Shown: positions 1 through 64,000 of the stretch, in pieces
How the letters are laid out: each line of letters opens with the position of its first letter
How positions within the stretch are numbered: the first letter of the stretch is position 1
Assembly: GCA_965209205.1 (NCBI GenBank)
Contig: CBDBQC010000003.1
Location: 897,872 to 961,871 of the forward strand
Origin: Dehalococcoidia bacterium
GTDB lineage: Bacteria; Chloroflexota; Dehalococcoidia; Bin125
Reading direction: 5' to 3'
DNA: 64,000 bases
Made by a program: the position numbers and the translations under genes
Notes under the pieces: generated by a model
The model's database searches: none
Told to the model about the DNA's origin: nothing
The model's input: the letters and a program-made list of their open reading frames with translations, nothing else

Positions 1-1
1 C

Positions 2-196
2 GTCGAGCGGCAGGTCAACGCCCGCGGCTACGGCTCGTCGAGCGAGTACGTCCGCGAGTTGATCCGCAAGGACCAGGATCGCCAGCGGCTGCGCGGTCTG
101 CTGCTCGAGGGCGCGGCGTCGCCGCCAGCGGTCACCGCCGACGCCGACTACATCGGGCGGCTGCGCGACCAGGTCCGCGACGCCACCCCGCGGTGA
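2..196 (+). CDS. parD: Type II toxin-antitoxin ParD-family antitoxin (5' partial, runs off window start)
   Basis: Frame-2 translation VERQVNARGYGSSSEYVRELIRKDQDRQRLRGLLLEGAASPPAVTADADYIGRLRDQVRDATPR* matches ParD C-terminal core (compare Caulobacter ParD1 ...[22 protein letters not shown]...DDIRRLRQLWDEG...). Stop TGA at 194-196. Confidence 0.7.
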   Translation, partial: VERQVNARGYGSSSEYVRELIRKDQDRQRLRGLLLEGAASPPAVTADADYIGRLRDQVRDATPR

Positions 197-309
197 CCGG
201 GAAACCGGTCGTCCTGCGCGAGCGGGCCCAGCGCGATGTCGAGGCGGCCGTCGAGCACCATCTGGGCGCGGGGTTGGTGGTCACTTCCCACGCTGCGGCG
301 ATGGGCTGA
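193..309 (+). pseudogene. ParE/RelE-family toxin remnant (38 codons)
   Basis: GTG at 193 overlaps the parD stop (GTGA, classic TA coupling). First ~22 aa VTGKPVVLRERAQRDVEAAVEHH resemble the ParE N-terminus (MKPYRLSRRAKADLDDIWTYS), then similarity is lost and a stop follows at 307-309. Normal ParE is ~95 aa. Confidence 0.45.
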
Positions 310-708
310 TCAGCTCGCCTTCTCCTGCTCGACGGGCGGGTCTTCGGTGAACTCCTCACCGGCCTGCTCGGCCGCACGACGACGCTCATCCCACTTCCTC
401 CACGCCGTGTTCGCCCGCTTGAGACCCTCCGCCAAGCCACGCTCGTAGCGTCGCTTTAAGTACCCTTCGATCACAACCATGACGCCCTCCACGAGGATGA
501 CGGTCAGGGCAGCGGCGACGATCGTCATGGGGGCAAGTGCTTGCCCGATGGCGATGAATGTCTCCGTTTTGCCCGGCGCCGTCTTGCTGATTTCGTGATC
601 CGCCACCAGATAGGTGGCGACCGCCATCAGCACCGCGAACAGCAGCAGCGCCACTGTCGCGCGGTCTGGGTTGATGTTAGGCAGGAGAGCCCCCGCCGGA
701 CCGCTCAT
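310..708 (-). CDS. hypothetical small membrane protein (2 predicted TM helices, charged C-terminal tail)
   Basis: 132-aa ORF with two hydrophobic stretches (LLLFAVLMAVATYLV; IAIGQALAPMTIVAAALTVILVEGVMVVI). Its stop abuts the ParE remnant stop. No recognisable family. Confidence 0.4.
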   Translation of the reverse strand: MSGPAGALLPNINPDRATVALLLFAVLMAVATYLVADHEISKTAPGKTETFIAIGQALAPMTIVAAALTVILVEGVMVVIEGYLKRRYERGLAEGLKRANTAWRKWDERRRAAEQAGEEFTEDPPVEQEKAS

Positions 709-952
709 CTGCTCTGGTTCTGCCGGTCATGGTGATTCCCTTCGGCGGTCGCCGGTAGTGTCGGCGCTAGCACTAATATACCGATCGGAATCGAGATTCA
801 ACCGATCGGTCAGTTGGGCGCCTGAACGTCAACAGCGGCCAGCCGAAGCGCGGCGTGTCGGGATCGGCGAGCGCCGCGCCCCCGTCGCGTCGGCCGGTAC
901 GCTGCGGCCATCCGACCCACCCCATCCGACCCAGCGAGGAAAGGACCGCGCG

Positions 953-1315
953 ATGTTCGTCGCCATGAACCGATTCCGCGTCGTGCCCGCGCGCGAGCGC
1001 GATTGGGAGCGCATCTGGAAGGAGCGCGAGACCTATCTCCAGGACGTGCCCGGCCTGGTGCAGTTCGCGCTGCTGCGCGGCGACGAGGAGGGCGACTACG
1101 TGAGCCACACCATCTGGCGCGATCGCGCCGCCTTCGAGGCCTGGACCCGCTCCGACGCCTTCCGCAAGGGGCACGCGCAGGGCTCGCTGGAGGGCGTCCT
1201 GGCCGGGCCGCCGCAACTCGGCCTCTTCCAGGCCGTCATTCGGGAGGAGCCGGGCGGCCTGCGCGAGATCGACGACAGCGACCCGGCGCCCGGGCGCCGC
1301 GGCCCCCGGCACTGA
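953..1315 (+). CDS. antibiotic-biosynthesis-monooxygenase (ABM) domain protein
   Basis: MFVAMNRFRVVPARERDWERIWKERETYLQDVPG...TIWRDRAAFEAWTRSDAF is a typical ABM fold sequence. ATG at 953 is preceded by GAGGAAAGGA; the longer ORF-track start (614) is a spurious extension. Confidence 0.7.
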   Translation: MFVAMNRFRVVPARERDWERIWKERETYLQDVPGLVQFALLRGDEEGDYVSHTIWRDRAAFEAWTRSDAFRKGHAQGSLEGVLAGPPQLGLFQAVIREEPGGLREIDDSDPAPGRRGPRH

Positions 1316-1325
1316 CGCGCGGTCG

Positions 1326-1901
1326 CTAGCCGAAGCGCGGCGTGTCGGGGTCGGCGAGCGCCGCCTCCCCTTCGCGCGGCAGCACCTCGAGGTGATTCAG
1401 CGCCGCGTCGACGTCGCCCTGCCACTGCTCGGCCGGGAGCGAGTACAGCAACTCGACGCCGTGCCCGTCGGGGTCCTCGATGTAGACGCTGTGGCTGGTG
1501 CCGTGGTTGACCCGGCTGCCGAACTCGACCCCCGCCGCCTGCAGGCGGCGCAGCTGCGCCAGCCAGGCCGCCTGATCGCCGTACTCCACCGCCAGATGGT
1601 TGAGCCCCGGCCCCCGCGACGCCGCCTCCGCCTCGGCCGCCGCCTCGGCGGCCCCGTCGGGCAGCTGCATCAGCGCCACGTCGTGATGGTTGCCGCCGCG
1701 GCCGGCGTAGAAGCGCATCCGCCGCGCCCGCGACGGATCCGACTCCGCCACCTGATGGAAGCCCAGCACGTCGGTCCAGAACGCATGCGCGCGATCGAGA
1801 TCGCGCACGTTGAGCACGATGTGGTTGAGGCCCACCGGCCCCGGCGGGGCTGGTCCTGCGCCGGGCTCCGGGCCGGCGTCCAGCGTTTGCTCTCGTGGCA
1901 T
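1326..1901 (-). CDS. VOC (glyoxalase/bleomycin-resistance/dioxygenase) family protein
   Basis: LNHIVLNVRDLDRAHAFWTDVLGF...GLNHLAVEY...GHGVELLY are VOC motifs; the true start may be internal. Confidence 0.65.
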   Translation of the reverse strand: MPREQTLDAGPEPGAGPAPPGPVGLNHIVLNVRDLDRAHAFWTDVLGFHQVAESDPSRARRMRFYAGRGGNHHDVALMQLPDGAAEAAAEAEAASRGPGLNHLAVEYGDQAAWLAQLRRLQAAGVEFGSRVNHGTSHSVYIEDPDGHGVELLYSLPAEQWQGDVDAALNHLEVLPREGEAALADPDTPRFG

Positions 1902-1988
1902 GACGACTCCCCGCGGGCATCCGGTCGGCGCCTCGGGCGCGACCGCTCCCGGGCACTGTAGCCCAGCGCCCGTGCGGCGGCGGCGCTG

Positions 1989-2148
1989 GGAACCTCACCC
2001 CCTAACCCCCTCTCCATTGCTCTGCAATGGAGAGGGGGGATCGGAAGGGAGGCCGGCGCGGAGGCCATGCAGCGTTGTACCCAAACCGTCCCCTCCGGTT
2101 TCCCCTCTCCATCGTCCAGATGGAGAGGGGGCCAGGGGGTGAGGTTCC
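1989..2148. repeat. Inverted-repeat-bounded palindromic repeat element, copy A (~160 bp)
   Basis: Starts GGAACCTCACCCCCT and ends AGGGGGTGAGGTTCC (inverted termini). Contains two internal hairpins CCCCTCTCCAT-N8-10-ATGGAGAGGGG. Intergenic, between the VOC and PhyH genes. Confidence 0.75.
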
Positions 2149-2162
2149 GGGCCCCGGCTCGG

Positions 2163-3083
2163 CTAGTCCCGCTCGCCGGTCAGGGTCGGCACGAGGTCCC
2201 CCAACGTGATGGCGAAGTCGTTTTCCTGGGTGTGGAGAAACGCCGGGTGAGACAACCGATTCTGCTTTGCGAGGTGTCTCATCATTGCAGGTGTCGAAAT
2301 GCCGGCCACCCGATGCCAGTCGATTCGCGTCTCCGGATCGCACGTGCGTAACGACACCGCGAGGCGCCGATCGTCGGTCGTCTGCGTCGCGTGGATGGTG
2401 TTGAGGCTCAGCAGCAGCAGGTCGCCGGGCCCCACCTCCGGCGTCTCCATGACCTCCTCGATTTCGAAGTCCTCCTCCACCCAGTGGACGCCGCTCCAGT
2501 CGGACGTGTAGACCGTCCCCCCGTCACGCAGCGAGCGCAGAAAACTCGCGCCCGAGCGCCGGCAGAGGTTGAAGAGTCGCGGCGACTTTTCGCGAAGCCG
2601 ATCCCAGGGAATGACGCGCAGGCCCGCCTCGGTGCGGGACGGCTTGACCAGCGGAATCCAGTAATTGAGATGCGTCGGATTGAACTCCGTCAGGAAGAAG
2701 TGCTCGTGATCCTGATGCACGGGAAGATTGGTGACCGGCGTCTGCAGATAGAGGATTTGATAGAGCGCGGCCTTGGCTCCGGTGAGTTCCTGGGCGAACG
2801 CTTCCATCCGCGGACGGATGCCTTGGAAGGTTTCTTTGCGTCCCACCGCGGTCGTACGCAGCGCTGCCGTTTGACCGCGAACCGCTGGTGAAGCAGTACG
2901 TCGATCAACCGCCTGATCGCCAAGGTGCCGCGCCCCATGCTTGGTTCGCGGCGCGGGTTCGGAGTCGGGGCATGCATCGAATTCTTCCACGAGGAAGTCG
3001 ATCTCCTCACGGCTCAGGAAGTCCGGGACAACGCAGAAGCCCCGTTCCTCGAGCGCGGAGGCGATGGCGTGAAAGTCAGTCAT
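2163..3083 (-). CDS. phytanoyl-CoA dioxygenase (PhyH) family Fe(II)/2-oxoglutarate oxygenase
   Basis: 306 aa with an HxD...H-type facial triad context (VHQDHEHFF...) and overall PhyH-family resemblance. Confidence 0.65.
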   Translation of the reverse strand: MTDFHAIASALEERGFCVVPDFLSREEIDFLVEEFDACPDSEPAPRTKHGARHLGDQAVDRRTASPAVRGQTAALRTTAVGRKETFQGIRPRMEAFAQELTGAKAALYQILYLQTPVTNLPVHQDHEHFFLTEFNPTHLNYWIPLVKPSRTEAGLRVIPWDRLREKSPRLFNLCRRSGASFLRSLRDGGTVYTSDWSGVHWVEEDFEIEEVMETPEVGPGDLLLLSLNTIHATQTTDDRRLAVSLRTCDPETRIDWHRVAGISTPAMMRHLAKQNRLSHPAFLHTQENDFAITLGDLVPTLTGERD

Positions 3084-3200
3084 GCGTGTCTACCTTTCGA
3101 GATGCTGATGTTGTGGACTGCGTCACCGGTGACCGGCCGCAGCGCTGGAGGTTGGTGTCCTTCGGTTTCGTCGTAGAGGTCTCCTGGTTGTGCCCGCGAC

Positions 3201-4094
3201 CTAGCGCACGTTGCGCAGCCGCGGGTCGAGGGCGTCGCGCAGCCAGTCGCCCATCAGGTTGCCGGTCAGCGAGATCGTCAGCAGCGCCAGGCCGGGCAGC
3301 CAGATCGGCCACCAGGCGACGTTCATCGTCTCGCGCCCCTCCGTGATCATCGCGCCCCAGGTCGACGTGCCGGGCGGCACGCCGACGGTCAGGAAGCTCA
3401 GCGCCGCCTCCGCCAGGATCACGAGCGCGACCTCCAGCGTCATGATGATCACGATCGTGTTGACGACGTTCGGGAAGAGGTGCTTGCGGATGATCCAGAT
3501 CGGCCCCGCCCCGGTCGCCCGCGAGGCCGTCACGAAGTCGCGTTGCTTGAGCGAGAGCACGTCCCCCCGCACCAAGCGTCCGTAGGAGGGCCAGGTCCAG
3601 ACCAAGAGGATGATGATCACGTTGCGCAGGCTGGGCCCGACGAGGGCCGCCAGCAGCGCCGCGAAGAGGATCGCCGGCAGCGCCAACTGCACGTCCACGA
3701 GCCGCATCAGCACGTGCCCCCAGAGGCCGCCCCGCCAGCCGGCGATCAGCCCGACGAGCGTGCCGAACAGCGCCGCCCCCGGCACCACGATCGCCACGAC
3801 GATGAGGGAGACCCGCGCCCCGTGCAGCAGCCGGCTGAAGATGTCCCGCCCCAGCTTGTCCGTGCCCAGCGGGTAGTCCCAGCTCCCCCCGTCGAAGACG
3901 GGCGGCTCCAGCCGCACCGCGACGTTCAGGAACTCCGGGTCGTGTGGGGCGATCCAGTCCGCCCCGATCCCGCCGACGAGCAGCAACGTCACGATCACGG
4001 CGGGGAAGGACAGCCCCAGCCAGCGCCGCCAGCGGATAGGACGCCGCCGCTCGAGCTCCACCACCGGCGCCGGGGCCGCCGACTCCTGCGCCAT
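3201..4094 (-). CDS. ABC transporter permease, DppC/OppC-like
   Basis: Multi-TM protein with the EAA-like loop of the binding-protein-dependent family; MAQESAAP start ATG overlaps the dppB stop (ATGA). The ORF-track 671-aa product is a read-through of upstream repeat/other-frame sequence. Confidence 0.8.
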   Translation of the reverse strand: MAQESAAPAPVVELERRRPIRWRRWLGLSFPAVIVTLLLVGGIGADWIAPHDPEFLNVAVRLEPPVFDGGSWDYPLGTDKLGRDIFSRLLHGARVSLIVVAIVVPGAALFGTLVGLIAGWRGGLWGHVLMRLVDVQLALPAILFAALLAALVGPSLRNVIIILLVWTWPSYGRLVRGDVLSLKQRDFVTASRATGAGPIWIIRKHLFPNVVNTIVIIMTLEVALVILAEAALSFLTVGVPPGTSTWGAMITEGRETMNVAWWPIWLPGLALLTISLTGNLMGDWLRDALDPRLRNVR

Positions 4095-5032
4095 CAGGCT
4101 TCTCCCGCTTTGATCCGCGGGTCTATGAAGCGGTAGGAGACGTCGACCAGCAGGTTGGCCACGGTGATCGAGATCGCGAAGACGATGATCGACGCCTGCA
4201 CCATGGGGAAGTCTTCCCGGAGGATGGAGTCGATGATCAGCCGGCCGACGCCGGGCCAGGAGAACACGATCTCCACGATCACCGAGCCGCCGATGAGCCG
4301 GCCGAGCGAGAGGCCCAGCAGCGTCACGACGGGCAGCAACGCGTTGCGCAGCGCGTGCCGCCGGATCACCACCCGCTCGCTCAGCCCCTTGGCCCGCGCC
4401 GTGCGAATGAAGTCGGTATCCAGGACGTCGATCATCCCCGACCGGGTCAGCCGCGTGATCGCGACCAGCTCCAACAGCCCCAGCGACAGCGCCGGCAGGA
4501 TCAAGGACCGGAAGCCGTCCTCCGCGCCGGCGGTCGGGAACCAGCCGAGCTGCACGGAGAAGAAGAAGATCAGCATCAGGCCCAGCCAGAAGCTCGGCGT
4601 GGCCTGCCCGATCACGGCCAGGAAGCGGGCCAGCCAGTCGACGGCCCGGCCCCGCCGCAACGCCGCCACGAGCCCCAACGGCGCCCCCAGCGCGATCGCG
4701 AACACCATGCCGGCCGCCCCCAGCTTGAACGTGTTCAGCGCCCGGTCGCCGATCGCGCCGATCGCCGGTTTGCCCCCGCTCCGAAACGACGTCCCCAAGT
4801 CCCCCTGCGCCAGGTCCCAGAGGAAATTGCCGTACTGGACGAACAGCGGGTCGTTCAGCCCCAGGGTCTCCTTCAGCTGCTCGACGTCGGCCGCCACCCG
4901 CGACTCCATCGGCAGCATGGTCGCCACGGGATCCCCCACGAGGCGCGAGACGAAGAAGACGATCGTCACGACGAGGAAGACGACGAAGAACGCCTGGGTC
5001 AGCCGGATCGCGAAGTAGTGCCAGAACTGCAT
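4094..5032 (-). CDS. ABC transporter permease, DppB/OppB-like
   Basis: 312 aa, N-terminal TM, then ...IDVLDTDFIRTARAKGLSERVVIRRHALRNALLPVVT (canonical DppB/OppB signature). Confidence 0.85.
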   Translation of the reverse strand: MQFWHYFAIRLTQAFFVVFLVVTIVFFVSRLVGDPVATMLPMESRVAADVEQLKETLGLNDPLFVQYGNFLWDLAQGDLGTSFRSGGKPAIGAIGDRALNTFKLGAAGMVFAIALGAPLGLVAALRRGRAVDWLARFLAVIGQATPSFWLGLMLIFFFSVQLGWFPTAGAEDGFRSLILPALSLGLLELVAITRLTRSGMIDVLDTDFIRTARAKGLSERVVIRRHALRNALLPVVTLLGLSLGRLIGGSVIVEIVFSWPGVGRLIIDSILREDFPMVQASIIVFAISITVANLLVDVSYRFIDPRIKAGEA

Positions 5033-5056
5033 CAGATCCCTTGCGGGCCGCGCGCC

Positions 5057-5252
5057 GGAACCTCACCCCCTGGCCCCCTCTCCATTGCAGAGCAATGGAG
5101 AGGGGGAATCGGAAGGGGAGCGGGTTGATCGCACGCCCTTCCGGTCCCCCCTCTCCACCTCCTGGTGGAGAGGGGGTTAGGGGGTGAGGTTCCCCCTCCG
5201 GTCCCCCCTCATCCATCGGTTCAGATGGAGAGGGGGTTAGGGGGTGAGGTTC
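5057..5252. repeat. Inverted-repeat-bounded palindromic repeat element, copy B (~196 bp; one full unit plus a partial tandem unit)
   Basis: Same termini (GGAACCTCACCCCCT ... GGGGGTGAGGTTCC) with three CCCCTC(T/A)TCCA...TGGAGAGGGGG hairpins. Sits between the SBP stop and the dppB start, inside the operon. Confidence 0.75.
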
Positions 5253-5258
5253 CGCGCG

Positions 5259-7667
5259 TTAGATGTGCCGCTGCACGGCGTAGGTGGTGCCCCCCCAGAG
5301 GGTGCCGGTGCGCCCGCCCTTCGGCCAGTTGACGTCGCTGCGGGTCAGCACCGCGTCCGGCGCCTCGACGATGAAGACGTAGTACGCCTGACGCGCGTGC
5401 TCCAGGAACATCTCCGTGATCAGCTCCGCGCGCCGATCGGGATCGAGCTCGGTGGTCTGCGCGAGGTACAGCTCCTGCAGGGCCGGATCCTGGACCCCCG
5501 AGCCGTTGAGCTTCATGAAGTAGGATTCGGGCCCGGCGCAGCAATCCCACATCGATCCGACGTCGCGGACGGGGTTGGCCCAGAACCAGTAGAGGCCCGG
5601 CGGGAGGCCGGGGCCGCCCGTCACGTAGGCGTCGGTCAAGTACTCGCCCAGGAGGGTCGACTCTTCGTGCGCGCGGATGCCGACCGCGGTCAGGTCCTGC
5701 ACCACAGCCAGTACCAGGTCCGCCTCGTACGCGCCGCCCCAGTCGGACGCCCAGTACAGGGGGATGTCGAAGCCGTCCGCATAGCCCGCCTCCGCCAGCA
5801 GCTGCCTCGCCCGCTCGGGGTCGTAGTCGTACTGGACGTCCTGCTTCTGCTCCGGGCTGGGGTAGCCAGGGACGCCGCTGAACGCGAAGAGTGGATACGT
5901 GCCCTGGCCGAGCAGGAGGTTGTCGATCATGGCTTGGCGGTTGATCGCGTGGTTCGCGGCCTGGCGCACGCGGAGGTCCAAGAACGGGTTCGGGCTGCCG
6001 TCTGCCATCGTCTCTGGGAACAGGTTGGGATGGAGGTTCTGGATGGTCCACGGTCCGGCGGGCTGGAACTGCACGCTGAAGTCGGGGTCGTCCACGTACG
6101 GCCTCACGTTATCGGGGCCCAGTTCCGGCACCGTGTCGATCTCACCGGCCTCCAGGCCGGCCAGCCGCGACTGGATCTCGGGCCGCACCACGATCTTCAG
6201 GTGCTTGTTGTGGGCGTAGCGCTGCACCACGGTGGGGTGGTCGACCGGGTTGAAGTGGTCCTCGAAGCGCTCGAAGACGAAGTCCGTGTCGTCTTCGTGG
6301 CTGACGAAACGGTAGGGACCGGTGCCCATCAGCGCCTGGTCCACCGCGGCGTCGCCGCGCCGCTCCGTGTCCGCTTGCGACATGACGGCGATCTCGCCGA
6401 CCCCGGTCAGGTTGATGATGAAGAAGCCCGCATCGGGCGCCGGCAACTCGAACGACCAGGTGCGGTCGTCCACGGCCTCGTTCCGGACCCAGTCCCGGGC
6501 GCTCCGGCCGGGATTCGCGGGGGCCCAGCCGCCGGTGTGATCGCTCGTCGCGCCGCCCTGGTGGTATTCGGCGAGACCGCCCGCGCGGTCGTAGCTGAAC
6601 ACCATGTCGTGGGCGGTGAGGATCGAGCCGTCGTGGAACGGCGCCGGCCGGACTGACGCCCGAATCGACGTGGCGTCAATCCACTCCGGCGCGGCGAGCG
6701 ATGGGACCGACTGGCCATCGAGGGGATCCCAATCCAGGGGCGAGCTGAGGACGGCCCCGTGCGCGTAGTGCTGGCCGAAGCTGCCGGCGCGGTGCTGATC
6801 CAGGCCCCCCTGGTCGGCCGGGACCACCCCGACGATCGAGGCGTCCAGATCGACTTGGTCGAGCGGCCAGGGGACGGTGAACTCGGCGGTCTCGCCGACG
6901 ACCCCGGCGACGGCCGCCGCAGCCGCGCTGGCGGCCTCCCCGGCCGCCTCGGCGGCCTCTTGGGCGGCGGCGACGGCGGCGGCGGCGGTCTCGGCCGCGG
7001 CTTCGGCGGTCTCCTGAGCCGTGGCGGCGGCCGCCCCGGCGGCGGCGGACGCCTCCCCGGCAGCAGCCGCGGCAGCGGCAGCCGCCTCAGCGGCCTCGTC
7101 GATGGCGGCCTGGGCGGCCTCCGCGGTGGCCGTCCCGGCCTCGACCGCGGCGGCCGCGTCGCGGGCGGCCTGGGCGGCGGCCTCGGCGGCCTGAGCGGCG
7201 GCGTCCGCGACGGCCGCGGCAGCGGCGTCACCGGCCGCGGATGCGGCGTCGGCGGCCTGGGCGGCAGCCGCAGCGGCGGCTTCCGCGGCGGCGGCCGCGT
7301 TGGCGGCGTCCTCCGATTCGGCCGCCTCGGCGGCCAGGGCGGCGGCCGCATCGGCGGCGTCGGCGGCCTGGGAAGCCGCGGCGGAGGCCTCGGACGCGGC
7401 GGCAGCCGCCTCAGCGGCGGCGTCCGCGGCGGCCTCGGTTTCGGCGGCGCGCGCCTCGCCGGCGGCGATGGCCGCCGCTGCGGCGTCCTCCGCGGCCGAG
7501 GCGGCCCGTTCGGCGGCCGCGGCCCCGGCGTCGGGCTCGTCGTCGTCGCCACAGCCGACGAGCGCGAGGCCGGCCGCTCCAACGCCAGCCTTCGCGCTGG
7601 CTCCCAACATGGTGCGACGCGAGATCTTTCGCTGTCGCAGGGTGGTCCAATACTTCGGCGTGCTCAT
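5259..7667 (-). CDS. ABC transporter substrate-binding lipoprotein (family 5, peptide/nickel/opine-type) with a ~230-aa Ala-rich acidic linker
   Basis: MSTPKYWTTLRQRKISRRTMLGASAKAGVGAAGLALVGCGDDDE has a Tat-like RR motif and a lipobox (LVGC). A long A/E/D/Q/S/T low-complexity tract follows, then an SBP_5 domain. Lies upstream of dppB and dppC. The 26-aa N-terminal extension in the ORF track is leader sequence. Confidence 0.8.
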   Translation of the reverse strand: MSTPKYWTTLRQRKISRRTMLGASAKAGVGAAGLALVGCGDDDEPDAGAAAAERAASAAEDAAAAAIAAGEARAAETEAAADAAAEAAAAASEASAAASQAADAADAAAALAAEAAESEDAANAAAAAEAAAAAAAQAADAASAAGDAAAAAVADAAAQAAEAAAQAARDAAAAVEAGTATAEAAQAAIDEAAEAAAAAAAAAGEASAAAGAAAATAQETAEAAAETAAAAVAAAQEAAEAAGEAASAAAAAVAGVVGETAEFTVPWPLDQVDLDASIVGVVPADQGGLDQHRAGSFGQHYAHGAVLSSPLDWDPLDGQSVPSLAAPEWIDATSIRASVRPAPFHDGSILTAHDMVFSYDRAGGLAEYHQGGATSDHTGGWAPANPGRSARDWVRNEAVDDRTWSFELPAPDAGFFIINLTGVGEIAVMSQADTERRGDAAVDQALMGTGPYRFVSHEDDTDFVFERFEDHFNPVDHPTVVQRYAHNKHLKIVVRPEIQSRLAGLEAGEIDTVPELGPDNVRPYVDDPDFSVQFQPAGPWTIQNLHPNLFPETMADGSPNPFLDLRVRQAANHAINRQAMIDNLLLGQGTYPLFAFSGVPGYPSPEQKQDVQYDYDPERARQLLAEAGYADGFDIPLYWASDWGGAYEADLVLAVVQDLTAVGIRAHEESTLLGEYLTDAYVTGGPGLPPGLYWFWANPVRDVGSMWDCCAGPESYFMKLNGSGVQDPALQELYLAQTTELDPDRRAELITEMFLEHARQAYYVFIVEAPDAVLTRSDVNWPKGGRTGTLWGGTTYAVQRHI

Positions 7668-7800
7668 GATCGGTTCCTTTCCGGGAACTACCGTTGGCCC
7701 CCCCGGGGGACCGTCGGGCTGGTGAGCATGCGCAGTATGGCACATTTCACTAAGACCCCCCCCCCCCCCCCACCTCCCCCCTTATGTTTCATAGAAAGAT
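7668..7800 (-). promoter_or_regulatory. Conserved 5' leader/promoter module of SBP paralogue 1
   Basis: Near-identical to the leader of the paralogue at ~32175-32290. Contains hairpin GTTCCCGGAAAGGAAC overlapping the RBS, a palindrome GG(C/T)CCCCCCGGGGGACC, and a 16-nt C homopolymer at ~7756-7771. Confidence 0.5.
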
Positions 7801-7937
7801 TTGATGGATACCGGTGGATCTATAGGAGTTGACCGGGGAAACCGCGTCCCGCCACCCTGCGATCTCGCCTATAATCCTCTATACTGCGATGGATACCCGC
7901 GAACCGCGGTTGTGCCGGTGCGCCGCCGGCGCGGCGG

Positions 7938-9260
7938 TTACGACGGGTCGGCCAGGACCATGCCCGCCGCGACGGTGTTCGACGTCGCCTCGTCGATCAG
8001 GATGAAGCTGCCGGTGGCGCGGTTGCGCGCGTAGGCGTCGGGGAAGAGCGGCGTCGTGCAGCGCAGGCGCGCGCGCCCGATGTCGTTCAGCGCCAGCGCC
8101 TCGACGGCCGGCTCGGGCTGGAGCGAGTTCACATCCAGCCGATGCACGATCGACTCCACGACCACGCGCGCCGTCCGCGTCGTGTGCTTGATGCCCAGGC
8201 GCCGGCCCGGCGCGAGCGTCCCCGCCTCCGACATCCAGCAGATCATCGCGTCGAACGTCTGCCGGGCGGCGGGCCGCGTGGCGCTGTGGCAGATCAGGTC
8301 GCCGCGCGAGACGTCGAGGGCGTCGGACAGGGTCACCGTCACCGACAGCGGCGGCCGCGCCGACTCGACGGCGACGCCGCCCACCGCGATGTCCTGGATC
8401 GTGGTCTCCCGCCCCGAGGGCAGCACCGTCACCGGGTCGCCCGGGCGCAGGATGCCCCCGGCCACGACGCCCGCGTAGCCGCGGTAGTCGGAGCCCACGG
8501 GCCGGATGACGTACTGCACCGGCAGGCGGCCGTCGTCGAGGTTGTGATCCCAGGCCACCTCCACCGATTCCAGGTAGTCGAGCAGCGCGGGGCCGTCGTA
8601 CCAGGGCATCGCCGCGGACCGATCGACGACGTTGTCGCCGCGCAGCGCCGAGATCGGGATCGCCCCCAGGTCGATCGTGCGCCCGTGCGTCGCGCGCAGC
8701 TTCGTGGCGAACGCCGCGAAGTCGGCCCGGATGCGGTCGAAGACGGCCTGCTCGTAGCCGGCCAGGTCCATCTTGTTCACGCACAGCACCAGGTGCGGGA
8801 TGCCCAGCAGCGTCGCCAGCGAGGCGTGGCGCCGGGTCTGCTCGACCAGCCCGTGGCGCGCGTCGACCAGGATCAGCGCCAGGTCGGCCGTCGATGCGCC
8901 GGTCACCATGTTGCGCGTGTACTGCACGTGGCCGGGGGTGTCGGCGAGGATGAACTTGCGGCGCGGCGTCTGGAAGTAGCGGTAGGCCACGTCGATCGTG
9001 ATGCCCTGTTCGCGCTCGGCGCGCAGGCCGTCGGTGAGCAGCGCCAGATCGACGTAGGCGTCGCCGCGCGCCTTGCTGGTCCGCTCGATCGCCTGCAGCT
9101 GGTCGTCGAAGGTCTGCTTGGCGTCGTACAGCAGCCGCCCGATCAGCGTGCTCTTGCCGTCGTCGACCGATCCCGCCGTCGAGAAGCGCAGCAGGTCCGA
9201 CGCGCCGTAGCGGCCCGCCGCGGCGTCGGCCGCCGTCGCGCCCGTCATCTTGGGCGTCAT
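7938..9260 (-). CDS. cysN: sulfate adenylyltransferase subunit 1 (GTPase) CysN
   Basis: GSVDDGKSTLIGRLL, DTPGH and NKMD GTPase motifs, with CysN-specific C-terminal domain similarity. Confidence 0.85.
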   Translation of the reverse strand: MTPKMTGATAADAAAGRYGASDLLRFSTAGSVDDGKSTLIGRLLYDAKQTFDDQLQAIERTSKARGDAYVDLALLTDGLRAEREQGITIDVAYRYFQTPRRKFILADTPGHVQYTRNMVTGASTADLALILVDARHGLVEQTRRHASLATLLGIPHLVLCVNKMDLAGYEQAVFDRIRADFAAFATKLRATHGRTIDLGAIPISALRGDNVVDRSAAMPWYDGPALLDYLESVEVAWDHNLDDGRLPVQYVIRPVGSDYRGYAGVVAGGILRPGDPVTVLPSGRETTIQDIAVGGVAVESARPPLSVTVTLSDALDVSRGDLICHSATRPAARQTFDAMICWMSEAGTLAPGRRLGIKHTTRTARVVVESIVHRLDVNSLQPEPAVEALALNDIGRARLRCTTPLFPDAYARNRATGSFILIDEATSNTVAAGMVLADPS

Positions 9261-9281
9261 CCTGGGCCCAGGGCCGGGCGG

Positions 9282-10217
9282 CTAGAAGTAGCCCTCACGC
9301 TTGCGGTCCTCCATGCCCGTCTCCGAGATGCGATCGTCGGCGCGCGTCTCGCCGCGCTCCGTGATGCGCGTCGCCGCGATCTCGCCCACGACCGCCGTCA
9401 GCGTCGTGGCGTCCGACTGCACGGCCGCCGTGCAGGTCATGTCGCCGACCGTGCGGTAGCGCACCCGCGCCCGGAACGGCGCCTCGTTCGGCAGCAGCGT
9501 GACGTGCGGCCCCACCGCGTACAGCATCCCGTCGCGGCGGAAGACCTCGCGCTCGTGCGCGAAGTAGAGCGGCGGCAGCGCCAGCCCCTCCGCGTCGATG
9601 TACTCCCAGATGTCGAGCTCGGTCCAGTTGGACAGCGGGAAGACGCGCATGTGCTCGCCCAGGCGGTGCCGGGCGTTGTACAGCGTCCAGACTTCGGGCC
9701 GCTGATTCTTGGGATCCCACTGGCCGAAGTCGTCGCGCAGCGAGAAGACGCGCTCCTTCGCCCGCGCCTTCTCCTCGTCGCGGCGCGCGCCGCCGAACAC
9801 CGCGTCGAAGCGATGCTCCTGGATCGCGTCCAGCAGGGTCACGGTCTGCAGCCGGTTGCGCGACGCCCGCGGCCCGGTCTCCTCGACCACGCGCCCCGCG
9901 TCGATGCTCGCCTGCACCGACGCCACCACCAGCGCCACGCCCAGCTCCGCCACGCGCCGATCGCGGAAGCGCAGCACCTCGGGGAAGTTGTGGCCGGTGT
10001 CGACGTGCATCGCGGGGAAGGGGATGCGTCCCGGCGCGAAGGCCTTGGCCGCGACCGCCAGCATGACGATGGAATCCTTGCCGCCCGAGAACAGCAGCAC
10101 CGGTCGCTCGAACTCGGCCGCGACCTCGCGCATGATGTGGATCGCTTCGGCCTCCAACTGGCGCAGGTGGGGGATGCGATCGGCGGCGGGGGCCTGGGGT
10201 GGTGCGGCGGTCACCAT
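9282..10217 (-). CDS. cysD: sulfate adenylyltransferase subunit 2 CysD
   Basis: PAPS-reductase-like fold LLFSGGKDS...; overall CysD similarity; directly upstream of cysN. Confidence 0.85.
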   Translation of the reverse strand: MVTAAPPQAPAADRIPHLRQLEAEAIHIMREVAAEFERPVLLFSGGKDSIVMLAVAAKAFAPGRIPFPAMHVDTGHNFPEVLRFRDRRVAELGVALVVASVQASIDAGRVVEETGPRASRNRLQTVTLLDAIQEHRFDAVFGGARRDEEKARAKERVFSLRDDFGQWDPKNQRPEVWTLYNARHRLGEHMRVFPLSNWTELDIWEYIDAEGLALPPLYFAHEREVFRRDGMLYAVGPHVTLLPNEAPFRARVRYRTVGDMTCTAAVQSDATTLTAVVGEIAATRITERGETRADDRISETGMEDRKREGYF

Positions 10218-10416
10218 GGCGTGACACTTTCGGACGGCCCGGCGGTCGCGGGAGGCGGGATCCCGCGCGTCGTCGTGGCCGTGCTTGAAACAATACTAAG
10301 ATAACCGGAATTATCAAGATTGCCGAGCGCGCGATGTAACACTGGGCGATCGCGCCGGAAGACCGCGCGGGTGGCCGCGCCCGTCCGATAGCGACCGCTC
10401 CCCCTAGACTCGCCAC

Positions 10417-13101
10417 ATGCCGCAGGACGAATTCGACCTCGCCGCCCTGGAAGAGGGCCAGGTGTCGGGGGCGCCGCCGCCCCCGCCTGCTCCCGCTCCC
10501 GCCCCCCCGGCCGCGTCCCCCCCACCGCCCCCTGCGATGCCCCCGCCGCCCCCAGCGGCGCCGCCCCCAGCGGCCCCGGCCGCGCCGTCCCCGCCCCCGC
10601 TCGATGCCCCCCTTCCGGCAGACCGCTCGCGGGGGCTGAGCGCGGCGGAGGTCGCCGACCGCATCGACCGTGGCCTCGTCAATCGCGACGACAGCAAGCA
10701 GCGCCGCGATCGCGACATCATCCGGGAGAACGCGCTCACCTACTTCAACCTCGTCCTCTTCTCCCTGATCCTCATCCTCTTCATCCTCGCCATCGTCGAT
10801 CAGGACCCGGGCCACGCGCAGGACGCCTTCTTCGTCGGCATCATCGTCGCGGCGAACATCACCATCGGGACCTGGCAGGAGATCCGCGCCACGCGCACGC
10901 TGCGCGCATTGCAGGCGCTCGCCGCCCCCCGCGCGACGGTCGTGCGCGACGGTGGCGAGTCGCAGATCCTGGCCACCGAAGTCGTCCAGGGCGACCTCGT
11001 CCTGATCGGCCCCGGCGACCAGGTGGTGGCCGACGGCCGCGTCGTGGTCGACGGGGCCGAAATCGACGAATCCCTGCTCACCGGGGAGTCGCAGTCGGTG
11101 CGCAGGGTTCCGGGCGAGCCCGTGCTCTCGGGCAGCTTCTGCACGGCCGGCCGCCTGGGCTACGTCGCGGAGCGCGTGGGCTCCGAGGCCTATGCGCACC
11201 AGCTCACCGCCGACGCCCGCCAACTCGTCCGCCGCGCCACGCCGCTGCAGATCCGCTTCCGCCGCATCGTGCGCATCCTGCTCATCGCGACGGCGGGGCT
11301 GGGGGCGCTGCTGCTCGTCTCGGCCGCCGTCGCCAATGACGACCTGGCCGACGCGATCAAGAACACGACCGCCACGATCTCCTCCGTCGTGCCAGAGGGG
11401 TTGCTGCTGGGGATGACGGTCGCCTTCGCCGTCGGCGCGGTGCGCCTCTCGCGCCGCGGCGCGATCGTCCAGGACATCAACGCCGTCGAGGCGATGAACT
11501 ACCTCGACGTGGTCTGCCTCGACAAGACGGGCACCATCACGGCCAACGAACTCAGCCTGCGGGAGACGCACTGGCTGGACGCCGGCGATGCCGGCGATGC
11601 CGGAACCAGGGCCGCCCGCATCGCGGCCGACCGCGGCTGGCTGGGCGCGTTCGCCGCCGCCGGAGCGCAGGAGAGCGGCACCGGCGCCGCCCTCGCCGCG
11701 GGGCTCGCGGCGGAGTCGAACGGCGCACAGCCGGTCGCGCGCGTGCCCTTCAACTCGGAGCGGCGCTGGAGCGCGCTCACGCTGGAGCGGCGCGGCGTGC
11801 GGCGGCACTTCGTCCTGGGCGCGCCCGAGACCGTGCTCCCATACGCCGACGACGACGCCCGCCTGTGGGAGCGCTACGCGGATGCGGCGCGGATTGGGCT
11901 GCGCGGGCTGATCTTCGCGGAGGCCGCGGCGCTGCCGGATCCCGAGGCCGGCCTGCGCGACGTGCGGGCCCTGGCCCTGGTCACGGTTGCGGATGTGCTG
12001 CGCGACGAGGTCGCGGGCGCCTTCCAGCTGATGGACGAGATCGGCATCGAGCCGAAGATCATCAGCGGCGACAACCCCGAGACCGTCGACGCGCTCGTGC
12101 GGCAGCTCGGCATCGACCTGCCGGGCGGCCACATCTCGGGCGCGGAACTCGCCGCCCTGGACGAGGCCGAGTTCCACGACGCCGTCGAGCAGCACAGCGT
12201 GTTCGGCCGCATCGCGCCCGAGCAGAAGGCGCGCATCGTCACGGCGCTGCGCGACAACAAGCACTTCGTCGCGATGGTCGGCGACGGCGCAAACGACGTG
12301 CGCGCGCTGCGCGCCGCCGACGTCGCCGTCGCGATGGAGTCGGGCACGCAGACGGCACGAGCCGTGGCCGGCATCGTCCTGCTCAAGGACTCGTTCTCGG
12401 CCTTCGTGCAGGGCACGGCCGAGGCGCAGTCGGTGCTGGGCAACAGCGCGCAGCTGAGCAAGCTCTTCATCACCAAGAGCTTCTACGCCTTCCTGATCAT
12501 CATCGCCTCCGACATGCTCCAGCTCGACTTCCCCTTCCTGCCCCGGCACGGGTCGCTCACGTCGCTGTTCACGCTGGGGCTGCCCACGATCTTCATCGCC
12601 CTGACCACGCCGCCGCCGCGCGCCGGCTCCGACTGGACGAACGCCGTGCTGCGCTTCGCGCTGCCCGCCGCCTTCGCGCTCGCCGCCGCCAGCGTCGCCG
12701 TGCACCTGCTCACCGAGGGCTTCCTCAACCGCCCCATCGAGGACTCGCGCACGCTGGTCTCGCTGACGATCGGCATCGTCGGCATCTACTTCATGGTGCT
12801 GGTCATCGGCTTCGACGGGATCACGCGCGACATGCGCGGCCGCGACCTCGTGCGGCCCGTGATGACCTCGTTCTTCGGGGTCGCGCTCGTCGGCCTCTTC
12901 GTCCTGACCCTCTACACCGCGCCGATCCGGGAGTTCTTCGACTTCGTCACCGTCGGCGCCACCGAATGGGGCATCGTCATCCCGGCCGTGATCATGGGCA
13001 TCATCGGCCAGTACGTGCTGAGCCGGAACTGGCGGCAGATCCTGGCCTGGATCATCAAGCAGCCGGAGGCCGAGGAGTTGGAGCGCGGCCGCGCCGTCTG
13101 A
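10417..13101 (+). CDS. cation-translocating P-type ATPase with a Pro-rich N-terminal extension
   Basis: DKTGTIT phosphorylation motif, a TGDN-like motif (ISGDNPET), GDGANDV and ~10 TM segments. No N-terminal heavy-metal-binding domain. First ~65 aa are almost pure P/A (PPPPPAPAPAPPAASPPPPPAMPPPPPAAPPP...). Confidence 0.8.
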   Translation: MPQDEFDLAALEEGQVSGAPPPPPAPAPAPPAASPPPPPAMPPPPPAAPPPAAPAAPSPPPLDAPLPADRSRGLSAAEVADRIDRGLVNRDDSKQRRDRDIIRENALTYFNLVLFSLILILFILAIVDQDPGHAQDAFFVGIIVAANITIGTWQEIRATRTLRALQALAAPRATVVRDGGESQILATEVVQGDLVLIGPGDQVVADGRVVVDGAEIDESLLTGESQSVRRVPGEPVLSGSFCTAGRLGYVAERVGSEAYAHQLTADARQLVRRATPLQIRFRRIVRILLIATAGLGALLLVSAAVANDDLADAIKNTTATISSVVPEGLLLGMTVAFAVGAVRLSRRGAIVQDINAVEAMNYLDVVCLDKTGTITANELSLRETHWLDAGDAGDAGTRAARIAADRGWLGAFAAAGAQESGTGAALAAGLAAESNGAQPVARVPFNSERRWSALTLERRGVRRHFVLGAPETVLPYADDDARLWERYADAARIGLRGLIFAEAAALPDPEAGLRDVRALALVTVADVLRDEVAGAFQLMDEIGIEPKIISGDNPETVDALVRQLGIDLPGGHISGAELAALDEAEFHDAVEQHSVFGRIAPEQKARIVTALRDNKHFVAMVGDGANDVRALRAADVAVAMESGTQTARAVAGIVLLKDSFSAFVQGTAEAQSVLGNSAQLSKLFITKSFYAFLIIIASDMLQLDFPFLPRHGSLTSLFTLGLPTIFIALTTPPPRAGSDWTNAVLRFALPAAFALAAASVAVHLLTEGFLNRPIEDSRTLVSLTIGIVGIYFMVLVIGFDGITRDMRGRDLVRPVMTSFFGVALVGLFVLTLYTAPIREFFDFVTVGATEWGIVIPAVIMGIIGQYVLSRNWRQILAWIIKQPEAEELERGRAV

Positions 13102-13122
13102 CGGCGCGCGCCGGTCCGGGCC

Positions 13123-14175
13123 CTACTCCGCGTAGAGCGCCGCGACCTCGGGGTCTTTGCGCGCGATCAGTTCCGCCGTTTCCAGCAGCACGCGCGCCTG
13201 CTTGTAGGTCGCGTCGTCCTGCATCTTGCCGTCCACGACGGCCACCCCCGACCCGCCCCCGCCGATCGCCGCGACGACCCGGCGCGCGAAGTCGACCGCC
13301 TCCGGGTCGGGCCGGAAGACGCGCCGCGCGATCGCGATCTGGCGCGGGTGCAGCGTCCACGCCCCCACGCAGCCCAGGATGAAGGCGTCGCGGAACTGAT
13401 CCTCGCAGGCGGCGTCGTCGGAGAAGTCGCCGAAGGGGCCGTAGAACGGGGAGATGCCGTTGCCCGCGCAGGCGTCGACCATGCGCGCCAGCGTGTAGTG
13501 CCAGGGGTCCTGCATGTAGGTGGCGCGGGGGGCGTCGGGCCGCGCGGGGTCGGCGTCGTCGCGCACGACGTAGCCGGGGTGCGGGCCGCCGACGCGCGTC
13601 GTCTTCATGCGCCGCGACGCCGCCAGGTCCGACGGCCCCAGGCTCATGCCCTGCATGCGCGGGCTGGCCGTCGCGATCGCCTCCACGTTGGCCACCCCGG
13701 CCGCCGTCTCCAGGATCGCGTGCAGCAAGATCGGACGGGAGAGCTCCCGCCGCGCCTCCAACTGCGCCAGCAGCTGATCGACGTACTGCACGTCCCAGGG
13801 GCCGTTCACCTTGGGCAGCATGATCACGTCGAGCCGGTCGCCGACGGCGTCGACGAGGTCCAGCATGTCGTCCAGGAACCAGGGGCTGTCGAGGCTGTTG
13901 ACGCGCGTCCAGAGTTGCGTGTCATCGAAGTCGTTGGCCCGCGCGACCGCGATCAGCCCCTCGCGGGCCGCCTCCTTGCTCTCGACCGGGATCGCGTCCT
14001 CGAGGTTGCCCAGCAGGATGTCGACCTCGTGCAGCATGCGCGGGACGCGGTCGCGCATCTTCGCGCTGCTGGGGTCGAAGAAGTGCACCATCCGCGAGGC
14101 GCGCGTGGGGATCTCCGCCGGCGGCGGCGGCGCGCCGACGGCGAGCGGCTGCAGGAAGTCGCGGGGGTTGCGCAT
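13123..14175 (-). CDS. HpcH/HpaI aldolase / citrate-lyase beta (CitE)-like CoA-ester lyase (malyl-CoA lyase-like)
   Basis: 350 aa; [17 protein letters not shown] and other CitE-family elements. Confidence 0.6.
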
Positions 14176-14238
14176 GGGGACTCCTTCGGGCGCGGGCGCT
14201 GTCCGGTTCGCTCGCGCCCGACGATACCCCAGCCGCCG

Positions 14239-15360
14239 CTAGCCCGCTCCCAGCAGGTCGTCGAGCGGGGTGTACTCGCGGCCCAGCGACGCCGCCACGC
14301 CGGGATGCGTGAGCCAGCCCCGGTAGGTGTTGACGGCCCGGCACAGCGGCCGGTCGGCTCGCACCGCGGCTGCGAAGCCCGCCCCCGCGACCTCCAGGAT
14401 GTAGGGCAGCGTGAGCCCCGTCAGGGCCCGCGACGAGGTGCGCGGCACCGACCCCGGCATGTTGGGCACCGCGTAGTGCACCACCCCCTCCTCGACGTAG
14501 ACGGGGTTGCGGTGGTCGGTGGGGCGCGTGGTCTCGATGCAGCCGCCCTGATCGACCGCCACGTCGACGATCACCGCGCCGTCGTGCATGGAGCGCACCA
14601 TCTCCCGCGTCACCACGACCGGCGCGCGGCGGGCCGGCACCAGCACCGCGCCGATCACGACGTCGGCCTGCGCGACCGCCTGCGCCACGCTCTGCCGGCT
14701 GGCCAGCGTCGTCTCGATGCGGCCCGCGTAGAGTTCCTCCAGGCTGCGCAACTGGCCCTCGTCGATCGAGAGCACCGTCACGCGGGCCCCCGCCCCCACC
14801 GCGGCCCGGCAGGCGTTCTTGCCCACCGTGCCCGAGCCCACGACCACGACGTGCGCCGGCGGCACCCCCGGCAATCCGCCCAGCAGCTGGCCGCTGCCCG
14901 GGCCCGGCTTCTTGAGGAACTGCGCCGCCATCTCCACGGCCATCCGCCCCGCCACCTCCGACATCGGCGCCAGCAGCGGCAGGAAGCCGTCGTCGCGCTC
15001 CACCGTCTCGTAGCCGATGGCCGTGCAGCCCGACGCCAGCAGGGCGTCGGTGACCTCTTCCTCGGCGGCCAGGTGCAGGTAGGTGAAGAGCATCTGGCCT
15101 TCGCGCAGCAGCCCGTACTCCGAGGGCTGCGGCTCCTTGACCTCGCAGAGCAGCTCGGCGCGCTCGAAGACGGCGGCCGGGTCCGGCGCGACCTCCGCGC
15201 CGGCGGCGCGGTATTCGGCGTCGCTGAAGTTCGATCCCGCCCCCGCCCCCGCCTCGACCAGCACCGTGTGTCCCGCGCCCACGATGTCGGCCACGCCCTG
15301 CGGCGTCAGCGCGACGCGGTACTCCTCGGTCTTCGTCTCCGTCACCGTGCCGACGATCAT
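14239..15360 (-). CDS. ald: alanine dehydrogenase
   Basis: [20 protein letters not shown]...; Rossmann motif [13 protein letters not shown]; overall Ald similarity. Confidence 0.85.
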
Positions 15361-15409
15361 GCCCGGCTCCTCCCGTCCGGCCCGCCCGCCGCGCCCGTCC
15401 CCGCCGGCG

Positions 15410-15826
15410 CTAGGTTCGCGCGACCGGGCTGGCGTGGTGGTGCAGCAACTTCCAGCCGTCCTGCTCTAGGAGAAACGTGTTGCTGACCGCGATCGGATGC
15501 CCGCCCACCAGCTCGCGCCCCACCACCAGTGCCACCTCCCCGACGATCTGCGCCGCCTCCGCCGCCCCCACGATCTTGGCCTGATCGGCGTTGCCCAGGA
15601 TCGATCGCCAACTCTCCAGCACCGCCTCGCGGCCGCGCAGGATGTTCCAGCCCGGATGCACGCAGGTGACCTCGGCGGCGGTCGCCCAGAGCGCCGCCAT
15701 CGCGTTGCTGTCGCGGGCGTTGAAGGCCGCGTAGAAGGCCGCGTTGGCGGCGAGCACGGCCGCCTCGTCATCGTGCGGCACGGGGTCCTGTGGCATGGGG
15801 CGCTGCGGCATGAGGCTGTGGGGCAT
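15410..15826 (-). CDS. SnoaL-like / NTF2-fold (DUF4440-like) protein
   Basis: AANAAFYAAFNARDSNAMAALWA...VTCVHPGWNILRGREAV is an NTF2-like signature; the true start may be internal. Confidence 0.55.
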   Translation of the reverse strand: MPHSLMPQRPMPQDPVPHDDEAAVLAANAAFYAAFNARDSNAMAALWATAAEVTCVHPGWNILRGREAVLESWRSILGNADQAKIVGAAEAAQIVGEVALVVGRELVGGHPIAVSNTFLLEQDGWKLLHHHASPVART

Positions 15827-15841
15827 GCGCGCGGCGGGCCG

Positions 15842-16174
15842 TCAGACCGGCGTGTCCGAGCGCCGCCGCCGCGGTCGCCGCTCGCGGGGCGCCGACGGCC
15901 GCAGCCACTCCTGGATCTCGCCCGAATACGCCCCCACGATCAGCAGCACGATCGACGCCGGCCGGACCCAGCCCGGCGCGCCGATGTCGCCCAGGAACTC
16001 GTAGTAGGGGTCGGTCGCGACCATGCCCACGTCGAAGCGCAGGATCGCCACGACCGTCAGCAGGATCAGGCTCAGGCCCGCGATCGGGTGGGCGCGGTAG
16101 TGCGCCCGCTGCGCCCAGAGCACCACGATGAACACCAGCGGCACCGCGAACGCGATGTACTCCAGCACCGACAC
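15842..16174 (-). CDS. hypothetical small membrane protein
   Basis: 110 aa with three hydrophobic segments and an Arg-rich tail. Confidence 0.4.
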   Translation of the reverse strand: MSVLEYIAFAVPLVFIVVLWAQRAHYRAHPIAGLSLILLTVVAILRFDVGMVATDPYYEFLGDIGAPGWVRPASIVLLIVGAYSGEIQEWLRPSAPRERRPRRRRSDTPV

Positions 16175-16277
16175 GCCCCGCCTCCAACCCTGTGCGCCGC
16201 TCGCGGAGTGGCGGCGTTCACCAGCCTAGCGATCGCCGGGGGAGGCCGGGAAGCCGTCGCGGTGCGACAATGCCCCG

Positions 16278-17726
16278 ATGCAGCGGAGCAGAATGATCGC
16301 ATGGGTCCGGCGGCAGGCGGCGCCCGTTGGGGTGGCGGCCGTTGGGCTGGCGGCCGTGGCGGCGGTCGCGCTGCTGGCGCTGGCCTGCGGCGCCGACGAC
16401 GCCGACCCGGGCCCCACGGCCGTCCGCGAGGCCGCCGTCGAGCAGGCCGCCCCCGAGCAGGCTGCCGGCGAGAGCCAGACCGAGGCCGAGCCGGAGGTCG
16501 AAGCCGCCGGGGAGGCGCCCGCGGAGCCCGCCGCAGAGGATGAGCCCGAGCCCACCGCAGACGACGAGCCGGCGGCCACCGCAGACGACGAGCCGGCCCC
16601 CGACTCCGGCACGTTCCTGCCGCTCGACGCCGCCGTCACGCCCGCCGGCGAGCCGATCCTGCGCGACCTGGGCGCGCCCAGCCACTTCGGCCGCGGCTGG
16701 ACGACCAACTTCGACATCAGCATCGTCGACTACTCGGAGATCCTGTCGGGCGGCGTGCCCCGCGACGGCATCCCCCCGATTCGCAACCCCCGCTTCATCT
16801 CCATCGCCGAGGCCGACGCGCTGTATGCGGACAGCGGCCCGGTCATGGCGGTCAGCCTCAACGGTGACGCCCGCGCCTACCCGCTCGAGATCCTGATCTG
16901 GCACGAGATCGTCGACGACATCGTCGGCGGCCTGCCGGTCGCCGTGACCTACTGCCCGCTCTGCAACACCGCCATCACCTTCGACCGCACGATCGGCGGC
17001 ACGGTCTACGACTTCGGGGTCAGCGGCCTGCTGCGCAACAGCGACCTGATCATGTACGACAGCCAGACCCAATCGCTGTGGCAGCAGATCGGCGGGGTCG
17101 CCATCGTGGGCGACATGGTGGGCGCGCGGCTGACCGTCCTGCCCTCCACCATCGTCGCCTGGGGCGACTTCAAGGCGCAGTACCCGGAGGGCATCGTCCT
17201 CTCCCGCGAGACCGGCTATACGCGGGGCTACGGCCGCAACCCCTACGTCGGCTACGACGACCCCGACAACGTCCCCTTCCTCTTCCGCGGCGATATCGAT
17301 CCCCGCCTCGGCGCAATGGAGCGCGTCGTCACGCTCGACCTCCCGGACGACGCGGTGGCCTACCCCTTCGCGCTGCTCGCCGAACGGCGCGCCGTCGCGG
17401 ACGTCCGCGACGGCCGGCCGATCGTCGTCTTCTGGACGCCGGGGGCGCGCTCGGCCCTGGACCGGCCCGGCTTCGAGGACTCGCGCGAGGTCGGCGCAAC
17501 CGGCGTCTTCGAGCGCACCGTCGACGGACGCCCGCTCGACTTCCGGCCCAACCCCGACGACCCCGCCACCTTCCTCGACGAGCAGACGGCGTCGGTCTGG
17601 AACATCTTCGGCGTCGCCGTCTCGGGGCCCTTGGCGGGGGCGCAGCTGACCCCCGTCGTCCACGGCGACCACTTCTGGTTCGCCTGGGCGGCCTTCCAGC
17701 CGGACACGGTCGTCTTCGACGGCTGA
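16278..17726 (+). CDS. DUF3179 domain lipoprotein
   Basis: Lipobox LALACGADD, an acidic A/E/P/D linker with repeated ADDEPA units, and the DUF3179 hallmark VTYCPLCNTA. Confidence 0.7.
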   Translation: MQRSRMIAWVRRQAAPVGVAAVGLAAVAAVALLALACGADDADPGPTAVREAAVEQAAPEQAAGESQTEAEPEVEAAGEAPAEPAAEDEPEPTADDEPAATADDEPAPDSGTFLPLDAAVTPAGEPILRDLGAPSHFGRGWTTNFDISIVDYSEILSGGVPRDGIPPIRNPRFISIAEADALYADSGPVMAVSLNGDARAYPLEILIWHEIVDDIVGGLPVAVTYCPLCNTAITFDRTIGGTVYDFGVSGLLRNSDLIMYDSQTQSLWQQIGGVAIVGDMVGARLTVLPSTIVAWGDFKAQYPEGIVLSRETGYTRGYGRNPYVGYDDPDNVPFLFRGDIDPRLGAMERVVTLDLPDDAVAYPFALLAERRAVADVRDGRPIVVFWTPGARSALDRPGFEDSREVGATGVFERTVDGRPLDFRPNPDDPATFLDEQTASVWNIFGVAVSGPLAGAQLTPVVHGDHFWFAWAAFQPDTVVFDG

Positions 17727-17733
17727 CGGCGTC

Positions 17734-18552
<819 letters not shown>

Positions 18553-18571
18553 GCCGCCAACAGATGTGGCG

Positions 18572-19690
18572 CTAGAAGACATACTGCCCCCGCGCCCGCC
18601 GCAGCAGCAGCAGGAAGAACGGCCCCCCCACGATGCCCGTGATCACGCCCAGCGGCACCTCGGTGGGCGAGAGCAGCGTGCGCGCCGCCAGGTCGGCCAG
18701 GACGACGAACAGCGCCCCGTACAGCGCCGACGCCCACAGCAAGCGCCGCTGGTCGGGGCCGATGAGCAGGCGCAGGACGTGCGGCGTCACCAGCCCCACG
18801 AACGCCACCAGCCCGGCCGCCGCGACGGCCGCCGCCGTCATCAGCGAGGAGGCGGCGATCAGGATCAGCTTCGTCTGCTCGACGCGGACGCCCAGCGCGT
18901 GGGCGTGCTCCTCGCCCAGCGCCAGCGCGTTGAGCGGCTGCGCCAGCGCTCGCGCCACCAGCAGCCCCGTCGCGACGAACGGCCCCAGCAACAGGAACTG
19001 GTCCCAGCCGACCGTGCCCACGCCGCCCAGCAGCCAGGAGAAGATCGCGCCGAGCCGGAACTGCGAGTCGCTCTGCGTGAGCATCAGAAACGACATCGAG
19101 GCCGTCAGGAACGCCCCCACCGCGACGCCCGCCAGTAGCAGCGTCGTCACCGCCACGCGACCGTTCGAGCGGGCCAGGAAGTAGACCAGCAGCACCGTCG
19201 CCAGGCTGCCGGCGAAGGCCAGCGCCGGCACCCAGGAGAAGCCGTAGATGATGAACCCCGCCTGCGGCGCGATCAGGAAGCCGATCACCGCCGCGAACGC
19301 CGCGCCGCTGCTGGCCCCAATGATGAACGGGTCGACCAGCGGGTTGCGGAAGACGCCCTGGAAGATCACGCCGGACGCGCTGAGCGCCGCCCCCACGACG
19401 GCCGCCGAGATCACGCGCGGCAGACGGATCTCGCGCAGGATCGTCGCCTCCGCGTCGGTCCAGCGCTGCTCCAGATGCACGAGCGGCAGCGAGTCGGCGA
19501 GGATGCGCAGCGTGTCGCCCAGCCCGATCGACGCCGACCCCACGGCCGTCGCGCCCGCCACCGCGCACAGCAGCAGCAGCGCCCCCAGGCCGTAGAGCAG
19601 GGCCGCCCCGGGCACGCCCCGCCCGGCGAGCCGGCGCCCGCCCGCCAGGAGCGGCAGGGGCCGTTGCAGCGGCAGACGCTGGGCGGTCAT
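18572..19690 (-). CDS. FecCD-family ABC permease (BtuC/FepD-like)
   Basis: 372 aa with ~9-10 TM segments and typical FecCD family organisation. Confidence 0.8.
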   Translation of the reverse strand: MTAQRLPLQRPLPLLAGGRRLAGRGVPGAALLYGLGALLLLCAVAGATAVGSASIGLGDTLRILADSLPLVHLEQRWTDAEATILREIRLPRVISAAVVGAALSASGVIFQGVFRNPLVDPFIIGASSGAAFAAVIGFLIAPQAGFIIYGFSWVPALAFAGSLATVLLVYFLARSNGRVAVTTLLLAGVAVGAFLTASMSFLMLTQSDSQFRLGAIFSWLLGGVGTVGWDQFLLLGPFVATGLLVARALAQPLNALALGEEHAHALGVRVEQTKLILIAASSLMTAAAVAAAGLVAFVGLVTPHVLRLLIGPDQRRLLWASALYGALFVVLADLAARTLLSPTEVPLGVITGIVGGPFFLLLLRRARGQYVF

Positions 19691-19706
19691 CGATCGCGCC
19701 GGCCCA

Positions 19707-20780
19707 TCATGCGGCCTCGTCCATCAGCGCCTGGGCCTCCGCCAGGATCTCCGCGACCCGCTCGAGCGCGTCCAGCAGGCCCACGCCGACGTTGAACAGC
19801 GTGCCGGGCAGGGGCACGACCATCCCGTCCTGCACGGCCGCGATCTCCGCCCAGCCCGTGCGCTCGCCCACGTCCGCCGCCGAGATCGGGTTGAACGACA
19901 ACTCATCGGCGAACTCCTTCGAGTTGAGCAGCAGGATCACCTCCGGGTCGGCGGCGATGATGCTCTCCCAGTTGACCTGCGGGAACGCGCCCTCCGCCCC
20001 CGCGAAGATGTTTGCGCCCCCCGCCAACTCGATGATCTCCTGGTGCAGCGACCCCGGTCCCACGCTGAACGGCTGCGACGGCGTCGATTGATCGACCTCC
20101 AGATACACCCGCGGCGGGCGCCCGGCGCCGGCGGCGACGGCTTGACTCACCGCCTCCAGCCGCGCGCCCAGATCATCGGCCAGCGTCTCCCCCGCCGCCT
20201 CATCGCCCAGCAGCCGGCCGAGGGTCCGCAGCTGCTCCAGCATCGTCGCCAGGCGGTCCGGGTAGGCCATCGAGTAGACGGGGAAGCCCAACGCCCGCGC
20301 TTGCTGCACGAGCTCTTCCGTCCCGCCAACCGCGACCAGGACCAGGTCGGGCTGCAACTCCGCGATCGCCTCGATGTTGAAGGTGAAGTTGTTGCCCCCC
20401 ACGCTGACCGCGTCGGGCGCCTTGGCGAGCGAGAAGTCGTCCACGCCCACCAACCGATCGACCAGGCCCAGATCGGCCACCAGGTCCACCACCGAGGGCA
20501 GCACCGCGACGACCCGCTCGGGACGCGCCTCCAGCGTGACCTCGACGCCGGTGTCGTCGGTCACGGTCAGCGGGAACACGTCGAGGGCGGGCGCGACGCT
20601 GCGCTCCACGTCGGCCGCCGTCACCGGGCCGGGCGCGGGCGCCGGCTCGTCGTCGCCGTCGCCGCCGCCATCGCCGCCGCAGGCCGACAGCGCCGGCAGC
20701 ACCAGCGCCAGCAGCGCGACCAGCGCCGCCGCCTTCCAGATCCAGCCCCAGTCCGCAGGCTTCTTCGTGTATCCGCGCAC
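19707..20780 (-). CDS. periplasmic-binding-protein-type (BtuF/FepB/TroA-like) ABC substrate-binding lipoprotein
   Basis: GTG start with RBS GAAAGGGG; signal peptide and lipobox LSAC followed by a GGDGGGDGDDEPAPAP linker. The start was placed downstream of the riboswitch terminator. Confidence 0.7.
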   Translation of the reverse strand: MRGYTKKPADWGWIWKAAALVALLALVLPALSACGGDGGGDGDDEPAPAPGPVTAADVERSVAPALDVFPLTVTDDTGVEVTLEARPERVVAVLPSVVDLVADLGLVDRLVGVDDFSLAKAPDAVSVGGNNFTFNIEAIAELQPDLVLVAVGGTEELVQQARALGFPVYSMAYPDRLATMLEQLRTLGRLLGDEAAGETLADDLGARLEAVSQAVAAGAGRPPRVYLEVDQSTPSQPFSVGPGSLHQEIIELAGGANIFAGAEGAFPQVNWESIIAADPEVILLLNSKEFADELSFNPISAADVGERTGWAEIAAVQDGMVVPLPGTLFNVGVGLLDALERVAEILAEAQALMDEAA

Positions 20781-20842
20781 GCCATGCCCCTTTCCAGCCT
20801 CGGGAGGGTCGGGACGGTGGGCGGTTCGCGGTGTCGGCGGGC

Positions 20843-21050
20843 CGAAAAAAAACGACCCGGCCGGCGCGGCGGGGTCGCACAGCGCCAAGCCCTTCCTCGA
20901 AGGCTTATGCAGCGTTCGGGACGACGCAGGTGTTCGGGCTCCCCCAGCGGCCGCGGCGCGGCGGCGGGGCTACCGTTGCGGGACAGCGCCGGATTTCGAC
21001 CGGCTTCCCCCGCGGCGTCCCAGTGATTGCGCGGTCAGTCTGTCAGCCCC
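20843..21050 (-). ncRNA. cobalamin (AdoCbl) riboswitch with intrinsic terminator as expression platform
   Basis: Minus-strand RNA contains GGGAAGCCGGUCGAAAUCCGGCGCUGUCCCGCAACGGUAGCC (matches the conserved Cbl aptamer core GGGAA..GGUG.AA.UCC...C.G.CCCGC.AC.GUA). A B12-box-like GAGCCCGAACACCUGCG follows, then hairpin CGACCC-N14-GGGUCG plus U8. Immediately upstream of the BtuF-like SBP. Confidence 0.75.
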
Positions 21051-21062
21051 CGCCGCCGCCGG

Positions 21063-21500
21063 TCAAGCGGTCCCGCCGTCGGCCCGCCAGACCGACACCC
21101 GCTCGACGCGCAGCCGGATCACGGGCCGATCGTCCAGCGCCATCGCCGCGTACTGCCGATAGCGCGCCCGCAGCGCCGCGACCGCCGCCGCCTGCTCGGG
21201 CCCCGGCGCCAGCACCGACGCCGCCCCCCGCAGCATCGCCCAGCGCAGCCGCGACCAGTCCTCGTCGTACACGTCCACCAGCAGCGCGGCGCGCGGATTC
21301 TCGGCGATGTTGCGCAGCCGCCGCAGCCGCAGCGTGGTCTTCGGCTTCTCGTCGATGACCACGTACGCGTCGTCGTCCACCAGCGCGAACACGACCGGCA
21401 CGACGTGCGGCGCGCCGTCGGCGCCGGCCGTCGCCAGCCGCCCCACGCGCTGCCCGTCGATGAACCGGCGCGTCTCCGCGTCGATCGGGGATGCGCTCAT
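21063..21500 (-). CDS. pyridoxamine 5'-phosphate oxidase family / PPOX-class (probable F420-dependent) protein
   Basis: [24 protein letters not shown]...; split-barrel FMN/F420-binding family resemblance. Confidence 0.6.
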
Positions 21501-21593
21501 GACGCCACCCTCACGCGGCCAGTATCGCGGCTATCATCGGGCTGCGCCGCTCGCCGCCCGCGCACGCGCGGCAGGACACGATATGGAGTCGCC

Positions 21594-21887
21594 ATGGCCC
21601 GCCCGGAAAAACTCGATGACGCCACCGTCGCGCAACGCGCCGCGGATCTGCCCGGCTGGTCCGTCGCCGACGGCAAGATCCGCCGCGCCTTCCAGTTCGA
21701 CGACTTCGTGGGCGCGTTCGCCTTCATGACCGCCGCCGCCCTCCAGGCCGAGAAGCTCGACCACCACCCGGAGTGGTTCAACGTCTACAACCGCGTCGTC
21801 GTCGATCTCTCGACGCACGACGCCGGCGGCGTGACCGAGCTCGACTTCCAGCTCGCCGCGGCGATGAACGCCATCGCCGGCGAATAG
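21594..21887 (+). CDS. 4a-hydroxytetrahydrobiopterin dehydratase (pterin-4a-carbinolamine dehydratase)
   Basis: 97 aa; ...LPGWSV...[60 protein letters not shown] has the PCD signature [EDK]x3HHPx5-6Yx3H-like core. Confidence 0.8.
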
Positions 21888-21935
21888 GCGCCGGCGAATA
21901 GGCGCCGGGGAGCCGCCGCCGCCGCCGCGGGCTGG

Positions 21936-22910
21936 TCAGAGCATCGCCCGCAACTGCGCGCGCGTCACGTTCGCGCCCGACACCACCAGCACCACCCGCT
22001 TGCCCCGCAGACGGCCGCCGCCCGCGTCCGCCTCGTGCAGCGCCGCCGCCGTGCTCGCCGCGCCGGCCGGCTCGGCCAGCACGTGCGCCAGGTCGAGCAG
22101 CGTCCGCACCCCCTCCTCGATCTCCGTGTCCTCGACCAGCAGGAAGTCGTCGAGCGACGCCAGGATGCCCAGCGGCCAGGCGAACGCCCCCGCCGTCGCA
22201 AGCCCCTCGGCGATCGTCGTGTTGGGCCGCTGCAGGGGCGTCCCCGCCCGCCAGGAGTCGTGCAGCGCCGGCGCCTGCGCCGACTGCACCGCCCAGATGC
22301 GCGCCCCGTGCGCCAGCCCGTCGCGCACCGTCACCCAGCCGCAGCCGCCCGACCCGCCCCCCGCCGGCACGATCACGACCTCCGTCTCGGGCCCCTGATC
22401 CTCCAGCACCTCCAGCGCCGCCGTGCCCACCCCCGCCACCAGCCGCGGCTCGTCCGACGAGTGCACGTAGCGCATCCCGCGCTCGGCCGCGAACTCCTCC
22501 GCCGCCCGCCGCGCGTCGTCGTAGCGCGCCCCGCGCAGCGTCACCTCCGCGCCCAGCCGCCGCATCGACGCCACCTTGTCGGCGTTCGCCCCCTCCGGCG
22601 CGAAGACGTGCGCCCGCACCCCGAAGCGCTGGGCGGCGTACGCGATCGACTGCCCGTGGTTCCCCGTCGATGCGACCACCACGCCCGTCTCCCGCTCGGC
22701 CGCCGGCAGTTGCGAGATCAGGTTGATGCCGCCGCGCAGCTTGAAGACGCTGATCGGGTTGGCCGTCTCCAGCTTCAGCGAGACGTGCGCCTCGAGCCGC
22801 TCCGACAGCCCCGGGCTGTAGACCAGCGGCGTCGGCAACGGCACGTGCGCCGCGATGGTCGCCGCCGCGTCGCGCACGTCGTCGAGGGTGGGGGGTGTGG
22901 GGGAGGTCAT
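21936..22910 (-). CDS. PLP-dependent threonine/serine dehydratase (no regulatory ACT domain)
   Basis: SVFKLRGG...STGNHGQS...GGGSGGCG motifs of the beta-family PLP enzymes. Confidence 0.75.
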   Translation of the reverse strand: MTSPTPPTLDDVRDAAATIAAHVPLPTPLVYSPGLSERLEAHVSLKLETANPISVFKLRGGINLISQLPAAERETGVVVASTGNHGQSIAYAAQRFGVRAHVFAPEGANADKVASMRRLGAEVTLRGARYDDARRAAEEFAAERGMRYVHSSDEPRLVAGVGTAALEVLEDQGPETEVVIVPAGGGSGGCGWVTVRDGLAHGARIWAVQSAQAPALHDSWRAGTPLQRPNTTIAEGLATAGAFAWPLGILASLDDFLLVEDTEIEEGVRTLLDLAHVLAEPAGAASTAAALHEADAGGGRLRGKRVVLVVSGANVTRAQLRAML

Positions 22911-23111
22911 CGGTACAGGCTACGCGCGATGGCGACGGTGGGTTTTGAGGTTCCCGCTTTCGTGGCTCCCATCCCGCCCATTGTGCTGGCTTGTGCGGCG
23001 GGTCGCAGCGGACCAGGGAGCGTCGGAGGCCACGTGCGCAGGGATTCCGGCTGAGCCAGCCTTGTGTTGCCCCGAGGGCTCCCCTAGACTCCGCCTCAAG
23101 GTGGGCAGCAC

Positions 23112-25703
23112 ATGCGCAACGCATTTTGCGACAGCGACGATCTACACAACGAGGCGGATGTCGAGGCACTCTTCGCCGAGCCGCTGCTTCACGCGCTCGG
23201 CTACGCCGACAATCGAATCCGGCGGAAGGCTGCGATCCAGGAAGTCACACTCCCGACGACTGGTGCTCACGGGGAACGATACCGTCCAGACTACATTCTT
23301 CACGACTCGACCGGACAGTCAGTCGTTGTTGTTGATGCCAAGCACCCGGATGAAGACCCCAGCGACTACCGGTATCAGGTCACCGGTTACGCGCTCCTGA
23401 TCAACCAGCGCCACGAAGACAACCCACTCCGCTACTGCGTACTCACTAACGGACTCAAGACGGAGCTGCTGGAATGGGATCGTGACGGTCCAATCTTGGC
23501 ACTTCGATTCCAGGATTTCGATTCCGGCAATGAGGCTTTGACCGCACTCCGTTCTACCATAGGCTACGGCGTCTTCAACCAAGAACGGCAGGTCAAGGAC
23601 GTAAGACCAAACTACCACCGACCAACGATCAGTGAAATTATCGCGTCGTTCGCCGACGCCCACAACACGATCTGGAAGAAGGAGAAGATCGGTCCGACGA
23701 AGGCGTTTTATGAGTTGGCGAAGCTATTGTTCGTCAAGCTCCGCCAAGACCGGCTAATCCATGAGAAGATCGCGCAAGGGGAGCAGCCTCGCAGAGATGA
23801 CTTCTTCTTCACAGTCGACTGGGTCAGCCGGCAACCGACAGACAACCCGATCGCAGAACCGCTCTTCAGCGCCATTCAGAAGCAAATGGAGGCGGAGATC
23901 ATTGCGAAGGAGAAGAAGCGCATCTTCCTCTCTGGCGAATCGATCAACCTGCGACCATCGACGATCTTGGAGGTTGTGCGGACACTTGAGGAATCTGACC
24001 TCCATGGTATCGATGAGGATCTGAATGGCCGCATGTTCGAGACATTCCTGAACGCGACAGTGCGCGGCAGAGAGCTCGGGCAGTACTTCACGCCTCGACC
24101 AGTAGTCAAGTACATGACGAAGTCAGCTCGCCTGAGTGTCGTCAACCGTCAGTTGCCCCGAGTCATTGATGCATGTTGCGGCAGCGGCGGCTTCCTTATT
24201 GAAGCGCTCGCAATGTTGTCCCAAGCGATCCAGAGCAGTGCCCACCTTACGAACAAAGAGCAAGCTGAACTGCAAGCGCTGCTGGAGAGGGATACTCTCT
24301 ATGGCATCGAAGCGAACGAAGAGATCGGTCGTGTCGCCCGACTCAACATGTACCTGCATGGAGACGGCGGCAGCCGCATCTACATAGCGGATTCACTGGA
24401 CAAAGAGTTGGCCGGCGAGGAGGGCCTGGAGACCGAGCCCCGACAGCAACTCGATGAATTGCGCTCGCAGCTGATCGACAACGGTGTGCGTTTCGACGTG
24501 GCGCTGACGAACCCTCCGTTCAGTATGTCCTACTCCAAGAAGAAAACTGACGAACGGCGGATTCTCCAGCAGTATGCGATCGTCAGCAGCGATACCACGC
24601 ACTCTAACGTGCTGTTCCTGGAACGCTACCATGATTTGTTGGAGGAAGAGGGGGAGCTGCTCACGATCATAGACGACACTGTCCTCAATGGCGTGAATGC
24701 TGCCGAGTTCCGTCGCTTCATCCGCGACAAGTTCATAATCCGGCAAGTGGTGTCACTGCCATTCAATACGTTCTTCCGAGCGCAAGCCAATATCAAGACT
24801 TCCATGCTTCACCTTCGACGACGTCGGCCGGGTGAACGGCAAGGGGACGTCTTCATGGCGATCACGAACAACGTGGGACATGATGATAGCAAGCGCGACA
24901 CCCCACACCGTGACAATCTCCCCGAGGTCGCGAACCTGTTCACCGACTGGGACGAACACGGGGTTGAGCCCAATCTGTTCCGCGAGGCGGACTCCGACGA
25001 GCCGCTGAGTTGTCCACTGCAGGTCTTCGCTGTGCCAGCAGAGGAACTCAGCGCCGACCGCCTTGACGCCTTCTACTACGCACCGGAGTTGCGCAGGCTA
25101 CAGAGACGCTTGGAATCCCAGGCCGACGCTGCTGAGATCGTGCTGAGGACGGGTGCTGAGTTCACCTTGGTGCCGAGTTTGTCGAAGGCGCAGAACGAGG
25201 ACTTACGCGGCACGACTAGGCAATACATCGAGATAACGAGCGTCACGCGCGATGGTATGATCGTGATGCCAACGCAGGATCTCTTCGAGGAGTTGCCGAC
25301 TCGCGGCCAGCTCATGGTCGAGCCGAATGACGTGCTCTTCGCGAAGAACAACAGCTCGCGAGGCACAGCCGTACTCGTGCCGGAGTGGTTCAGTGGCGGG
25401 ATCGCCACGACCGGCTTCATCAACGTTCGGCCCGAGGACGAGGAGGAGGCTCTGATCCTATGGACCGTATTCCGATCGGAAGTCTGGCGGAAGCAGGTTT
25501 ACTACCTCGCGATCACAGCGAGTCAGCCGGAAGTGCGAGAGCATATCTTCCTCGATGAAATGCTCATCCCCTGGCCCGCGACAGAGGAGCAACGCACGAA
25601 GATAGTTGAGAGCGCGCGAGCCATGCTGCGAGCACGTGAGACCGAGAGGCTTGCCGCTGAGGAGAACCGGCGGACGCTCGATGACATGCTGGCCTCAGAC
25701 TGA
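23112..25703 (+). CDS. single-chain Type IIG (MmeI-like) restriction-modification enzyme: N-terminal PD-(D/E)xK (HsdR_N-type) nuclease, gamma-class N6-adenine methyltransferase, C-terminal target-recognition region
   Basis: N-terminus RPDYILHD...VVVVDAKHPDE (D...D-x-K nuclease motif, HsdR_N-like). Motif I VIDACCGSGGFLIEA; motif IV LTNPPFS; ~350-aa C-terminal region of TRD size. GC ~55% against a ~70% background. Confidence 0.7.
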   Translation: MRNAFCDSDDLHNEADVEALFAEPLLHALGYADNRIRRKAAIQEVTLPTTGAHGERYRPDYILHDSTGQSVVVVDAKHPDEDPSDYRYQVTGYALLINQRHEDNPLRYCVLTNGLKTELLEWDRDGPILALRFQDFDSGNEALTALRSTIGYGVFNQERQVKDVRPNYHRPTISEIIASFADAHNTIWKKEKIGPTKAFYELAKLLFVKLRQDRLIHEKIAQGEQPRRDDFFFTVDWVSRQPTDNPIAEPLFSAIQKQMEAEIIAKEKKRIFLSGESINLRPSTILEVVRTLEESDLHGIDEDLNGRMFETFLNATVRGRELGQYFTPRPVVKYMTKSARLSVVNRQLPRVIDACCGSGGFLIEALAMLSQAIQSSAHLTNKEQAELQALLERDTLYGIEANEEIGRVARLNMYLHGDGGSRIYIADSLDKELAGEEGLETEPRQQLDELRSQLIDNGVRFDVALTNPPFSMSYSKKKTDERRILQQYAIVSSDTTHSNVLFLERYHDLLEEEGELLTIIDDTVLNGVNAAEFRRFIRDKFIIRQVVSLPFNTFFRAQANIKTSMLHLRRRRPGERQGDVFMAITNNVGHDDSKRDTPHRDNLPEVANLFTDWDEHGVEPNLFREADSDEPLSCPLQVFAVPAEELSADRLDAFYYAPELRRLQRRLESQADAAEIVLRTGAEFTLVPSLSKAQNEDLRGTTRQYIEITSVTRDGMIVMPTQDLFEELPTRGQLMVEPNDVLFAKNNSSRGTAVLVPEWFSGGIATTGFINVRPEDEEEALILWTVFRSEVWRKQVYYLAITASQPEVREHIFLDEMLIPWPATEEQRTKIVESARAMLRARETERLAAEENRRTLDDMLASD

Positions 25704-25802
25704 GATCACCGCCAACTGTGTCGCGTTCGACCCCCGCGTGACTCCCCTTGAGACGCTCGCGTCTCCCCGGCTTGCGCCCAGCCTGGCCCATCCGCGACGC
25801 CG

Positions 25803-26324
25803 TCACCGGTACTTCCGGCGCTGCTGCTCCTGCAGGCCCGCGATGGTCTCCGCCGCGCGACCGTAGATGTCGGGCGGATCCCAGCCGTTCATGCCGGCGT
25901 AGGTGTCGATCTGGCTGCGATGGTGGATGTCGTGCTCCGTCATCAGCAGCAGCACGCGCCAGCCCGACATCGCGCCGCCGCTGTCGATCATCTCCACCTT
26001 GCGATGCAGCCACGCATCGGGCGTCTCCTCGAGCAGCGACCGCAGTCGCGCCGCGCTCTCCTCGAGCACCGGCAGCCAGCGCTCCTGCGTCGAGACGTCG
26101 GGCGGCTCGGGCGTGACCCAGCCCTCGCCGCGGTAGGCGCTGGCGAAGTACAGCCGCGCCGTCGCCATGTGCCCCACGAGGCCGTTGATGGTCCAGGCCT
26201 TCTCGCCCTCCCCCTGCGACGGCCGCCAGCCGTCGGCCTGCGGCGGCAGCGCCGCGACATCGCGGATCGCCCGCCGGTGCACGCCGCCGAAGTAGCGCAG
26301 GAACTCGTCGATCGAAGTCAGCAT
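25803..26324 (-). CDS. DinB-family (DinB_2) damage-inducible-like protein
   Basis: 173 aa, four-helix DinB/YfiT-like with a conserved His triad context (...GLVGHMATARLYFA...TEHDIHHRSQI). Confidence 0.6.
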   Translation of the reverse strand: MLTSIDEFLRYFGGVHRRAIRDVAALPPQADGWRPSQGEGEKAWTINGLVGHMATARLYFASAYRGEGWVTPEPPDVSTQERWLPVLEESAARLRSLLEETPDAWLHRKVEMIDSGGAMSGWRVLLLMTEHDIHHRSQIDTYAGMNGWDPPDIYGRAAETIAGLQEQQRRKYR

Positions 26325-26367
26325 CGCCGCTCTCCTTCCGTCGCCCGCGCACCGCGCCGGCGCCTGA

Positions 26368-27102
26368 TCACGAAAACAGTGCCCCCTGCCGCGTGCCCAG
26401 CGGCGTCTGCGTGGCCAATTCCGCTTCGGGGTCGAGGGCCAGGCAATCGGGGTCGTCGTTGCGCACCGAGTTCACCCGCCGCGAGACCGCCTCCCCCACC
26501 AGCAGCGATTCCGGGGCGGGACGCAGCAGCTCCCACACGACCTCCGGCTCGTTGCCCGGATACACCCATTCCGCCGCGTCGTCGGCGCTCAGGACGACCG
26601 GCATGCGGTCGTGGATCGGCGCGACCGTCGGGTTGGCCGCGGTCGTTAGGATCGTGAACGTGCGCCGCCAGTCGTCGTCGCCCGCCCGCCACGATTCGTA
26701 CAGGCCGGCCAGCAGGATCAGGCCGCCCTCGGGCCGGTGGAACCAGACCGGCTGCCGCGCCGACTTCGGCCCCGTCCATTCGAGGAAGCCGTCGGCCGGG
26801 ACGAGGCAGCGACGCCGCTTCTCCCACGCGGCCCGGTAGGCGCGCCGCCGCGGCACGTCCTCGGCGCGCGCGTTGATCTGCGCCCCGGCGCGCTTGGCGT
26901 CGGTCGCCCAGGTGTTGACCAGCCCCCAGCGGGCGGGCAGCGCCTGCCGCGCCTCCTGTCGCTCCCGCACGATGACGTGCGGCTGCGTGGGGGCGATGTT
27001 GTAGCGCGGCCGATGGCCGGTCGCCTCGATGGCGGCCGGGTCGACGCCCAGCGCCGCCGCGATCTCCGCCACCCCGGCCGTGAGCGTGAATCGAGCGCAC
27101 AT
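26368..27102 (-). CDS. SOS-response-associated peptidase (SRAP/YedK, abasic-site processing protein)
   Basis: N-terminal MCARF... (catalytic Cys2), ...RYNIAPTQ...; full-length SRAP family similarity. Confidence 0.8.
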   Translation of the reverse strand: MCARFTLTAGVAEIAAALGVDPAAIEATGHRPRYNIAPTQPHVIVRERQEARQALPARWGLVNTWATDAKRAGAQINARAEDVPRRRAYRAAWEKRRRCLVPADGFLEWTGPKSARQPVWFHRPEGGLILLAGLYESWRAGDDDWRRTFTILTTAANPTVAPIHDRMPVVLSADDAAEWVYPGNEPEVVWELLRPAPESLLVGEAVSRRVNSVRNDDPDCLALDPEAELATQTPLGTRQGALFS

Positions 27103-27223
27103 ACCCGCAGTCTAGCGACGCGTCGCGGCTTGCCACCGCCTGCGGCAGCCGCGACCATTGCCGGGCATCGCGGCCGCCACCGCGCTGGGGACTGCACTTG
27201 GAGGATGGCCATTGGAGGATAGG

Positions 27224-28045
27224 ATGAACGATACCGTGCTCGTCGATCTCCGGGACGACGGCGTCGCGCTGGTCACGCTGAATCGCCCCGAGTCGCTCAA
27301 CGCGATGAACACCGACCTGAGCGACGCCCTGCGGGCGGCCCTCGCCGATCTCGCCGACGACCCGGCCGTGCGCTGCGTCGCCCTCACCGGCCAGGGCCGC
27401 GCCTTCTGCGCCGGCGGCGATGTCAAGTCGATGCGCGACCGCTCCCGGCAGGAGGGCATCGGCCCCGACGGCGAATACCACACCGACGTCGCGATCCGGG
27501 CCATGCAGGACCGCCAACTCGAGACCAGCGGCCTGCTGCACACGATGCCCAAGCCGACCGTCGCGCTGGTCAACGGCTACGCCATGGGCGCGGGCTTCAG
27601 CTTCGCCCTGGCCTGCGACCTGCGGCTCTGCTCCGAGAAGGCGAAGTTCGGCATGGCCTTCCGCAACGTCGGGCTGCCCGGCGACTTCGGCGGCGCCTAC
27701 TTCCTGCCGCGCGTCGTGGGGCAGGGCCTCGCCCGCGAGATCTACTTCACCGGCGAGGTGATCGACGCCGAGCGCGCCCAGGCGATCGGCCTGGTCAACC
27801 GCGTCTACCCCGCCGACGACTTCCTCCCCCAGGCGCTCGACTACGCCGGGCGCCTCGCCCAGGGGCCGACCAAGGCGCTGGGCCGGATGAAGGCGAATCT
27901 CAACCGCTCGGGCGAGGGCGCCGGCATGGAGGAGGTCCTGATGTCGGAGGCGATCAACACGCGCATGTCGCGCGAGGACCACGATCACGCCGGCGCCGTG
28001 GAAGCCTTCATCCGCGGCGACAAGCCCGTCTTTCGCGGGCGCTGA
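27224..28045 (+). CDS. enoyl-CoA hydratase/isomerase (crotonase) family protein 1
   Basis: VALVTLNRPESLNAM...FCAGGDVK...VNGYAMGAGFSFALACDLRL...PVFRGR. Confidence 0.8.
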   Translation: MNDTVLVDLRDDGVALVTLNRPESLNAMNTDLSDALRAALADLADDPAVRCVALTGQGRAFCAGGDVKSMRDRSRQEGIGPDGEYHTDVAIRAMQDRQLETSGLLHTMPKPTVALVNGYAMGAGFSFALACDLRLCSEKAKFGMAFRNVGLPGDFGGAYFLPRVVGQGLAREIYFTGEVIDAERAQAIGLVNRVYPADDFLPQALDYAGRLAQGPTKALGRMKANLNRSGEGAGMEEVLMSEAINTRMSREDHDHAGAVEAFIRGDKPVFRGR

Positions 28046-28087
28046 TCCCCGCCGCGCGCAGCGACCCGCGACACCCCTGGAGGACCC

Positions 28088-28900
28088 ATGTCCGACTCCC
28101 CCATCCTGGTCGACACGCGTGACGACGGCGTCGCGCTGATCACGCTCAACCGCCCCGACCGGCTCAACGCCATGTCGGCCGACCTGCTCGCGCAACTGTC
28201 CGACGCCCTGACCGCCGCGGCGGCGGACCCCGCCGTCCGCTGCGTCGCGATCACCGGCGCGGGGCGCGCCTTCTCGGCCGGCGGCGACGTGAAGGACATG
28301 GCCGCCGACCGCCGCGCCGTCACCTTCGGCGGCGAGACCGACGAGGAGGCGTCGGGCCTGCTGGCGCGCGCCGCCCAGAGCACGACCGGCGCGATCTACG
28401 CCCTGCCCAAGCCCGTCGTCGCGCTGGTCAACGGCGTCGCCGTGGGCGGCGCGCTGGGCCTGGTGCTGGCCTGCGACGTCCGCCTCGCCTCGCGGCGGGC
28501 GCGGCTGGGGACGGCCTTCCGCAACGTCGGGCTGAGCGGCGACTTCGGCACGACCTACCTGCTGCCGCGACTGGTCGGCTGGGGGCGCGCGCGGGAGCTC
28601 TTCCTCAGCGGCGACCTGCTCGACGCCGACACCGCGCAGGCGTTGGGCCTCGTGACCGCCGTCTACGACGCCGACACCTTCCTCAGCGACGGCCTCGCCT
28701 ACTGCGCCCGGCTGGCCCAGGGCCCCACCCTCGCCTTCGGTCGCATGAAGGCCAACCTCAACTTCGGCGAGGGGCACTCGCTGCCCCAGGCCCTGGCGCA
28801 CGAGGCCCTCAACCAGCGCTTCAGCGCCCTCGACAGCGACCACCGCGATGCCGCCGTCGCGTTCGCCAACAAGCAGGAGCCCGTCTTCCGGGGGCGCTGA
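28088..28900 (+). CDS. enoyl-CoA hydratase/isomerase family protein 2
   Basis: VALITLNRPDRLNAM...FSAGGDVK...VNGVAVGGALGLVLACDVRL...PVFRGR. Confidence 0.8.
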   Translation: MSDSPILVDTRDDGVALITLNRPDRLNAMSADLLAQLSDALTAAAADPAVRCVAITGAGRAFSAGGDVKDMAADRRAVTFGGETDEEASGLLARAAQSTTGAIYALPKPVVALVNGVAVGGALGLVLACDVRLASRRARLGTAFRNVGLSGDFGTTYLLPRLVGWGRARELFLSGDLLDADTAQALGLVTAVYDADTFLSDGLAYCARLAQGPTLAFGRMKANLNFGEGHSLPQALAHEALNQRFSALDSDHRDAAVAFANKQEPVFRGR

Positions 28901-28928
28901 GCGACCCCGCGCAGCAAAGGAGATCGAG

Positions 28929-29816
28929 ATGGAATTCGGCAACTTCCGCGGCTTCGAGGTCGGCCTGCGCGACCCCGGCATCGCCTGGGTGCGGTTCAAC
29001 CAGCCCGAGCGGCTGAACGGCATGACCCACCACCTCAAGCGCGACCTGCGGGAGGCGCTGCTCCAGGCCCAGTTCGACGACGCCGTGCGCGTCGTCGTGA
29101 TCACGGGCTCGGGCCGTGCCTTCTCGGCCGGCGACGACATCACCGGACGCCCGATCTCCTTCGCCGACGACGCCCGGCCGCTCGTCGGCCCCGTCGGCAG
29201 CGGTCACCACAACCCCATGGGCACCTACTACGGCCTGCGCATGATCTCGCAGCCGCTCAACAAGGCCGTGCGCGAGCTGGACAAGATCACCATCGCCGCG
29301 ATCAACGGCGTCGCCGTGCAGACCGGCCTCTCGCTGGCGCTCGCCTGCGACTTCCGCATCGCCGCCGAGAGCGCCCGGCTGACCAGTGGCACGCTGCGTT
29401 TCGGCCTGCTGCCCGACGAGGGCGGCCACAAGCTGATGGTGCAGCACATGGGCGTCACCAAGGCGATGGAGTTCTGCCTGCGCATGCAGTTCGCCGGGGC
29501 GCAGGAGGCGCTCGAACTCGGCATGCTCAACGAGGTCGTCCCCGACGACGAACTCGAAGAGCGCACCATGGCGCTCGCCACCGAGATCGCCAACGGCCCC
29601 CAGGTCGCCATGCGCCTGCTCAAGCGCACGATGTACAACGCCGACGAGATGACCTGGGACCAGGCCTGCGACGACATCGCCACCAAGACCGCGATCGCGG
29701 ACTGGGACCCCGACGCCAAGGAGGGCGGCCTCTCGTTCAAGGAGAAGCGCTCACCCGTCTTCAACCAGCAGCTGGGCGCGGCCCGCGGCGCGCAGCCGTG
29801 GCAGGAAGGCGGCTAG
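28929..29816 (+). CDS. enoyl-CoA hydratase/isomerase family protein 3
   Basis: ATG preceded by AAAGGAG. ...FNQPERLNGM...FSAGDDI...INGVAVQTGLSLALACDFRI... Confidence 0.75.
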   Translation: MEFGNFRGFEVGLRDPGIAWVRFNQPERLNGMTHHLKRDLREALLQAQFDDAVRVVVITGSGRAFSAGDDITGRPISFADDARPLVGPVGSGHHNPMGTYYGLRMISQPLNKAVRELDKITIAAINGVAVQTGLSLALACDFRIAAESARLTSGTLRFGLLPDEGGHKLMVQHMGVTKAMEFCLRMQFAGAQEALELGMLNEVVPDDELEERTMALATEIANGPQVAMRLLKRTMYNADEMTWDQACDDIATKTAIADWDPDAKEGGLSFKEKRSPVFNQQLGAARGAQPWQEGG

Positions 29817-29930
29817 CCGCGCGACGACCGCGCGGCCGGCGACGGACCGGACCGCCGGGGCCGCACGTAGAGCAGCCGCCTTGCGGCGGCTGCTCCGGTG
29901 GCGACCGACTGGCGCGTTCGTTTGGCCCTC

Positions 29931-32174
29931 CTACGTCGTCAGGACGTTGATCTGGTAGGCCTTGTGCATGTCGGCGATCTGCGCGGCGCCGAGCGGCCAG
30001 TCGATATTGGCCGCCGTCGCGTGGTACTGGAAGCGCTCCGTCAGGTAGATGAAGCCCGCCCGCTGGTAGTGCGCGACGTAGAGGTCCTCGATCGCCGCGG
30101 CGCGGTCGTCGGCGTTGACGGCCGACTTCGTGCGCGCGCGCATGTCCGCCAGGTCGTCGTGCGGCGCCAGCGAGTAGGTGCCGCCCGGCGTCGGCGCGAT
30201 GTGCGCGGCGATCATGATCTCCGGCTCGAAGCAGGCGCAGTTCTGCATGAAGAAGAGCCCGGCCCCCTCCGTTTCTGAAGCGGCGGCGTTGCGAGCCGTG
30301 GCGAAGAACTCGCCGGTCGGGTACGACTGCATTTCGAGCTCGACGCCGACGGCCGCCAGATCCTGCTGCAGGACCAGCGCCACCGCGGGGTCGGTCGGGA
30401 TGAAGTCCACCGAGAAGTGGAACGGCGTCGTGAACCCGTCCGGGTAGCCGGCCTCGGCGAGCAGGGCCCGGGCAAGGTCCGGGTCGTACGCGTACGGCCC
30501 GATCGCCTCCAGCGCTTCCCGCGGGTAGAACGCGGCCCCGGCCCAGGCGCCGTACGACACGCCCTCCTGCCCGGTCATCAGGTTGTCGATGATCGCCTGC
30601 TTGTTGATCGCGTGGTTCAGGGCCTTGCGCACCCGCTCGTCCCGGAAGGGATTCGGGATGCCGTTGACCTCCTCGGTCAACAGGTTCGGGAGCAGGTACT
30701 GGTTCGGGTTGCCGGCCCAGCCCAAACCGACGTTGAAGTCCGGGTCGTCCCGGATCGGTTCCACGACGTCCGGGGTCAGGGCGTACGCGACATCGATCTC
30801 GCCCGCCTCCATCCCGGCGATGCGGGAGAGCGGCTCCGGCCGCACGAGGTGGACGTGCCGCCGGGTGGACGTCGCCCCGAGCGGCGCCGGCGTGGGCGAC
30901 CACGGCAGGTGGTAGTCCTCGTTGCGCTCGAAGACGAAGTCGGTGTCTTCGGTGTGGCTGACGAAGCGCATGTTCCCCGTGCCCATGGATGAGGCGTCGA
31001 CGGCCGCGTCTCCCCGCTCCTCGGTGTCCCGCTTCGACATCGTGTAGATGTTGCCCAGGTAGGCGCCCGAGATCGTCGCGTCGGGTTCGTGGGTATTGAT
31101 CGTCCAGTGCAGCTTGTCGGTCTGGCCATAGCCCGCCCAGTGGTGGGCGCCCTGCTGCGTGCGCGCGCTGGCCCAGCCGCCGGGGTGGTCGGACGTCTCG
31201 CCGCCCTGGTGGTACTCGGCGATGTTCCCCACCCGCTCGTACGTGAAGATCATGTCTTCCGCCGTCAACTGCTGGCCGTTGTGGAAGAACACGTTGTCCT
31301 TGACGGTCAGGGCCCAGGTCGTGTCATCGGGGAGTTCCCACTGGACCAGGATCCCCGTGGGATTCCCGGTGTCCGGATCGAAATCCACGGGCCGGTCGAA
31401 CACGCTGTGGGAGTTCTGGTAGTTGACCTGGCTGCCGGAACGATGCGGATCGAGACCGCCGTTGTCGGCCGCCAGGGCGAGCCGCAGGGTGGCCTCCGTG
31501 TCGATCGTCCCGGCGGCGGCGGACGGCGCGTCCTCCTCCGCGGCCATGGTGGCGGCGTCGGCGGCCTCGCGGGCCGCGTCGGCGGCCTCTTCGGCCGCCG
31601 AGACGGCGGCCGCGGCGGTCTCGGCCGCGGCAGCGGACGCCTCCCCCGCGGCGGCAGCGGCGGCAGCCGCGGCATCGGCCGCGGCCTGGGCGGCGGCGGC
31701 AGCGGCGGCGGTGTCCTCGGCGCCCGCCTCGCGGGCGGCGGCGGCGGCGGCCTCGGCGGCATCGGCGGCCGCCTGCGCGACGGCGGCGGCGCCCGCGTCG
31801 CCCGCGGCCCGGGCGGCCTCGGCAGCATCGGCAGCCGCATCGGCGGCCGCCTGGGCGGCTGCGGCCGCCTGTTCGGCGTCATCCGACGCCGCGGCTTCGG
31901 CCGCCAGGGCGGAGGCCGCCTCGGCGGCTTCGGCGGCGCGGCCCGCAGCCTCGGCGGCGTCGCTCGCGGCGGATGCCGCGGCAGCGGCGTCGCCCGCCGC
32001 CGCGTCGATCGCCGACGTATCGACGGCGGCCGGCGCGGCGTCATCGTCGTCGTCGCCGCAGCCGACGAGCGCGAGCCCAGCCGCTCCAACGCCGGCTTTG
32101 GCGCTGGCTCCCAACATGGTGCGACGCGAGATCTTTCGCTGTCGCAGGGTGTTCCAATACTTCGGCGTACTCAT
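29931..32174 (-). CDS. orphan paralogue of the family-5 ABC substrate-binding lipoprotein, with a ~205-aa Ala-rich acidic linker
   Basis: First ~60 codons and the upstream leader are nearly identical at DNA level to the 5259-7667 gene. Same RR/lipobox N-terminus and Ala/Glu/Asp tract; the SBP_5 domain is roughly 40-50% identical. No adjacent permeases; convergent with the ECH genes. Confidence 0.8.
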   Translation of the reverse strand: MSTPKYWNTLRQRKISRRTMLGASAKAGVGAAGLALVGCGDDDDDAAPAAVDTSAIDAAAGDAAAAASAASDAAEAAGRAAEAAEAASALAAEAAASDDAEQAAAAAQAAADAAADAAEAARAAGDAGAAAVAQAAADAAEAAAAAAREAGAEDTAAAAAAAQAAADAAAAAAAAAGEASAAAAETAAAAVSAAEEAADAAREAADAATMAAEEDAPSAAAGTIDTEATLRLALAADNGGLDPHRSGSQVNYQNSHSVFDRPVDFDPDTGNPTGILVQWELPDDTTWALTVKDNVFFHNGQQLTAEDMIFTYERVGNIAEYHQGGETSDHPGGWASARTQQGAHHWAGYGQTDKLHWTINTHEPDATISGAYLGNIYTMSKRDTEERGDAAVDASSMGTGNMRFVSHTEDTDFVFERNEDYHLPWSPTPAPLGATSTRRHVHLVRPEPLSRIAGMEAGEIDVAYALTPDVVEPIRDDPDFNVGLGWAGNPNQYLLPNLLTEEVNGIPNPFRDERVRKALNHAINKQAIIDNLMTGQEGVSYGAWAGAAFYPREALEAIGPYAYDPDLARALLAEAGYPDGFTTPFHFSVDFIPTDPAVALVLQQDLAAVGVELEMQSYPTGEFFATARNAAASETEGAGLFFMQNCACFEPEIMIAAHIAPTPGGTYSLAPHDDLADMRARTKSAVNADDRAAAIEDLYVAHYQRAGFIYLTERFQYHATAANIDWPLGAAQIADMHKAYQINVLTT

Positions 32175-32345
32175 GATCGGTTCCTTTCCGGGAACTACCG
32201 TTGGTCCCCCCGGGGGACCGTCGGGCTGGTGAGCACGCGCAGTATGGCACATCCAATAGAGACTCCCCCCCCCACCCCCCCTATGTCAAGTAAGAAGGAA
32301 ATTATGGGGTTATCCACGGTATTTGCAAAGTTATCCACAGGATTT
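32175..32345 (-). promoter_or_regulatory. Conserved 5' leader/promoter module of SBP paralogue 2, with a C9-A-C7 tract and two consensus DnaA boxes
   Basis: Leader hairpins identical to copy 1 (GTTCCCGGAAAGGAAC; GGTCCCCCCGGGGGACC). An AT-rich patch carries TTATCCACG (~32309) and TTATCCACA (~32331) as direct repeats 13 nt apart. Confidence 0.5.
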
Positions 32346-32426
32346 TTCGGATTCGGGCGCCGTGGGACGCCCCCTGTGTCACTCGTGGGGTTCCGGCGTG
32401 CGATCGCGCGCCGGAATCGCTCCCCC

Positions 32427-32460
32427 GAACCTCCTCTCCATCGTGCAGATGGAGAGGAGG
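32427..32460. repeat. degenerate solo hairpin copy of the palindromic repeat family
   Basis: GAACCTCCTCTCCATCGTGCAGATGGAGAGGAGG. Confidence 0.55.
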
Positions 32461-32717
32461 CCAAAAGGTGGAGGTCGGCCGGCGCGCCACGATCCGGTGA
32501 TCTACCCGACCGCCAGCCTGACTTGGGCGATGGCCGGCGTAGCCCACGCATGGGGGCGGTTGGCACCGTTCGCGGCGCGCGGAGATCCGCTCCGACCGCC
32601 CCCACCATCCCTGCTCGCGTGGGCCGTGCTCGCCGACGCCGGATAGGGAGATCACCCCACGTGGCATCCCCGCGCGCCACCCTCTACACTGGCCAATGGA
32701 CAGAAAGGAACGGGGCC

Positions 32718-33020
32718 ATGTCTGCCGATGAGATGATGATCTGCGTCCGGTGCACAACCCACCGGCCGGTGGGTGAAGAGGACGGCGTGTTCAACGTGGA
32801 CTGCTGGGATCTGCCCATCTTTGTTGCTGGCCATGGTGACGAGGCGGCAGTCGATGAGCGGTTGGGGGAGGCAGTGAACGCGCACTTGGCTGCGATCCGC
32901 GAAGCCGGCGAGGATGTAGCCGCCTACTTGCGGCGCCACGGCGTGAACATCGAGGAGCCCACCCCGGCGCGCGCCGGGGACTGGCGGCCGACAGCAAGCC
33001 TCGTGGCGGTTCATGCCTAA
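32718..33020 (+). CDS. HicB-like (UPF0150 family) putative antitoxin
   Basis: 100 aa; EEDGVFNVDCWDLPIFVAGHGDEAAVDERLGEAVNAHLAAIREAG follows the HicB N-domain pattern (E-DG...PDLPGC...G-T-EEA..N..EAI..HL). RBS AAAGGAACGGGG. GC ~60%. Confidence 0.5.
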   Translation: MSADEMMICVRCTTHRPVGEEDGVFNVDCWDLPIFVAGHGDEAAVDERLGEAVNAHLAAIREAGEDVAAYLRRHGVNIEEPTPARAGDWRPTASLVAVHA

Positions 33021-33261
33021 CGAACTGAACATCGCGCAGGCGAAGGAGGTCTTGGAGGAACTCGGCTTTGAGGTCTTCCGTTCGCCCGGCGGACCGATCA
33101 CGTACATGCGCGGAGGCCGCTTTCGCCGACCACGGTACTATACTCTCGCGCTGAACGATCAAGAGCGGATCGCGCTGGCGGCCTTTGTGAAGAACTTGGT
33201 CATACACGCAGGGGTTTCCCGCGACAAGATCGAGGCGGCCCTGCGGACGGTGTTGGGGTAG
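33013..33261 (+). CDS. HicA-like (YcfA family) small protein, catalytic His not conserved
   Basis: 82 aa. Its ATG overlaps the upstream gene by 8 nt (translational coupling). LEELGFEVFRSPGGPITYMRGGRFRRPRYY...KNLVIHAGVS parallels the HicA architecture, but the GSHH/prHp histidines are replaced. Confidence 0.4.
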   Translation: MPNELNIAQAKEVLEELGFEVFRSPGGPITYMRGGRFRRPRYYTLALNDQERIALAAFVKNLVIHAGVSRDKIEAALRTVLG

Positions 33262-33342
33262 CGCTCTCCATCGCGTCGCGATGATCCACCCCGCCACGCA
33301 CAGGAACGCCCGGAACGCCGCCACGATCGATGTGAGCAGGTG

Positions 33343-34383
33343 CTAGCCCCCGGCCCGCTCCGCGACCGCCTCCGCCGCCGCGATGCCCGCCGCCTCGGCC
33401 AGCAACTCGTACGAGCGGCGGCGGGCGGCCGGGTCGTGCGTGATCGTCAGCACGACGAACTCGTCCACGTCGTAGGTGGCGCTCAGCTCCTCCAGCCTCG
33501 CGACGCACTGCGCCGGCGAGCCGTGGATCGAGAGCCCCTGCATGTGCTCGATGTACGCCAGCTCCCGCTCGGTGTAGGGGAAGGCGCGGGCGGTCTGCAC
33601 CGAGGGGATGCCCCCGCCCATGCCGCGGTTGCTCATGATGCGCCAGCACCAGCGGCTCCAGGACAGTTCCCGCGCCTCCTCCTCGGTCTCGGCGCAGGTC
33701 ACCGAGACGCCCATGTTGGCGCGCGGCCGCTCCAGCCCCGGCGAGGGCCGGAAGCGCTCGCGGTAGTTGCGGATCACCGCCTCGCCGCCCTCGGGGCTGA
33801 TGAAGTGCGCGAACGAGAAGGCCCAGCCCAGTTCCGCCGCGTACGTCCCGCTCACCGTCGACGATCCCAGCAGCCACAGCTCCGGCATCCCGCCCACCTC
33901 GGGGGTCGCGCGCACGCCGCGGAACGGATGGTCGGCCGGCAGCTCGCCGGCCAGGTAGCCGTAGAGGTCCATCAGCTGCTCGGGGTAGTGCTCGATGCCC
34001 AGCGCGCCGGGCCCGTGCGCGAGGGCCCGCGCGGTGCGGCCGTCGCTGCCCGGCGCGCGCCCCACCCCCAGGTCAATGCGGCCCGGGTGCATGGCCTCGA
34101 TCACGTGGAACGCCTCGGCCACCTTGAGCGGGCTGTAGTGGCTCAGCATCACCCCGCCCGACCCCACCCGGATGCGCTGCGTGCGCGCCGCGACCTGGGG
34201 GATCATCACCTCCGGCGCGGGGCAGGCCAGCGCCGTCGTGTTGTGATGCTCGGCCAGCCAGTAGCGCTCGTAGCCCAGCCGGTCCGTCAACTCCGCCAGG
34301 GCGAGGGTCTCCCGGATCGCCTGCGCGCCGTCGCTGCCCGCCACGATCGGGATCTGGTCCAGGACGCTCAGTCGCATGCGCAC
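33343..34383 (-). CDS. luciferase-like flavin-dependent monooxygenase/oxidoreductase
   Basis: 346 aa TIM-barrel luciferase-like family (…YERYWLAEHH…GRIDLGVGRAPG…). Confidence 0.75.
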   Translation of the reverse strand: MRMRLSVLDQIPIVAGSDGAQAIRETLALAELTDRLGYERYWLAEHHNTTALACPAPEVMIPQVAARTQRIRVGSGGVMLSHYSPLKVAEAFHVIEAMHPGRIDLGVGRAPGSDGRTARALAHGPGALGIEHYPEQLMDLYGYLAGELPADHPFRGVRATPEVGGMPELWLLGSSTVSGTYAAELGWAFSFAHFISPEGGEAVIRNYRERFRPSPGLERPRANMGVSVTCAETEEEARELSWSRWCWRIMSNRGMGGGIPSVQTARAFPYTERELAYIEHMQGLSIHGSPAQCVARLEELSATYDVDEFVVLTITHDPAARRRSYELLAEAAGIAAAEAVAERAGG

Positions 34384-34460
34384 AGCCTAGAGACCGCCCG
34401 ACGCTCGGTCGCGGCGCTGGCGCGCGCCCCCGCACTCCGTACACTGCCCGGGGAGGCGCG

Positions 34461-35759
34461 ATGACCACCGAGACGCCCGACCTGGAAGCCGAACTGCACG
34501 CCGTCGCCGCCCGCAGCGCGGCGCTGTGGGACGAGCGCGACCCGGCCGCGTTCCAGAGCGCCCGCCTGCGCGGCCTGACCGTCGGCAGCACGACCGCCTG
34601 GGGCCTGGCCGGCGGCGGCGCCGAGTCGAAACGGCCGCCGATCTCGATGGCGGGCGGCATCCCCGACGCCGCCTCGCAGCCCAAGCAGGGGCTGCTGCGC
34701 GCGATGGAGCGCGCCCTCGCCGTCTCCGACGATGCCCCCCTGGTCTACGGCGGTCCCCTGGGCTACGAGCCCCTGCGCGCGGAGATCGGCAAGTACTTCG
34801 CGCGCGACCACGCCGAGATCCCCGGCGCCGACCACTTCATCCTCACCAACGGGGCCGCCGGCGCGATCGACATGGCCGCCACGCTCCTGCTCGACCCGGG
34901 CGACGTCGTGATTTCCGAGATGCCCACCTTCGCCGGCTCGCTGCGCACCTTCCGCGGGCACGGCGTCGAGGTCGCGGGCGTGCACCTGGACGACGAGGGC
35001 ATGCGCCTGGACCAGGTCGAGGCCCAGATCGCCCGCCTGCGGGCCGAGGGCCGCGCGCCCAAGCTGATCTACACGATCCCCACCTACCACAACCCCACCG
35101 GCGTCACGATGTCGCTCCGGCGCCGCGCCGACCTCGTCGACCTGGCGGCGCGGGAGGGCATCCACATCCTCGAGGACACGGCCTACAACGAGCTCTTCTT
35201 CACGCCCGAGCGCCCGCCCACGCTCTCGGCCGTCGCGGGCGGTCGCGGCGTGCTGACGGCGGGCACGTTCTCGAAGGTGATCGCGACCGGACTGCGCATC
35301 GGCTGGCTGCAGGCCGAGCCGGCCCTCATCGAGCTGCTGCTGCCCGGTCGCTTCGACATGGGCAACAGCCCCCTGCTGCACCGCATGCTGCACGAGTACA
35401 TGGTGAGCGGGGAGTTCGCGCCGCACGTCGCGCGGATGCGCGGCGTCTACGCCGCCAAGCTCGACGCCCTCGTCGCCACCCTGCGCGACGCCGGCGAGCC
35501 CTACTTCGACTTCACGGCGCCCGAGGGCGGCTTCTTCCTCTGGCTGCGCCTGCGCGACGGCCTGCGCGGCCGCGACGTGCAGCGGGCCGGCTTCGAGGAG
35601 GGCGCGATCTTCCCGCCCGGCGTCGGCTTCTACCCCGGCGGCGACCCGGACGGCGATCCCGAGGCCGTGCGCCTGGCCTACTCCTGGACCAGCGCCGCCG
35701 ACATCGCCGCGGGAGGCGAGCGCGTCCTCGCCGCCTGCGCCCGCGTCGCCGGCGCCTGA
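34461..35759 (+). CDS. PLP-dependent aminotransferase (class I/II; 2-aminoadipate/MocR-type fold)
   Basis: 432 aa; ...TIPTYHNPTGVTMS... and SKVIATGLRIGW (PLP-Lys region). Confidence 0.75.
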   Translation: MTTETPDLEAELHAVAARSAALWDERDPAAFQSARLRGLTVGSTTAWGLAGGGAESKRPPISMAGGIPDAASQPKQGLLRAMERALAVSDDAPLVYGGPLGYEPLRAEIGKYFARDHAEIPGADHFILTNGAAGAIDMAATLLLDPGDVVISEMPTFAGSLRTFRGHGVEVAGVHLDDEGMRLDQVEAQIARLRAEGRAPKLIYTIPTYHNPTGVTMSLRRRADLVDLAAREGIHILEDTAYNELFFTPERPPTLSAVAGGRGVLTAGTFSKVIATGLRIGWLQAEPALIELLLPGRFDMGNSPLLHRMLHEYMVSGEFAPHVARMRGVYAAKLDALVATLRDAGEPYFDFTAPEGGFFLWLRLRDGLRGRDVQRAGFEEGAIFPPGVGFYPGGDPDGDPEAVRLAYSWTSAADIAAGGERVLAACARVAGA

Positions 35760-35786
35760 CCGGCCCCCCCTCCGGCCTGCCGGGCC

Positions 35787-36728
35787 TCAGGCCCGTTCGG
35801 GCCAGTGCGCCGGGACCTGCGCGCGCAGGAACTCCCCGATCTTCGCCATCACCTCCTGCGACTCCGGCAGCGCCGGGAAGGCCGGGAAGACGTGCGGCAT
35901 CTCGGGGTAGATCTCCGACTGCGCCGTCACGCCCATCATCCGCGCCAGCGCGGCGATGCGCGTGGTGTCGTCGCGCAGCACCTCGTGGTCGCCGGCGATC
36001 AGGTACAGCGGCGGCAGGTCCTCCAGGTCGGCGAACACCGGCGAGACGAGCGGGAAGCTGGGCCGCAGCGGACCGGGCAGGATCCAGTCGATGAGCCGCT
36101 CCGTGCCCGCCCGCCGCACGAGCAGGTCCTCCGCGGTCCGCGTCCGCCACGACTCCCCGCTCAGCGTCAGGTCGGTCCAGGGCGAGAGCAGCACGGCGGC
36201 GTCGGCCTGGCGGTCGTCGAGGTCGCGGATCTTGACCAGCGTGCCCAGCGCCAGCCCGCCCCCGGCCGAGTCCCCCGCGATGAAGGCGGCCTCCGCGTTC
36301 CCGGCCCCCGACGGCCCGTGCCCCGTCATCCAGGCGAAGGCCGGGACCGAGTCGCGCACGGCGGCCGGGCAGGGATGCTCGGGCGCCAGCCGGTAGTCGA
36401 GCGACAGCACGGCCATGCCCGTCGCGGCCGACAGCCGGCTGGTCAGGTTGCGATGCGTCGCCGGGCTGCCCAGGCAGTAGCCGCCGCCGTGCAGGTAGAG
36501 GATGCGCCGCGCCCCGTCGGCGCCCGGCGCGAGCACCCATTCGGCCGGCGTCTCGTCGGGCCCGCCGCCCGACGCGCCCGGCCCGGCGGCCATCACCGGC
36601 GTGATCGTTGTGTCGGGGATCGCCGGCGAGGGCGCCATCCAGGCCCGCATCTCCTCGATGCTCGCATCGGCCGGCAGCTGGTTCTCACGCAGCCAAGTCC
36701 GCGCCCGCTCCAGCGCTTGCGACGTCAT
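35787..36728 (-). CDS. alpha/beta hydrolase (esterase/lipase, HGGG-type)
   Basis: LYLHGGGYCLGS oxyanion motif, GDSAGG nucleophile elbow and C-terminal His. Confidence 0.8.
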   Translation of the reverse strand: MTSQALERARTWLRENQLPADASIEEMRAWMAPSPAIPDTTITPVMAAGPGASGGGPDETPAEWVLAPGADGARRILYLHGGGYCLGSPATHRNLTSRLSAATGMAVLSLDYRLAPEHPCPAAVRDSVPAFAWMTGHGPSGAGNAEAAFIAGDSAGGGLALGTLVKIRDLDDRQADAAVLLSPWTDLTLSGESWRTRTAEDLLVRRAGTERLIDWILPGPLRPSFPLVSPVFADLEDLPPLYLIAGDHEVLRDDTTRIAALARMMGVTAQSEIYPEMPHVFPAFPALPESQEVMAKIGEFLRAQVPAHWPERA

Positions 36729-36759
36729 CGCCCCGCCCCACTCCCCGACGGCGGCCGGC

Positions 36760-38076
36760 TCACGTGCACATCCGTCGCACGATCTCGTAGGTCAGCTCGA
36801 CGCCCATGTTGAGGTTCTCGACCGTCAGGAATTCGTCGTTGCCGTGGAAGCCCGCCGCCTCCTCGGGGCTCAGCAGGCAGGGGATGAAGCCGTAGGCGGG
36901 GATGCCCTTGGCGCGCAGGAAGCGATTGTCGGTGCCGCCGGCGCACAGGTTGGGCGCCACCACCGCATCCTCCGAGGCCTGCTTCAGCACCGACTCGATC
37001 GTGCGGTATAACTCCGTGTCCCAGGGGATCGGCTCGGGCACAGCCTGGCCCCAGTCGGTGTAGAAGCCCACCTCGACCCGCGGGTCGTCGACCACCGCCG
37101 CCACCTCCCGCCGCCACGCCTCGCGATCCTGGCTGGGCAGCAGCCGGCAGTCGATCACGGCCGTGCTCTCCGCCGGGATCACGTTGGCCTTGATGCCGCT
37201 GCGGATCATCGTGATGTTGAGCGTGTTCTGGAACGCCGCCTGCTGCACCGGGCTGCGCCGGATCAGCGCCTCCAACTCGGCCTCCGACGCCGTGGCCGGC
37301 ATCAGCCCCTCGTCCTGCAGCCGCTCGATCGTGTAGCGCGTCTCGGGAATGAATTCGAGCGGACGCTCCCAGTCGGCCAGGCGCTGCAGCGCGCGCGTCA
37401 GGTGCACCGCCGAGTTGTCGGCGTGCGGCCGGCTGCCGTGTCCCGGCGTGCCCACCGCCCGCAACTCCAGCCAGCACATCGTCTTCTCGTTCGTCGCGAC
37501 GTTGAACAGCTCCACGTCCTGCCCCAGGAAGCGCGACGTCCCGGAGCCCCCCTCGCTCAGCTCGAACTCCACGTCGACCAACTCCGGGTGCCGCTCCGAC
37601 AGCCACTGCATGCCCCAAACGCTGCCCGCCTCCTCGTCGGGCACGGCGCAGAACACCAGGTCGCGGCGCAGGGGCGCCCCCTGCCGCTTCAGCAGCAGCA
37701 TCGTCAGCAGCTGCATCACCCCCGCGCCCTTCATGTCCACCGCCCCGCGGCCGTAGATGCGGCCCTCCTCCACCAGCCCCTCGAAGGCCGGCTTCGTCCA
37801 GTACGACTCCTCGACGGGCACCACGTCGGTGTGGTTGCAGAGCATCATCGGGCGCTTGCTGCCGTCGCCGGGCAGCGTCGCCAGCAGGATGTCGCGGCCC
37901 GGCTGCGGCTCCAGGTAGGTGCAGTCGAAGCCCTCCGCCGCCAGCAGGTCGCCCAGGAAGTGCGCCGCCGGCGCCTCCCGCCCCGGCGGGTTCGACGTGT
38001 CGATGCGCAGGTAGCGCGTCAGCACGTCGAGCGCCTCCGCGTGCACCGCCGCCCAGTCGATGGGGGTTGGGGTCAT
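36760..38076 (-). CDS. M20-family metallopeptidase (ArgE/DapE/ACY1/CPG2-like)
   Basis: HTDVVP, GRGAVDMKG and ...PDEEAGS... metal-binding motifs. Start at MTPTPIDW with RBS GGAGAA. Confidence 0.8.
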   Translation of the reverse strand: MTPTPIDWAAVHAEALDVLTRYLRIDTSNPPGREAPAAHFLGDLLAAEGFDCTYLEPQPGRDILLATLPGDGSKRPMMLCNHTDVVPVEESYWTKPAFEGLVEEGRIYGRGAVDMKGAGVMQLLTMLLLKRQGAPLRRDLVFCAVPDEEAGSVWGMQWLSERHPELVDVEFELSEGGSGTSRFLGQDVELFNVATNEKTMCWLELRAVGTPGHGSRPHADNSAVHLTRALQRLADWERPLEFIPETRYTIERLQDEGLMPATASEAELEALIRRSPVQQAAFQNTLNITMIRSGIKANVIPAESTAVIDCRLLPSQDREAWRREVAAVVDDPRVEVGFYTDWGQAVPEPIPWDTELYRTIESVLKQASEDAVVAPNLCAGGTDNRFLRAKGIPAYGFIPCLLSPEEAAGFHGNDEFLTVENLNMGVELTYEIVRRMCT

Positions 38077-38152
38077 GCCGTCGTTCTCCGTTGGTCGCTG
38101 TGGTCGGCCCGCTGCCCGCGACGCTACCACCATCCGCGTCCGCGGGAGAGCG

Positions 38153-38977
38153 TCACTCGGTGAACCCAGGGAGACGCCTTTGCCCCGTGGGCTCCACCCG
38201 ACTGATCTTTCTGAAGAAATCCGTGCCGCGGGGATTCTTGCTGGCGAAGACGAGGTGATAGATGGTCGATCGCTTCGTGTTCAGGATGCGGCTGTCGTCA
38301 TCGACGTGCGAGTAGTTGATGCCCTTGAGTTGGCGTTCATACATGTCGAGCAACGCGCGGGTGATCGATGCTGTGGGCTCATCGCGGAGCGCGAGGTACT
38401 CGTCAGTGCCCATGAAACGCTCAAGGTCCGATCCCTTCCCGAAGCCGGGTTGATAGAGGAACCGCTTGGCGAAGTTCGTCATGAATGTGACGATCAGGTC
38501 GAGTGGGATCTCCGCCGAGAGCCTCCGGACGGACTCGAAACTGATCTGATATCCGAATGGATCGAGGACCGCCAGGCCGAGGGTTCCGCCGCCAGGCCCG
38601 CGGGGAAAGAGGAACTCGCGGGCTCTCGCCGGTGCCTCGTTGCAGTCCAGGCACTCGACTCGCACTCGCCCAGGATCCTCGTCTGCGGTCCTGGCCTTCA
38701 GCGCTTCGACGACAGCCGGGTCGGAGTCGCTCAGGAACACCTTGGCGAACGGGGCCTTCACTGCCAGCAGCGCCGAGCCGCGTGATTCGTCACCCGAGTC
38801 CTTGTTGATGTTGATTCCCGGCCCAGCGAAGAGATCCGCGTAGACAAGGTCCGTCCACCTGTCCTTCATGCCCTTCGTGAAGATGTCGATATAGCGCTCG
38901 ACGTAGAAGAGCTTGTCTTCGCTCCACGGCTCGACCTCATGCGCGGCATGGCCGTCCGAGGCCTCAACCAGCGTCAC
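38153..38977 (-). CDS. TcmP-like 'three-Cys-motif partner' protein (uncharacterised)
   Basis: 274 aa. GTG start overlaps the stop of the upstream DUF5131 gene (GTGA). No recognisable catalytic family; contains a DLFAGPG Gly-rich motif. GC ~57%, clearly below background. Pairing with a DUF5131/three-Cys protein is the defining genomic context of the TcmP family (from memory of TIGRFAM/NCBI family descriptions). Confidence 0.5.
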   Translation of the reverse strand: MTLVEASDGHAAHEVEPWSEDKLFYVERYIDIFTKGMKDRWTDLVYADLFAGPGININKDSGDESRGSALLAVKAPFAKVFLSDSDPAVVEALKARTADEDPGRVRVECLDCNEAPARAREFLFPRGPGGGTLGLAVLDPFGYQISFESVRRLSAEIPLDLIVTFMTNFAKRFLYQPGFGKGSDLERFMGTDEYLALRDEPTASITRALLDMYERQLKGINYSHVDDDSRILNTKRSTIYHLVFASKNPRGTDFFRKISRVEPTGQRRLPGFTE

Positions 38978-39711
38978 GCTTGCGCTCCCACCGCCGGCAG
39001 CTCATCCCACGTTCGACCATCGAGCACACGGCCCGACGCCTTCTTGCCGCGGCGCACGCCCGCCTCATCATGGGCGCCCCACTGCTTGAAGAAGAACGGC
39101 ACGCCCGCCGCCGCGCACTGATCCCGCACCGAGGTCGCCCACGACAGCTGCATCGGTCGTGCGCCGGGACCGCTCTCGCCGCCGACGATCACCCAATCGA
39201 TCTTCGCGAGGTCCAGGTCCAGCGGCCCCAGCAACGGCTCGCAGGACAGGAACCGCACGGCCGCCGGCATCGCCCGCAACTCCGCGATCCGCGACGTCCA
39301 GCGCTGGTTCTCGACCGACACGCCCATCCACACGTTGTCGGGCCAGGGCAGCCGATCGGCCAGCGCACGCGCCCGCTCCGGGCGCTTCGTCAGGACCTGG
39401 AAGACGTGCCAGTGCGCCCGCCGCATGACGTCGAATACCTCCGCGACGTACTCGTCCGGCACGCCCTCGTGGAACAGGTCGCTCATGCTGTTGACGAAGA
39501 TCACGCGCGGCCGCTTCCAGGCCAGCGGCTGCTGCAACCGCTCCGGACGCAGCGTCAGGTCGAAGCCGGGCTCGTAGGGATGGCCGGGCACGCCGCGGAA
39601 TCGCTCCGCGAACGTCTCCGCGTAGCAGTGGGCGCATCCGGGCGACACCTTGGTGCAGCCCGTGACGGGGTTCCACGTCATCTGGCTCCACTCGATCTTC
39701 GTCTTGCCCAT
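38974..39711 (-). CDS. DUF5131 family protein (phage Gp37/Gp68-like, three-Cys motif)
   Basis: MGKTKIEWSQMTWNPVTGCTKVSPGCAHCYAETFAERF... gives a C-x7-C-x2-C cluster near the N-terminus, a hallmark of Gp37/Gp68 (PF07505) proteins. RBS GGAGGA. Confidence 0.65.
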   Translation of the reverse strand: MGKTKIEWSQMTWNPVTGCTKVSPGCAHCYAETFAERFRGVPGHPYEPGFDLTLRPERLQQPLAWKRPRVIFVNSMSDLFHEGVPDEYVAEVFDVMRRAHWHVFQVLTKRPERARALADRLPWPDNVWMGVSVENQRWTSRIAELRAMPAAVRFLSCEPLLGPLDLDLAKIDWVIVGGESGPGARPMQLSWATSVRDQCAAAGVPFFFKQWGAHDEAGVRRGKKASGRVLDGRTWDELPAVGAQA

Positions 39712-39732
39712 CGCGGATCCTCCCCGGGACAA

Positions 39733-39744
39733 GAACATACGTTC
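39733..39744. promoter_or_regulatory. Cheo/LexA-type SOS box GAACATACGTTC
   Basis: Perfect GAAC-N4-GTTC inverted repeat (context aAGAACATACGTTCCt), ~20 nt upstream of the DUF5131 start and ~137 nt upstream of the divergent lhr start. A TTATCCACT DnaA-box-like 9-mer lies ~25 nt further on (~39767). Coordinates +/-2. Confidence 0.5.
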
Positions 39745-39880
39745 CTGTCGTGCGTCTGTCCACATGTTATCCACTACTGCCGACACCGTATCCTGTCGTG
39801 GTCGTCCCGCTCGATCGTCGCCCTGCGACCATGGGCCGCGCAGGTCCCCCGACGCCTGCTACAGTGACCGACTAGAACAC

Positions 39881-42800
39881 ATGGTCCAAACCACCGAGCC
39901 CCCCGCTGCCACTCCTCCGCCCGACGTGGCCCCGGTCCTGCGCGACTTCCACCCCGCCGTCCAGGCCTGGTTCCTGCGCCACTTCGCCGCCCCCACCGAC
40001 GCTCAGACCGACGGCTGGCCGCACATCCGCGCCCGCCGCGACGTGCTGATCGCCGCGCCCACCGGGTCGGGCAAGACGCTGGCCGCCTTCCTGGCCGGCA
40101 TCGACGCCCTCATCCGCAAGGCCGAGGCCGGGCTGCTCGACGACCAGATCGAGATCCTCTACGTCTCGCCGCTCAAGGCGCTTGGGGCCGACATCCATCG
40201 CAACCTGGAGGCGCCGCTGGCGGAGATCAACGCCATCGCGGCCGAGCTGGGTTACGAGCTGCCGCCCATCCGCGTCGCCGTGCGCAGCGGCGACACGACC
40301 CCCTCGCAGCGGCAGACGATCACCAGGCACCCGCCCCACATCCTGATCACCACCCCCGAGTCGCTCTACCTGATGCTCACGGCGGCCAAGGCCCGCCCCA
40401 CCCTGCGGCACGTCCGCACCCTCATCGTCGACGAGATCCACGCCCTCGTCCGCGACCGGCGCGGCAGCCATATGGCGCTCAGCGTCGCCCGGCTCGACCA
40501 CGTTGCCGACGAGCGCCCGGCCCGCATCGGCCTCTCGGCCACGCAGCGGCCGATCGACGAGATCGCGCGCTTCCTCGTCGGGCCGGAGCGCGCCGCCGGG
40601 GACGGCGCCCCCGACGTTGGGCCCGGCTGCGTCATCGTCGACCGCGGCCACCAGCGCGACCTCGACCTCAGCATCGAGCTGCCGAACTCGGAGATGACGG
40701 CCGTCGCCTCGCACGAGCAGTGGGCCGAGGTCTACGACCGCCTGGCCGCGCTGATCGCCGGCCACCGCACGACGCTGATCTTCGTCAACACGCGCCGCCT
40801 GGCCGAGCGCGTCGCCCACCACCTGGCCGAGCGGGTCGGCGAGGAGCACGTCGCCAGCCACCACGGCTCGCTCTCGAGGGAGCGCCGCCTGCAGATGGAG
40901 CAGCGCCTCAAGAGCGGCGACCTGCGCGCGCTCGTCGCGACCGCCTCGCTGGAGCTGGGTATCGACATCGGCTCCATCGACCTCGTCTGCCAGCTGGCCT
41001 CGCCCCGCGCCATCAGCACTTTCCTGCAGCGCGTCGGCCGCTCCGGGCACGCCCTGGGCCTGACGCCGCGCGGCAAGCTCTTCCCCACCACCCGCGACGA
41101 GCTGGTCGAGTGCGCCGCCCTGGTGCGCGCCGTGCGCGCCGGCCGCCTCGACCGCGTCCAGCAGCCCGTCGCCCCGCTCGACGTGCTGGCGCAGCAGATC
41201 GTCGCCGAGACCGCCTGCGAGGACTGGCCGGCCGACGCCCTCTTCGGCCTCGTGCGCCGCGCCGCCCCCTACCGCGATCTCGCCCGCGACGACTTCGACG
41301 ACGTGGTGGCCATGCTGCGCGACGGCGTCGGCGAGAGCGGCGGCCGCGCCCACCCCCTCATCCACCACGACCGCATCAACGGCGTCATCCGCGCCCGCCG
41401 CGGCGCGCGCATGAAGGCGCTCACCAACGGCGGCACGATCCCGGAGTTGGGCGACTACCGCGTCGTCGCCGAGCCCGACGGCACGTTCGTCGGGACGGTC
41501 AACGAGGACTGGGCCATCGAGAGCATGGCCGGCGACATCTTCCTGCTCGGCACGACCTCCTGGCGCATCAAGCGCGTCGAATCCGGGACCGTGCGCGTCG
41601 AGAACGCGCAGGGCGCGCCGCCCACGATCCCCTTCTGGCTGGGCGAGGCGCCCGGCCGCACCGTCGAGCTCTCGGCCGAGGTGAGCGCCCTGCGGCGCGA
41701 CATCGCCGCCGGCCTCGGCGATCTCGAGGCGACGACCGAGCTGCTGCGCGAGGAGTGCGGCCTCGACGCCCTCGGCGCCGCGCAGCTCCTGGACTACGTG
41801 CGCGCGGCCAGCGTCGCGCTCGGCGTCGTGCCCTCCGATACCGACGTCGTGTTCGAGCGCTTCTTCGACGAGGCGGGCGACCAGCATCTCGTCGTGCACG
41901 CCCCCTTCGGCGCGCGGATCAACCGCGCCTGGGGCCTCGCCCTGCGCAAGCGCTTCTGCGTGCGCTTCGACTTCGAGCTGCAGGCCGCCGCCAACGATGA
42001 CGCCATCGTGCTCTCGATCGGCCCCGCGCAGTCGTTCCCGCTCGAGGAGGTCTTCGGCTACCTCACGGCGGCCGCCGCCGAACCGGCGCTGTCGCAGGCC
42101 ATCCTCTACGTGCCGCAGTGGGGCACGCGCTGGCGCTGGAACGCGACCCGCGCCCTCGCCGTCGAGCGGCAGCGCGGCGGCAAGAAGGTGCCGCCGCAAC
42201 TCCAGCGCATGCGCGCCGACGACCTCCTGGCCGCCGTGTTCCCGGCCCAGGTCGGTTGCCAGGAGAACGTTACCGGCCCCCTCGACTACCCCGACCACCC
42301 GCTCGTCCGGCAGTCGCGCGAGGACTGCCTGCGCGAGTGGATGGACACCGACGGCCTCGTCGCCACGCTGGCCCGCATCGAGGCCGGCGCGATCGCGCTG
42401 CACGCGCGCGACAGCGTCGAGCCCTCGCCCATGGCGCACGAGATCCTCAACGGCAAGCCGTACACCTTCCTCGACGACGCCCCCCTCGAGGAGCGGCGCA
42501 CGCGCGCCGTCATGCTGCGCCACGCCCTGCCCGGCGACGCGCGCGACCTCGCCGCCCTCGACCCCGCCGCCATCGCCCGCGTGCGCGAGGAGGCTTGGCC
42601 GGTCCCCCGCGACGCCGAGGAGGTCCACGATGTCCTGCTCTCGCTCGTCGTGCTCTCCGACCGCCACGTGGCCGGCTGGGAGCCCTGGCTCGACGACCTC
42701 GCCGGGCGGGGCCGGGCCGCCGTCGTCGAGCCCGCCGGCAGCCTCCCCGGAGCGGCGCCCCGGCACTGGTTCGCCGCCGAGAACCTCCCGCTCATCGAGT

Positions 42801-44395
42801 TGCTGTTCCCGGGCGGGCGCATCGCCCCGCCGCTCTCGCTCCCGTTTGGCGCCGCCGCCGCCGTCGCCGACCGCGACGACGCCCGCGCGCGCCTGCTGCG
42901 CGGCCACTGCGAGGTGCTGGGCCCCGTCACCGCCGCGGCGCTCGCGGGCCGCTGCGGCCTGCGGGCCGAGGACGTCGAGCGCGGGCTCGTCCAGGTCGAG
43001 GCCGCCGGTCATGTGCTGCGCGGTCGCTTCACGCCGTCCGGCGTCGCGAGCGGCCCGCTGCCGACCCCCGGAGCTCCGGGCATCCCCCCCGACGCCCCCG
43101 ATGAGTTCTGCGACCGCCGTCTCCTGGCGCGCATCCATCGCTACACCCTCGACTTCCTGCGCAAGCAGATCGAGCCCGTCGGCGCGCGCGACTTCATGCG
43201 CTTCCTGCTGCGCTGGCAGCACTGCGCGCCCGACACCCGGCTGACCGGCAAGCAGGGCCTGCGCGCCGTGGTCGAGCGGCTGCAGGGCTTCGAGGCCCCC
43301 GCCGTCGCCTGGGAGCGCGACCTGCTCCCCGCCCGCCTGACCGACTACGACCCCGCCTGGCTCGACGAGCTCTGCCTCGACGGCACTCTGACCTGGGGCC
43401 GCCTGAGCCCCCGCAAGTCGAGCCGGGACGCCGGCCTGCCCGCCAGCCCGTCGCGCGTCATGCCCGTCAGCCTGGGCCTGCGCGCCGACTTCCCCCTGCT
43501 GCGGGCCGCCGCCGCCGGCCCCCCGGCCGACGCGACCGACGACGACGCGGCGGCGCCTCCTGGCGAGCCCGTCGCGGGCGCGTCGCGCGTCGTGCTCGAC
43601 TTGCTGCGCGAGCGCGGGGCGCTCTTCTTCGACGAGATCGTCAACGGCAGCCGCCGCCTGGCCAGCGAGGTGGAGGCCGCCCTGCGCGACCTCGTCGCCC
43701 GGGGGCTCGTCCACGCCGACGGCTACGAGGGCCTACGCCACCTGGCCGGCAAGCGCCGCGGGAGTGCGGGACGGCGTCGGGGGCGCTCGCGCTACGCCGG
43801 CGGCCGTTTCGCCGGCGGCGGTCCCGCCGGGCGCTGGGCCGCCGTCGGCGCCGCCCCCGCCGGCCTCGACGCCGAGGACCTGGCCCAAGGCACGGCCGAG
43901 ATCCTGCTGGCCCGCTACGGCGTCATCTTCCGCGACCTCCTGGCCCGCGAGAGCATCACCGTCCCCTGGCGCAACGTCCTCAAGGCGCTGCGACGCATGG
44001 AGGCCCGCGGCCAGGTGCGCGGCGGTCGCTTCGTGGCCGGATTCGTCGGCGAGCAGTACGCCCTGCCCGAGGCCGTCGAGGCGCTGCGCGCCGTCCGCCG
44101 CCGCGAGCAGGGCGGCGAGCGCGTCTACCTCAGCGCCGTCGACCCCTGCAACCTCGTCGGCATCGTCCTGCCCGGCGGCCGCATCACCGCGCGCGCCGGC
44201 GACGCCCTGACCCTGGTCGACGGCGCCCTCCCCGACGATGCGGAGACCGTGGGGTGCATCCCCTGGCCGCACCGCCCCGACCAGGTCGTCGCGACCCCCC
44301 GCGCCGACCTCGCCCCGGCCGCCCCCCGGCCCGGCGCGACGCCCGGCGGCAAGGCCGCGCGCCGCGCCGTCAATCGCGTCACCGGCCGTTCCTGA
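39881..44395 (+). CDS. lhr: ATP-dependent DNA helicase Lhr (large helicase-related, long form)
   Basis: 1504 aa. Walker A APTGSGKTL, DEIH box, helicase C motifs, then the Lhr-specific WH/beta-barrel region and a long C-terminal extension. Confidence 0.85.
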   Translation: MVQTTEPPAATPPPDVAPVLRDFHPAVQAWFLRHFAAPTDAQTDGWPHIRARRDVLIAAPTGSGKTLAAFLAGIDALIRKAEAGLLDDQIEILYVSPLKALGADIHRNLEAPLAEINAIAAELGYELPPIRVAVRSGDTTPSQRQTITRHPPHILITTPESLYLMLTAAKARPTLRHVRTLIVDEIHALVRDRRGSHMALSVARLDHVADERPARIGLSATQRPIDEIARFLVGPERAAGDGAPDVGPGCVIVDRGHQRDLDLSIELPNSEMTAVASHEQWAEVYDRLAALIAGHRTTLIFVNTRRLAERVAHHLAERVGEEHVASHHGSLSRERRLQMEQRLKSGDLRALVATASLELGIDIGSIDLVCQLASPRAISTFLQRVGRSGHALGLTPRGKLFPTTRDELVECAALVRAVRAGRLDRVQQPVAPLDVLAQQIVAETACEDWPADALFGLVRRAAPYRDLARDDFDDVVAMLRDGVGESGGRAHPLIHHDRINGVIRARRGARMKALTNGGTIPELGDYRVVAEPDGTFVGTVNEDWAIESMAGDIFLLGTTSWRIKRVESGTVRVENAQGAPPTIPFWLGEAPGRTVELSAEVSALRRDIAAGLGDLEATTELLREECGLDALGAAQLLDYVRAASVALGVVPSDTDVVFERFFDEAGDQHLVVHAPFGARINRAWGLALRKRFCVRFDFELQAAANDDAIVLSIGPAQSFPLEEVFGYLTAAAAEPALSQAILYVPQWGTRWRWNATRALAVERQRGGKKVPPQLQRMRADDLLAAVFPAQVGCQENVTGPLDYPDHPLVRQSREDCLREWMDTDGLVATLARIEAGAIALHARDSVEPSPMAHEILNGKPYTFLDDAPLEERRTRAVMLRHALPGDARDLAALDPAAIARVREEAWPVPRDAEEVHDVLLSLVVLSDRHVAGWEPWLDDLAGRGRAAVVEPAGSLPGAAPRHWFAAENLPLIELLFPGGRIAPPLSLPFGAAAAVADRDDARARLLRGHCEVLGPVTAAALAGRCGLRAEDVERGLVQVEAAGHVLRGRFTPSGVASGPLPTPGAPGIPPDAPDEFCDRRLLARIHRYTLDFLRKQIEPVGARDFMRFLLRWQHCAPDTRLTGKQGLRAVVERLQGFEAPAVAWERDLLPARLTDYDPAWLDELCLDGTLTWGRLSPRKSSRDAGLPASPSRVMPVSLGLRADFPLLRAAAAGPPADATDDDAAAPPGEPVAGASRVVLDLLRERGALFFDEIVNGSRRLASEVEAALRDLVARGLVHADGYEGLRHLAGKRRGSAGRRRGRSRYAGGRFAGGGPAGRWAAVGAAPAGLDAEDLAQGTAEILLARYGVIFRDLLARESITVPWRNVLKALRRMEARGQVRGGRFVAGFVGEQYALPEAVEALRAVRRREQGGERVYLSAVDPCNLVGIVLPGGRITARAGDALTLVDGALPDDAETVGCIPWPHRPDQVVATPRADLAPAAPRPGATPGGKAARRAVNRVTGRS

Positions 44396-44411
44396 GCCCC
44401 CGCCCCGGGCG

Positions 44412-45227
44412 TCAGCGCGCGTAGCTCCGCGCCAGCGACTCCGCCGGATCCGCCTCGATCCCCAGCGACGCGATCGGGTAGCGCAGCCCGTTGCGGTCCA
44501 GCGCCGCCAGCCCCTCGATCGCCTTCGGCAGGTAGCGCGGCGGGATCGCCATCAGCAGCTCGTCGTCCTGCACGCCGCCGAAACGGCGCTCCGCGAAGCA
44601 CGGGATCGACACGCTGGGCTCGCCCGTCCGCAGCGCCCGCCCCCACGAGTCGGCGCAGGCCGACTCCCCCACGCAGGAGAACTCCAGCTTCTTGTAGCCG
44701 CGGAACTGCAGCGCGTTGATCAGGATGATGATCTGGCCCGGCGTCGCGTAGATCAGCGCGATGTCCGGCGGGTCGAGCCGCCCGGTCGCCAGCGGCGACA
44801 CCGCCAGCGCCGTGTACCGCCCCGACGGCAGGCAGTCCATCGCCTGCTGATGCGCGATGGCGTCGGCGTCCGTCGCGAACCACACGCCCGACATGTTCGT
44901 GCTGCGCCGCCAGTCGGGCTCCTGCGGGTAGAGGCCCACCGGCGCGCCGCATTGCGGCCCCACCAGGTCGTCCATCGTCACGCCGACCGTGCGATTCAGC
45001 CATCGCGCCTGCGCCACGATCTGGTCCAGCGCGTACTTGCGGTCGGGCCGGCGGATGCGCGTCACCGCCTCCATCCCGGCGACGGTCTCGAACAACTTCA
45101 TCCCCACCGGCGTCGCCTTGATCCGCAGGTAGCGCGTCAGCCCGTCGACCAGCGCCGCCCAGTCGTACGACGCCGGCTCCGGCGGCGCGTCCTCCGCCAC
45201 CCCAATCGCGACGGTCTCGTTCGGCAT
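44412..45227 (-). CDS. DUF169 domain protein
   Basis: Start MPNETVAIG with RBS GGAGGTG; ~272 aa. The ORF-track N-terminal extension is spurious. Confidence 0.5.
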   Translation of the reverse strand: MPNETVAIGVAEDAPPEPASYDWAALVDGLTRYLRIKATPVGMKLFETVAGMEAVTRIRRPDRKYALDQIVAQARWLNRTVGVTMDDLVGPQCGAPVGLYPQEPDWRRSTNMSGVWFATDADAIAHQQAMDCLPSGRYTALAVSPLATGRLDPPDIALIYATPGQIIILINALQFRGYKKLEFSCVGESACADSWGRALRTGEPSVSIPCFAERRFGGVQDDELLMAIPPRYLPKAIEGLAALDRNGLRYPIASLGIEADPAESLARSYAR

Positions 45228-45369
45228 CTGACACCTCCCTGCTTCTCGGCCGTCCGTCTGGCGCCGTGCGGGCCCGCTTCGGTCCGGCGAGGCTAGCAGC
45301 GACTGCCGCCACCTGACGCCCGGAGTAGAATCGGGAGGGCCTTCGGGCCGGCGAGAGGAGCCACGAGCC

Positions 45370-46620
45370 ATGGCGGCAGCGCTGGACGGGATGCGTGTCC
45401 TGGACATGACCCAATACGAGGCCGGTACGTCCGGCACCCAGGCGCTCGCCTGGCTGGGGGCCGACGTGGTCAAGATCGAGCGCCCCGGCTCCGGCGACCC
45501 CGGCCGCGTCGTCCGCACCGGCCAGGACCACGCGCCCTACTTCCTGACCTGGAACAGCAACAAGCGCAGCGTCTGCATCGACCTCGCCGCCCCCGAGGGG
45601 CGCGACATCTTCCTCAAGCTCGTGCCGCACTACGACGTCTTCGTCGAGAACTACGGTCCCGGCGTCGTCGAGAAGCTCGACATCGGCTACGACGTGCTGG
45701 CCGCCGTCAATCCCCGCCTCATCTACGCGCGTCTCAAGGGCTTCGGCACGACCGGCCCCTACGCGGGCTTCAAGTCGTTCGACATGATCGCGCAGGCGAT
45801 GGGCGGCGGCTTCTCCGTCACCGGCGAGGCCGACGGCCCGCCCATGCGCCCCGGCCCGACCGTCGGCGATGCCGGCACGGGCGTGCAGCTGGCCCTCGCC
45901 ATCACCGCCGCCTACGTCCAGCAGCAGCGCACCGGCCGCGGCCAGGAGATCGATCTCGCCATGTACGAGGCCTACACCTACTACATGCGCACCCAGCTCG
46001 CGGTCGCCGCGGCCGCCGGCCGCGACCAGCCCGCCCCCCGCAACGGCAACGCCGGCGGGGCGCCCACCGACCTCTACCCCTGCAAGCCCTTCGGCCCGAA
46101 CGACTGGGCCTACATCATGGTCGTGACCACGCGCATGTGGGACACGCTCTGCATCACCATCGACCGGCCCGACCTCCTCGCCGACCCCCGCTTCGAGCGA
46201 GGCCGCATGCGCAACGCCAATCGCGAGGCGCTGTACGAGGAGGTCGCCAAGTGGACCCGCGCCCACACCAAGCGGGAGGTGTTCCAGACCCTCGGCGCCG
46301 CCGGCGTGCCCTGCGGCTACAACGCCGACACGACCGACTACTGGACCGATCCCCACATGCAGGAGCGCGGCCTCATCCAGACCGTCCGCCACGCCGAGGC
46401 CGGCGACATCGACCTGCTGCGCTTCCCGCCCCTGATGTCCGACTCGCACGTCCCGATCGAGGCCGCCCCCCTGCTCGGCGCGCACACCGCCGAAGTCCTG
46501 GCCGCCGACCTCGGCCTCGGCGGTGACGAGATCCGCGACCTTGAGCAGCGCGGCGTCCTGGCCTCCCCCGAGATCCCCGAGGGGGCCGAGATGGAGCCGG
46601 ACCCCCAGCCCGCCCGCTGA
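45370..46620 (+). CDS. CoA-transferase family III (CaiB/BaiF/formyl-CoA transferase-like)
   Basis: MRVLDMTQYEAGTSGTQALAWLGADVVKIERPG...; catalytic Asp context ...KSFDMIAQAMGG... Confidence 0.8.
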   Translation: MAAALDGMRVLDMTQYEAGTSGTQALAWLGADVVKIERPGSGDPGRVVRTGQDHAPYFLTWNSNKRSVCIDLAAPEGRDIFLKLVPHYDVFVENYGPGVVEKLDIGYDVLAAVNPRLIYARLKGFGTTGPYAGFKSFDMIAQAMGGGFSVTGEADGPPMRPGPTVGDAGTGVQLALAITAAYVQQQRTGRGQEIDLAMYEAYTYYMRTQLAVAAAAGRDQPAPRNGNAGGAPTDLYPCKPFGPNDWAYIMVVTTRMWDTLCITIDRPDLLADPRFERGRMRNANREALYEEVAKWTRAHTKREVFQTLGAAGVPCGYNADTTDYWTDPHMQERGLIQTVRHAEAGDIDLLRFPPLMSDSHVPIEAAPLLGAHTAEVLAADLGLGGDEIRDLEQRGVLASPEIPEGAEMEPDPQPAR

Positions 46621-46627
46621 CGCCCGG

Positions 46628-47581
46628 CTACGTCGCGGCGGCAGTCCGGTTGCGCGCGTACTGCTGCAGCAGCGCCGTCAGCGTCGCCAGATGCGGCGTC
46701 TCGACGCCCAGTTCCCGCGCCCGCGACAGCGGCGCGCCGAAGATCGCCGACACCTCCATTTCTCGCCCCTCCAGGTAGTCGATCATCGTGCTGGGGCGGT
46801 AGGGGCCCATCCGGTCGGTGAGGCCGAACATCGTCTCCACGATGGCCGGCCCGTCGATCCGCAGCGCCTCGCCGCGCGCCTCCAGATCGGCGTTGCCCGC
46901 CGCCACGACCTCCTGCATCGTCGCCCGCGCGATGGCGCGCAGCGCCGCGTCGCCCACCACGACGTCGGTCATGACGCCGCCCGCCGCGACGCAGAGCCCG
47001 TTGAAGGGGATGTTCCAGCAGAGCTTCTCCCATCGCGCCCGCCGCAGCGATGGCACGCCGCTGAACTCCACCCGCGCCGGCGCCCAGAGCGCCAGCGCCC
47101 GCGCCACCTCCGCCGCGTCGTCGAGCAGATGTCCCACCGTCACCGCGCCGTACGCCAGGTGATGCACGCGCCCGGGCTCGCCGCGGTTCACGCACGTGAA
47201 CGCCATCCCGCCGAAGACCCGCTCGCGCCCGAACCACTCGCCGAAGCGCTCCTCCAGCCCCAGCCCGTTCATCAGCAGCAGGATGCGCGTGTGCGGTCCC
47301 AGACACGGCCCGACGAGCGCCTCGGCCTCCCCGATCGACGTCGACTTGAGCGCGCAGACCACCCAGTCGGCCTGCCCGATCTCCGCCGCCGTCCGCGCGA
47401 TCGACGGCTCGTTCAGCGCGAAGTCGCCCAGCGGGCTCGTGCAGTGCAGGCCCCCCGTTCGCACGGCCTCGTAGTCGCGACGCATGAGGAAGTGCACGTC
47501 GTGGCCCGCCTGCGCGAGGCGCGCCCCGTAGTAGCTCCCGACCGCTCCCGCACCGATGACCGCGACCCGCTGCGCCTCCAC
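46628..47581 (-). CDS. panE: 2-dehydropantoate 2-reductase (ketopantoate reductase, PanE/ApbA family)
   Basis: N-terminal Rossmann VAVIGAGAVGSYYGARLAQAGHDV from a GTG start; C-terminal ApbA_C domain. The ORF-track start overlaps the upstream gene and is spurious. Confidence 0.7.
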   Translation of the reverse strand: MEAQRVAVIGAGAVGSYYGARLAQAGHDVHFLMRRDYEAVRTGGLHCTSPLGDFALNEPSIARTAAEIGQADWVVCALKSTSIGEAEALVGPCLGPHTRILLLMNGLGLEERFGEWFGRERVFGGMAFTCVNRGEPGRVHHLAYGAVTVGHLLDDAAEVARALALWAPARVEFSGVPSLRRARWEKLCWNIPFNGLCVAAGGVMTDVVVGDAALRAIARATMQEVVAAGNADLEARGEALRIDGPAIVETMFGLTDRMGPYRPSTMIDYLEGREMEVSAIFGAPLSRARELGVETPHLATLTALLQQYARNRTAAAT

Positions 47582-47601
47582 GTCGTCGCTGCCCCGCCCC
47601 G

Positions 47602-48456
47602 TCAGGCCGCGTGATCGCGCAGGAACGCCCGGATCGTCTCGGTCGTCGCCGCCCGCTTCTCCTCCGACCGGCAATCGACGTCCAGGCAGCGGGCGTCGGG
47701 GGCTTCGGCGCAGATCTTGCGCGCCACGCTGGTGGGGTGGAAGTCGTCGCTGCCGGGCAGGATCAGCAGCGGCGCGGGACAGCCGCGCAGCCACTCCTCC
47801 GACACCGTGAAGTACGGCGGCCGGTCGGGCCAGATGGCCCAGGCGAACTCGTCAACGAGGCCGACGTACTCCTCCCGCGACATCGCGCCGATCTCGTCGC
47901 GGAAGGCCGGGTCGGCCGCGATCCGCCGCGCGAAGGGACCGCCCCCGTTGGCCTGTACGAACAGCGGGTCCTTGATGGCCGCCCCCACCACCGCCGCCGG
48001 CCCCTGCTCTCGCGCGAGTCGCAGCGTGGACGCGAACATGCGATGGAAGGTGGCGGGCGAGTTCGTGTGATCGAGCCCCACCGGGTCCTGGCCGACCGCC
48101 CCCGTGATCCGCTCCGGCGCCTCCTGGATCAGCCGCAGCAGGTAGCCCACGCCGATGCAGCCGCCCCAGACCTGCGCCCGCTCGACCCCGGCGTCGTCGA
48201 GCACCGCCAGTTGATCCTGCCAGGCCAGGTCGTACGAGAAGTGCGGCGGCGCGTTCCAGCTCCGGCCCGCGTGGCGCTGATCCATCCCGATCAGCGTGAA
48301 CTCCGACGCCAGCTCGGCGATCGGGTCGATGGCGCCCCGGGCCCACATCCCGACCTCGCTGTTCACGCCCCCCGGCGCGATCAGCAGCACGGCCGGCCCG
48401 CTGCCGAACGTCTCGTAGTGGATGACCGCCCCGTCGGGCCGCGTGATGTCGGGCAT
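47602..48456 (-). CDS. alpha/beta hydrolase fold protein
   Basis: 284 aa; ...VWGGCIGVGY... nucleophile elbow-like motif. Confidence 0.6.
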   Translation of the reverse strand: MPDITRPDGAVIHYETFGSGPAVLLIAPGGVNSEVGMWARGAIDPIAELASEFTLIGMDQRHAGRSWNAPPHFSYDLAWQDQLAVLDDAGVERAQVWGGCIGVGYLLRLIQEAPERITGAVGQDPVGLDHTNSPATFHRMFASTLRLAREQGPAAVVGAAIKDPLFVQANGGGPFARRIAADPAFRDEIGAMSREEYVGLVDEFAWAIWPDRPPYFTVSEEWLRGCPAPLLILPGSDDFHPTSVARKICAEAPDARCLDVDCRSEEKRAATTETIRAFLRDHAA

Positions 48457-48472
48457 CGTGCCGCCTACTCCC

Positions 48473-50062
48473 TCAGTTCACCCGGCGCGACTGCCCCTGC
48501 CAGTACTGATTGCGCAGCTCGAACTTCTTCAGCTTGCCGGTGGCCGTGCGGGGCAGCGCCTCGACGAACTCCACCCGGCCCGGCGTCTTGAAGTGCGCCA
48601 TCAACTCCCGGCAGTGCGCGCGGATCTCGTCGCTGGTCGGGCGGGCGCCCGCGCGCGGGACGATGATCGCCATCGGCGTCTCGCCCCACTTCTCCGACGG
48701 CACGCCGATCACCGCCGCCTCGAGCACCGAGGGATGCTTGTACAGCACGTCCTCGATCTCGATCGACGAGATGTTCTCCCCGCCCGAGATGATCACGTCC
48801 TTCGCCCGGTCGACGATGTTGATGTAGCCGTCCTGGTTCACCGTGGCCATGTCGCCCGTGAAGAACCAGCCGTCGCGGATGACCTTGGCCGTCTCCTCGG
48901 GCTGCTCCCAGTAGCCCTCCAACACGACGTTCGACCGCGCCGCCACTTCCCCGATCGACTCGTCGTCCCAGGGCACTTCCTCCCCGTCCGGCCCGAACAC
49001 CCGCACGTCGGTGCCGATCACCTCCTGCCCCGCCCGCGCCTTGGTGCGGTAGTAGGCCTCGCCGGTCAACCGCAGGTGCGGCTTCACCTCGGCGACCGTC
49101 AGGATCGGCGATGTCTCCGTCAGCCCGTAGAGCTGGATGAACTCCCAGCCCAGTTCCTCCTCCAGCCGCTGGATGAAGGTCTGCGGCGGCGGCGCACCGG
49201 CCACCACGAACCGGGGCCGGGTGCTGATCGTGTAGTCGGCCTTGCCGGGGAACTCCAGGATCGTGGCCAGGACGGCCGGGGCCATGCAGGCGAACGTGAT
49301 CCCCTCGTCCTGGATCATCTGGTAGATCGCCGCCCCCTCGACCTTGCGCAGCACGACGTGCGTGCCGCCCATCGCCGTGATCGCGTAGGGGCCGCCCCAG
49401 CCGTTGGCGTGGAACATGGGCAGCGTCCACATCTCGCGGTCGTCCTGCGTGATGCGCCAGTGCGCGATCGCGTTGTACGCGTTGATGTAGGCGTTGCGAT
49501 GCGTGATCATCACGCCCTTCGGCCGGGCCGTCGTGCCGGACGTGTAGTTGATGCTCAGCAGGTCCGACTCCGACAGCCCCGGATCGGGTGGGGCCGACGC
49601 CGGCTGCGCCGCGGCCAGCGCCTCGTAGTCCTCCCAGCCGGGCAGCACTTCGTCCGTCTCGAACCGCACCGTCACGTAGTGCTCCACGGCCGGCAGCTTG
49701 TCGCGCAGCCCGTCCACGGCCGCCGCGTAGTCCGAGTCCACCACCGCCACCTTCGTCCCGGAGTGGCTCAGGACGTACTCGAAGTCCGACGCGATCAGCC
49801 GGTAGTTGATCGGCACGACGCCGGCCCCGATCGCGGCCGTGGCGTACAGCACCTCCAGGAACTGGTGACTGTTGGGACTCAGGATCGCGACGCGATCGCC
49901 CTTGCCGACGCCGAGCGCCAGCAGCGCGTTCGCGAATTGGTTCACGCGCGCGCCGAACTCGGCGTAGGTGAGGCGCAGTTCCCCGTTGACCACGGCCTCT
50001 TGCCCGGGGTAGAGCTTGACGGCCCGGCGCAGAAAATCGTTGACGACCAGCGGGACTTCCAT
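48473..50062 (-). CDS. AMP-dependent acyl-CoA synthetase/ligase (fatty-acid--CoA ligase)
   Basis: AMP-binding motif YTSGTTARPKGV, ...GYGLTET..., and C-terminal ...GKLKKFELR. Confidence 0.85.
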   Translation of the reverse strand: MEVPLVVNDFLRRAVKLYPGQEAVVNGELRLTYAEFGARVNQFANALLALGVGKGDRVAILSPNSHQFLEVLYATAAIGAGVVPINYRLIASDFEYVLSHSGTKVAVVDSDYAAAVDGLRDKLPAVEHYVTVRFETDEVLPGWEDYEALAAAQPASAPPDPGLSESDLLSINYTSGTTARPKGVMITHRNAYINAYNAIAHWRITQDDREMWTLPMFHANGWGGPYAITAMGGTHVVLRKVEGAAIYQMIQDEGITFACMAPAVLATILEFPGKADYTISTRPRFVVAGAPPPQTFIQRLEEELGWEFIQLYGLTETSPILTVAEVKPHLRLTGEAYYRTKARAGQEVIGTDVRVFGPDGEEVPWDDESIGEVAARSNVVLEGYWEQPEETAKVIRDGWFFTGDMATVNQDGYINIVDRAKDVIISGGENISSIEIEDVLYKHPSVLEAAVIGVPSEKWGETPMAIIVPRAGARPTSDEIRAHCRELMAHFKTPGRVEFVEALPRTATGKLKKFELRNQYWQGQSRRVN

Positions 50063-50210
50063 CGGCGTGCTCCCCTCATCCGCGGTGGCGGCGTGGCGCA
50101 AGTCTGCCATCCGCGCGCGCCCGCTCGCAAGATCCGCCGTCCCTGCGACGGACCGCGCCGGCGCGGCCGCCGCGGCCCACGATCCGCACCCGGCGACCGC
50201 CGCCCGCGCG

Positions 50211-50963
50211 CTACTGCCGTGCGCCCGGCATCACCCAGACCGACGGCTTGGGCCGGTCGAACGAGAGCCCGGGCATGCCCGGGTACAGGTTGCTCAGCGT
50301 CAACTCGAACGGCTGCGTGTAGACGATCTCCCCGTCCACCAGGCGGAACGGCCGGTCGTGTCCCGGGTAGAGCACATCCGACGCCGCCACGATCTTGCGG
50401 ATGCTCGCGTCGGCCTGCGTCTTATCGAAGAACACCAGCGGGCTCTCGCCCGTCAGCGCGACGCGCGCGAAATGCAGGGCGTCGCCCGTGAGCCCCGAGA
50501 GCCCGTCGTCCGACTCCACCAGCAGGCCAATGCTGCCCGGCGAGTGTCCCGGGATGTCGATCACCCGCACCCCCCGCGCGAGCTCATCCCCGTCGCTCAC
50601 CTCCTGGATCGTGTGCGTCTCCAGGGCGGCCCCCGTCCAGGCCGGCGTCGCCCAGTCGTTGGGGTGCGGGTTCTGCGCGTAGCGGCGCTCGTCGGGATGG
50701 ATCAGCATGGGCGCGTTCGTGAAGCGGTCGAAGTTCTGCGCGTGGTCCCAGTGCGCGTGCGACATCACCTGCAGGTCGATGTCCTCCGGCCCCAGCTTGC
50801 GCTCCTTGAGCGCCGCCTCGAGCCCCGTGTAGCGGCCCACGTGGCCGGTATCGAACAGGATGCGCTTCCCCTCCGACTCGACCAGGATGATCGAGCACAT
50901 CGCGGGGATGCCGGTGCTCGCCCCCCAGGCCTGCCCGGGCATCAAGACGTCAACCGTTGCCAT
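50211..50963 (-). CDS. MBL-fold metallo-hydrolase (lactonase-like)
   Basis: HAHWDHAQN (HxHxDH) motif; 250 aa. Confidence 0.75.
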   Translation of the reverse strand: MATVDVLMPGQAWGASTGIPAMCSIILVESEGKRILFDTGHVGRYTGLEAALKERKLGPEDIDLQVMSHAHWDHAQNFDRFTNAPMLIHPDERRYAQNPHPNDWATPAWTGAALETHTIQEVSDGDELARGVRVIDIPGHSPGSIGLLVESDDGLSGLTGDALHFARVALTGESPLVFFDKTQADASIRKIVAASDVLYPGHDRPFRLVDGEIVYTQPFELTLSNLYPGMPGLSFDRPKPSVWVMPGARQ

Positions 50964-51236
50964 CGCATCTCCTCCCGCTCGTGCGATCCGGGATCTGGCG
51001 GACCGCCACGCTGCGTATGCTGCCGCCCCGCCATGCTACGCGCATCACCGGCGTCGTCGCCTCCCGCCCCGCCTCCGCCCGCGTCCGGGATGGGCGCTGC
51101 CCGTCACATCGCCGCTGGCGGCAGCCGCGCCGTCTGCCCTACCATCGCCCTGCCCCCGATCACGCGCGCCCGCGGGGCGCAGGCCCGGGAGGCACGACAC
51201 CGGCCACGACCGGCCGGACACAACGAAAGGGACCCC

Positions 51237-51668
51237 ATGCCAACCCCAGACGAAGCGCGCGCCGCCATCGCCGCCGCCCGCAGCGATCTCAGCGCCGCGT
51301 TCGATGAGGCCATCGGCGGCTGGCAGAAGAAGCCCGCCGCCGGCGAGGGCGAAGAGGCCTGGTCGGCGCAGGAGACGGCCGCCCACGTGCTGGGCGCGGA
51401 GATCTTCTTCGCGCGTTCGGTCTGCGAGTCCAGCGGCCTCGACGGCCCCGCCAACCCGATCAAGGGCGCGCTGATCGCCTCGCCCCAGGAGGCGCAGTCC
51501 GCGCTGGAGGCCGTCGCCGAGGCCTCCGACGCCAAGGTCGCCGCCGTCGGCCCCGACGACATGGGCAAGCCCCACGAGATGATGGGCACGGTGGAGCAAG
51601 CCTTCGCCGCCTGGGCCGGCCACCTCCGCGACCACGCCGCGCAGATCCGCGCGGCCGCGGCGTCATGA
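51237..51668 (+). CDS. DinB-like/DinB_2-family small protein
   Basis: 143 aa; ...WSAQETAAHVLGAEIFF...; ATG preceded by AAAGGGA. Confidence 0.5.
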   Translation: MPTPDEARAAIAAARSDLSAAFDEAIGGWQKKPAAGEGEEAWSAQETAAHVLGAEIFFARSVCESSGLDGPANPIKGALIASPQEAQSALEAVAEASDAKVAAVGPDDMGKPHEMMGTVEQAFAAWAGHLRDHAAQIRAAAAS

Positions 51669-51862
51669 GGCGGCGGCTCGCGCCCCTCGCCGGGGCGGTG
51701 CTGCTGATGCTGCTGACGAGTGGCGCCGCCTTCGCGGCCGGTGAGGGCGGCGGCCACCTCCCGGCCGGCGCGATCGTGGGACTCGTCGTCTCCGTGCTGA
51801 TCGCCGGGCTCGTGGTGGTGCTGTCGCTGGGCTACATCCTGCCCAAGCCGCCCGGTCGCTAG
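51665..51862 (+). CDS. hypothetical small secreted/membrane peptide (65 aa)
   Basis: ATGA overlap with the upstream stop; signal-peptide-like N-terminus and one C-terminal TM segment. Confidence 0.35.
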   Translation: MRRRLAPLAGAVLLMLLTSGAAFAAGEGGGHLPAGAIVGLVVSVLIAGLVVVLSLGYILPKPPGR

Positions 51863-51865
51863 GGG

Positions 51866-52608
51866 CCGCCCTGGCCCGGCCGGGCGCCACGCCGATCCTG
51901 CTCCTGCCGGCCGCGGGCCACGACGCCCGATCCTGGCCGGCCGCCTTCCTGCAGGCCCTTGCGCCCCGCCCGCTCCTGCGCCCGAGCTGGCCCGGCCTCC
52001 CGCCCGATCCGACGATCGGCGACCTGGCCGCCGCCATCCGGGCGGACGTCGATGCCCAGCTCCCGCGGAGCGCCCGGGTGCACGTCGTCGGGCAGGGCCT
52101 GGGGGCGCTCGTCGCGCTGGAACTGGCGCTCGGGCGTCGCCGGCTGGCGGCGTCGCTGACACTGGTGGCGGGGCATCCCGGCGAGCGCACCGCGGTCGCG
52201 CCGCCGCCGTGGGTCGCGACCGCCCTCGCGGAGGCCCTCGACTGCGATGCCGCCTCGCCGCCCGTCGGGCTCAACGCGCTGCGGCACGCCCCCGCCTTCA
52301 GCGACCGCCCCGCGCCGCTCTCGCCCGCGGCGGAGATCCGGGCGCAGCTGCGCGCCGCGGCGACCGCCGACAGCTACGGCCGCCTGCCCCGCCTGCGCCT
52401 CCCCACGCTGCTGCTCCACGGCAGCGCCGACATCGTGGTCCTGCCCGACAACAGCCGCATCCTGGCCGATCGCATCCGCGGCGCGCGGCTGCACATCATC
52501 CCCGGCGGCGGCCACGCGCTGGTCCAGGAGCGGCCCGCCCTCGCCGGCGCGCTGCTGCGCGACTTCCTCGCCGCCCAGGCCCGCCCCGGCGCCGCGGCTC
52601 GGGCATAA
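51866..52608 (+). CDS. alpha/beta hydrolase, 5' region lacks a canonical start (possible pseudogene or non-canonical initiation)
   Basis: Homology (PILLLPAAGHDARSW... hydrolase N-terminus) extends upstream of the first in-frame GTG (52078). C-terminal ...LLLHGSADIVV...GGGHAL is a typical abhydrolase. Confidence 0.45.
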
Positions 52609-52647
52609 CCGATCGGCGCGGGCGCTCCCGCCCGCTAGACTGCGATC

Positions 52648-53181
52648 GTGCTACGTCGTGACCACGCCCTCGCCTACGCGCCGCTCGAGACCGCCCTGGG
52701 CCGAGTCCTGGTGGGCTATCGCGGCGATACCGTCCTGTCGTCCAGCCTCACGCAGACGCCGGCCCAGTTCGCCTCCGCCCTCGGCGAGCGGCACGGCCGT
52801 CCCCCCGAGGCCCACGCCGGTCTGCCCGATGGGCTGCGCGAGCCCGTCCGCACCGCCGTCGAGGGCGGCCCCTGCGTCGTCGATATCGACCTCGCCCCGC
52901 TCACGCCCTTCCAGCAGAAGGTCCTGCGCGAGGTCGTCGCCATCCCGCGCGGGCAAACCTGCACGTACGGCGAACTCGCCGAGCGCGTCGGCGCCCCCCG
53001 CGCGGCCCGCGCCGTTGGCTCCGCCCTGGCGCGCAACCCCGTGCCGCTGCTGATCCCCTGCCACCGCGTCGTCCGCTCCGGCGGCGACGTCGGGAAGTAC
53101 GGCATGGGCGGCGCGCAGATCAAGAAACGGCTGCTGCGCCGCGAAGGCGCGCTGAGCGCCGCCGGCCGCGTCGTCGCCTGA
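52648..53181 (+). CDS. ogt: methylated-DNA--protein-cysteine methyltransferase (Ogt/MGMT)
   Basis: Active-site PCHRVV motif and HTH region ...TCTYGELAERVGAPRAARAVGSALARNPV. Confidence 0.85.
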   Translation: MLRRDHALAYAPLETALGRVLVGYRGDTVLSSSLTQTPAQFASALGERHGRPPEAHAGLPDGLREPVRTAVEGGPCVVDIDLAPLTPFQQKVLREVVAIPRGQTCTYGELAERVGAPRAARAVGSALARNPVPLLIPCHRVVRSGGDVGKYGMGGAQIKKRLLRREGALSAAGRVVA

Positions 53182-53230
53182 CTGCGCCGCGTCCTCGCCC
53201 GCGCCTACCGCCCGCGCTTACCGCCCGCGT

Positions 53231-54169
53231 CTACCGGAAGTGCGGCAGCACCTGCTCGGCGAAGAGTTGGGCCGGCTCGATCGTGTCGCGGCCGAAGAAC
53301 TCCATCATGAACATCGTGCAGCCCAGGTCGATGTGCTGCTGCACGCGTTCCACGATGCGCTCCGGTGTCCCGGTCAGCGCGATGGGCCCCGCCGGGTCGC
53401 CCATGTGCCCGCCGAAGATGCGCTGCGCCCGTTCCATCGCGACGGCGGCGCTCTCGTCGTCGGCGGCGATCGTCACCAGCACCTGCTGCGAGATCGTGAT
53501 CTCGGCCGGGTCCCGGCCCACGGCCTCGCAGTGCCCGCGCAGCACGCCGACCTTGTGCGCCAACTGCTCGTGCGTCCCGGCCGCGTTGTTCCAGATGTCG
53601 GCGTGCTGGGCCGCCAGCTTCAGCGTGACCTTCTCGCCCCCGCCGCCGATCAGCAGCGGCACGCGGCGGGCCGGCTTGGGCAGGCAGACGAGGTTCTCGG
53701 TGCGGAAGTACTGGCCGTCGTAGCTCAGCGACTCCGTGTCCTCGTCCCACATGCCGCGCAGCAGTTCCACCGCCTCCCGCATCTGGCCCAGCCGATCGCG
53801 GGTGTTGGGGAACGGCATGTTGAAGTCGGTGTACTCGCGCGGCATCCAGCCCGCGCCGATGCCGGCGATGATGCGGCCGTCGCTGATGTGGTCGACGGTC
53901 GCGATCACCTTGCCCAGGTGGGCGGGGTTGCGCATCCCCGCCGGCGTCACCAGCGTGCCGATCTCCACCCGATCCGTGCTGGCCGCCAGCGCCGCCACCT
54001 CCGACCACGCCTCGAGGATCGGGATGCTGGGTGACTGCGGCCCATAGAGGTGGTCGTTGACCCAGATCGAGTCGTAGCCCATCTCCTCGAACGCCGTCGC
54101 GGCGCGGCGGGCGTCGGCCCAGCTGCGCTTGATCTGGGGCGTCATCACCCCGAAGTGTGCCTGGCTCAT
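53231..54169 (-). CDS. luciferase-like, probably F420-dependent oxidoreductase
   Basis: Start MSQAHFGVMTPQ...; ...DSIWVNDHL...; luciferase-like TIM-barrel family. The ORF-track N-terminal extension is spurious. Confidence 0.75.
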   Translation of the reverse strand: MSQAHFGVMTPQIKRSWADARRAATAFEEMGYDSIWVNDHLYGPQSPSIPILEAWSEVAALAASTDRVEIGTLVTPAGMRNPAHLGKVIATVDHISDGRIIAGIGAGWMPREYTDFNMPFPNTRDRLGQMREAVELLRGMWDEDTESLSYDGQYFRTENLVCLPKPARRVPLLIGGGGEKVTLKLAAQHADIWNNAAGTHEQLAHKVGVLRGHCEAVGRDPAEITISQQVLVTIAADDESAAVAMERAQRIFGGHMGDPAGPIALTGTPERIVERVQQHIDLGCTMFMMEFFGRDTIEPAQLFAEQVLPHFR

Positions 54170-54302
54170 CGCTGCGGTCCTTCCCCTCGGCCTGCGTTCG
54201 CGTCGAAGCAGGGGAGAGGGTAGCCGCCGGGGTCGCCGCACGCGAGCGGCCCGCGCCCGGCCGAGGGTTCGCGCGGTATGCTCCACGCCCAAGGAGTGGC
54301 GC

Positions 54303-54773
54303 ATGCGCTGGCTGGCCGCCGTGACGAGCGTCGAGATCGACCGGCCGATTGACGACGTGTGGGCATTCGTGACGGACATCGGGAACATGCCGCACTGGGT
54401 CGACGGGGTGTCGGAGCCGGCGCTGACGCCGGGGGCGGATGCTGCGGCGTCACCCCTGGAGGCCGGGACGCCGTTCACGAGCCGCTACACCTACGCCGGC
54501 CGCACCCACACGATGCACTACGTCGTGACCGACCTGGAGCCGCCCACCCACTACGCGCTCAAGTCCACCGAGGGCCCCTACCCCGTCGAACTGCGGCTGC
54601 GGCTGTCGTCGGGCGCCGACGGCGCGACGACGCTGGAGAAGACGACCCGCGCCGGCTCCGACGGCGTCGTCACGAGCGCGATGTTCCTGCTGTTCGGCCC
54701 GCTGCTGCGTCGCATGATGCGCCGGCAGATGTCGAAGGAGCTCGCCCGCTGCAAGGCGGCCGTCGAGGGCTGA
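54303..54773 (+). CDS. SRPBCC (START/polyketide-cyclase-like) family protein
   Basis: ...IDRPIDDVWAFVTDIGNMPHWV...; RBS AAGGAGTGG. Confidence 0.65.
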   Translation: MRWLAAVTSVEIDRPIDDVWAFVTDIGNMPHWVDGVSEPALTPGADAAASPLEAGTPFTSRYTYAGRTHTMHYVVTDLEPPTHYALKSTEGPYPVELRLRLSSGADGATTLEKTTRAGSDGVVTSAMFLLFGPLLRRMMRRQMSKELARCKAAVEG

Positions 54774-54782
54774 GCGCGCGCC

Positions 54783-54833
54783 GACCTCACCCCCTGGCCC
54801 CCTCTCCATCTGAAGCGACGGAGAGAGGGAACG
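54783..54833. repeat. degenerate copy of the palindromic repeat family at an island boundary
   Basis: GACCTCACCCCCTGGCCCCCTCTCCATCTGAAGCGACGGAGAGAGGGAACG (terminus plus a decayed hairpin). Confidence 0.55.
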
Positions 54834-55144
54834 TGACCGCGAACGGGCGGGGCGTGCGGCGAGGCTCGCAGCGAAGTGGGCAGCGTGGGGGGTACCATCG
54901 CGGGGTGAGGTCCACGCGTGCGACCTCAAACCACCGATACTGGACCAGTCATGGCTGTCGACGCACGAATGGACGAATACGTACGGCGGGCGCAGCCGTT
55001 CATCGAGTCCGGAGACTTCGACGAACAGGAGGCGAAGTACAAGCTGGATGGCGTCGTCGCGTAGGGTCCCTGGTCGCACCACTGGGCGGTCGCGCAGTGA
55101 TCGCGCGAAGGTACGGGGAGAGATCAGAAGCCTCTAGACTCTCA

Positions 55145-55762
55145 AGGATGGCCGAAGAACAGAACTGGTGGTGCACTCTCGACGCACGATGGGCGGAGAC
55201 TCGTCGACTGCCGTCCGTCGCGTATACCTGTGGCTACTGTGGCCGTGCCGTCGCGTCAGAACGGGGGTGGTACACCGAAGCTATGCTCGCGACCATCCGC
55301 GTGTGCCCCCAATGCAATGCCCCAACGTTCTTCAGCGCTCAGGGCGCGCAGCACCCGGGCCCGCTCCTTGGTGGGAAAGTCGCGAGCCTCGCCGACGATG
55401 TCCGGGGCATCTACGACGAGGCGCGGAATGCTCTGACCGTCGGGGCAGCCACCGGAACGGTGATGCTCTGCCGCAAGATACTGATGCACGTCGCGGTCGA
55501 TATGGGGGCCAACGAGGGTAAGAGGTTCCAGGAATACGTCGAGTGGCTCGCGGACGAAGGGTGGATTCCGAAGGGTGGTCAGCGCTGGGTCGACTTCATC
55601 CGGCGGCGCGGGAACGAGGCCAACCACAAGCTCCCCGACATAACAAGAGAAGATGCCGAGGGGATTCTGAAGTTCACCGAACTGTTGCTTCGGAATGTCT
55701 ACGAGCTACACGCCTTGCTGCCTCCGCCCCCCGATGCTGGGCCTTCAGAGGATGGCGGATGA
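55145..55762 (+). CDS. zinc-ribbon plus DUF4145 domain protein
   Basis: N-terminal CGYCGR...CPQCN (four Cys in two CxxC pairs). C-terminal ILMHVAVDMG...FQEYVEWLADEGWIPKG...FIRRRGNEANHKLPDITREDAEGILKFTELLLRNVYEL matches the DUF4145 core. Convergent with the R-M pair. Start coordinate +/-3. Confidence 0.6.
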   Translation, partial: RMAEEQNWWCTLDARWAETRRLPSVAYTCGYCGRAVASERGWYTEAMLATIRVCPQCNAPTFFSAQGAQHPGPLLGGKVASLADDVRGIYDEARNALTVGAATGTVMLCRKILMHVAVDMGANEGKRFQEYVEWLADEGWIPKGGQRWVDFIRRRGNEANHKLPDITREDAEGILKFTELLLRNVYELHALLPPPPDAGPSEDGG

Positions 55763-55811
55763 CCGCCCGCTGCCAGCGGATAGGCGCACGACGGCATTGT
55801 GAACGGGGACT

Positions 55812-56363
55812 CTAGTCCGGCTCGATGAAGATGACCTTGACCGGGAACGTCGGAAACTGCCGCTGCAGGCCGATGATGTCGGTCACGAGCATCTCGCCCC
55901 GTCCTACACCCGACGACATTTGGGCTGCGAGGCGATGTGACGGGACGATTTCGACGCCAACATCGGCCTCATCCTGACGGTAGAAGTACTCCAGTTTCGC
56001 CATGTCGTAGAACATCGCGAAATACTTGCCAAGCTGCACCTCGACCAAGACTCGATCACGCGCGAAGTCGATCTGCTTGCGACCGGTCCGCAACCGGGAC
56101 GTGTCCCAGTCGGGAACGTTCGGCTTCACGGATCGCTTCAACTCCTGGAAGCCGCGCGCGTTGAACTCGGAGCGGAGCGCAGAGTTGATGGCCGTCGGAT
56201 CGAAGAGCATGCGACCTTTCTTCGTCTTCTCCTTGCTCTTCTTGGTCCGGAAGTCGCTGCCGATCGCCGCGATAACTTCGTGGATCGCCGCGTCGATGTC
56301 CGGGAACCGCGACCGGAGGATCTCGCTGCCGCCGAGATGCGAGTACTCGTAGACGGCCTTCAT
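55812..56363 (-). CDS. Type II restriction endonuclease, BglII/BstYI family
   Basis: 183 aa. MLFDPTAINSALRSEF... and DFARDRVLVEVQLGKY parallel BglII LIFDPVGTNQYIKDEL... and DFGKRDTLVEVQFSNY. ATG overlaps the methyltransferase stop (ATGA). GC ~58%. Confidence 0.7.
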   Translation of the reverse strand: MKAVYEYSHLGGSEILRSRFPDIDAAIHEVIAAIGSDFRTKKSKEKTKKGRMLFDPTAINSALRSEFNARGFQELKRSVKPNVPDWDTSRLRTGRKQIDFARDRVLVEVQLGKYFAMFYDMAKLEYFYRQDEADVGVEIVPSHRLAAQMSSGVGRGEMLVTDIIGLQRQFPTFPVKVIFIEPD

Positions 56364-57301
56364 GGCCCGCCTGGAGGACTGGCAAGCTCCAGCCGGAGCA
56401 GGCTGTCAACCTGGGGGGGCTGGTACACAGCTCTCGTCATGGGCCTGGTCCGCAGCCTACCTTCGTAAGCCTCCTTGGCTCGTTTCTTCCCGATCTCGTA
56501 GTACTCGGCCTCGATTTCTGCACCGACGGCGCGGCGCTGATGCCGCAGGGCGCCGGCGGCGGTCGAGGCGACGCCCATGAACGGGTCAACGACGAGATCA
56601 CCGATTCTTGTCATGCTCAAAACGAGACGCTCAACCAGCTCGATAGGGAACTGGCAGGGGTGAGGCGTCTTCTCAACGTGGTTGTTCTTCACGTTCGGGA
56701 ACACCCAGACATCGCCGGGGTTCTTTCCCAGCGGGTTCCCCGACAGTTGCCCCGCCCGGGGACCCTTGAAGTGGCGCTTATTCGGGTACTTCTGCGGCGT
56801 CCGAATGGGGTCGACGTCGAACAGGTAGTCGTCCCCCTTGGTGAACCAATTGATGGTCTCGTAGCGGCCGGAGAGTCGCTTGGTGCAGTGCAGCCCGTGC
56901 TCGAAGTGCCAGACGATCCGGTTCCGCATCTTGAGTCCGAGTTCCCGGAACACGGGGAACAGCAGCGCATCGAGCGGCACGATCTCGCCACGGTCGACGT
57001 GGTTCCCGACCTGCCAGCAGATCGACCCGTCGTCGGCTAGAACACGGACGGATTCCGTGATGACGGCGCGCTGGAACTCGACATAGTCGTCCAGCGAAGA
57101 GCGGTCCTCGTAGGGCTTGCCGATGTTGTACGGCGGGGAGGTCATCACGAGGCGCGCAGCCCCGTCGGGCAGCTGAGCGAGGAGTTCCAGGCAGTCGCCG
57201 TTGAAGAACGAGAAGTCGGCCTCAGGGTCGAAGTCGTCGGCGAACCGATAGGCTGCCCTCACGGGCACTTCCGCAGGTGGCTGCATCCTGAACTCCGGCA
57301 C
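56360..57301 (-). CDS. beta-class DNA methyltransferase, probable N4-cytosine (m4C) specificity, cognate to the BglII-like endonuclease
   Basis: Motif IV TSPPY precedes motif I VVDPFMGVASTAAGA (beta-class order). SPPY is typical of N4C methyltransferases (BglII and BamHI methylases are m4C). Start is GTG, or the internal ATG at ~57286. Confidence 0.75.
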   Translation of the reverse strand: MPEFRMQPPAEVPVRAAYRFADDFDPEADFSFFNGDCLELLAQLPDGAARLVMTSPPYNIGKPYEDRSSLDDYVEFQRAVITESVRVLADDGSICWQVGNHVDRGEIVPLDALLFPVFRELGLKMRNRIVWHFEHGLHCTKRLSGRYETINWFTKGDDYLFDVDPIRTPQKYPNKRHFKGPRAGQLSGNPLGKNPGDVWVFPNVKNNHVEKTPHPCQFPIELVERLVLSMTRIGDLVVDPFMGVASTAAGALRHQRRAVGAEIEAEYYEIGKKRAKEAYEGRLRTRPMTRAVYQPPQVDSLLRLELASPPGGP

Positions 57302-57547
57302 TCCGGCCCTCGGTGGTCAAGCTAGCGACCGGCTGATCCGTAGTCAAAGAACTGGACCCCCGCCTGCGAGCGCGCGCCGCCTGACACGGTTGCGGCCCGC
57401 CGCAGGTCCGCACGCCGACCGCTGACGGAAACCCCGCTCCTGCCATGGCGCACTGCTCGCCGCTTCCCCCTGTGAGAGCGCGCCGCGAATTCCCCGGGCC
57501 GGCGGCCGGGCATCGGCGCTGCGCCGCAACGCCGGCGATCCGATCGG

Positions 57548-59056
<1,509 letters not shown>

Positions 59057-59650
59057 GTCCTTCTCGGACTTCGTTGCTCACGGGTGCCGGCGGGTGGGTG
59101 GGGGAATGGAGGCGGCGCGCCGGGTGGTCTCGGATGCGGATCGGGGGCCGGGGGTGTCGATCCGGGTGGCGCGGCCGCGCGGGGCCTAGCGGTCCCGAAA
59201 GCGACCGCGCCCGGCGCGGGGTGCGCCGCGCCCACCGCGCTGGAGTTCCGGCAGGCCCTCGCGCAGGAGACTGCGATGGCCCTTGCGGTGGTCCAGGTTC
59301 GCGGGCTGGCGGTCGGGATCGGCGGCATTGCCGCCGCCGCGGCGTCGCTTACGTGGCTTGGTCATGCTGGTCCTTCGGCGGCTCATGTGCCGCGCGTTCC
59401 CTCGTGTGGGGCCCTCGTGTGGGGCCGGAGATGGGCCGCCGGCACGTCCGGTCCGCGGCCTGGGTTGGGGGTGGACTGCCGGATGGGGGACTGCCCGGCC
59501 GGCGAGCCGCCGCAGCCGTCCTACCCGGATCGGCCTGCGCGGACCGGTCGGAACTCACCCTGAGTTTACCACACGCCGAGTTCGCTCCCGCGTCACGCAG
59601 GTAACGCCGGGGCCGCGATCCCCGATACGCGTCCGGGCGCGATCAGGCGG

Positions 59651-60496
59651 CTAGGAGATCTCCAACGCCGGGAAGTGGGGATCGCGACGCTCCTGGAAGG
59701 CCGCCACCCCCTCGGCGAAGTCGGGCCACGCCATCGACGCCCGGATGCGCTCGTCCGCGTCGTCCATCGCCGGGCCCAGCGGCCGCATCAGGTCGCGGTA
59801 GGTCTGCTGCTTGATGTGCATCAGCGAGCGCGGCGACGCCGTCCGCGCCAGCGTGCGGATGTAGTCCTTGGCCGCGTCCAGCAACTCCTCGGCGGGCACG
59901 ACCTCGTTGACCAGGCCGCAGTCCTTGGCCTCTTGCGCCGAGACGCGCCGGCCGGTCCACATCATGTCCAGCGCCCGCGCGTGCCCCATCAGCCGCGGCA
60001 GCAGCCAGGTCGTGGCGTGCTCCCCGCTCAGCCCACGCTGCGCGAAGGCGTTGACGAAGAACGCGTTCTCCGCCGCGAAGCGGACGTCGCAGGCGGCCGC
60101 GAAGCTGAGGCCCATGCCGGCGGCCGGACCGTTAATCGCCCCCACGACCGGCTTGCGCACCGCCATCACGAATGTCACCGACTTCTCGTAGTCCGCGTCG
60201 CGATCCGGGCCGCCGGGAGTCAGCGTCTCCTCGACCTCCGTCAGGACGGCGTCCGAGCCCGCCGCGGCCAGATCCTGGAGGCCGCCCATGTCGGCGCCGG
60301 CGCAGAAGCCGCGGCCCGCTCCCGTGAGCACGATGCCCACCACGGACGTGTCCCGCTCCGCCGTCGCCATGGCGTGCCGCAGTTCGGCCAGCATCTCCCC
60401 GCCGATCGCATTCAGCCGTTCGGGCCGGTTGAGGGTGATCACGGCCACCGGGCCGTCTACCTCGTAGAGAATCGTCGTGTATGTGCCGGTCGTCAT
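59651..60496 (-). CDS. enoyl-CoA hydratase/isomerase family protein 4
   Basis: VAVITLNRPERLNAI...FCAGADM...INGPAAGMGLSFAAACDVRF. The ORF-track N-terminal extension is spurious. Confidence 0.8.
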   Translation of the reverse strand: MTTGTYTTILYEVDGPVAVITLNRPERLNAIGGEMLAELRHAMATAERDTSVVGIVLTGAGRGFCAGADMGGLQDLAAAGSDAVLTEVEETLTPGGPDRDADYEKSVTFVMAVRKPVVGAINGPAAGMGLSFAAACDVRFAAENAFFVNAFAQRGLSGEHATTWLLPRLMGHARALDMMWTGRRVSAQEAKDCGLVNEVVPAEELLDAAKDYIRTLARTASPRSLMHIKQQTYRDLMRPLGPAMDDADERIRASMAWPDFAEGVAAFQERRDPHFPALEIS

Positions 60497-60634
60497 CGCG
60501 ATGCCTTCCTCCGCCGGTGCGCCGCTCGGTGCCGACGCGCTGCGCGTCGTGGGGAGTGTATCCCACCGCGCCCCCGCCGAGCCCCCGCGCCTCGTCGCCC
60601 CGCCGCCACCGGGGTTTGCTAACCTGCCGGGGCG

Positions 60635-61528
60635 ATGACCACTGCCGACACCGCGACCCGCCCCTACACCATTGCGACCGACCGCGTGGGACGCCGCACG
60701 ATCGCCGTGACCACGGAGCTGACCAAGCGCCGGCTGCTGGCCTTCGCGGCCGGCATCGGCGAGTGGGCGCCCCAGTACCGCGACGACCTGCGCGCGGGCG
60801 GCCTGCTGGGCCACCCGGGCCTCGTCGAGAGCCTGATGTGGAACGCCCGGCACATGCTGGACGATGACATCGACCCGCGGGCGATCCCATTCGGTGTGCA
60901 CGCCGCGACGGACTGGCGCTTCAGCCGCGCCTTCCGTGTGGGGGACGTGATCACGACGCAGGGGGAGGTGATCGCCGTGGGGCAGATCCCGCCCGGGGTG
61001 ATCAGCACGACGCGCTATCGGATGCTCGATTCGCGGGGCGACGAGGTGGCGGTGATGGACACCAGCGGGATCATGCGCGGGCTGCGCACCGACGGCCCCG
61101 ACCGCGCGCTGGCGACCGTGCCGCCCCTGCCCGAGCGGGTCGTGGCGTCGGAGCCGCTGTGGAGCAGGGTCGTGCCGCTGCCGCCGCAGACCGCGCACGT
61201 CTACACGGAGTGCGCCGACATCTGGAACCCCATCCATACGGAGCGCGGCTTCGCGCAGGACGCCGGCCTGCCCGATCCGATTCTGCATGGGAGCTGCACG
61301 TTCGCCTTCTCCGTGCGCGAGTTGATGCGGTGCTACCTCGACAACGACCCCGCGCGGCTGCGGCGCGTCGCCGGGCAGTTCCGCTCGATCGTGATGCTGG
61401 GCGACCCCATCACTGTGCAGGCGATGGGCGAGACGCGGGACGGCGGCCGGCGCGTCGTCTTCTGGGAGACGCGCAACGCGCAGGGCGCCCCCGCCGTCGC
61501 GAACGGCGTGCTCGTCTTCGAGGCCTGA
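60635..61528 (+). CDS. MaoC-like (hot-dog fold, double-domain) dehydratase
   Basis: 297 aa with two hot-dog halves; the C-terminal half has the MaoC signature context ...IHTERGFAQDAGLPDPILHGSCTFAF... Confidence 0.65.
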   Translation: MTTADTATRPYTIATDRVGRRTIAVTTELTKRRLLAFAAGIGEWAPQYRDDLRAGGLLGHPGLVESLMWNARHMLDDDIDPRAIPFGVHAATDWRFSRAFRVGDVITTQGEVIAVGQIPPGVISTTRYRMLDSRGDEVAVMDTSGIMRGLRTDGPDRALATVPPLPERVVASEPLWSRVVPLPPQTAHVYTECADIWNPIHTERGFAQDAGLPDPILHGSCTFAFSVRELMRCYLDNDPARLRRVAGQFRSIVMLGDPITVQAMGETRDGGRRVVFWETRNAQGAPAVANGVLVFEA

Positions 61529-61546
61529 GCGGCTAGCGACCCTGGG

Positions 61547-62347
61547 CTAGCGACCGTGGTAACGGGGCGCGCGCTTCTCGGCGAACGCCTTGGGCCCTTC
61601 CGCGAAGTCGGCGGTCTGCCGTGTCGCGAAGGCCAGCATCGACTCCAGCCGGATCGCGTCATCCAGCGGCAGGCCGTGCCCTCGCACCACCGACTCCTTG
61701 ATGGCCCGCTGCGTCAGGGGCGCGCCCGACGTGAAGCGGGCCGCCGCCTCGCGCGCCAGCGGCATCACCTCGGCCGAGGGCACTACGCGGTTCACCAGCC
61801 CGTATTGCAGCGCCTGCCGCGCGTCGAGATTGTCGCCGTAGAGGATCAACTCCATCGCGATGGCGTGCGGCAGCTGACGGTAGAGCCGGTGCGTCGCCCC
61901 CAGCGTCGGGAAGATGCCGCGCCGCACCTCCGGCAGCCCGAACACCGACTTCTCCGACGCGATGCGGAAGTCGGTCACGCTGAGCAGGGTGAGCCCCGCG
62001 CCCAGGCAGTAGCCGTCGACGGCGGCGATGATCGGCTTCCAGACGTGGATGCCATCGTCGAGCGAGGCGCCGCCCCTCGGCTGGAACACCTGCGCGATCT
62101 CGGCCCCCGCGCTGCCGGGCCGGCGGGGGATCGTCTTCTTCAGGTCCGCCCCGGCCGAGAACGCCTTGCCGCCCGCGCCCGTGACGATCGCCACCCAGAT
62201 GTCGGGGTTGTCGCTGATCTCGGTCCAGGCCTCGGCCAGCGCCGCGAACGTCTCCGGATCGAGCGCGTTCATCGCCTCGGGGCGGTTGAGCGTCACCGTC
62301 GCGACGCGGTCGGCGACATCGAAGAGCACGGGTCGAGCGCCGGGCAT
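61547..62347 (-). CDS. enoyl-CoA hydratase/isomerase family protein 5
   Basis: VATVTLNRPEAMNAL...FSAGADLK...VDGYCLGAGLTLLSVTDFRI. Confidence 0.8.
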   Translation of the reverse strand: MPGARPVLFDVADRVATVTLNRPEAMNALDPETFAALAEAWTEISDNPDIWVAIVTGAGGKAFSAGADLKKTIPRRPGSAGAEIAQVFQPRGGASLDDGIHVWKPIIAAVDGYCLGAGLTLLSVTDFRIASEKSVFGLPEVRRGIFPTLGATHRLYRQLPHAIAMELILYGDNLDARQALQYGLVNRVVPSAEVMPLAREAAARFTSGAPLTQRAIKESVVRGHGLPLDDAIRLESMLAFATRQTADFAEGPKAFAEKRAPRYHGR

Positions 62348-62460
62348 GGGATCTCCAAGTGTGCCATCGCCTGGGTTGGCGGGGTATGGTGCGTGAGACT
62401 ACCATCGCCTGCGGACGATGCGACGGTGCATGCGCCCGCGAGCAGCCAAGGAGGTGCAGG

Positions 62461-63276
62461 ATGACGGACGACCGGGTGCTTTACGAGAAGCGGGACGACG
62501 GCGTCGCCCTGATCACGATCAACCGGCCGACCCGCCTCAACGCGCTCCTCCCGGACATGGGCGACCTCATGCACGACATGTTCGCCGACGCCGAAAAGGA
62601 CGAGGCGGTGCGCTGCGTCGCCCTGACCGGCGCCGGGCGCGCCTTCACCGCCGGCGGCGACGTGAAGGCGATGGCGGAGGATCAGGATACCGCCAGCGGC
62701 GGCGCCGCCAACTCCCTCGACGAGGCCGCTCGGAACCTGGCTGATTGGGGCTGGAAGATTGCGGGCCGCCTGTACACCCTGCCCAAGCCCACCGTGGCGC
62801 TCGTCAACGGCTTCGCGATGGGCGCCGGCATGAGCATCGCGCTCGCCTGCGACCTCCGCTTCTGCTCCAGCCAGGCCAAGTTCGGCACCGCCTTCCGCAA
62901 CGTCGCCCTCTCCGGTGACTTCGGCGGCAGTTGGTTCCTGCCCCGCATCGCGGGGGCGGCCGTCGCCCGCGAGCTCTACTTCACCGGCGAGATCATCGAC
63001 GCCGATCGGGCCCTGGCCCTGGGCATGGCCAACCAAGTCGTGCCGCACGAGGACTTCATGGACGCCGGGCTGGAGTACTGCGCCCAGATCGCCGCCGGCC
63101 CGCCGCTGGCCCTGGCCCGCATGAAGCTCAACCTGCAGCGCTCCGACTCCCTGTCGCTCCGCGACGCCTTCCTGTCCGAGGCGATGCACCACACGCTCAG
63201 CTCCCAGGACGAGGACCACGCCAGCGCCGCCAAGGCGTTTGTCAACAAGGAGACACCCGTCTTCCGCGGCCGCTAG
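62461..63276 (+). CDS. enoyl-CoA hydratase/isomerase family protein 6
   Basis: ATG at 62461 with RBS AAGGAGG. VALITINRPTRLNAL...FTAGGDVK...VNGFAMGAGMSIALACDLRF...PVFRGR. Confidence 0.8.
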   Translation: MTDDRVLYEKRDDGVALITINRPTRLNALLPDMGDLMHDMFADAEKDEAVRCVALTGAGRAFTAGGDVKAMAEDQDTASGGAANSLDEAARNLADWGWKIAGRLYTLPKPTVALVNGFAMGAGMSIALACDLRFCSSQAKFGTAFRNVALSGDFGGSWFLPRIAGAAVARELYFTGEIIDADRALALGMANQVVPHEDFMDAGLEYCAQIAAGPPLALARMKLNLQRSDSLSLRDAFLSEAMHHTLSSQDEDHASAAKAFVNKETPVFRGR

Positions 63277-63304
63277 CCCGGCGCGCGCGCAACGACGGCC
63301 CGCC

Positions 63305-64000
63305 ATGACCACTCTGCCCACACCCCGCGAGATCATCGACGTCCGTGACGCCCACCGATTCGACGAGGCCCGGCTGGAGGCGTACCTCGCCGAGCACATC
63401 GAGGGCTTCACGCCCCCCATGACGGTGCGCCAGTTCGACCGCGGCCAGTCCAACCCGACGTTCATGGTCGAGGCCGGCGGCAAGGAGTACGTCGTCCGCA
63501 AGAAGCCGCCCGGCGAGCTGCTCAAGAGCGCGCACGCCGTCGACCGCGAGTACCGGGTCATGGACGCACTCTGGGAGACGGATGTGCCCGTCCCCCGCAT
63601 GTACCACCTCTGCGAGGATCCGTCCGTGGTGGGCACCGAGTTCTTCGTCATGGAGCGCCTGCACGGGCGCGTCTTCATGAACTACGACGAGACCGGCGAC
63701 GACCCCGTGGGGCGTTCCGCCATGCTCGGCGACGCCATGCGCGTCCTCGCCGCGCTGCACGCCGTCGACTACGAGGCCGTGGGCCTCGGCTCCTTCGGTC
63801 GGCCCGGCAACTACGTGCAGCGGCAGTACCACCGCTGGACCAAGCAGTACCTCGCGTCGCAAACCGAGGAAATCGAGTCCTTCAATCAACTGATGGCGTG
63901 GCTGCCGGAGCGGATGCCGGAGGCGGAAGAGACCACGATCGTGCACGGCGACTTCTCGTTGCACAACATCATGTTCGCGCCCGACGCGCCGCGCATCGTG
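63305..64000 (+). CDS. phosphotransferase (APH/ChoK-like kinase) family protein, 3' partial
   Basis: ...GQSNPTFMV...YVVRKKPPG... (nucleotide-binding Lys) ...IVHGDFSLHNIMF (catalytic HGD...N loop). Runs off the window end. Confidence 0.7.
   Translation, partial: MTTLPTPREIIDVRDAHRFDEARLEAYLAEHIEGFTPPMTVRQFDRGQSNPTFMVEAGGKEYVVRKKPPGELLKSAHAVDREYRVMDALWETDVPVPRMYHLCEDPSVVGTEFFVMERLHGRVFMNYDETGDDPVGRSAMLGDAMRVLAALHAVDYEAVGLGSFGRPGNYVQRQYHRWTKQYLASQTEEIESFNQLMAWLPERMPEAEETTIVHGDFSLHNIMFAPDAPRIV

Follow-up and report, generated by a model that had tools for sequence, protein, structure and literature searches.

A multi-copy promoter, leader and signal-peptide cassette in front of SBP_bac_5 lipoprotein genes of Dehalococcoidia

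The window, a 64 kb stretch of a Dehalococcoidia genome, contains two solute-binding protein (SBP) genes on the minus strand, at 5259-7667 (W1) and 29931-32174 (W2), whose 5′ ends are copies of a lineage-wide 5′ cassette of Dehalococcoidia SBP_bac_5 lipoprotein genes. The cassette is present in multiple copies within genomes, its two copies in the window have been homogenised recently and, judging from the identities of individual segments, its parts have been recombined among paralogues. Within the leader, a GC-rich hairpin (P2) is conserved as structure and not as sequence, a second hairpin at the RBS (P3) is weak and only partly conserved, and nothing marks the leader as a ligand-sensing riboswitch. 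The features of both loci are listed in Table 1.

Table 1. Features of the W1 and W2 loci in window coordinates.
Feature	Position	Strand	Remark
G-rich tract GGGGGGAGGT+G16	7756..7781	(-)	Upstream of the W1 -10 box; 5′ edge of the shared module; position conserved in relatives
Extended -10 element TGCCATACT, W1	7734..7742	(-)	Predicted transcription start ~7727
P2 GC-rich leader hairpin, W1: CCG-ac-GGTCCCC-cgg-GGGGGCC-aa-CGG	7691..7717	(-)	-16.9 kcal/mol
P3 RBS hairpin, W1: GTTCC-CGGAAA-GGAAC	7673..7688	(-)	-4.4 kcal/mol
SD GGAAAGGA, W1	7682-7675	(-)	Inside the P3 region
Start codon, W1	7667-7665	(-)	
Start codon and 44-codon signal peptide, W1	7536..7667	(-)	Near-identity to W2 ends here
Linker, W1	6858..7535	(-)	~225 residues, Ala/Glu/Asp-rich, low-complexity
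Mature SBP_bac_5 domain, W1	5259..6857	(-)	
TTGACA (32289-32284), ta, G7-T-G9 (32281-32265)	32265..32289	(-)	Upstream of W2
Extended -10 element TGCCATACT, W2	32241..32249	(-)	
P2 hairpin, W2	32198..32224	(-)	-17.5 kcal/mol
P3 RBS hairpin, W2	32180..32195	(-)	SD at 32189-32182
Start codon and signal peptide, W2	32043..32174	(-)	
Linker and mature SBP_bac_5 domain, W2	29931..32042	(-)	

On the minus strand, W1 7745..7536 and W2 32252..32043 align without gaps and are identical at 199 of 210 bases, including 76 of the 78 leader bases (-78 to -1); identity is highest between -78 and about +72. Nucleotide identity over signal-peptide codons 1-44 is 93% (82% at third positions), while amino-acid identity is 67% in the linker and 41% in the mature domain, where third positions agree at 51%; both proteins are SBP_bac_5. 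On either side of the block identity falls off abruptly, and among identical residues the codons are also identical in 83% of cases in the signal peptide versus 61-62% elsewhere. This is the discontinuity of identity between paralogues, synonymous sites included, by which gene conversion is recognised. An initial annotation of this DNA had described a nearly identical 5′ module of ~140-200 bp in front of mature domains of ~40-50% identity, had suggested that the leaders be aligned base by base, and had proposed gene conversion or a modular 5′ cassette; the alignment bears out the description, and the sharp ends of identity, the elevated synonymous identity and the mosaic relatives described below support the proposal.

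Since no TAT or lipoprotein HMM came near its cut-off for the signal peptide, the signal type is read from motifs only, which in W1 are a twin-arginine-like SRRTML, the lipobox LVGC (Cys39 at 7553-7551) and an Asp run. W2 appears to be monocistronic, since an enoyl-CoA hydratase gene (28848-29816, plus strand) converges on it, and its TTGACA lies 37 nt ahead of CATACT.

A signal-peptide profile search of GTDB representative genomes found at least 136 loci, 80 of which were kept; at least 14, 11 and 7 of the kept loci come from three single Dehalococcoidia MAGs, and all ten cassette loci that were tested are SBP_bac_5. Most of what is known of the cassette-bearing Dehalococcoidia comes from metagenome-assembled genomes, several of which are from sponges. 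Among these relatives, leader types, signal, Ala-rich linker and mature domain occur in mosaic combinations. W1 matches locus L019 over the whole gene (89%), and its linker alone is 88-90% identical at the DNA level to those of L017, L033, L008, L037 and L046, which have differing mature domains. W2 is 91% identical to L006 from -14 through the signal and linker, with a different leader, and L086 has a W1-type coding start behind another leader type with a poly-C run. Neighbouring segments are in this way incongruent across genomes (L006 and W2; L086, L019 and W1; the linker-only matches), which points to gene conversion of the 5′ cassette. No matching report of such a cassette turned up among the papers searched, whether on SBP signal peptides of sponge Chloroflexi, on gene conversion of SBP genes, on mobile promoters or on phase variation of sponge symbionts by homopolymers. 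As to the state of individual family members, L030 has five in-frame stops, and many of the ORFs recorded in databases for this SBP family are fragments caused by frameshifts or have starts placed too far upstream.

Both leader hairpins are present in both genes where the initial annotation had placed them. The P3 sequence, at 7688-7673 and 32195-32180, has no other match in the window at up to three mismatches (chance expectation 0.25). The GC palindrome GGTCCCC-CGG-GGGG(G/A)CC with outer CCG/CGG pairs, at 7717-7691 and 32224-32198, forms P2, is followed by AACGGTAG, and differs between W1 and W2 within its stem only by a change from U-A to U-G that keeps the pair. This second palindrome had been put 10 nt upstream of the RBS hairpin; it exists as described, but its inner stem ends 7 nt ahead of that hairpin. 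Folding, which had been suggested as a check, gave the W1 and W2 leaders no advantage over dinucleotide shuffles (z = +0.09 and -0.04 for the 72-nt leaders; for the GC hairpin by itself, -0.73). A single leader is thus no proof of structure, and the support is comparative.

That support comes from sister leaders, which keep hairpins of different sequence in the same place, so that the hairpins are more than a coincidence of two copies. In an alignment of 12 sister leaders (A4), made with MAFFT and not fitted to structure, 80.6% of P2 and P3 cells pair, compared with 39-53% when partners are slid, both partners have changed in 7 of the 15 pairs, and covariation scores 0.272 versus 0.07-0.15. 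Of 76 distinct leaders, 84% have a -62..-17 region that folds more stably than its dinucleotide shuffles (mean z -1.24; Wilcoxon p = 3e-11, which overstates independence as the leaders are related by descent), and other window genes, crudely called, have a mean folding z of ~0. The covariation of P2 stems from the sister group and from comparison between groups; in the leader group to which W1 and W2 belong, the P2 sequence itself is conserved and no compensatory change was seen. RNAalifold predicted three pairs and no common complex fold for all 31 leaders (A3), because MAFFT loses the structural register between the two leader groups. A covariance model and a scan of relatives, also suggested at the outset, were successful in part. 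The sister leaders do contain compensatory changes, and the model built from them (R1) recovers its own group at E 1e-10 to 1e-17; it scores the window's group at E 0.03-0.5 and does not retrieve the W1 and W2 leaders, so that a single family-wide model was not achieved. Two weak R1 matches in the window (51187 and 10215) look like noise, and a metagenome scan with the window-type RBS hairpin gave seven matches, all in unrelated organisms and genes, which we discarded as chance SD-based matches.

P3 is the less constant of the two hairpins. It has 5 bp and covers 3 of the ~8 SD bases (the GGA of GGAAAGGA), with a stability of -4.4 kcal/mol versus about -10 to -13 kcal/mol for the SD:anti-SD duplex. 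Hairpins of this type recur with compensatory changes (GTTCC/GGAAC, ATCC/GGAT, CATCC/GGATG, CATCC/GGGTG, CTC/GAG), but P3 is absent from the L009, L015 and L040 leader types, of which those of L009 and L015 keep only CC/GG in an otherwise identical cassette. The loops (ACAAN, ATGGG, CGG) and the P2-P3 junction also vary between leader types. Pairing of the SD exceeds shuffled controls in 17 of 23 leader types, a weak excess (p = 0.048) among leaders that share descent; it is slightly above chance in the window clade and below chance in distant relatives, and SD occlusion is as strong in ~8-13% of shuffled upstream sequences. The motif CC-R-GAA-R-GGA is nearly invariant across leaders. The match between the SD itself and the assumed 16S 3′ end is 7 nt long, a length exceeded by one and equalled by two of the other crudely called window genes. 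Some selected translational damping or control is conceivable.

The explanation that we favour, with slightly better than even confidence, is that the leader is a generic structured 5′ UTR within a homogenised expression and export cassette. The cassette begins with a promoter that has the -10 box (C/G/T)ATA(C/A)T and often a G or C run in or near the spacer, followed by a predicted 5′ UTR of ~60 nt with the stable P2 hairpin ~10 nt from the predicted 5′ end, and with a small stem of 3-5 bp (P1) at the predicted 5′ extremity of the transcript. A long SD (GAAAGGA), predicted to be partly folded into the weak P3 in many copies, precedes a nearly invariant twin-arginine-like lipoprotein signal peptide with an Asp run at its end, and then the Ala-rich linker. 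P2 and the 5′-proximal stem could protect the 5′ end of the mRNA and hold the region of the SD in a defined setting that is otherwise unpaired; P3 would do no more than trim translation initiation, as the 30S subunit would open it through the stronger SD:anti-SD pairing, and no ligand would be sensed. We infer the transcription start from the conserved -10 box, and the length of the UTR and its effect on stability or translation are likewise predictions.

In marine and sponge-associated bacteria SBPs rank with the most abundant proteins, and they determine which substrates these uncultivated cells can take up. In a sponge metaproteome, K02035-type SBPs (peptide/nickel transport) were the most often detected bacterial protein function (PMC6081418). 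With a dozen or more SBP genes per 2.7-2.8-Mb genome behind one shared, recombining front end, expression, export and tethering of the entire repertoire would be standardised, and new binding domains could be plugged into a proven cassette. For RNA biology, the leader adds a small lineage-specific 5′-UTR motif, whose cataloguing as a riboswitch would be unwarranted without experiments.

The arrangement has a close parallel in the variable-lipoprotein (vlp) genes of Mycoplasma hyorhinis, reportedly described by Yogev and co-workers in 1991 and by Citti and Wise in 1995. In both cases a family of genes has a highly conserved promoter, 5′ UTR and prolipoprotein signal in front of divergent mature regions, together with a homopolymer run in the promoter spacer; in the family described here the LVGC and SRRTML motifs are recognised by sequence alone. 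Unlike the repetitive antigens encoded by vlp genes, the mature parts here are ABC-transporter solute-binding domains, the genes are dispersed and not clustered, the runs consist of G or C, can lie on either strand and reach 29 nt, and the host is a lineage of Dehalococcoidia MAGs, in part sponge-derived. ON/OFF switching is here a candidate property. A second parallel is provided by the erp genes of Borrelia burgdorferi, whose copies lie on cp32 prophage plasmids and whose upstream box is a protein-bound operator. The term UHB (upstream homology box) occurs in, for example, PMC10016077. As in the erp/UHB system, paralogous lipoprotein genes share a near-identical upstream region and leader peptide maintained by recombination, but the copies described here are chromosomal and the conserved feature of their leader is a hairpin of variable sequence.

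The runs in the promoters raise the further question of whether expression is switched. Relatives have CATACT, CATAAT or GATACT at -67..-79 from the ATG, and in those without G/C runs the -10 box follows TTGACA after 17-18 nt, as opposed to spacers of 20-26 nt or more in promoters with runs. G or C runs of 9-29 nt lie in or adjoin the promoter spacers of cassette SBP genes: 20 of the 24 runs of at least 9 nt in 248 kb of loci are at -135..-60 from an SBP ATG, and the window has no G/C run of at least 8 nt outside the two tracts at the W1 and W2 promoters. Homopolymer runs of at least 8 nt are, in other words, enriched in promoters, as expected of slipped-strand promoters, and the run loci have unique flanks (e.g. 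CTTTCTATGAAACATAA...TCTTAGTGAAATGTGCC). Run lengths differ between paralogues and genomes, with C12 versus C19 in the 95%-identical L018 and L015, G12, G10, G13 and G12 in L009-L012, and G16 within the 26-nt G-rich tract of W1 versus G12 in its orthologue L019, although long-read homopolymer error could account for each of these differences. On these sequence features, the G/C-run promoters are candidates for hypermutable promoters and a plausible route to population heterogeneity in substrate use.

Phase-variable promoters with homopolymer spacers are known from porA and opc of Neisseria and fim of Bordetella (e.g. PMC1891110, PMC5084427). There, as in the cassette family, a G or C run lies between -35 and -10 and its length sets the spacer. 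In the window's leader type, unlike in these genes, the promoter is of the extended -10 kind and the run lies at its -35 position or across it instead of in a 17-nt spacer, and length variation is seen between paralogues and genomes only. It is possible, though we hold it doubtful, that the SBP_bac_5 repertoire consists of contingency loci in which the runs shift the spacer from 17 to more than 20 nt, SBPs are switched or graded stochastically, and modules recombine. If true, this would be a Vlp-like system serving nutrient transporters in an uncultivated, partly sponge-associated lineage.

A trans-acting factor is a less probable alternative to the generic cassette, and we consider it unlikely that the leader is a shared cis site through which an RNA-binding protein, for example a CsrA-like one, or a small RNA co-regulates the SBP family, covering the SD/P3 region with P2 as a scaffold. 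One leader for many paralogues is indeed a regulon-like layout, CsrA-like proteins recognise GGA in hairpin loops, and the window leader has two GGA triplets, in the P3 loop and in the SD; the near-invariance of CC-R-GAA-R-GGA and an SD pairing slightly above chance in this clade only would also fit. Complementarity to the 16S 3′ end, however, explains the motif, loops and junctions vary between leader types inside one genome, and several leader types have no P3.

We give still less weight to the palindromes acting in DNA, as transcription-factor operators or recombination sites. GGTCCCCCGGGGGGACC is a near-perfect DNA palindrome and its very sequence is conserved within the window's leader group; the counts of G-U against A-C combinations (10 vs 6) decide neither for RNA-level nor for DNA-level palindromes. 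The sites nevertheless lie downstream of the -10 box and adjoin the SD, stem lengths and loop sizes vary, and leader types that coexist in one genome differ in stem sequence with complementarity kept, so one DNA-binding protein would not read them all.

The initial annotation had viewed the leader as an RNA whose RBS is occluded until a ligand or protein opens P3, and a riboswitch or thermometer of this kind, responding to ligand, temperature or protein, now seems very improbable. The reading has in its favour that P3 is predicted to form, includes part of the SD as do the 3′ arms of SD-sequestering thermometers (fourU, ROSE) and of riboswitch expression platforms, and recurs with compensatory changes. 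Yet P3 is far weaker than SD:anti-SD pairing, is dispensable in sister leaders and is rivalled in occlusion by a fraction of shuffled sequences. As to a thermometer in particular the signs are mixed, with the SD partly paired, a weak excess over shuffles at the level of leader types, P3 absent from some types, and genes that are nutrient SBPs. Conserved multi-helix cores, conserved unpaired bases and alternative pairings were not found in the leaders, and no binding pocket is apparent, since loops and junctions are unconserved. We rejected a generic riboswitch on the same anatomy, namely only two or three simple stem-loops with variable loops and junctions and no common complex fold from RNAalifold. 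In addition, one leader heads SBPs whose mature domains are as divergent as those of W1 and W2, which probably bind different ligands. The initial annotation had itself recognised no known riboswitch class, and Rfam 15 agrees: no model reached its gathering score anywhere in the window, and a search of 7560-7900 relaxed to E values of up to 10 yielded noise only (scores of 11-18 bits for miRNA and lncRNA models whose cut-offs are 55-87; 12.6 bits for the Chloroflexi-1 model, with a cut-off of 80). The leader differs from fourU, ROSE and riboswitches, then, in having no aptamer, no heat-shock or virulence context and no Rfam match. An intrinsic terminator or attenuator was likewise rejected, as neither 7600-7960 nor 32100-32700 contains a terminator-like site.

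The first three bases of the shared block form an in-frame ATG (7745/32252), located where the extended -10 element (ATGTGCCATACT) has its upstream edge. That this ATG is the real start and the block a 26-residue N-terminal extension has almost no credence with us. It is true that the frame is uninterrupted from 7745 and 32252 onwards, and that in 34 of 43 related leaders the 27 upstream codons are free of in-frame stops. At 71% GC, however, open frames are to be expected, the upstream peptides differ between leader types, 9 of the 43 leaders have in-frame stops and many have no upstream start codon, the ATG stands at the edge of a promoter element, a 7-nt SD stands 7 nt before ATG 7667 (spacer CCGATC and the last A), and gene callers on related contigs mostly begin at the MS... 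methionine. The true start is 7667/32174, with an SD of 7-8 nt, and the leader hairpin and signal peptide can be used in annotation as marks of true start codons. Exact-protein look-ups returned no record for either of the SBP start variants or for CysN.

For the generic structured UTR, the nearest functional models are 5′-UTR stabiliser hairpins, as in the leaders of E. coli ompA and of B. subtilis aprE and ermC; REP elements follow malE and hisJ. The likeness lies in a stable stem-loop near the 5′ end and a strong SD downstream, in mRNAs of abundant envelope or binding proteins. Unlike in the ompA, aprE and ermC leaders, to which there is no sequence relationship, function is here deduced from anatomy only, and the distance of P2 is counted from a predicted 5′ end. 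Three REP-like palindromes lie 3′ of the W1 stop codon, at 5080-5255, and as palindromic repeats behind an SBP gene, like those of malE and hisJ, they echo the classic stabilised SBP messages.

The initial annotation had described a near-identical 5′ module on the two SBP paralogues of the window, SBP gene 1 (5259-7667) and SBP gene 2 (29931-32174), both on the minus strand. The comparison bears this out: minus-strand positions 7745-7536 and 32252-32043 are identical at 199 of 210 bases without gaps, and both hairpins, the upstream GC-rich leader hairpin (P2) and the RBS hairpin (P3), lie as placed, with a gap between them of 7 nt rather than the 10 nt originally given. Only two differences occur in the 78 nt preceding the start codons, and the 44 signal-peptide codons share 93% DNA identity. 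The closest match spans -78 to about +72, where 150 nt hold 4 differences, and it loosens from +73 to +132 (7 in 60 nt); 3′ of the Asp run, the low-complexity Ala/Glu linkers share 67% amino acid identity, and the mature domains, both SBP_bac_5, descend to 41%. The block opens with an in-frame ATG 26 codons upstream of 7667/32174. We nevertheless treated 7667 and 32174 as the probable translation starts, because the "peptide" encoded upstream is not conserved in relatives (it is interrupted by in-frame stops in 9 of 43 leaders and lacks a start codon in many), the promoter's extended -10 element (ATGTGCCATACT; in relatives, TATAATG) has the upstream ATG at its 5′ edge, and a strong Shine-Dalgarno (SD) sequence, GGAAAGGA, precedes 7667/32174 at the right spacing. 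This sequence matches the canonical 16S 3′ end over 7 nt; on crude gene calls, one other window gene has a longer match and two tie with it.

Positions of features in and around the SBP 5′ cassettes (the L handles listed are loci with the same SBP signal peptide in related Dehalococcoidia genomes)
Feature	Window position	Strand	Sequence	Relatives (position from ATG)
Promoter G tracts	7756-7781 (gene 1), 32265-32281 (gene 2)	-	G	
Promoter G/C runs in relatives				L007, L009-L021, L025, L033, L035-L037, L041, L046, L086 (about -135..-73)
Second G run (7-20 nt)				L009-L012, L014, L022, L025, L028, L030, L046 (about -210..-155)
GC palindrome	7717-7691 (gene 1), 32224-32198 (gene 2)			
RBS hairpin (P3)	7688-7673 (gene 1), 32195-32180 (gene 2)		GTTCC-CGGAAA-GGAAC	
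Ala/Glu/Asp-rich linker	6858-7535, about 31500-32042	-		
REP-like palindrome	5080-5255, 2000-2140, 32418-32472		..CCTCACCCCCTAACCCCCTCTCCAT-N7-9-ATGGAGAGGGGG..	upstream of L009, L010, L016-L019, L025, L028, L037, L086
AT-rich block	32300-32345	-	GTGGATAACCCCATAATTTCCTTC	L009-L012, L025, L028 (about -150..-115)
Predicted second sigma-70-like site	32329-32301		TTTGCA-N17-CATAAT	
ORF with BPD_transp_1 permease domain	3201-5216	-		
cysD/cysN-like genes	7938-10217	-		

Mosaic structure was assessed by BLAST of both genes against the related loci. Whole-gene relatives of SBP gene 1 are L019 (89% from -102 to +1565) and L022 (86%), while over the linker alone (+1..+754) it matches at 88-90% L017, L033, L008, L037 and L046, which come from at least three genomes and whose likeness ends where the linker ends. 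L006 matches SBP gene 2 at 91% over signal and linker, from -14 onward only, and has a different leader; L086 joins a coding start of the SBP gene 1 type to a leader of a further type, with a poly-C run. The same leader types are found in different genomes, and several occur together in one genome. Among identical residues of the two genes, 83% of codons are identical in the signal peptide versus 61-62% elsewhere. The mosaic relatives, this contrast and the tight identity tract together indicate that the 5′ cassette has very probably been homogenised by recombination (gene conversion), rather than diverging slowly after an old duplication; the modular cassette or gene conversion first proposed for the two genes is supported and extends to a whole lineage. 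Similarity is higher in the leaders than at third codon positions (Fisher p = 0.011), a difference that the position of the last conversion tract can explain and that we do not take to prove selection on the leader. The linkers between lipobox and binding domain, of about 180-225 residues, far exceed the usual lipoprotein tether length, and linker types are swapped among paralogues independently of the mature domain.

Used as a database query, the N-terminal 70 residues brought up the same signal peptide only in short or frameshifted ORFs, whereas a signal-peptide profile search of GTDB representative genomes gave at least 136 confirmed loci, all in Dehalococcoidia/Chloroflexota MAGs, several with sponge-metagenome bin names. 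Eighty loci were kept, of which three single genomes of 2.65-2.8 Mb contribute 14, 11 and 7; SBP_bac_5 was found in all 10 loci tested. The near-invariant segment ISRRTMLGASAKAGVGAAGLALVGCGDDD reads as a twin-arginine-like motif plus lipobox, a reading that none of the curated TAT and lipoprotein models run on the signal peptide confirmed. The database proteins carrying this signal peptide (P0001-P0015) are mostly 40-114-aa fragments, out of frame inside the GC-rich linker, and L030 has five in-frame stops, so that public gene sets systematically mis-call this family. L004 (4001-4230) is listed among the same cases, and the two contigs traced, those of P0002 and P0003, are named 3x and 4x.

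Since shuffles fold as well as the leaders of the two window genes (z about 0), the structure test must be comparative. A structure-blind MAFFT alignment (A4) was made of twelve sister leaders ("group B"), and P2 (10 pairs) and P3 (5 pairs) were imposed afterwards. In this alignment 80.6% of cells pair, versus 39-53% with the 3′ partners slid by 1-3 columns, seven pairs change on both sides, and the covariation score of 0.272 (versus 0.07-0.15) was reached by none of 500 column shuffles; P2 stems include CCCCATCC/GGATGGGG, CCCGTCC/GGGCGGG and GCCCCCCA/TGGGGGGT. Within the window's own leader group P2 is conserved in sequence (G(G/A)TCCC/GGGAC; GGTCCCC/GGGGACC in the window) and 87% paired, no compensatory change was seen in it, and the sole difference between the two genes is U-A to U-G. 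Region -62..-17 beats dinucleotide shuffles in 84% of 76 distinct leaders (mean z = -1.24), a set that takes in distant relatives of unrelated sequence and whose leaders are related by descent, so that the statistics overstate independence; folding z for other window genes, a crude set, averages about 0. Our conclusion is that these SBP leaders conserve, as a structural feature, a stable hairpin located some 10-25 nt before the SD. A covariance model built on the sister group found the window's leader group weakly and missed the window copies, giving no single formal family model.

P3 is a weak element, though more than a two-copy coincidence, as its variants differ in sequence yet still pair (GTTCC/GGAAC, ATCC/GGAT, AATCC/GGATT, CATCC/GGATG, CATCC/GGGTG, CTC/GAG). 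The initial annotation had the RBS hidden until a ligand or protein opens it, and this is not supported: the hairpin is weaker than the SD:anti-SD duplex and is lost in several sister types. Its 5 bp, spanning the GGA of the 8-nt SD, have a predicted -4.4 kcal/mol, versus about -10 to -13 kcal/mol for the duplex (16S end assumed), and only CC/GG is left in the sister types L009 (GGACC..GGGAAC), L015 (GTACC..GGACT) and L040, which share all else. Predicted SD pairing is 0.50 versus 0.42 in controls with shuffled upstream sequence and exceeds control in 17 of 23 leader types (p = 0.048); the values for the two window genes are equalled by 8-13% of shuffles, and distant relatives show the opposite trend, with the SD paired less than chance. 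Over most of its length, the invariant CC-R-GAA-R-GGA is complementary to the 16S 3′ end. We therefore see P3, on these predictions, as a probable mild and non-essential damping of initiation, not a switch. A riboswitch is very unlikely: an Rfam search gave no match, the leader has no multi-helix core, conserved loop or junction nucleotides or alternative pairing, a search around the leaders found no terminator, and one leader heads binding proteins only 41% identical to each other. That the palindromes are a DNA operator is unlikely, as they are located after the -10 box and differ in sequence among leader types coexisting in one genome; the G-U and A-C counts, 10 versus 6, are compatible with either level. 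The exact motif GTTCCNGGAAAGGAAC-N5-ATGAG (L088-L094) also precedes genes of other kinds in metagenome contigs that are unrelated and lower in GC, so short palindromes of this type, with an SD inside, can arise independently.

The most unusual feature is located just outside the focus of the initial annotation, in the promoters, which hold the only G/C runs of at least 8 nt in the 64-kb window. Across the SBP promoters, G or C homopolymer runs of 9-29 nt occupy a fixed place, on either strand, and 20 of 24 runs of at least 9 nt in 248 kb of related loci are located -135..-60 from the SBP start. Some paralogues have poly-G and others poly-C, so the property belongs to the DNA. Run-free relatives have TTGACA-N17/18-CATACT, whereas spacers with runs measure 20-26 nt, and 37 nt in SBP gene 2. 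Lengths vary among near-identical paralogues (C12 versus C19 in L018/L015; G12, G10, G13 and G12 in L009-L012), to which long-read homopolymer error may contribute; L022 and L028 have a degenerate tract whose length is similar. This is the anatomy expected of slipped-strand, phase-variable promoters, making these candidate hypermutable promoters, and the conserved 5′ block with promoter runs resembles, as far as sequence goes, the Mycoplasma vlp design. Phase variation here would be the more interesting possibility. Some relatives have a second G run, which precedes the promoter run by about 70-110 nt.

The block is most likely an expression, export and tether cassette, a variant of the known concerted 5′ cassettes of lipoprotein families and structured 5′ UTRs. 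Transcription would start about 7 nt past the conserved (C/G/T)ATA(C/A)T box. The strong P2, together with a small 5′ stem, would shield the 5′ end and keep sequence further upstream from interfering with the SD region, and the long SD would recruit the 30S subunit, melting P3. The signal peptide would then direct the protein to lipidation at Cys39, and the Ala-rich linker would keep the binding domain off the membrane. Three REP-like palindromes in the intergenic region after SBP gene 1, in tandem between its stop codon and the permease gene, and the top rank of K02035-type SBPs in a sponge metaproteome (PMC6081418) would fit, by analogy, a stabilised, highly expressed SBP message.

The REP-like palindrome is dispersed, with one copy ahead of the promoter of SBP gene 2 and two in the 1998-2163 gap; the window has 4 occurrences of its core CTCCAT-N-ATGGAG versus 0.03 expected. 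The 5′ end of the 671-aa permease ORF is over-extended through three of these palindromes, so the real start must be downstream of about 5030. Upstream of TTGACA, the conserved AT-rich block includes GTGGATAAC, the reverse complement of the DnaA-box-like TTATCCAC, doubled in the window copy; the second sigma-70-like site predicted there makes possible a longer SBP gene 2 5′ UTR taking in the G tract. SBP gene 1 lies directly downstream of the cysD/cysN-like genes (PAPS_reduct and GTP_EFTU domains), and a relative, L004, neighbours sulfite reductase, PAPS reductase, Rrf2 and cysteine synthase genes; from these neighbourhoods, this SBP subtype may be linked to sulfur-compound uptake.

Follow-up and report, generated by a model that had tools for sequence, protein, structure and literature searches.

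A gene on the forward strand of the 64-kb window, the whole stretch of 64,000 nucleotides analysed here, encodes a protein of 863 residues that unites a nuclease, a DNA methyltransferase and a specificity region in one chain (23112-25703). The locus raises the question of which lineage of restriction-modification (R-M) enzymes the protein belongs to, how it would recognise and cleave its target and how its gene came to lie among housekeeping genes. A sequence-only reading had seen in it a horizontally acquired enzyme of the MmeI (Type IIL) family. We propose instead, with a probability of about 0.8 for the statement as a whole, that it is a Type IIG enzyme of the BsaXI lineage that carries half a Type I specificity subunit (a 'half-S') fused to its C-terminus and that was acquired by horizontal transfer.

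The gene and its domain organization

The 863-residue reading frame, which opens with ATG, is intact in an ORF check of the window, and full-length homologs at 50-71% identity (E = 0) indicate that it did not arise by chance. An SD-like AAGGTGGG at 23098-23105, 6 nt 5' of the ATG, lies in the 5' flank of the gene (22937..23111, forward strand), which presumably carries the promoter. A promoter scan found no sigma-70 consensus 5' of the gene, and terminator-like matches did not exceed shuffled expectation. A look-up of the exact protein sequence in a public assembly collection returned no record. Decay of this copy was ruled out, as its deviations at conserved columns (3) are not in excess of those among homologs (median 2), and the AF2 model of the protein is confident (pLDDT 86, pTM 0.85).

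The N-terminus (residues 1-135; 23112..23516, forward strand) is a PD-(D/E)xK nuclease domain of the HsdR_N type. In this copy the Pfam families HSDR_N_2 (19.2 bits) and HSDR_N (18.4 bits) both score just under their cutoffs, an HSDR_N-type N-terminus is annotated in several homologs, and the AF2 model shows an alpha-beta core. The key residues are E18, E55, P59-D60, D75-A76-K77 (in VVVVDAKH) and Q89xxxY93; D60, A76, K77, Q89 and Y93 occur in all 65 full-length homologs, as does D or E at position 75. The catalytic residues of BsaXI are E73, D90, E105 and K107, the last three proven by mutagenesis (PMC11997821), and it is with D90, E105 and K107 that D60, D75 and K77 align. The counterpart of E73 was mapped without confidence, with Q43 or E44 aligned at a variable position. 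A multi-helical connector (residues 136-300; 23517..24011, forward strand; AF2 helices 141-292), which aligns with that of RM.BsaXI, leads to a gamma-class N6-adenine methyltransferase (residues 301-615; 24012..24956, forward strand) that Pfam N6_Mtase matches over residues 302-615 (5.1e-34). Motif I (D353-ACCGSGGFL-362) precedes motif IV (N467-PPF-470), and the target-recognition domain (TRD) is C-terminal. N467PPF is found in 65/65 homologs, and motif I is invariant or nearly so in the same set.

The single-chain Type IIG character claimed by the sequence-only reading is upheld by the intact PD-(D/E)xK nuclease, the gamma-class m6A methyltransferase and the C-terminal TRD. The nuclease and methyltransferase motifs that it named are all present, at residue numbers off by 1-2 from those it gave, and the C-terminal region that it put at ~350 residues is actually one of ~250 (616-863), the N6_Mtase match ending at 615.

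That region comprises one TRD of the Type I HsdS type (residues 616-822; 24957..25577, forward strand) followed by a long helix (residues 823-863; 25578..25700, forward strand; AF2 helix 825-861) equivalent to the CR1 coiled-coil helix of HsdS, that is, a half-S. Homology to HsdS TRD1-CR1 is shown by phmmer, which matched the C-terminus to 5ybb_D and 3okg_A (6e-12) and included the junction motif 'IPWPxxEEQR', together with the NCBIfam profile of the MAD5 S subunit, which matches the same region (1.9e-8); the helix aligned to CR1 of 5ybb_D (residues ~165-191). Pfam Methylase_S gave no match on the isolated C-terminus even at E <= 10. Comparison with relatives shows that the specificity module is interchangeable: the same R-M module occurs with a different TRD in some and with a separate S gene that encodes two TRDs in others. 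One homolog (L091) has the same R-M module, with 41% identity over residues 2-598, and an unrelated C-terminus and TRD. Another (L093) is arranged like BcgI, with a 656-residue RM protein and, separately, a 478-residue S protein in which Methylase_S matches two stretches, and the same TRD type recurs in two-TRD S proteins of ~450 residues. Across the top homologs the TRD is unusually conserved (44-55% identity). Such conservation is atypical for rapidly diversifying specificity domains and counts against the main reading.

Relationship to characterized enzymes

RM.BsaXI, which is of Type IIB, leads the PDB matches by sequence (7.6e-34), by profile (5.2e-45 over positions 13-582, a span that takes in nuclease, connector and methyltransferase) and by fold (6e-23). 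Among the fold matches, BpuSI and DrdV, both Type IIG enzymes with a single TRD, come 5th and 7th; neither they nor MmeI were found by sequence or profile in the PDB search. An N-terminal PD-(D/E)xK nuclease fused to a gamma-class N6-adenine methyltransferase is the Type IIG layout; enzymes of that type cut at a constant distance from the site that they recognise, and they methylate this site with SAM. Homology to the RM subunits of BcgI and BsaXI is evident as well. That group makes double-strand cuts on either side of a bipartite site and has two TRDs, in a separate S subunit or fused as TRD1-CR1-TRD2-CR2, whereas one TRD and one CR helix are fused here. These comparisons probably place the enzyme in the BcgI/BsaXI lineage, as a Type IIB-related and Type I-derived protein with half an HsdS fused to its C-terminus. 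It is an ordinary further representative of the already known Type IIG enzymes, and nothing in these findings would surprise a specialist.

The likeness to RM.BsaXI and BcgI covers the N-terminal PD-(D/E)xK nuclease, the helical connector and the HsdM-like gamma-methyltransferase, which are homologous over ~570 residues, and extends to the separate two-TRD S gene in L093. The difference lies in the specificity module, which is here fused and composed of a single TRD and CR helix; BsaXI has 916 residues plus S, compared with 863 residues here, and its 'knob' and 'paddle' are not seen in the secondary-structure profile of the AF2 model. Nor does that profile show the two-TRD S domain that most single-chain Type IIB enzymes possess (PMC11997821). 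HaeIV is the only characterised architectural analogue that we found in the literature searched. Compared by layout alone, it likewise has nuclease, gamma-methyltransferase and one TRD in a single polypeptide (R~gammaM~[single TRD]) with no companion genes. It is described as 2 R~gammaM~[GAY], with a symmetric site, GAY N5 RTC, that is cut on both sides (PMC3874165, Table 4), and is predicted to need a homodimer (PMC3874165, PMC4027205), a need that may apply here, as may the symmetry of the site.

With the MmeI family the protein shares the generic R~gammaM~TRD single chain, a solitary gene and the lack of a second methyltransferase (PMC2731913). The family is, however, defined by similarity to MmeI over its whole length at BLAST E < 1e-20 (Morgan et al. 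2009, PMC2731913), whereas no full-length similarity is detectable here and both the methyltransferase and the TRD resemble those of Type I systems. Its members are also marked by modification of a single strand and by 20/18 cleavage on one side. Membership was checked via the Pfam families MmeI_N, MmeI_hel, MmeI_Mtase, MmeI_TRD and MmeI_C. All are absent from the 863-residue protein except MmeI_Mtase, which scores 21.8 bits against a cutoff of 27 and covers residues 350-415 only, the region of motif I. With the MmeI domains absent or below cutoff and BsaXI the top match by sequence, profile and fold, the MmeI assignment fails, and thus single-strand m6A with cleavage ~20 nt away is not the default methylome prediction.

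The methyltransferase and TRD are matched by Type I HsdM and HsdS profiles. The sequence-only reading had held that its assignment would fall if the top matches were Type I HsdM with an intact N-domain; of these two features the Type I HsdM/HsdS-like matches are present, whereas Pfam at E <= 0.01 reported no HsdM N-domain in the protein. Type I M2S cores, 'Type 1 1/2' enzymes and the homodimeric gamma-methyltransferases M.AhdI and M.DrdI likewise combine a catalytic domain of the HsdM kind with an HsdS-type TRD and, after it, a coiled-coil helix, and half-S logic leads to symmetric bipartite sites. Unlike these systems, the present enzyme has its own nuclease, in one chain, and no motor-containing HsdR. 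Membership of MADS, BREX or Type I systems was considered in view of the top NCBIfam and PADLOC matches. MAD2 is the best NCBIfam profile for the M region (1.2e-46) and MAD5 for the S region, and the PADLOC mad2 model covers residues 13-614. These scores, however, are far under the family cutoffs (159 bits against 720 for MAD2, 33.6 against 400 for MAD5), and no other mad genes lie nearby. For Type I, in which HsdM and HsdS join a separate HsdR with an ATP-dependent motor, TIGR00497 hsdM is also below its cutoff (41.5 against 242.75 bits), there is no helicase or HsdR gene nearby, and the nuclease is fused straight to the methyltransferase. Membership of all three systems was excluded by score cutoffs and context.

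Horizontal acquisition and distribution of the family

The composition of the gene sets it apart from its surroundings. Its GC content is 0.575 (0.54-0.61 in 500-nt windows), compared with about 0.73 in the flanks, where values run from 0.72 to 0.77; its 1-kb bins are the lowest in GC across the whole window, and GC3 is 0.714, compared with 0.93-0.98 in four neighbouring genes. The low GC (~55%) and deviant codon usage previously read from the sequence agree with these values. In the two closest genomes (L007 and L008), whose flanks are ~91% identical, the slot holds an unrelated LRR-protein gene. Homology to both stops ~26 nt 5' of the PALP start codon, such that the 5' flank (22937..23111) has no homology to either genome, and returns at 25760 in L008 and ~25788 in L007, immediately beyond the stop codon of the DinB-fold gene, which is in converging orientation; the 3' flank of the cassette occupies 25704..25787 (forward strand). 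Further afield, the homolog is solitary at 11 other loci, with no conserved partner and a different context each time, and its GC is below that of its flanks in all 11. One homolog adjoins a phage tape-measure gene, and others lie on a phage-like contig and on plasmids. Single-TRD fusions on a BsaXI-like R-M scaffold are widespread in uncultured Chloroflexota, archaea and phage-like contigs. No RM homolog was found in the loci of 80 PALP-anchored genomes. The earlier proposal of horizontal acquisition is borne out by the low GC and GC3, the unrelated gene at the slot in L007 and L008 and the low-GC homologs elsewhere. Taken as comparative evidence, these data strongly support arrival of the gene by horizontal transfer as a ~2.85-kb cassette, which would have replaced the LRR-protein gene between two conserved host genes. 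The locus illustrates cleanly how a solitary R-M gene can replace, as a cassette, what occupied a variable slot with conserved genes on both sides.

The borders of the cassette carry no target-site duplications or terminal inverted repeats, and neither a mobility gene nor a flanking repeat was found that would explain the insertion. A 19/20-nt direct repeat (22850-22869 and 25838-25857) was considered as an insertion mark and rejected, as its copies lie inside the PALP and DinB-fold coding regions and not at the breakpoints; the pair encodes similar AAxTIA peptides and is treated as chance. No tRNA or Rfam elements that could serve as integration sites occur in the 64-kb window, tblastn of the window detected no trace of the LRR gene that was displaced, and comparison of the flanks with seven homolog loci gave only chance matches of 11-12 nt, with no sign of non-coding DNA travelling with the gene. 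It could be argued that the family is a self-mobilising, homing-like R-M gene, in which the enzyme's own two-sided cutting at a conserved site would produce breaks that drive insertion by recombinational repair. The family is conserved at full length, TRD included, across bacteria and archaea, and its genes are invariably solitary and of lower GC than the host. Its insertions are clean: some lie between housekeeping operons or inside them, as between lutB and lutC, and others take the place of a resident gene whose flanks are conserved. The slot in the window shows no recombinase, tRNA or repeat signature. We consider homing of this kind very improbable.

Proposed mode of action and alternative readings

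In the mode of action that we propose, the C-terminal TRD would read a short half-site, in which the adjoining SAM-dependent methyltransferase would flip an adenine and methylate it at N6. If the site is unmethylated, the N-terminal PD-(D/E)xK nuclease, tethered by the helical connector, would cut at a fixed distance. As each chain has a single TRD, two chains are needed to supply two TRDs, and from the one nuclease site and one TRD per chain we infer that two chains pair through their C-terminal CR helices, like two half-S subunits. The site of such a pair would be a symmetric bipartite sequence; methylation of both its strands would make a companion methyltransferase unnecessary, and cleavage would take place on either side of it. 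Enzyme activity, dimerisation, the symmetry of the site and two-sided cleavage are all predictions drawn from this architecture. The proposed role of the C-terminal helix as a dimerisation element derives from Loenen et al. 2014 (PMC3874165), where C-terminal helices mark dimeric gamma-methyltransferases. It should be emphasized, however, that such a helix is also predicted in MmeI-type enzymes (PMC3874165), and it thus does not separate a fixed from a loose dimer. Taken alone, the homodimer with a symmetric site has roughly an even chance of being correct.

The chief alternative concerns this mode of action. The protein could work in the manner of MmeI, as a monomer that recognises a continuous asymmetric site, methylates one strand, cuts on one side about two helical turns away and requires two sites. 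As in the MmeI family, there is one chain, one TRD and no companion methyltransferase (PMC2731913), the fold ranks of BpuSI and DrdV are consistent with this mode, and the S domain of the Type IIB enzyme RdeGBIII is reported to resemble those of BpuSI and MmeI (PMC11997821), indicating that the boundary between the groups is porous. Against this, no MmeI-specific Pfam domain exceeds its threshold, BsaXI is matched at 5e-45 whereas MmeI, BpuSI and DrdV escape detection by sequence or profile, the TRD and CR helix are homologous in sequence to Type I HsdS TRD1-CR1, and the R-M module has close relatives that rely on a separate S subunit with two TRDs. An MmeI-like mode is consequently unlikely, though it deserves to be taken seriously, and it is at least as likely as the MmeI-type pattern that the site is bipartite and symmetric and is cut on either side, as in HaeIV.

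More radical readings fare worse. Public annotations of the family, which say just 'N-6 DNA methylase' or 'type I restriction enzyme M protein', would suit an orphan or regulatory DNA methyltransferase with an N-terminus that is inactive or merely binds DNA, as would the sub-threshold HSDR_N matches and the replacement by S, in this copy, of P70, which is present in 64/65 sequences. However, P59-D60, D/E75-A76-K77 and Q89xxxY93 are invariant in 65/65 homologs, bacterial and archaeal, a sign that catalysis is under purifying selection; the nuclease residues align with essential residues of BsaXI; and the family recurs as solitary, low-GC genes without a fixed context, a distribution typical of selfish R-M genes. 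A methyltransferase of this type is accordingly a very doubtful proposition. Less credible still is that the protein belongs as a single subunit to a system of several genes (Type I, MADS, BREX or similar), the rest of which would be encoded elsewhere. The best NCBIfam and PADLOC matches (MAD2, mad2, MAD5 and Type I methyltransferase profiles) point that way, but the MAD2 and hsdM scores fall well short of their cutoffs, and the ~9 kb to each side contain no helicase, ATPase, S-subunit or other gene of a defence system. Nor do the 11 other loci have a conserved partner, and R, M and S modules are already contained in the protein.

Under the BsaXI-lineage reading, the expected phenotype shifts to an m6A motif that is bipartite and may be symmetric, with excision by cuts to either side, and tests should look beyond a single-strand motif of the MmeI type with 20-nt reach. 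If a member of the family were cloned, structural studies or tools of the 2b-RAD type could gain a further homodimeric Type IIB enzyme.

Neighbouring genes

Neighbours within ~9 kb on either side are housekeeping or metabolic genes. No HsdS, HsdR or other methyltransferase gene lies within that distance, and no second related methyltransferase or TRD reading frame occurs anywhere in the 64-kb window, in keeping with the earlier statement that separate HsdS, HsdR and second methyltransferase genes are lacking. Directly downstream, Pfam confirms the two genes previously named there, both on the minus strand: a DinB family member (PF05163; 25803-26324), which has the DinB/YfiT fold and is not DNA polymerase IV, and SRAP (PF02586; 26368-27102). 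Both are syntenic in L007 and L008, which lack the enzyme, and neither neighbours the homolog at any of the 11 other loci (0/11). As the two genes occur in relatives without the enzyme, they are conserved host genes whose juxtaposition with it is coincidental, as the sequence-only reading had suspected; the 'damage-tolerance' genes next to it have no connection with the enzyme. About 30 kb away, at 55812-57301, lies an independent Type II R-M pair of the BglII-like kind, in which a PF01555 methyltransferase is accompanied by its own BglII-like restriction endonuclease.

Architecture and lineage of the restriction-modification enzyme

The restriction-modification (R-M) gene occupies positions 23112-25703 of the window (plus strand) as one unbroken open reading frame of 863 aa, which starts with ATG and carries an SD-like AAGGTGGG 6 nt upstream. 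The sequence-only reading had described such a gene and this is borne out, with minor corrections of numbering and size. The motifs it quoted are present, but their numbering was 1-2 residues off (correctly P59-D60 ... D75-A76-K77, D353ACCGSGGFL362 and N467PPF470), and the C-terminal region, put at ~350 aa, really comprises ~250 aa after the methyltransferase.

In Pfam the central part of the protein matches N6_Mtase (residues 302-615, 5e-34) and also Eco57I. The N-terminus searched alone scores slightly below threshold with HSDR_N_2 (19.2 bits) and HSDR_N (18.4 bits); HSDR_N-type domains are found in several homologs, by precomputed annotation or above cutoff. With NCBIfam and PADLOC profiles the methyltransferase groups with Type I-like and MAD2-like families and the C-terminus matches the MAD5 S subunit, all at scores far under the equivalog cutoffs. 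Among solved structures the top sequence match is the Type IIB enzyme RM.BsaXI (7.6e-34, query 44-573 against chain 75-624), and a profile of 65 homologs extends this to 5.2e-45 over positions 13-582, which cover nuclease, helical connector and methyltransferase. D60, D75 and K77 align opposite BsaXI D90, E105 and K107, which are essential by mutagenesis (PMC11997821). The AlphaFold2 model built from the alignment is confident (pLDDT 86.4, pTM 0.85), and its best Foldseek match is BsaXI (6e-23), ahead of Type I M subunits, BpuSI, DrdV and CamA. The C-terminal 250 aa match the first target-recognition domain (TRD1) and central conserved helix (CR1) of a Type I S subunit (5ybb_D/3okg_A, 6e-12), with the junction motif LIPWPATEEQRTKIV of the R-M protein facing LIPLPPLEEQRRIV of the S subunit, and a 37-residue helix (825-861) forms the end of the model. 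Taken together, these matches and the model show that the layout is R ~ connector ~ HsdM-like gamma-methyltransferase ~ half of HsdS.

The enzyme had previously been assigned to the MmeI-like, or Type IIL, group, and this does not hold. MmeI_Mtase reaches only 21.8 bits against a 27-bit cutoff, over the motif I region alone, and neither MmeI nor BpuSI or DrdV gives a sequence-level match among solved structures, even with the 65-homolog profile. The MmeI family is defined by whole-length similarity to MmeI (Morgan et al., PMC2731913), and by that definition the protein lies outside it. Its sequence instead places the enzyme in the BcgI/BsaXI lineage, with a HaeIV-like fusion of a half-S (one TRD and one conserved region). 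BcgI and BsaXI are organized as '2 R~gammaM + S1~S2' (Loenen et al., PMC3874165), and BsaXI has a separate S subunit, which the protein lacks; the BsaXI knob/paddle is not visible in the secondary-structure profile of the model. HaeIV, '2 R~gammaM~[GAY]', recognizes the symmetric GAY N5 RTC, cuts on both sides and is presumably a homodimer (Loenen et al., PMC3874165). The layout is exactly that of HaeIV, built on a scaffold like that of BsaXI. Most single-chain Type IIB enzymes, in contrast, carry TRD1-CR1-TRD2-CR2 (PMC11997821), whereas this protein has a single TRD.

It could be argued that the enzyme works in the mode of MmeI, which the Type IIG table lists as '1-2 R~gammaM~[TCCRAC]' (Loenen et al., PMC3874165). 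No second related methyltransferase or TRD reading frame occurs within the window, and the absence of a companion methyltransferase would be explained equally well by an MmeI-like mode and by a homodimer. We prefer the reading in which two chains would form a fixed homodimer that acts at a bipartite, symmetric site, with a probability of about one half, and regard the MmeI-like mode as the less likely alternative. The gene adds to a catalogue of putative Type IIG genes that already runs to thousands; 1779 were counted in 2145 genomes (Loenen et al., PMC3874165).

Conservation and exchange of specificity modules

Full-length homologs (859-900 aa, 50-71% identity) are numerous in Chloroflexota, Nitrospirota, Methanothrix and Asgard archaea, and public records name them no more specifically than 'N-6 DNA methylase' or 'type I restriction enzyme M protein'. 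An alignment of 65 of these homologs shows no variation at P59, D60, A76, K77, Q89, Y93, NPPF or the glycines of motif I; only D or E occurs at position 75, and E18 and E55 hardly vary. Q89xxxY93 is the counterpart of the QxxxY motif in HsdR nucleases of Type I systems. The nuclease domain is clearly under purifying selection, which disfavours an orphan methyltransferase. The window copy has three substitutions at conserved columns (median 2, maximum 6), and with no such excess it looks intact and functional.

At L091, a homolog locus on a viral-collection contig, an 883-aa protein shares 41% identity over residues 2-598 and has an unrelated C-terminus, which indicates a swapped specificity domain. 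At the homolog locus L093 the R-M protein has 656 aa, and its gene overlaps a following 478-aa reading frame with two Methylase_S stretches; this is the classical BcgI/BsaXI 'RM + S' arrangement. When the C-terminal 248 aa alone were searched against 1.84 billion cluster representatives, ~10 clusters of 860-890-aa proteins carried the TRD in the identical place, and many 380-500-aa proteins, which are two-TRD S subunits, matched twice. These results place the scaffold in a Type I-derived, Type IIB-related lineage, in which the specificity module can be either separate, with two TRDs, or fused, with one.

Horizontal acquisition at a variable locus

The earlier proposal that this single-chain Type IIG enzyme was horizontally acquired is upheld. 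Between ~23000 and 25750 GC falls to 0.54-0.61, against 0.72-0.77 on either side, and the bins of the gene are the minimum among all 1-kb bins of the 64-kb window; the gene itself has a GC of 0.575 and a GC3 of 0.714, against 0.93-0.98 in four neighbour genes. Homologs at 11 other loci lie in 11 distinct contexts, among them beside IS1595, inside a sugar/amino-acid operon, beside ribosomal protein L25 and beside a phage tape-measure gene, and no partner gene is conserved across the 11. At all 11, the homolog has 2 to 24 points less GC than its flanks. One of these homologs (L004 5663-8716) is inserted in a lactate-utilisation operon, exactly between its lutB-like gene and its lutC-like (LUD_dom) gene, and another (L170 1-14402) sits in a defence/IS island alongside genes of the SIR2_2 and HerA-like kinds and a PDDEXK_1 protein resembling AddB. 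Mobilisable actinobacterial plasmids carry more distantly related full-length homologs (34% identity).

Scanning GTDB species genomes with the adjacent PALP protein as anchor identified two close Dehalococcoidia MAGs lacking the gene, OZ244557.1 (L007, PALP 96% identical) and CBDHGH010000003.1 (L008, 94%), whose DNA is ~87-93% identical to the window on either side. Homology ends at 22935-22937, ~26 nt 5' of the PALP start, and restarts at 25760 (L008) or 25788 (L007), just past the DinB-fold stop codon. In the relatives this slot holds a gene in opposite orientation, encoding 1130 aa with clear Pfam LRR domains in L008 (6591-9983) and 855 aa in L007 (7437-10004), the latter without a Pfam match and aligning to the L008 protein; the two are mutually related, with near host-like GC (~0.64-0.77). 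By parsimony, a ~2.85-kb R-M cassette replaced the LRR-type gene in the window's lineage. The fast-evolving slot orthologues are only 32-46% identical despite flanks of ~90%, so that the slot (equivalent to 22937-25787) is itself a variable locus. A C-terminal module is present twice in the L007 protein.

Neither flanking repeats, a tRNA nor a recombinase marks the insertion at the cassette, and positions 1-64000 contain no tRNA genes or Rfam families at gathering score. A 19/20-nt direct repeat, CCGCGATGGTC[G/T]CCGCCGCG, does bracket the cassette (22850-22869 and 25838-25857). One copy lies within the PALP gene and the other within the DinB-fold gene, 50-85 nt beyond the homology breakpoints, and both encode AAxTIA peptides; in 75% GC DNA the repeat is probably due to chance. 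Entry may have occurred by homologous exchange via the conserved flanks or by illegitimate recombination. That so conserved and partner-free an R-M family promotes its own insertion is highly improbable.

Genes within ~9 kb to either side encode an iron-siderophore-type ABC transporter, PNPOx, pterin dehydratase, the PALP enzyme, three enoyl-CoA hydratases, a solute-binding protein and, 3' of the R-M gene on the minus strand, a DinB-family protein (PF05163, the DinB/YfiT fold and not polymerase IV) and a Pfam SRAP protein. The last two, seen earlier as damage-tolerance neighbours probably there by coincidence, are present in synteny in the two enzyme-free relatives, and the juxtaposition is therefore coincidental.

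Other features of the window

A second, independent R-M system lies at 54359-57301, in a GC dip of 0.62. Its BglII-like endonuclease gene (55812-56363, minus; PF09195, 4.6e-13) and N6_N4_Mtase gene (56360-57301, minus; PF01555, 1.4e-49) overlap, and a 467-aa DUF4145 protein (54359-55762, plus) adjoins the pair. Another dip (0.635, 38153-39786), which may be a prophage remnant or small island, contains a DUF5131 (phage Gp37/Gp68-like) gene (38974-39786, minus; 1.5e-108) and an adjoining 274-aa reading frame without a Pfam match. The SBP_bac_5 solute-binding protein (29931-32252, minus) has a ~250-aa Ala/Glu/Asp-rich low-complexity N-terminal extension, and GC in its gene rises locally to 0.86, especially at 31500-31999.

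Follow-up and report, generated by a model that had tools for sequence, protein, structure and literature searches.

What do two overlapping genes of obscure families, set back to back with the helicase gene lhr in the 64 kb stretch of DNA analyzed here (the window), do for their host, and does the LexA-type box in front of them place them in the SOS response? Our best explanation, to which we give a probability of roughly 55%, is that they form a LexA-repressed (SOS) operon whose two products make up a two-component radical-SAM enzyme with damaged nucleic acid, most likely DNA, as its target. The features concerned are these:

38153-38977, minus strand: TcmP (three-Cys-motif partner) gene, 274 aa, GTG start
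38974-39711, minus strand: DUF5131 gene (COG4422; 'phage Gp37/Gp68'), 245 aa, ATG at 39711
39718-39725, minus strand: Shine-Dalgarno sequence GGGGAGGA, 6 nt before the start codon of DUF5131, kept in orthologous loci
39733-39744, no strand assigned: predicted LexA-type operator GAACATACGTTC (GAAC-N4-GTTC), perfect, 22 nt upstream of the DUF5131 ATG and overlapping the -10 element
39734-39762, minus strand: sigma-70-like promoter of the DUF5131-TcmP operon (-35 TGGACA at 39757-39762, 17-nt spacer, -10 TATGTT at 39734-39739)
39875-39886, plus strand: imperfect GAAC-ACAT-GGTC box that overlaps the start codon of lhr; a -10-like TACAGT (39860-39865) lies 9 nt upstream of it
39881-44395, plus strand: lhr (large helicase-related), 1504 aa, divergent from the pair across a common 169-bp control region
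52648-53181: MGMT gene, 13 kb from the pair

Both minus-strand genes have good codon bias, and the TcmP GTG start shares 4 nt (GTGA) with the DUF5131 TGA stop, an overlap that an earlier reading of the sequence alone had described and that is plain in the DNA. The family assignments of that sequence-only reading likewise stood up to HMM searches. DUF5131 matches PF07505 over its full length (residues 3-239 of 245; 362.8 bits against a cutoff of 28.9, E=1.1e-108), and its partner matches TIGR04474 (TcmP) over residues 17-258 (127.2 bits against a cutoff of 53). The families are large: DUF5131 has at least 8000 database homologues at E<=1e-10, and TcmP comprises about 8000 clusters at 50% identity. 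An exact-sequence look-up of the window's TcmP returned no database record, and PDB sequence searches with the two proteins matched no solved structure.

The three N-terminal cysteines of DUF5131 had been recognized before, with the spacing C-x7-C-x2-C; the actual arrangement is C19-x6-C26-x2-C29. These cysteines are invariant in 37 homologues. Also invariant are Y30, directly after C29, and a GGESG motif (G177-G-E-S-G181), which could be a GGE-type SAM motif. Spore photoproduct lyase (SPL) likewise has a tyrosine directly after its third cluster cysteine. Profile searches returned no PF04055 match at E<0.01 and no PF20903 (SPL) match; the canonical CX3CX2C motif is absent, TIGR04471 is matched partially (79.9 bits against a cutoff of 355), and the only PHROGs match is to a family of unknown function. 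The predicted fold is a radical-SAM partial (beta/alpha) TIM-barrel core, with the Cys loop modeled at low confidence, and SPL is the top structural match of the model, at 10% sequence identity. Judged by this model, DUF5131 is a radical-SAM-superfamily-like enzyme whose shape is closest to SPL. Identity to the window's protein is 72-80% in 118 of the 120 best database homologues (60% and 93% in the other two) and 55-60% across phyla, a pattern of conservation that fits a housekeeping-type enzyme.

For TcmP, the predicted structure is a class I SAM-methyltransferase Rossmann fold, and the earlier guess that DLFAGPG is SAM motif I was therefore right. Motif I reads D48-LFAGPG and motif IV D139-P-F-G; G52, G54, D139 and P140 are invariant in 30 homologues, and both motifs are retained in distant homologues of 355 and 398 aa, including the PDC-M30A type. 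DLFAGPG resembles the RsmD-type DxFxGxG, and D-P-F-G resembles the DPFG of Trm1 and the DPPY/F group. TcmP thus apparently keeps a competent methyltransferase site. Its nearest solved folds (RlmJ, Trm1, RsmD-like HI0767 and Rv2966c; 13-16% identity) are RNA methyltransferases, not DNA methyltransferases. It has the class I Rossmann fold in common with the RlmJ/Trm1/RsmD-type exocyclic-amine N-methyltransferases but differs from them in being always paired with a radical-SAM enzyme and in having its own N-terminal hairpin-helix. Searches with TcmP gave no Pfam match of any kind, no NCBIfam methyltransferase match and no PHROGs match.

The partnership itself extends far beyond the window. A DUF5131 gene (63 loci) or an SPL-family radical-SAM gene (14 loci) adjoins TcmP in 77 of 80 genome loci, the other three lying at contig ends. 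These alternative partners match PF20903 at E values of 1e-18 to 5e-25, and TcmP is fused to its partner in L038 (606 aa) and P0170 (634 aa). The functional pairing proposed earlier finds ample support here, as does the precedent then named for DUF5131, since SPL is both its top structural match and the Pfam family of TcmP's other partners.

The promoter that drives the pair carries the candidate operator. Between positions 38000 and 40000, TGGACA-17-TATGTT is the only promoter-like site, against 0.2 expected, and it is kept in L001, L082, L083, L085, L091 and L093. The GAAC-N4-GTTC box near the DUF5131 start, to which the sequence-only reading had drawn attention as perfect and shared with the divergent lhr, is the sole match in the window. 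With 0.51 matches expected by chance and at least one in 40 of 100 shuffles, uniqueness on this scale is unremarkable; the box is notable because it lies inside the region's only sigma-70-like promoter and is conserved in orthologous loci. On the other side of the control region, GAAC-ACAT-GGTC is possibly a second, weak LexA site for lhr, the product of which matches DEAD, Helicase_C, WH_Lhr, DEAD_assoc, WH3_Lhr and WH4_Lhr. Near the lhr start, AGAACACATG and TA(C/G)AGT are kept in the same six loci as the pair's promoter. Because one arm of this second box is mismatched and the site is partly coding, we only infer its role. An Rfam scan of the whole window matched no RNA family, so the control region holds no known structured RNA. 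A PafBC/RecA-independent promoter was considered and rejected, as the upstream TGTCGGCA-N8-TAACAT is similar but L001 does not conserve it; PafBC is a regulator of actinobacteria.

Comparison with other genomes argues for control by LexA. Of 23 related Chloroflexota loci, 17 have a perfect GAAC-N4-GTTC upstream of DUF5131 and 22 have one with no more than a single mismatch, and its spacers and flanks vary among these loci. The background frequency of the motif is about 0.024 per kb, a figure in which the promoter sites of these loci are counted. The lexA promoters of L086 and L087 contain CGAACATATGTAC, and a perfect GAAC-N4-GTTC precedes a lexA-tcmP operon in L018 and L022, which in L018 runs on into an SPL-family gene; the lexA upstream regions of L005 and L011 have no clear box. 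According to PMC4951493, which cites Fernandez de Henestrosa 2002, this type of motif has been published for Chloroflexi. Membership of the DUF5131-TcmP operon in the LexA (SOS) regulon of Chloroflexota, suspected in the sequence-only reading, is supported as a putative assignment by these comparisons. Another repeat, TTCGC-N6-TTCGC, occupies the spacer between -35 and -10 in Acidobacteriota and 'delta' MAGs. It precedes TcmP-DUF5131 pairs and also operons of Y-family polymerase, TcmP, SPL and DnaE2, and of the 19 copies in 1.02 Mb, 15 are at these promoters; the lexA upstream region of L054 (Binatia) shows no clear match to it.

Across several phyla the module has SOS genes (lexA, Y-family polymerase, dnaE2) as neighbors. 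In five loci (L004, L005, L010, L011 and L054) lexA lies at most 6 kb from the module. An SPL-shaped, putative Fe-S enzyme and a methyltransferase-shaped partner behind a conserved LexA operator are very probably a DNA-damage-induced enzyme pair, and one that occurs in thousands of bacteria.

We envisage that, without damage, LexA would block RNA polymerase at the operon promoter, and that RecA-stimulated cleavage of LexA would derepress the operon and possibly lhr too. DUF5131 would carry a [4Fe-4S] cluster on C19, C26 and C29 and cleave SAM to a 5'-deoxyadenosyl radical, which would take hydrogen from a DNA lesion as in SPL. TcmP would bind the nucleic acid and flip the target base into its methyltransferase-type pocket, and would then either present the base to DUF5131 or methylate an exocyclic amine within the same reaction. 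Direct reversal or processing of a replication-blocking lesion would be the result, with DUF5131 as the conserved catalytic core and TcmP as an exchangeable targeting or co-catalytic subunit. A sharper version, which we offer tentatively and regard as possible rather than likely, is that a DUF5131/SPL-like radical-SAM protein and TcmP form a widespread, previously unrecognized two-subunit direct-reversal enzyme of SOS DNA repair, in which TcmP flips and holds the damaged base and the radical-SAM subunit repairs it by hydrogen-atom abstraction. If true, such an enzyme would deal with methylene-bridged adducts, N-alkyl adducts and similar lesions without any need for oxygen, and would explain 'SplB-like' genes as core SOS genes of non-sporulating bacteria.

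The history of the locus bears on a different interpretation. Both genes are depressed in GC, as had been noticed: the window as a whole has 71.2%, TcmP 61.5% and DUF5131 69.6%, the last two in place of the ~57% and ~67% first given. Horizontal acquisition of the pair had been suggested on this ground, which appears to hold for one gene only. The lhr<>DUF5131 arrangement is found in L001, L082-L085, L091/L092 and L093 (Lhr identity 77-94%), and lhr adjoins the module independently in the Terriglobia locus L062. Throughout the clade DUF5131 has a vertical link with lhr, and turnover is confined to the TcmP slot. A recent gain of the whole pair by the window genome is ruled out, the locus being syntenic in L082-L085. 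The slot is empty in L001 and L093 and holds a PDC-M30A-type gene in L091. L093 retains a 49-aa TcmP remnant, and L001, the partner-less relative, differs by the absence of exactly the TcmP ORF; because no remnant is detectable there, we infer loss in L001 from the wider distribution of the pair. The GC content of the TcmP slot is below that of its flanks in 68 of 68 loci, and TcmP is 80-85% identical where its neighbors are 91-97% identical, pointing to faster evolution. Such turnover is more typical of mobile or defense genes. DUF5131 also remains intact where no TcmP adjoins it, so pairing may be optional.

These properties of the slot (swapping or loss at one chromosomal locus, low GC, rapid change) would be expected if the pair were a mobile DNA-modification or anti-phage defense module of the kind listed by PADLOC as PDC-M41/M30, a reading that we consider unlikely yet worth weighing in full. 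TcmP would then be a diversifying methyltransferase-like subunit with specificity for a sequence or target, DUF5131 would place or erase a radical-derived mark on DNA or else damage foreign DNA, and LexA control would be the SOS wiring common in mobile elements. The PADLOC entries comprise the same two families, with DUF5131 as the B subunit and the TcmP type as the A subunit, and the adjacent window genes match both models (M41B 358, M41A 64, M30B 348 and M30A 28 bits). The pair is a defense candidate there on account of some copies that lie within RM or BREX loci; what defined the entries was a location inside BREX, DISARM or type I RM loci (bioRxiv 10.1101/2024.01.29.577857). Eco57I-type RM methylases adjoin TcmP-SPL modules in L026, L032 and L033, and IS elements sit between the two genes in L008 and L009. 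In temperate actinophages DUF5131 lies beside methyltransferases, in lysogeny or early regions, and the integrase and repressor genes of Gordonia phage Fairfaxidum enclose genes for DUF5131 and a TcmP-like methyltransferase. A TcmP gene of S. meliloti is also listed beside the Hna defense helicase (PMC12445080).

Against this stands the setting of the window's copy, which, unlike those behind the PDC entries, lies outside a defense context and is SOS-wired. In the window and its relatives the genes lie on the chromosome in conserved order, with lhr and metabolic genes on either side. Directly downstream are genes for an M20 peptidase, a hydrolase, an aminotransferase and a luciferase-like protein, and the nearest RM genes are 13-16 kb off, so the position is not a defense island. 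Nor is it the cluster of repair genes pictured in the sequence-only reading: lhr is adjacent, but MGMT is 13 kb away, and tblastn with a Y-family query together with signature-motif scans of the window found neither DinB nor any other Y-family polymerase, nor an SRAP gene. The conservation of DUF5131 is unusual for a defense effector, the module recurs within lexA operons and Y-family-pol/dnaE2 cassettes together with their operators, and TcmP itself is absent from the 50,697 phage genomes searched. PDC-M41 and PDC-M30 are, furthermore, candidates only in their source paper (bioRxiv 10.1101/2024.01.29.577857), and we caution against scoring them as phage defense by default.

The polymerase cassettes raise another alternative, that the pair is a damage-induced mutagenesis helper that alters bases (e.g., a thymine or an exocyclic amine) and so makes or marks substrates for co-encoded translesion polymerases. 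The module runs between a Y-family polymerase and dnaE2 in the order Y-family polymerase, TcmP, SPL-like, DnaE2 in L028, L039 and L057, and lies directly upstream of dnaE2 in L025 (TcmP, SPL, DnaE2) and L029 (TcmP, DUF5131, DnaE2). The apparently competent methyltransferase site of TcmP is consistent with such a role, and Aravind's group has made a similar proposal for the DUF4130/radical-SAM/UDG SOS pair (PMC3765255). However, no translesion polymerase is nearby in the window or in most Chloroflexota loci, and the strong conservation of DUF5131 without such partners argues for an autonomous activity; we regard this reading as improbable.

More improbable still is a stress-induced pair that modifies rRNA or tRNA, with TcmP methylating an exocyclic amine like RlmJ, Trm1 and RsmD and DUF5131 supplying radical chemistry like RlmN and Cfr: although TcmP's best structural neighbors are RNA methyltransferases and one phage DUF5131 was deposited as 'RNA methyltransferase', a shared class I methyltransferase fold does not determine what is methylated, DUF5131's top match and TcmP's alternative partners are of the DNA-acting SPL type, and the genomic associations are all with DNA-damage genes (lexA, polymerases, lhr).

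A damage-induced radical-SAM pair has precedents. Reports of LexA regulation of SplB-like radical-SAM genes go back to at least 2002 and cover many phyla, with EMSA or ChIP validation in some (PMC4951493, PMC8565304, PMC9380542, PMC3765255), and their repair substrate is a long-standing loose end. Like the window's gene, these SplB-like (COG1533, PF20903) SOS genes encode LexA-controlled, SPL-like radical-SAM proteins in non-sporulating bacteria; they are linked to imuB/dnaE2 and SRAP networks (PMC4951493, PMC8565304, PMC3765255), and in 14 loci the family has TcmP as its direct partner. The window's DUF5131 differs in belonging to COG4422, in being about 100 aa shorter, in having CX6CX2C in place of CX3CX2C and in matching neither PF20903 nor PF04055. 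The literature on SplB-like SOS genes (PMC4951493, PMC8565304, PMC3765255) makes no mention of a methyltransferase-fold partner. Among the papers listed by our literature search, 'DUF5131' occurs in a single one, which only classifies it, 'TcmP' in this sense occurs in two gene lists, and PDC-M41, PDC-M30, TIGR04474 and PF07505 do not occur. The earlier description of the system as undescribed is thus apt for its function and SOS link, whereas the pair itself is on record (TIGRFAMs; PADLOC PDC-M41/PDC-M30). The locus adds a second SPL-like family, DUF5131, which in Chloroflexota is wired into the SOS response in the same way; a methyltransferase-fold partner, TcmP, that had been overlooked, is common to DUF5131 and SPL-family enzymes and is sometimes fused to them; and the occurrence of the module within lexA operons and cassettes of translesion polymerases. 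The SOS loose end thereby becomes a testable biochemical question.

Relative to SPL itself (B. subtilis/Geobacillus SplB, PDB 4fhc), DUF5131 falls in a neighboring RadicalSAM.org megacluster and lacks the extra C-terminal region. SPL acts alone, is sporulation-regulated and repairs 5-thyminyl-5,6-dihydrothymine, whereas DUF5131 has a partner protein. In this respect the closer parallel is TIGR03916/TIGR03915 (radical SAM plus DUF4130/UDG), also a two-gene module of a radical-SAM protein and a base-recognizing partner. It is found in the LexA regulons of several phyla, with a proposed function only (PMC4951493, PMC8565304, PMC3765255), and it differs from DUF5131-TcmP in that its partner has a uracil-DNA-glycosylase-type fold and its radical-SAM protein belongs to another family.

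The gene pair beside lhr consists of two minus-strand genes, both with genuine coding signal.

Features of the DUF5131-TcmP locus (window coordinates)
38153-38977, minus strand: TcmP gene, 274 aa, GTG start
38974-39711, minus strand: DUF5131 gene, 245 aa, ATG at 39711
6 nt upstream of the DUF5131 ATG, minus strand: Shine-Dalgarno sequence GGGGAGGA
39733-39744: candidate LexA operator GAACATACGTTC, the sole GAAC-N4-GTTC within the 64 kb window
39881-44395, divergent from DUF5131 across a 169-bp spacer: lhr, with all Lhr domains found

Both family assignments of the sequence-only reading hold. The DUF5131/PF07505 match spans the full length of the first protein (E=1.1e-108), and the second is TcmP by TIGR04474 (127 bits against a curated cutoff of 53); a Pfam search returned no family for it. 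The proteins also match the PADLOC phage-defence candidate models PDC-M41A/B and PDC-M30A/B. The GTG start of TcmP overlaps the TGA stop of DUF5131 (GTGA), as had been claimed, making translational coupling plausible. The cysteine motif, given earlier as C-x7-C-x2-C, is C-x6-C-x2-C, because the invariant residues are C19, C26 and C29. A proposed repair neighbourhood survives in part: lhr is adjacent, but the MGMT gene lies 13 kb from the pair, and neither a Y-family polymerase nor an SRAP gene was detected within the 64 kb window. The downstream neighbors of TcmP are metabolic genes.

A perfect GAAC-N4-GTTC near the DUF5131 start had been noticed, and its conservation is apparent in relatives. 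One box per window is not significant alone, because 40% of shuffled windows contain at least one; its significance rests instead on its position inside a promoter, the only sigma-70-like one found in 38000-40000 (TGGACA-17-TATGTT, minus strand), whose -10 element falls within the box. Among 23 non-redundant Chloroflexota loci with a DUF5131 at least 69% identical to that of the window, 17 carry a perfect box 20-60 nt upstream of the start codon and 5 more a one-mismatch version (GTAC, GAAT or GTTG arm) at the same site, while the 4-nt spacers and flanks vary from locus to locus. The background of perfect motifs is 0.024 per kb (868 kb, first 81 loci), a count that includes these promoter sites. 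In another Dehalococcoidia group, of lower GC, the form is GCAC/GTAC-N4-GTTC, directly behind TTGACA. According to PMC4951493 (citing Fernandez de Henestrosa 2002), GAAC-N4-GTTC is the LexA motif type of Firmicutes and Actinobacteria, with variations reported from Chloroflexi including Dehalococcoides. In related genomes lexA itself is preceded by CGAACATATGTAC (L086, L087) or by a perfect box (L018, L022). Box position, conservation, the published motif type and the same motif before related lexA genes together make LexA control of the operon highly probable, as judged from comparative sequence. Control may extend to lhr, whose start codon is overlapped by a conserved near-box (GAAC-ACAT-GGTC); a TACAGT hexamer (39860-39865) lies 9 nt upstream of this near-box. 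An element resembling the mycobacterial RecA-independent (PafBC) damage promoter (TGTCGGCA-N8-TAACAT; 39779-39800, minus strand) is not kept in L001 (TGTGGACA...TAACCT) and is probably due to chance.

Links to the SOS response recur in other genomes. In L018 and L022, lexA lies immediately upstream of tcmP, the L018 operon running on into a gene of the spore photoproduct lyase (SPL) family and the L022 contig stopping right after tcmP. Acidobacteriota-type loci L028, L039 and L057 have the order Y-family polymerase, TcmP, SPL-like, DnaE2; L025 has TcmP, SPL, DnaE2, and L029 TcmP, DUF5131, DnaE2. The pair lies within about 6 kb of lexA in L004, L005, L010 and L011, and 1.3 kb from it in L054. 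A HicA/HicB toxin-antitoxin pair sits between lexA and DUF5131-TcmP in the Dehalococcoidia locus L086 (2411-3083) and is missing in syntenic L087. In Acidobacteriota and 'delta-proteobacterial' MAGs, a TTCGC-N6-TTCGC direct repeat occupies the -35/-10 spacer (consensus TTGACtTTCGCTTTnTATTCGCcTAyAAT) before TcmP-DUF5131 pairs and the Y-family-polymerase/TcmP/SPL/DnaE2 operons; the repeat occurs 19 times in 1.02 Mb, 15 of them at these promoters. It shares an 11-nt period with the Alphaproteobacteria LexA box GTTC-N7-GTTC and is a candidate lineage-specific SOS operator.

TTCGC-N6-TTCGC promoter sites (locus, position)
L017 5900; L024 5881; L027 5880; L028 4531; L031 5902
L036 244; L037 5870; L039 1650; L041 5893; L057 4353
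L066 5187; L067 5198; L069 5202; L078 5196; L079 5182

A TcmP profile search yielded 7,989 representatives of 50%-identity clusters (E<=1e-3). The pairing is conserved: DUF5131 adjoins TcmP, in either gene order, in 63 of 80 TcmP-carrying GTDB genomes. At 14 of the 80 loci its place next to TcmP is taken by a radical-SAM protein with the canonical CX3CX2C motif that belongs to the Pfam SPL family, and the other 3 loci are situated at contig ends. Two independent fusions, L038 (606 aa; 5986-7806) and P0170 (634 aa), join an N-terminal TcmP to a C-terminal SPL-family radical-SAM domain and are potential single-chain constructs for biochemical work. Adjacency and fusions together argue that TcmP and an SPL-like radical-SAM enzyme function as one unit. 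In low-GC Dehalococcoidia (L020, L026, L030, L032, L033, L038, L040, L049), TcmP-SPL is flanked by genes for two SAM by-product salvage enzymes, mtnA (IF-2B family) on one side and an MTA/5'-deoxyadenosine-type phosphorylase (PNP_UDP_1) on the other, or by just one of the two if its counterpart is missing or beyond the contig end; this link could be functional (5'-deoxyadenosine disposal) or coincidental.

The best-supported model, to which we assign a probability of roughly 0.55, is an SOS-controlled two-component DNA-damage enzyme. In this model a LexA-repressed operon would encode a pair whose target is damaged DNA, with DUF5131 as the catalytic, SPL-like radical-SAM subunit and TcmP as a methyltransferase-fold subunit that binds both SAM and a flipped base. 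Comparative evidence for the regulation and the partnership is strong; the chemistry, substrate and complex we infer. SplB-like radical-SAM genes (COG1533) occur in LexA regulons of many phyla, in some with EMSA or ChIP backing (PMC4951493, PMC8565304, PMC9380542, PMC3765255), and these papers make no mention of DUF5131 or a methyltransferase partner. The gene families are already catalogued and SOS-regulated SPL-like genes already known; new are the DUF5131 version, the methyltransferase-fold partner common to both, and its position in SOS cassettes.

A mobile modification or defence module is a less likely reading, kept alive by phage, PADLOC and Eco57I associations. DUF5131 is present in 180 of 50,697 phage genomes, in which tblastn detected no TcmP; in Gordonia phage Fairfaxidum, gp42 (DUF5131) is convergent with gp43, a distant TcmP homologue, between integrase and repressor genes, and in other actinophages DUF5131 lies near DNA methyltransferases. 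The PADLOC PDC entries are candidates picked because some of their copies lie within BREX, DISARM or type I RM loci (bioRxiv 10.1101/2024.01.29.577857), and some TcmP-SPL modules adjoin Eco57I-type enzymes (an RM methylase in L026, L032 and L033). A role as a mutagenesis helper seems improbable, and RNA modification slightly more so.

Horizontal acquisition, previously suggested for both genes, fits the partner slot and not DUF5131, because the slot varies while DUF5131 is very conserved.

Occupants of the slot after DUF5131
Window, L082, L083/84, L085: TcmP
L091/92: convergent 355-aa PDC-M30A-type TcmP homologue (hhalign 98.4%)
L093: TcmP remnant, 49 aa
L001: unrelated sequence of ~100 nt in the exact place of the TcmP ORF

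DUF5131 identity is 72-80% in 118 of the 120 best database homologues (60% and 93% in the remaining two) and 55-60% between phyla. TcmP is 80-85% identical where neighboring proteins reach 91-97%. GC content is 61.5% for TcmP, 69.6% for DUF5131 and 71.2% for the window (GC3 0.80, 0.91 and, in neighbors, ~0.96); it falls below the flanks for TcmP in 68/68 loci (mean difference 10 points) and for DUF5131 in 62/68 (4.5 points). IS elements have inserted exactly between the genes in L008 (2310-5972; a DDE_Tnp_1 transposase flanked by two inverted DDE_3 copies) and L009 (4638-5912; an IS110-family transposase). The order lhr, divergent DUF5131, M20 peptidase is kept in relatives with Lhr 77-94% identical to the window's. 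A second, independent Lhr adjacency outside this clade occurs in L062 (Terriglobia; 5153-11225), where DUF5131, TcmP and Lhr follow one another on a single strand.

Elsewhere in the window, 23112-25703 (plus strand) encodes an 863-aa Eco57I/N6_Mtase type IIG-like restriction-modification protein; the surrounding stretch is likely a horizontally acquired island, since no ORF there reaches a GC3 of 0.80. A type II RM pair at 55812-57301 (minus strand), a BglII-like restriction endonuclease (183 aa) and an N6/N4 DNA methylase (313 aa), has a GC3 of 0.82-0.84 against ~0.95 in its neighbors. GC rises to 82-86% at 31400-32200, a possible low-complexity linker in the N-terminal part of the family 5 solute-binding protein encoded at 29931-32252 (minus strand).
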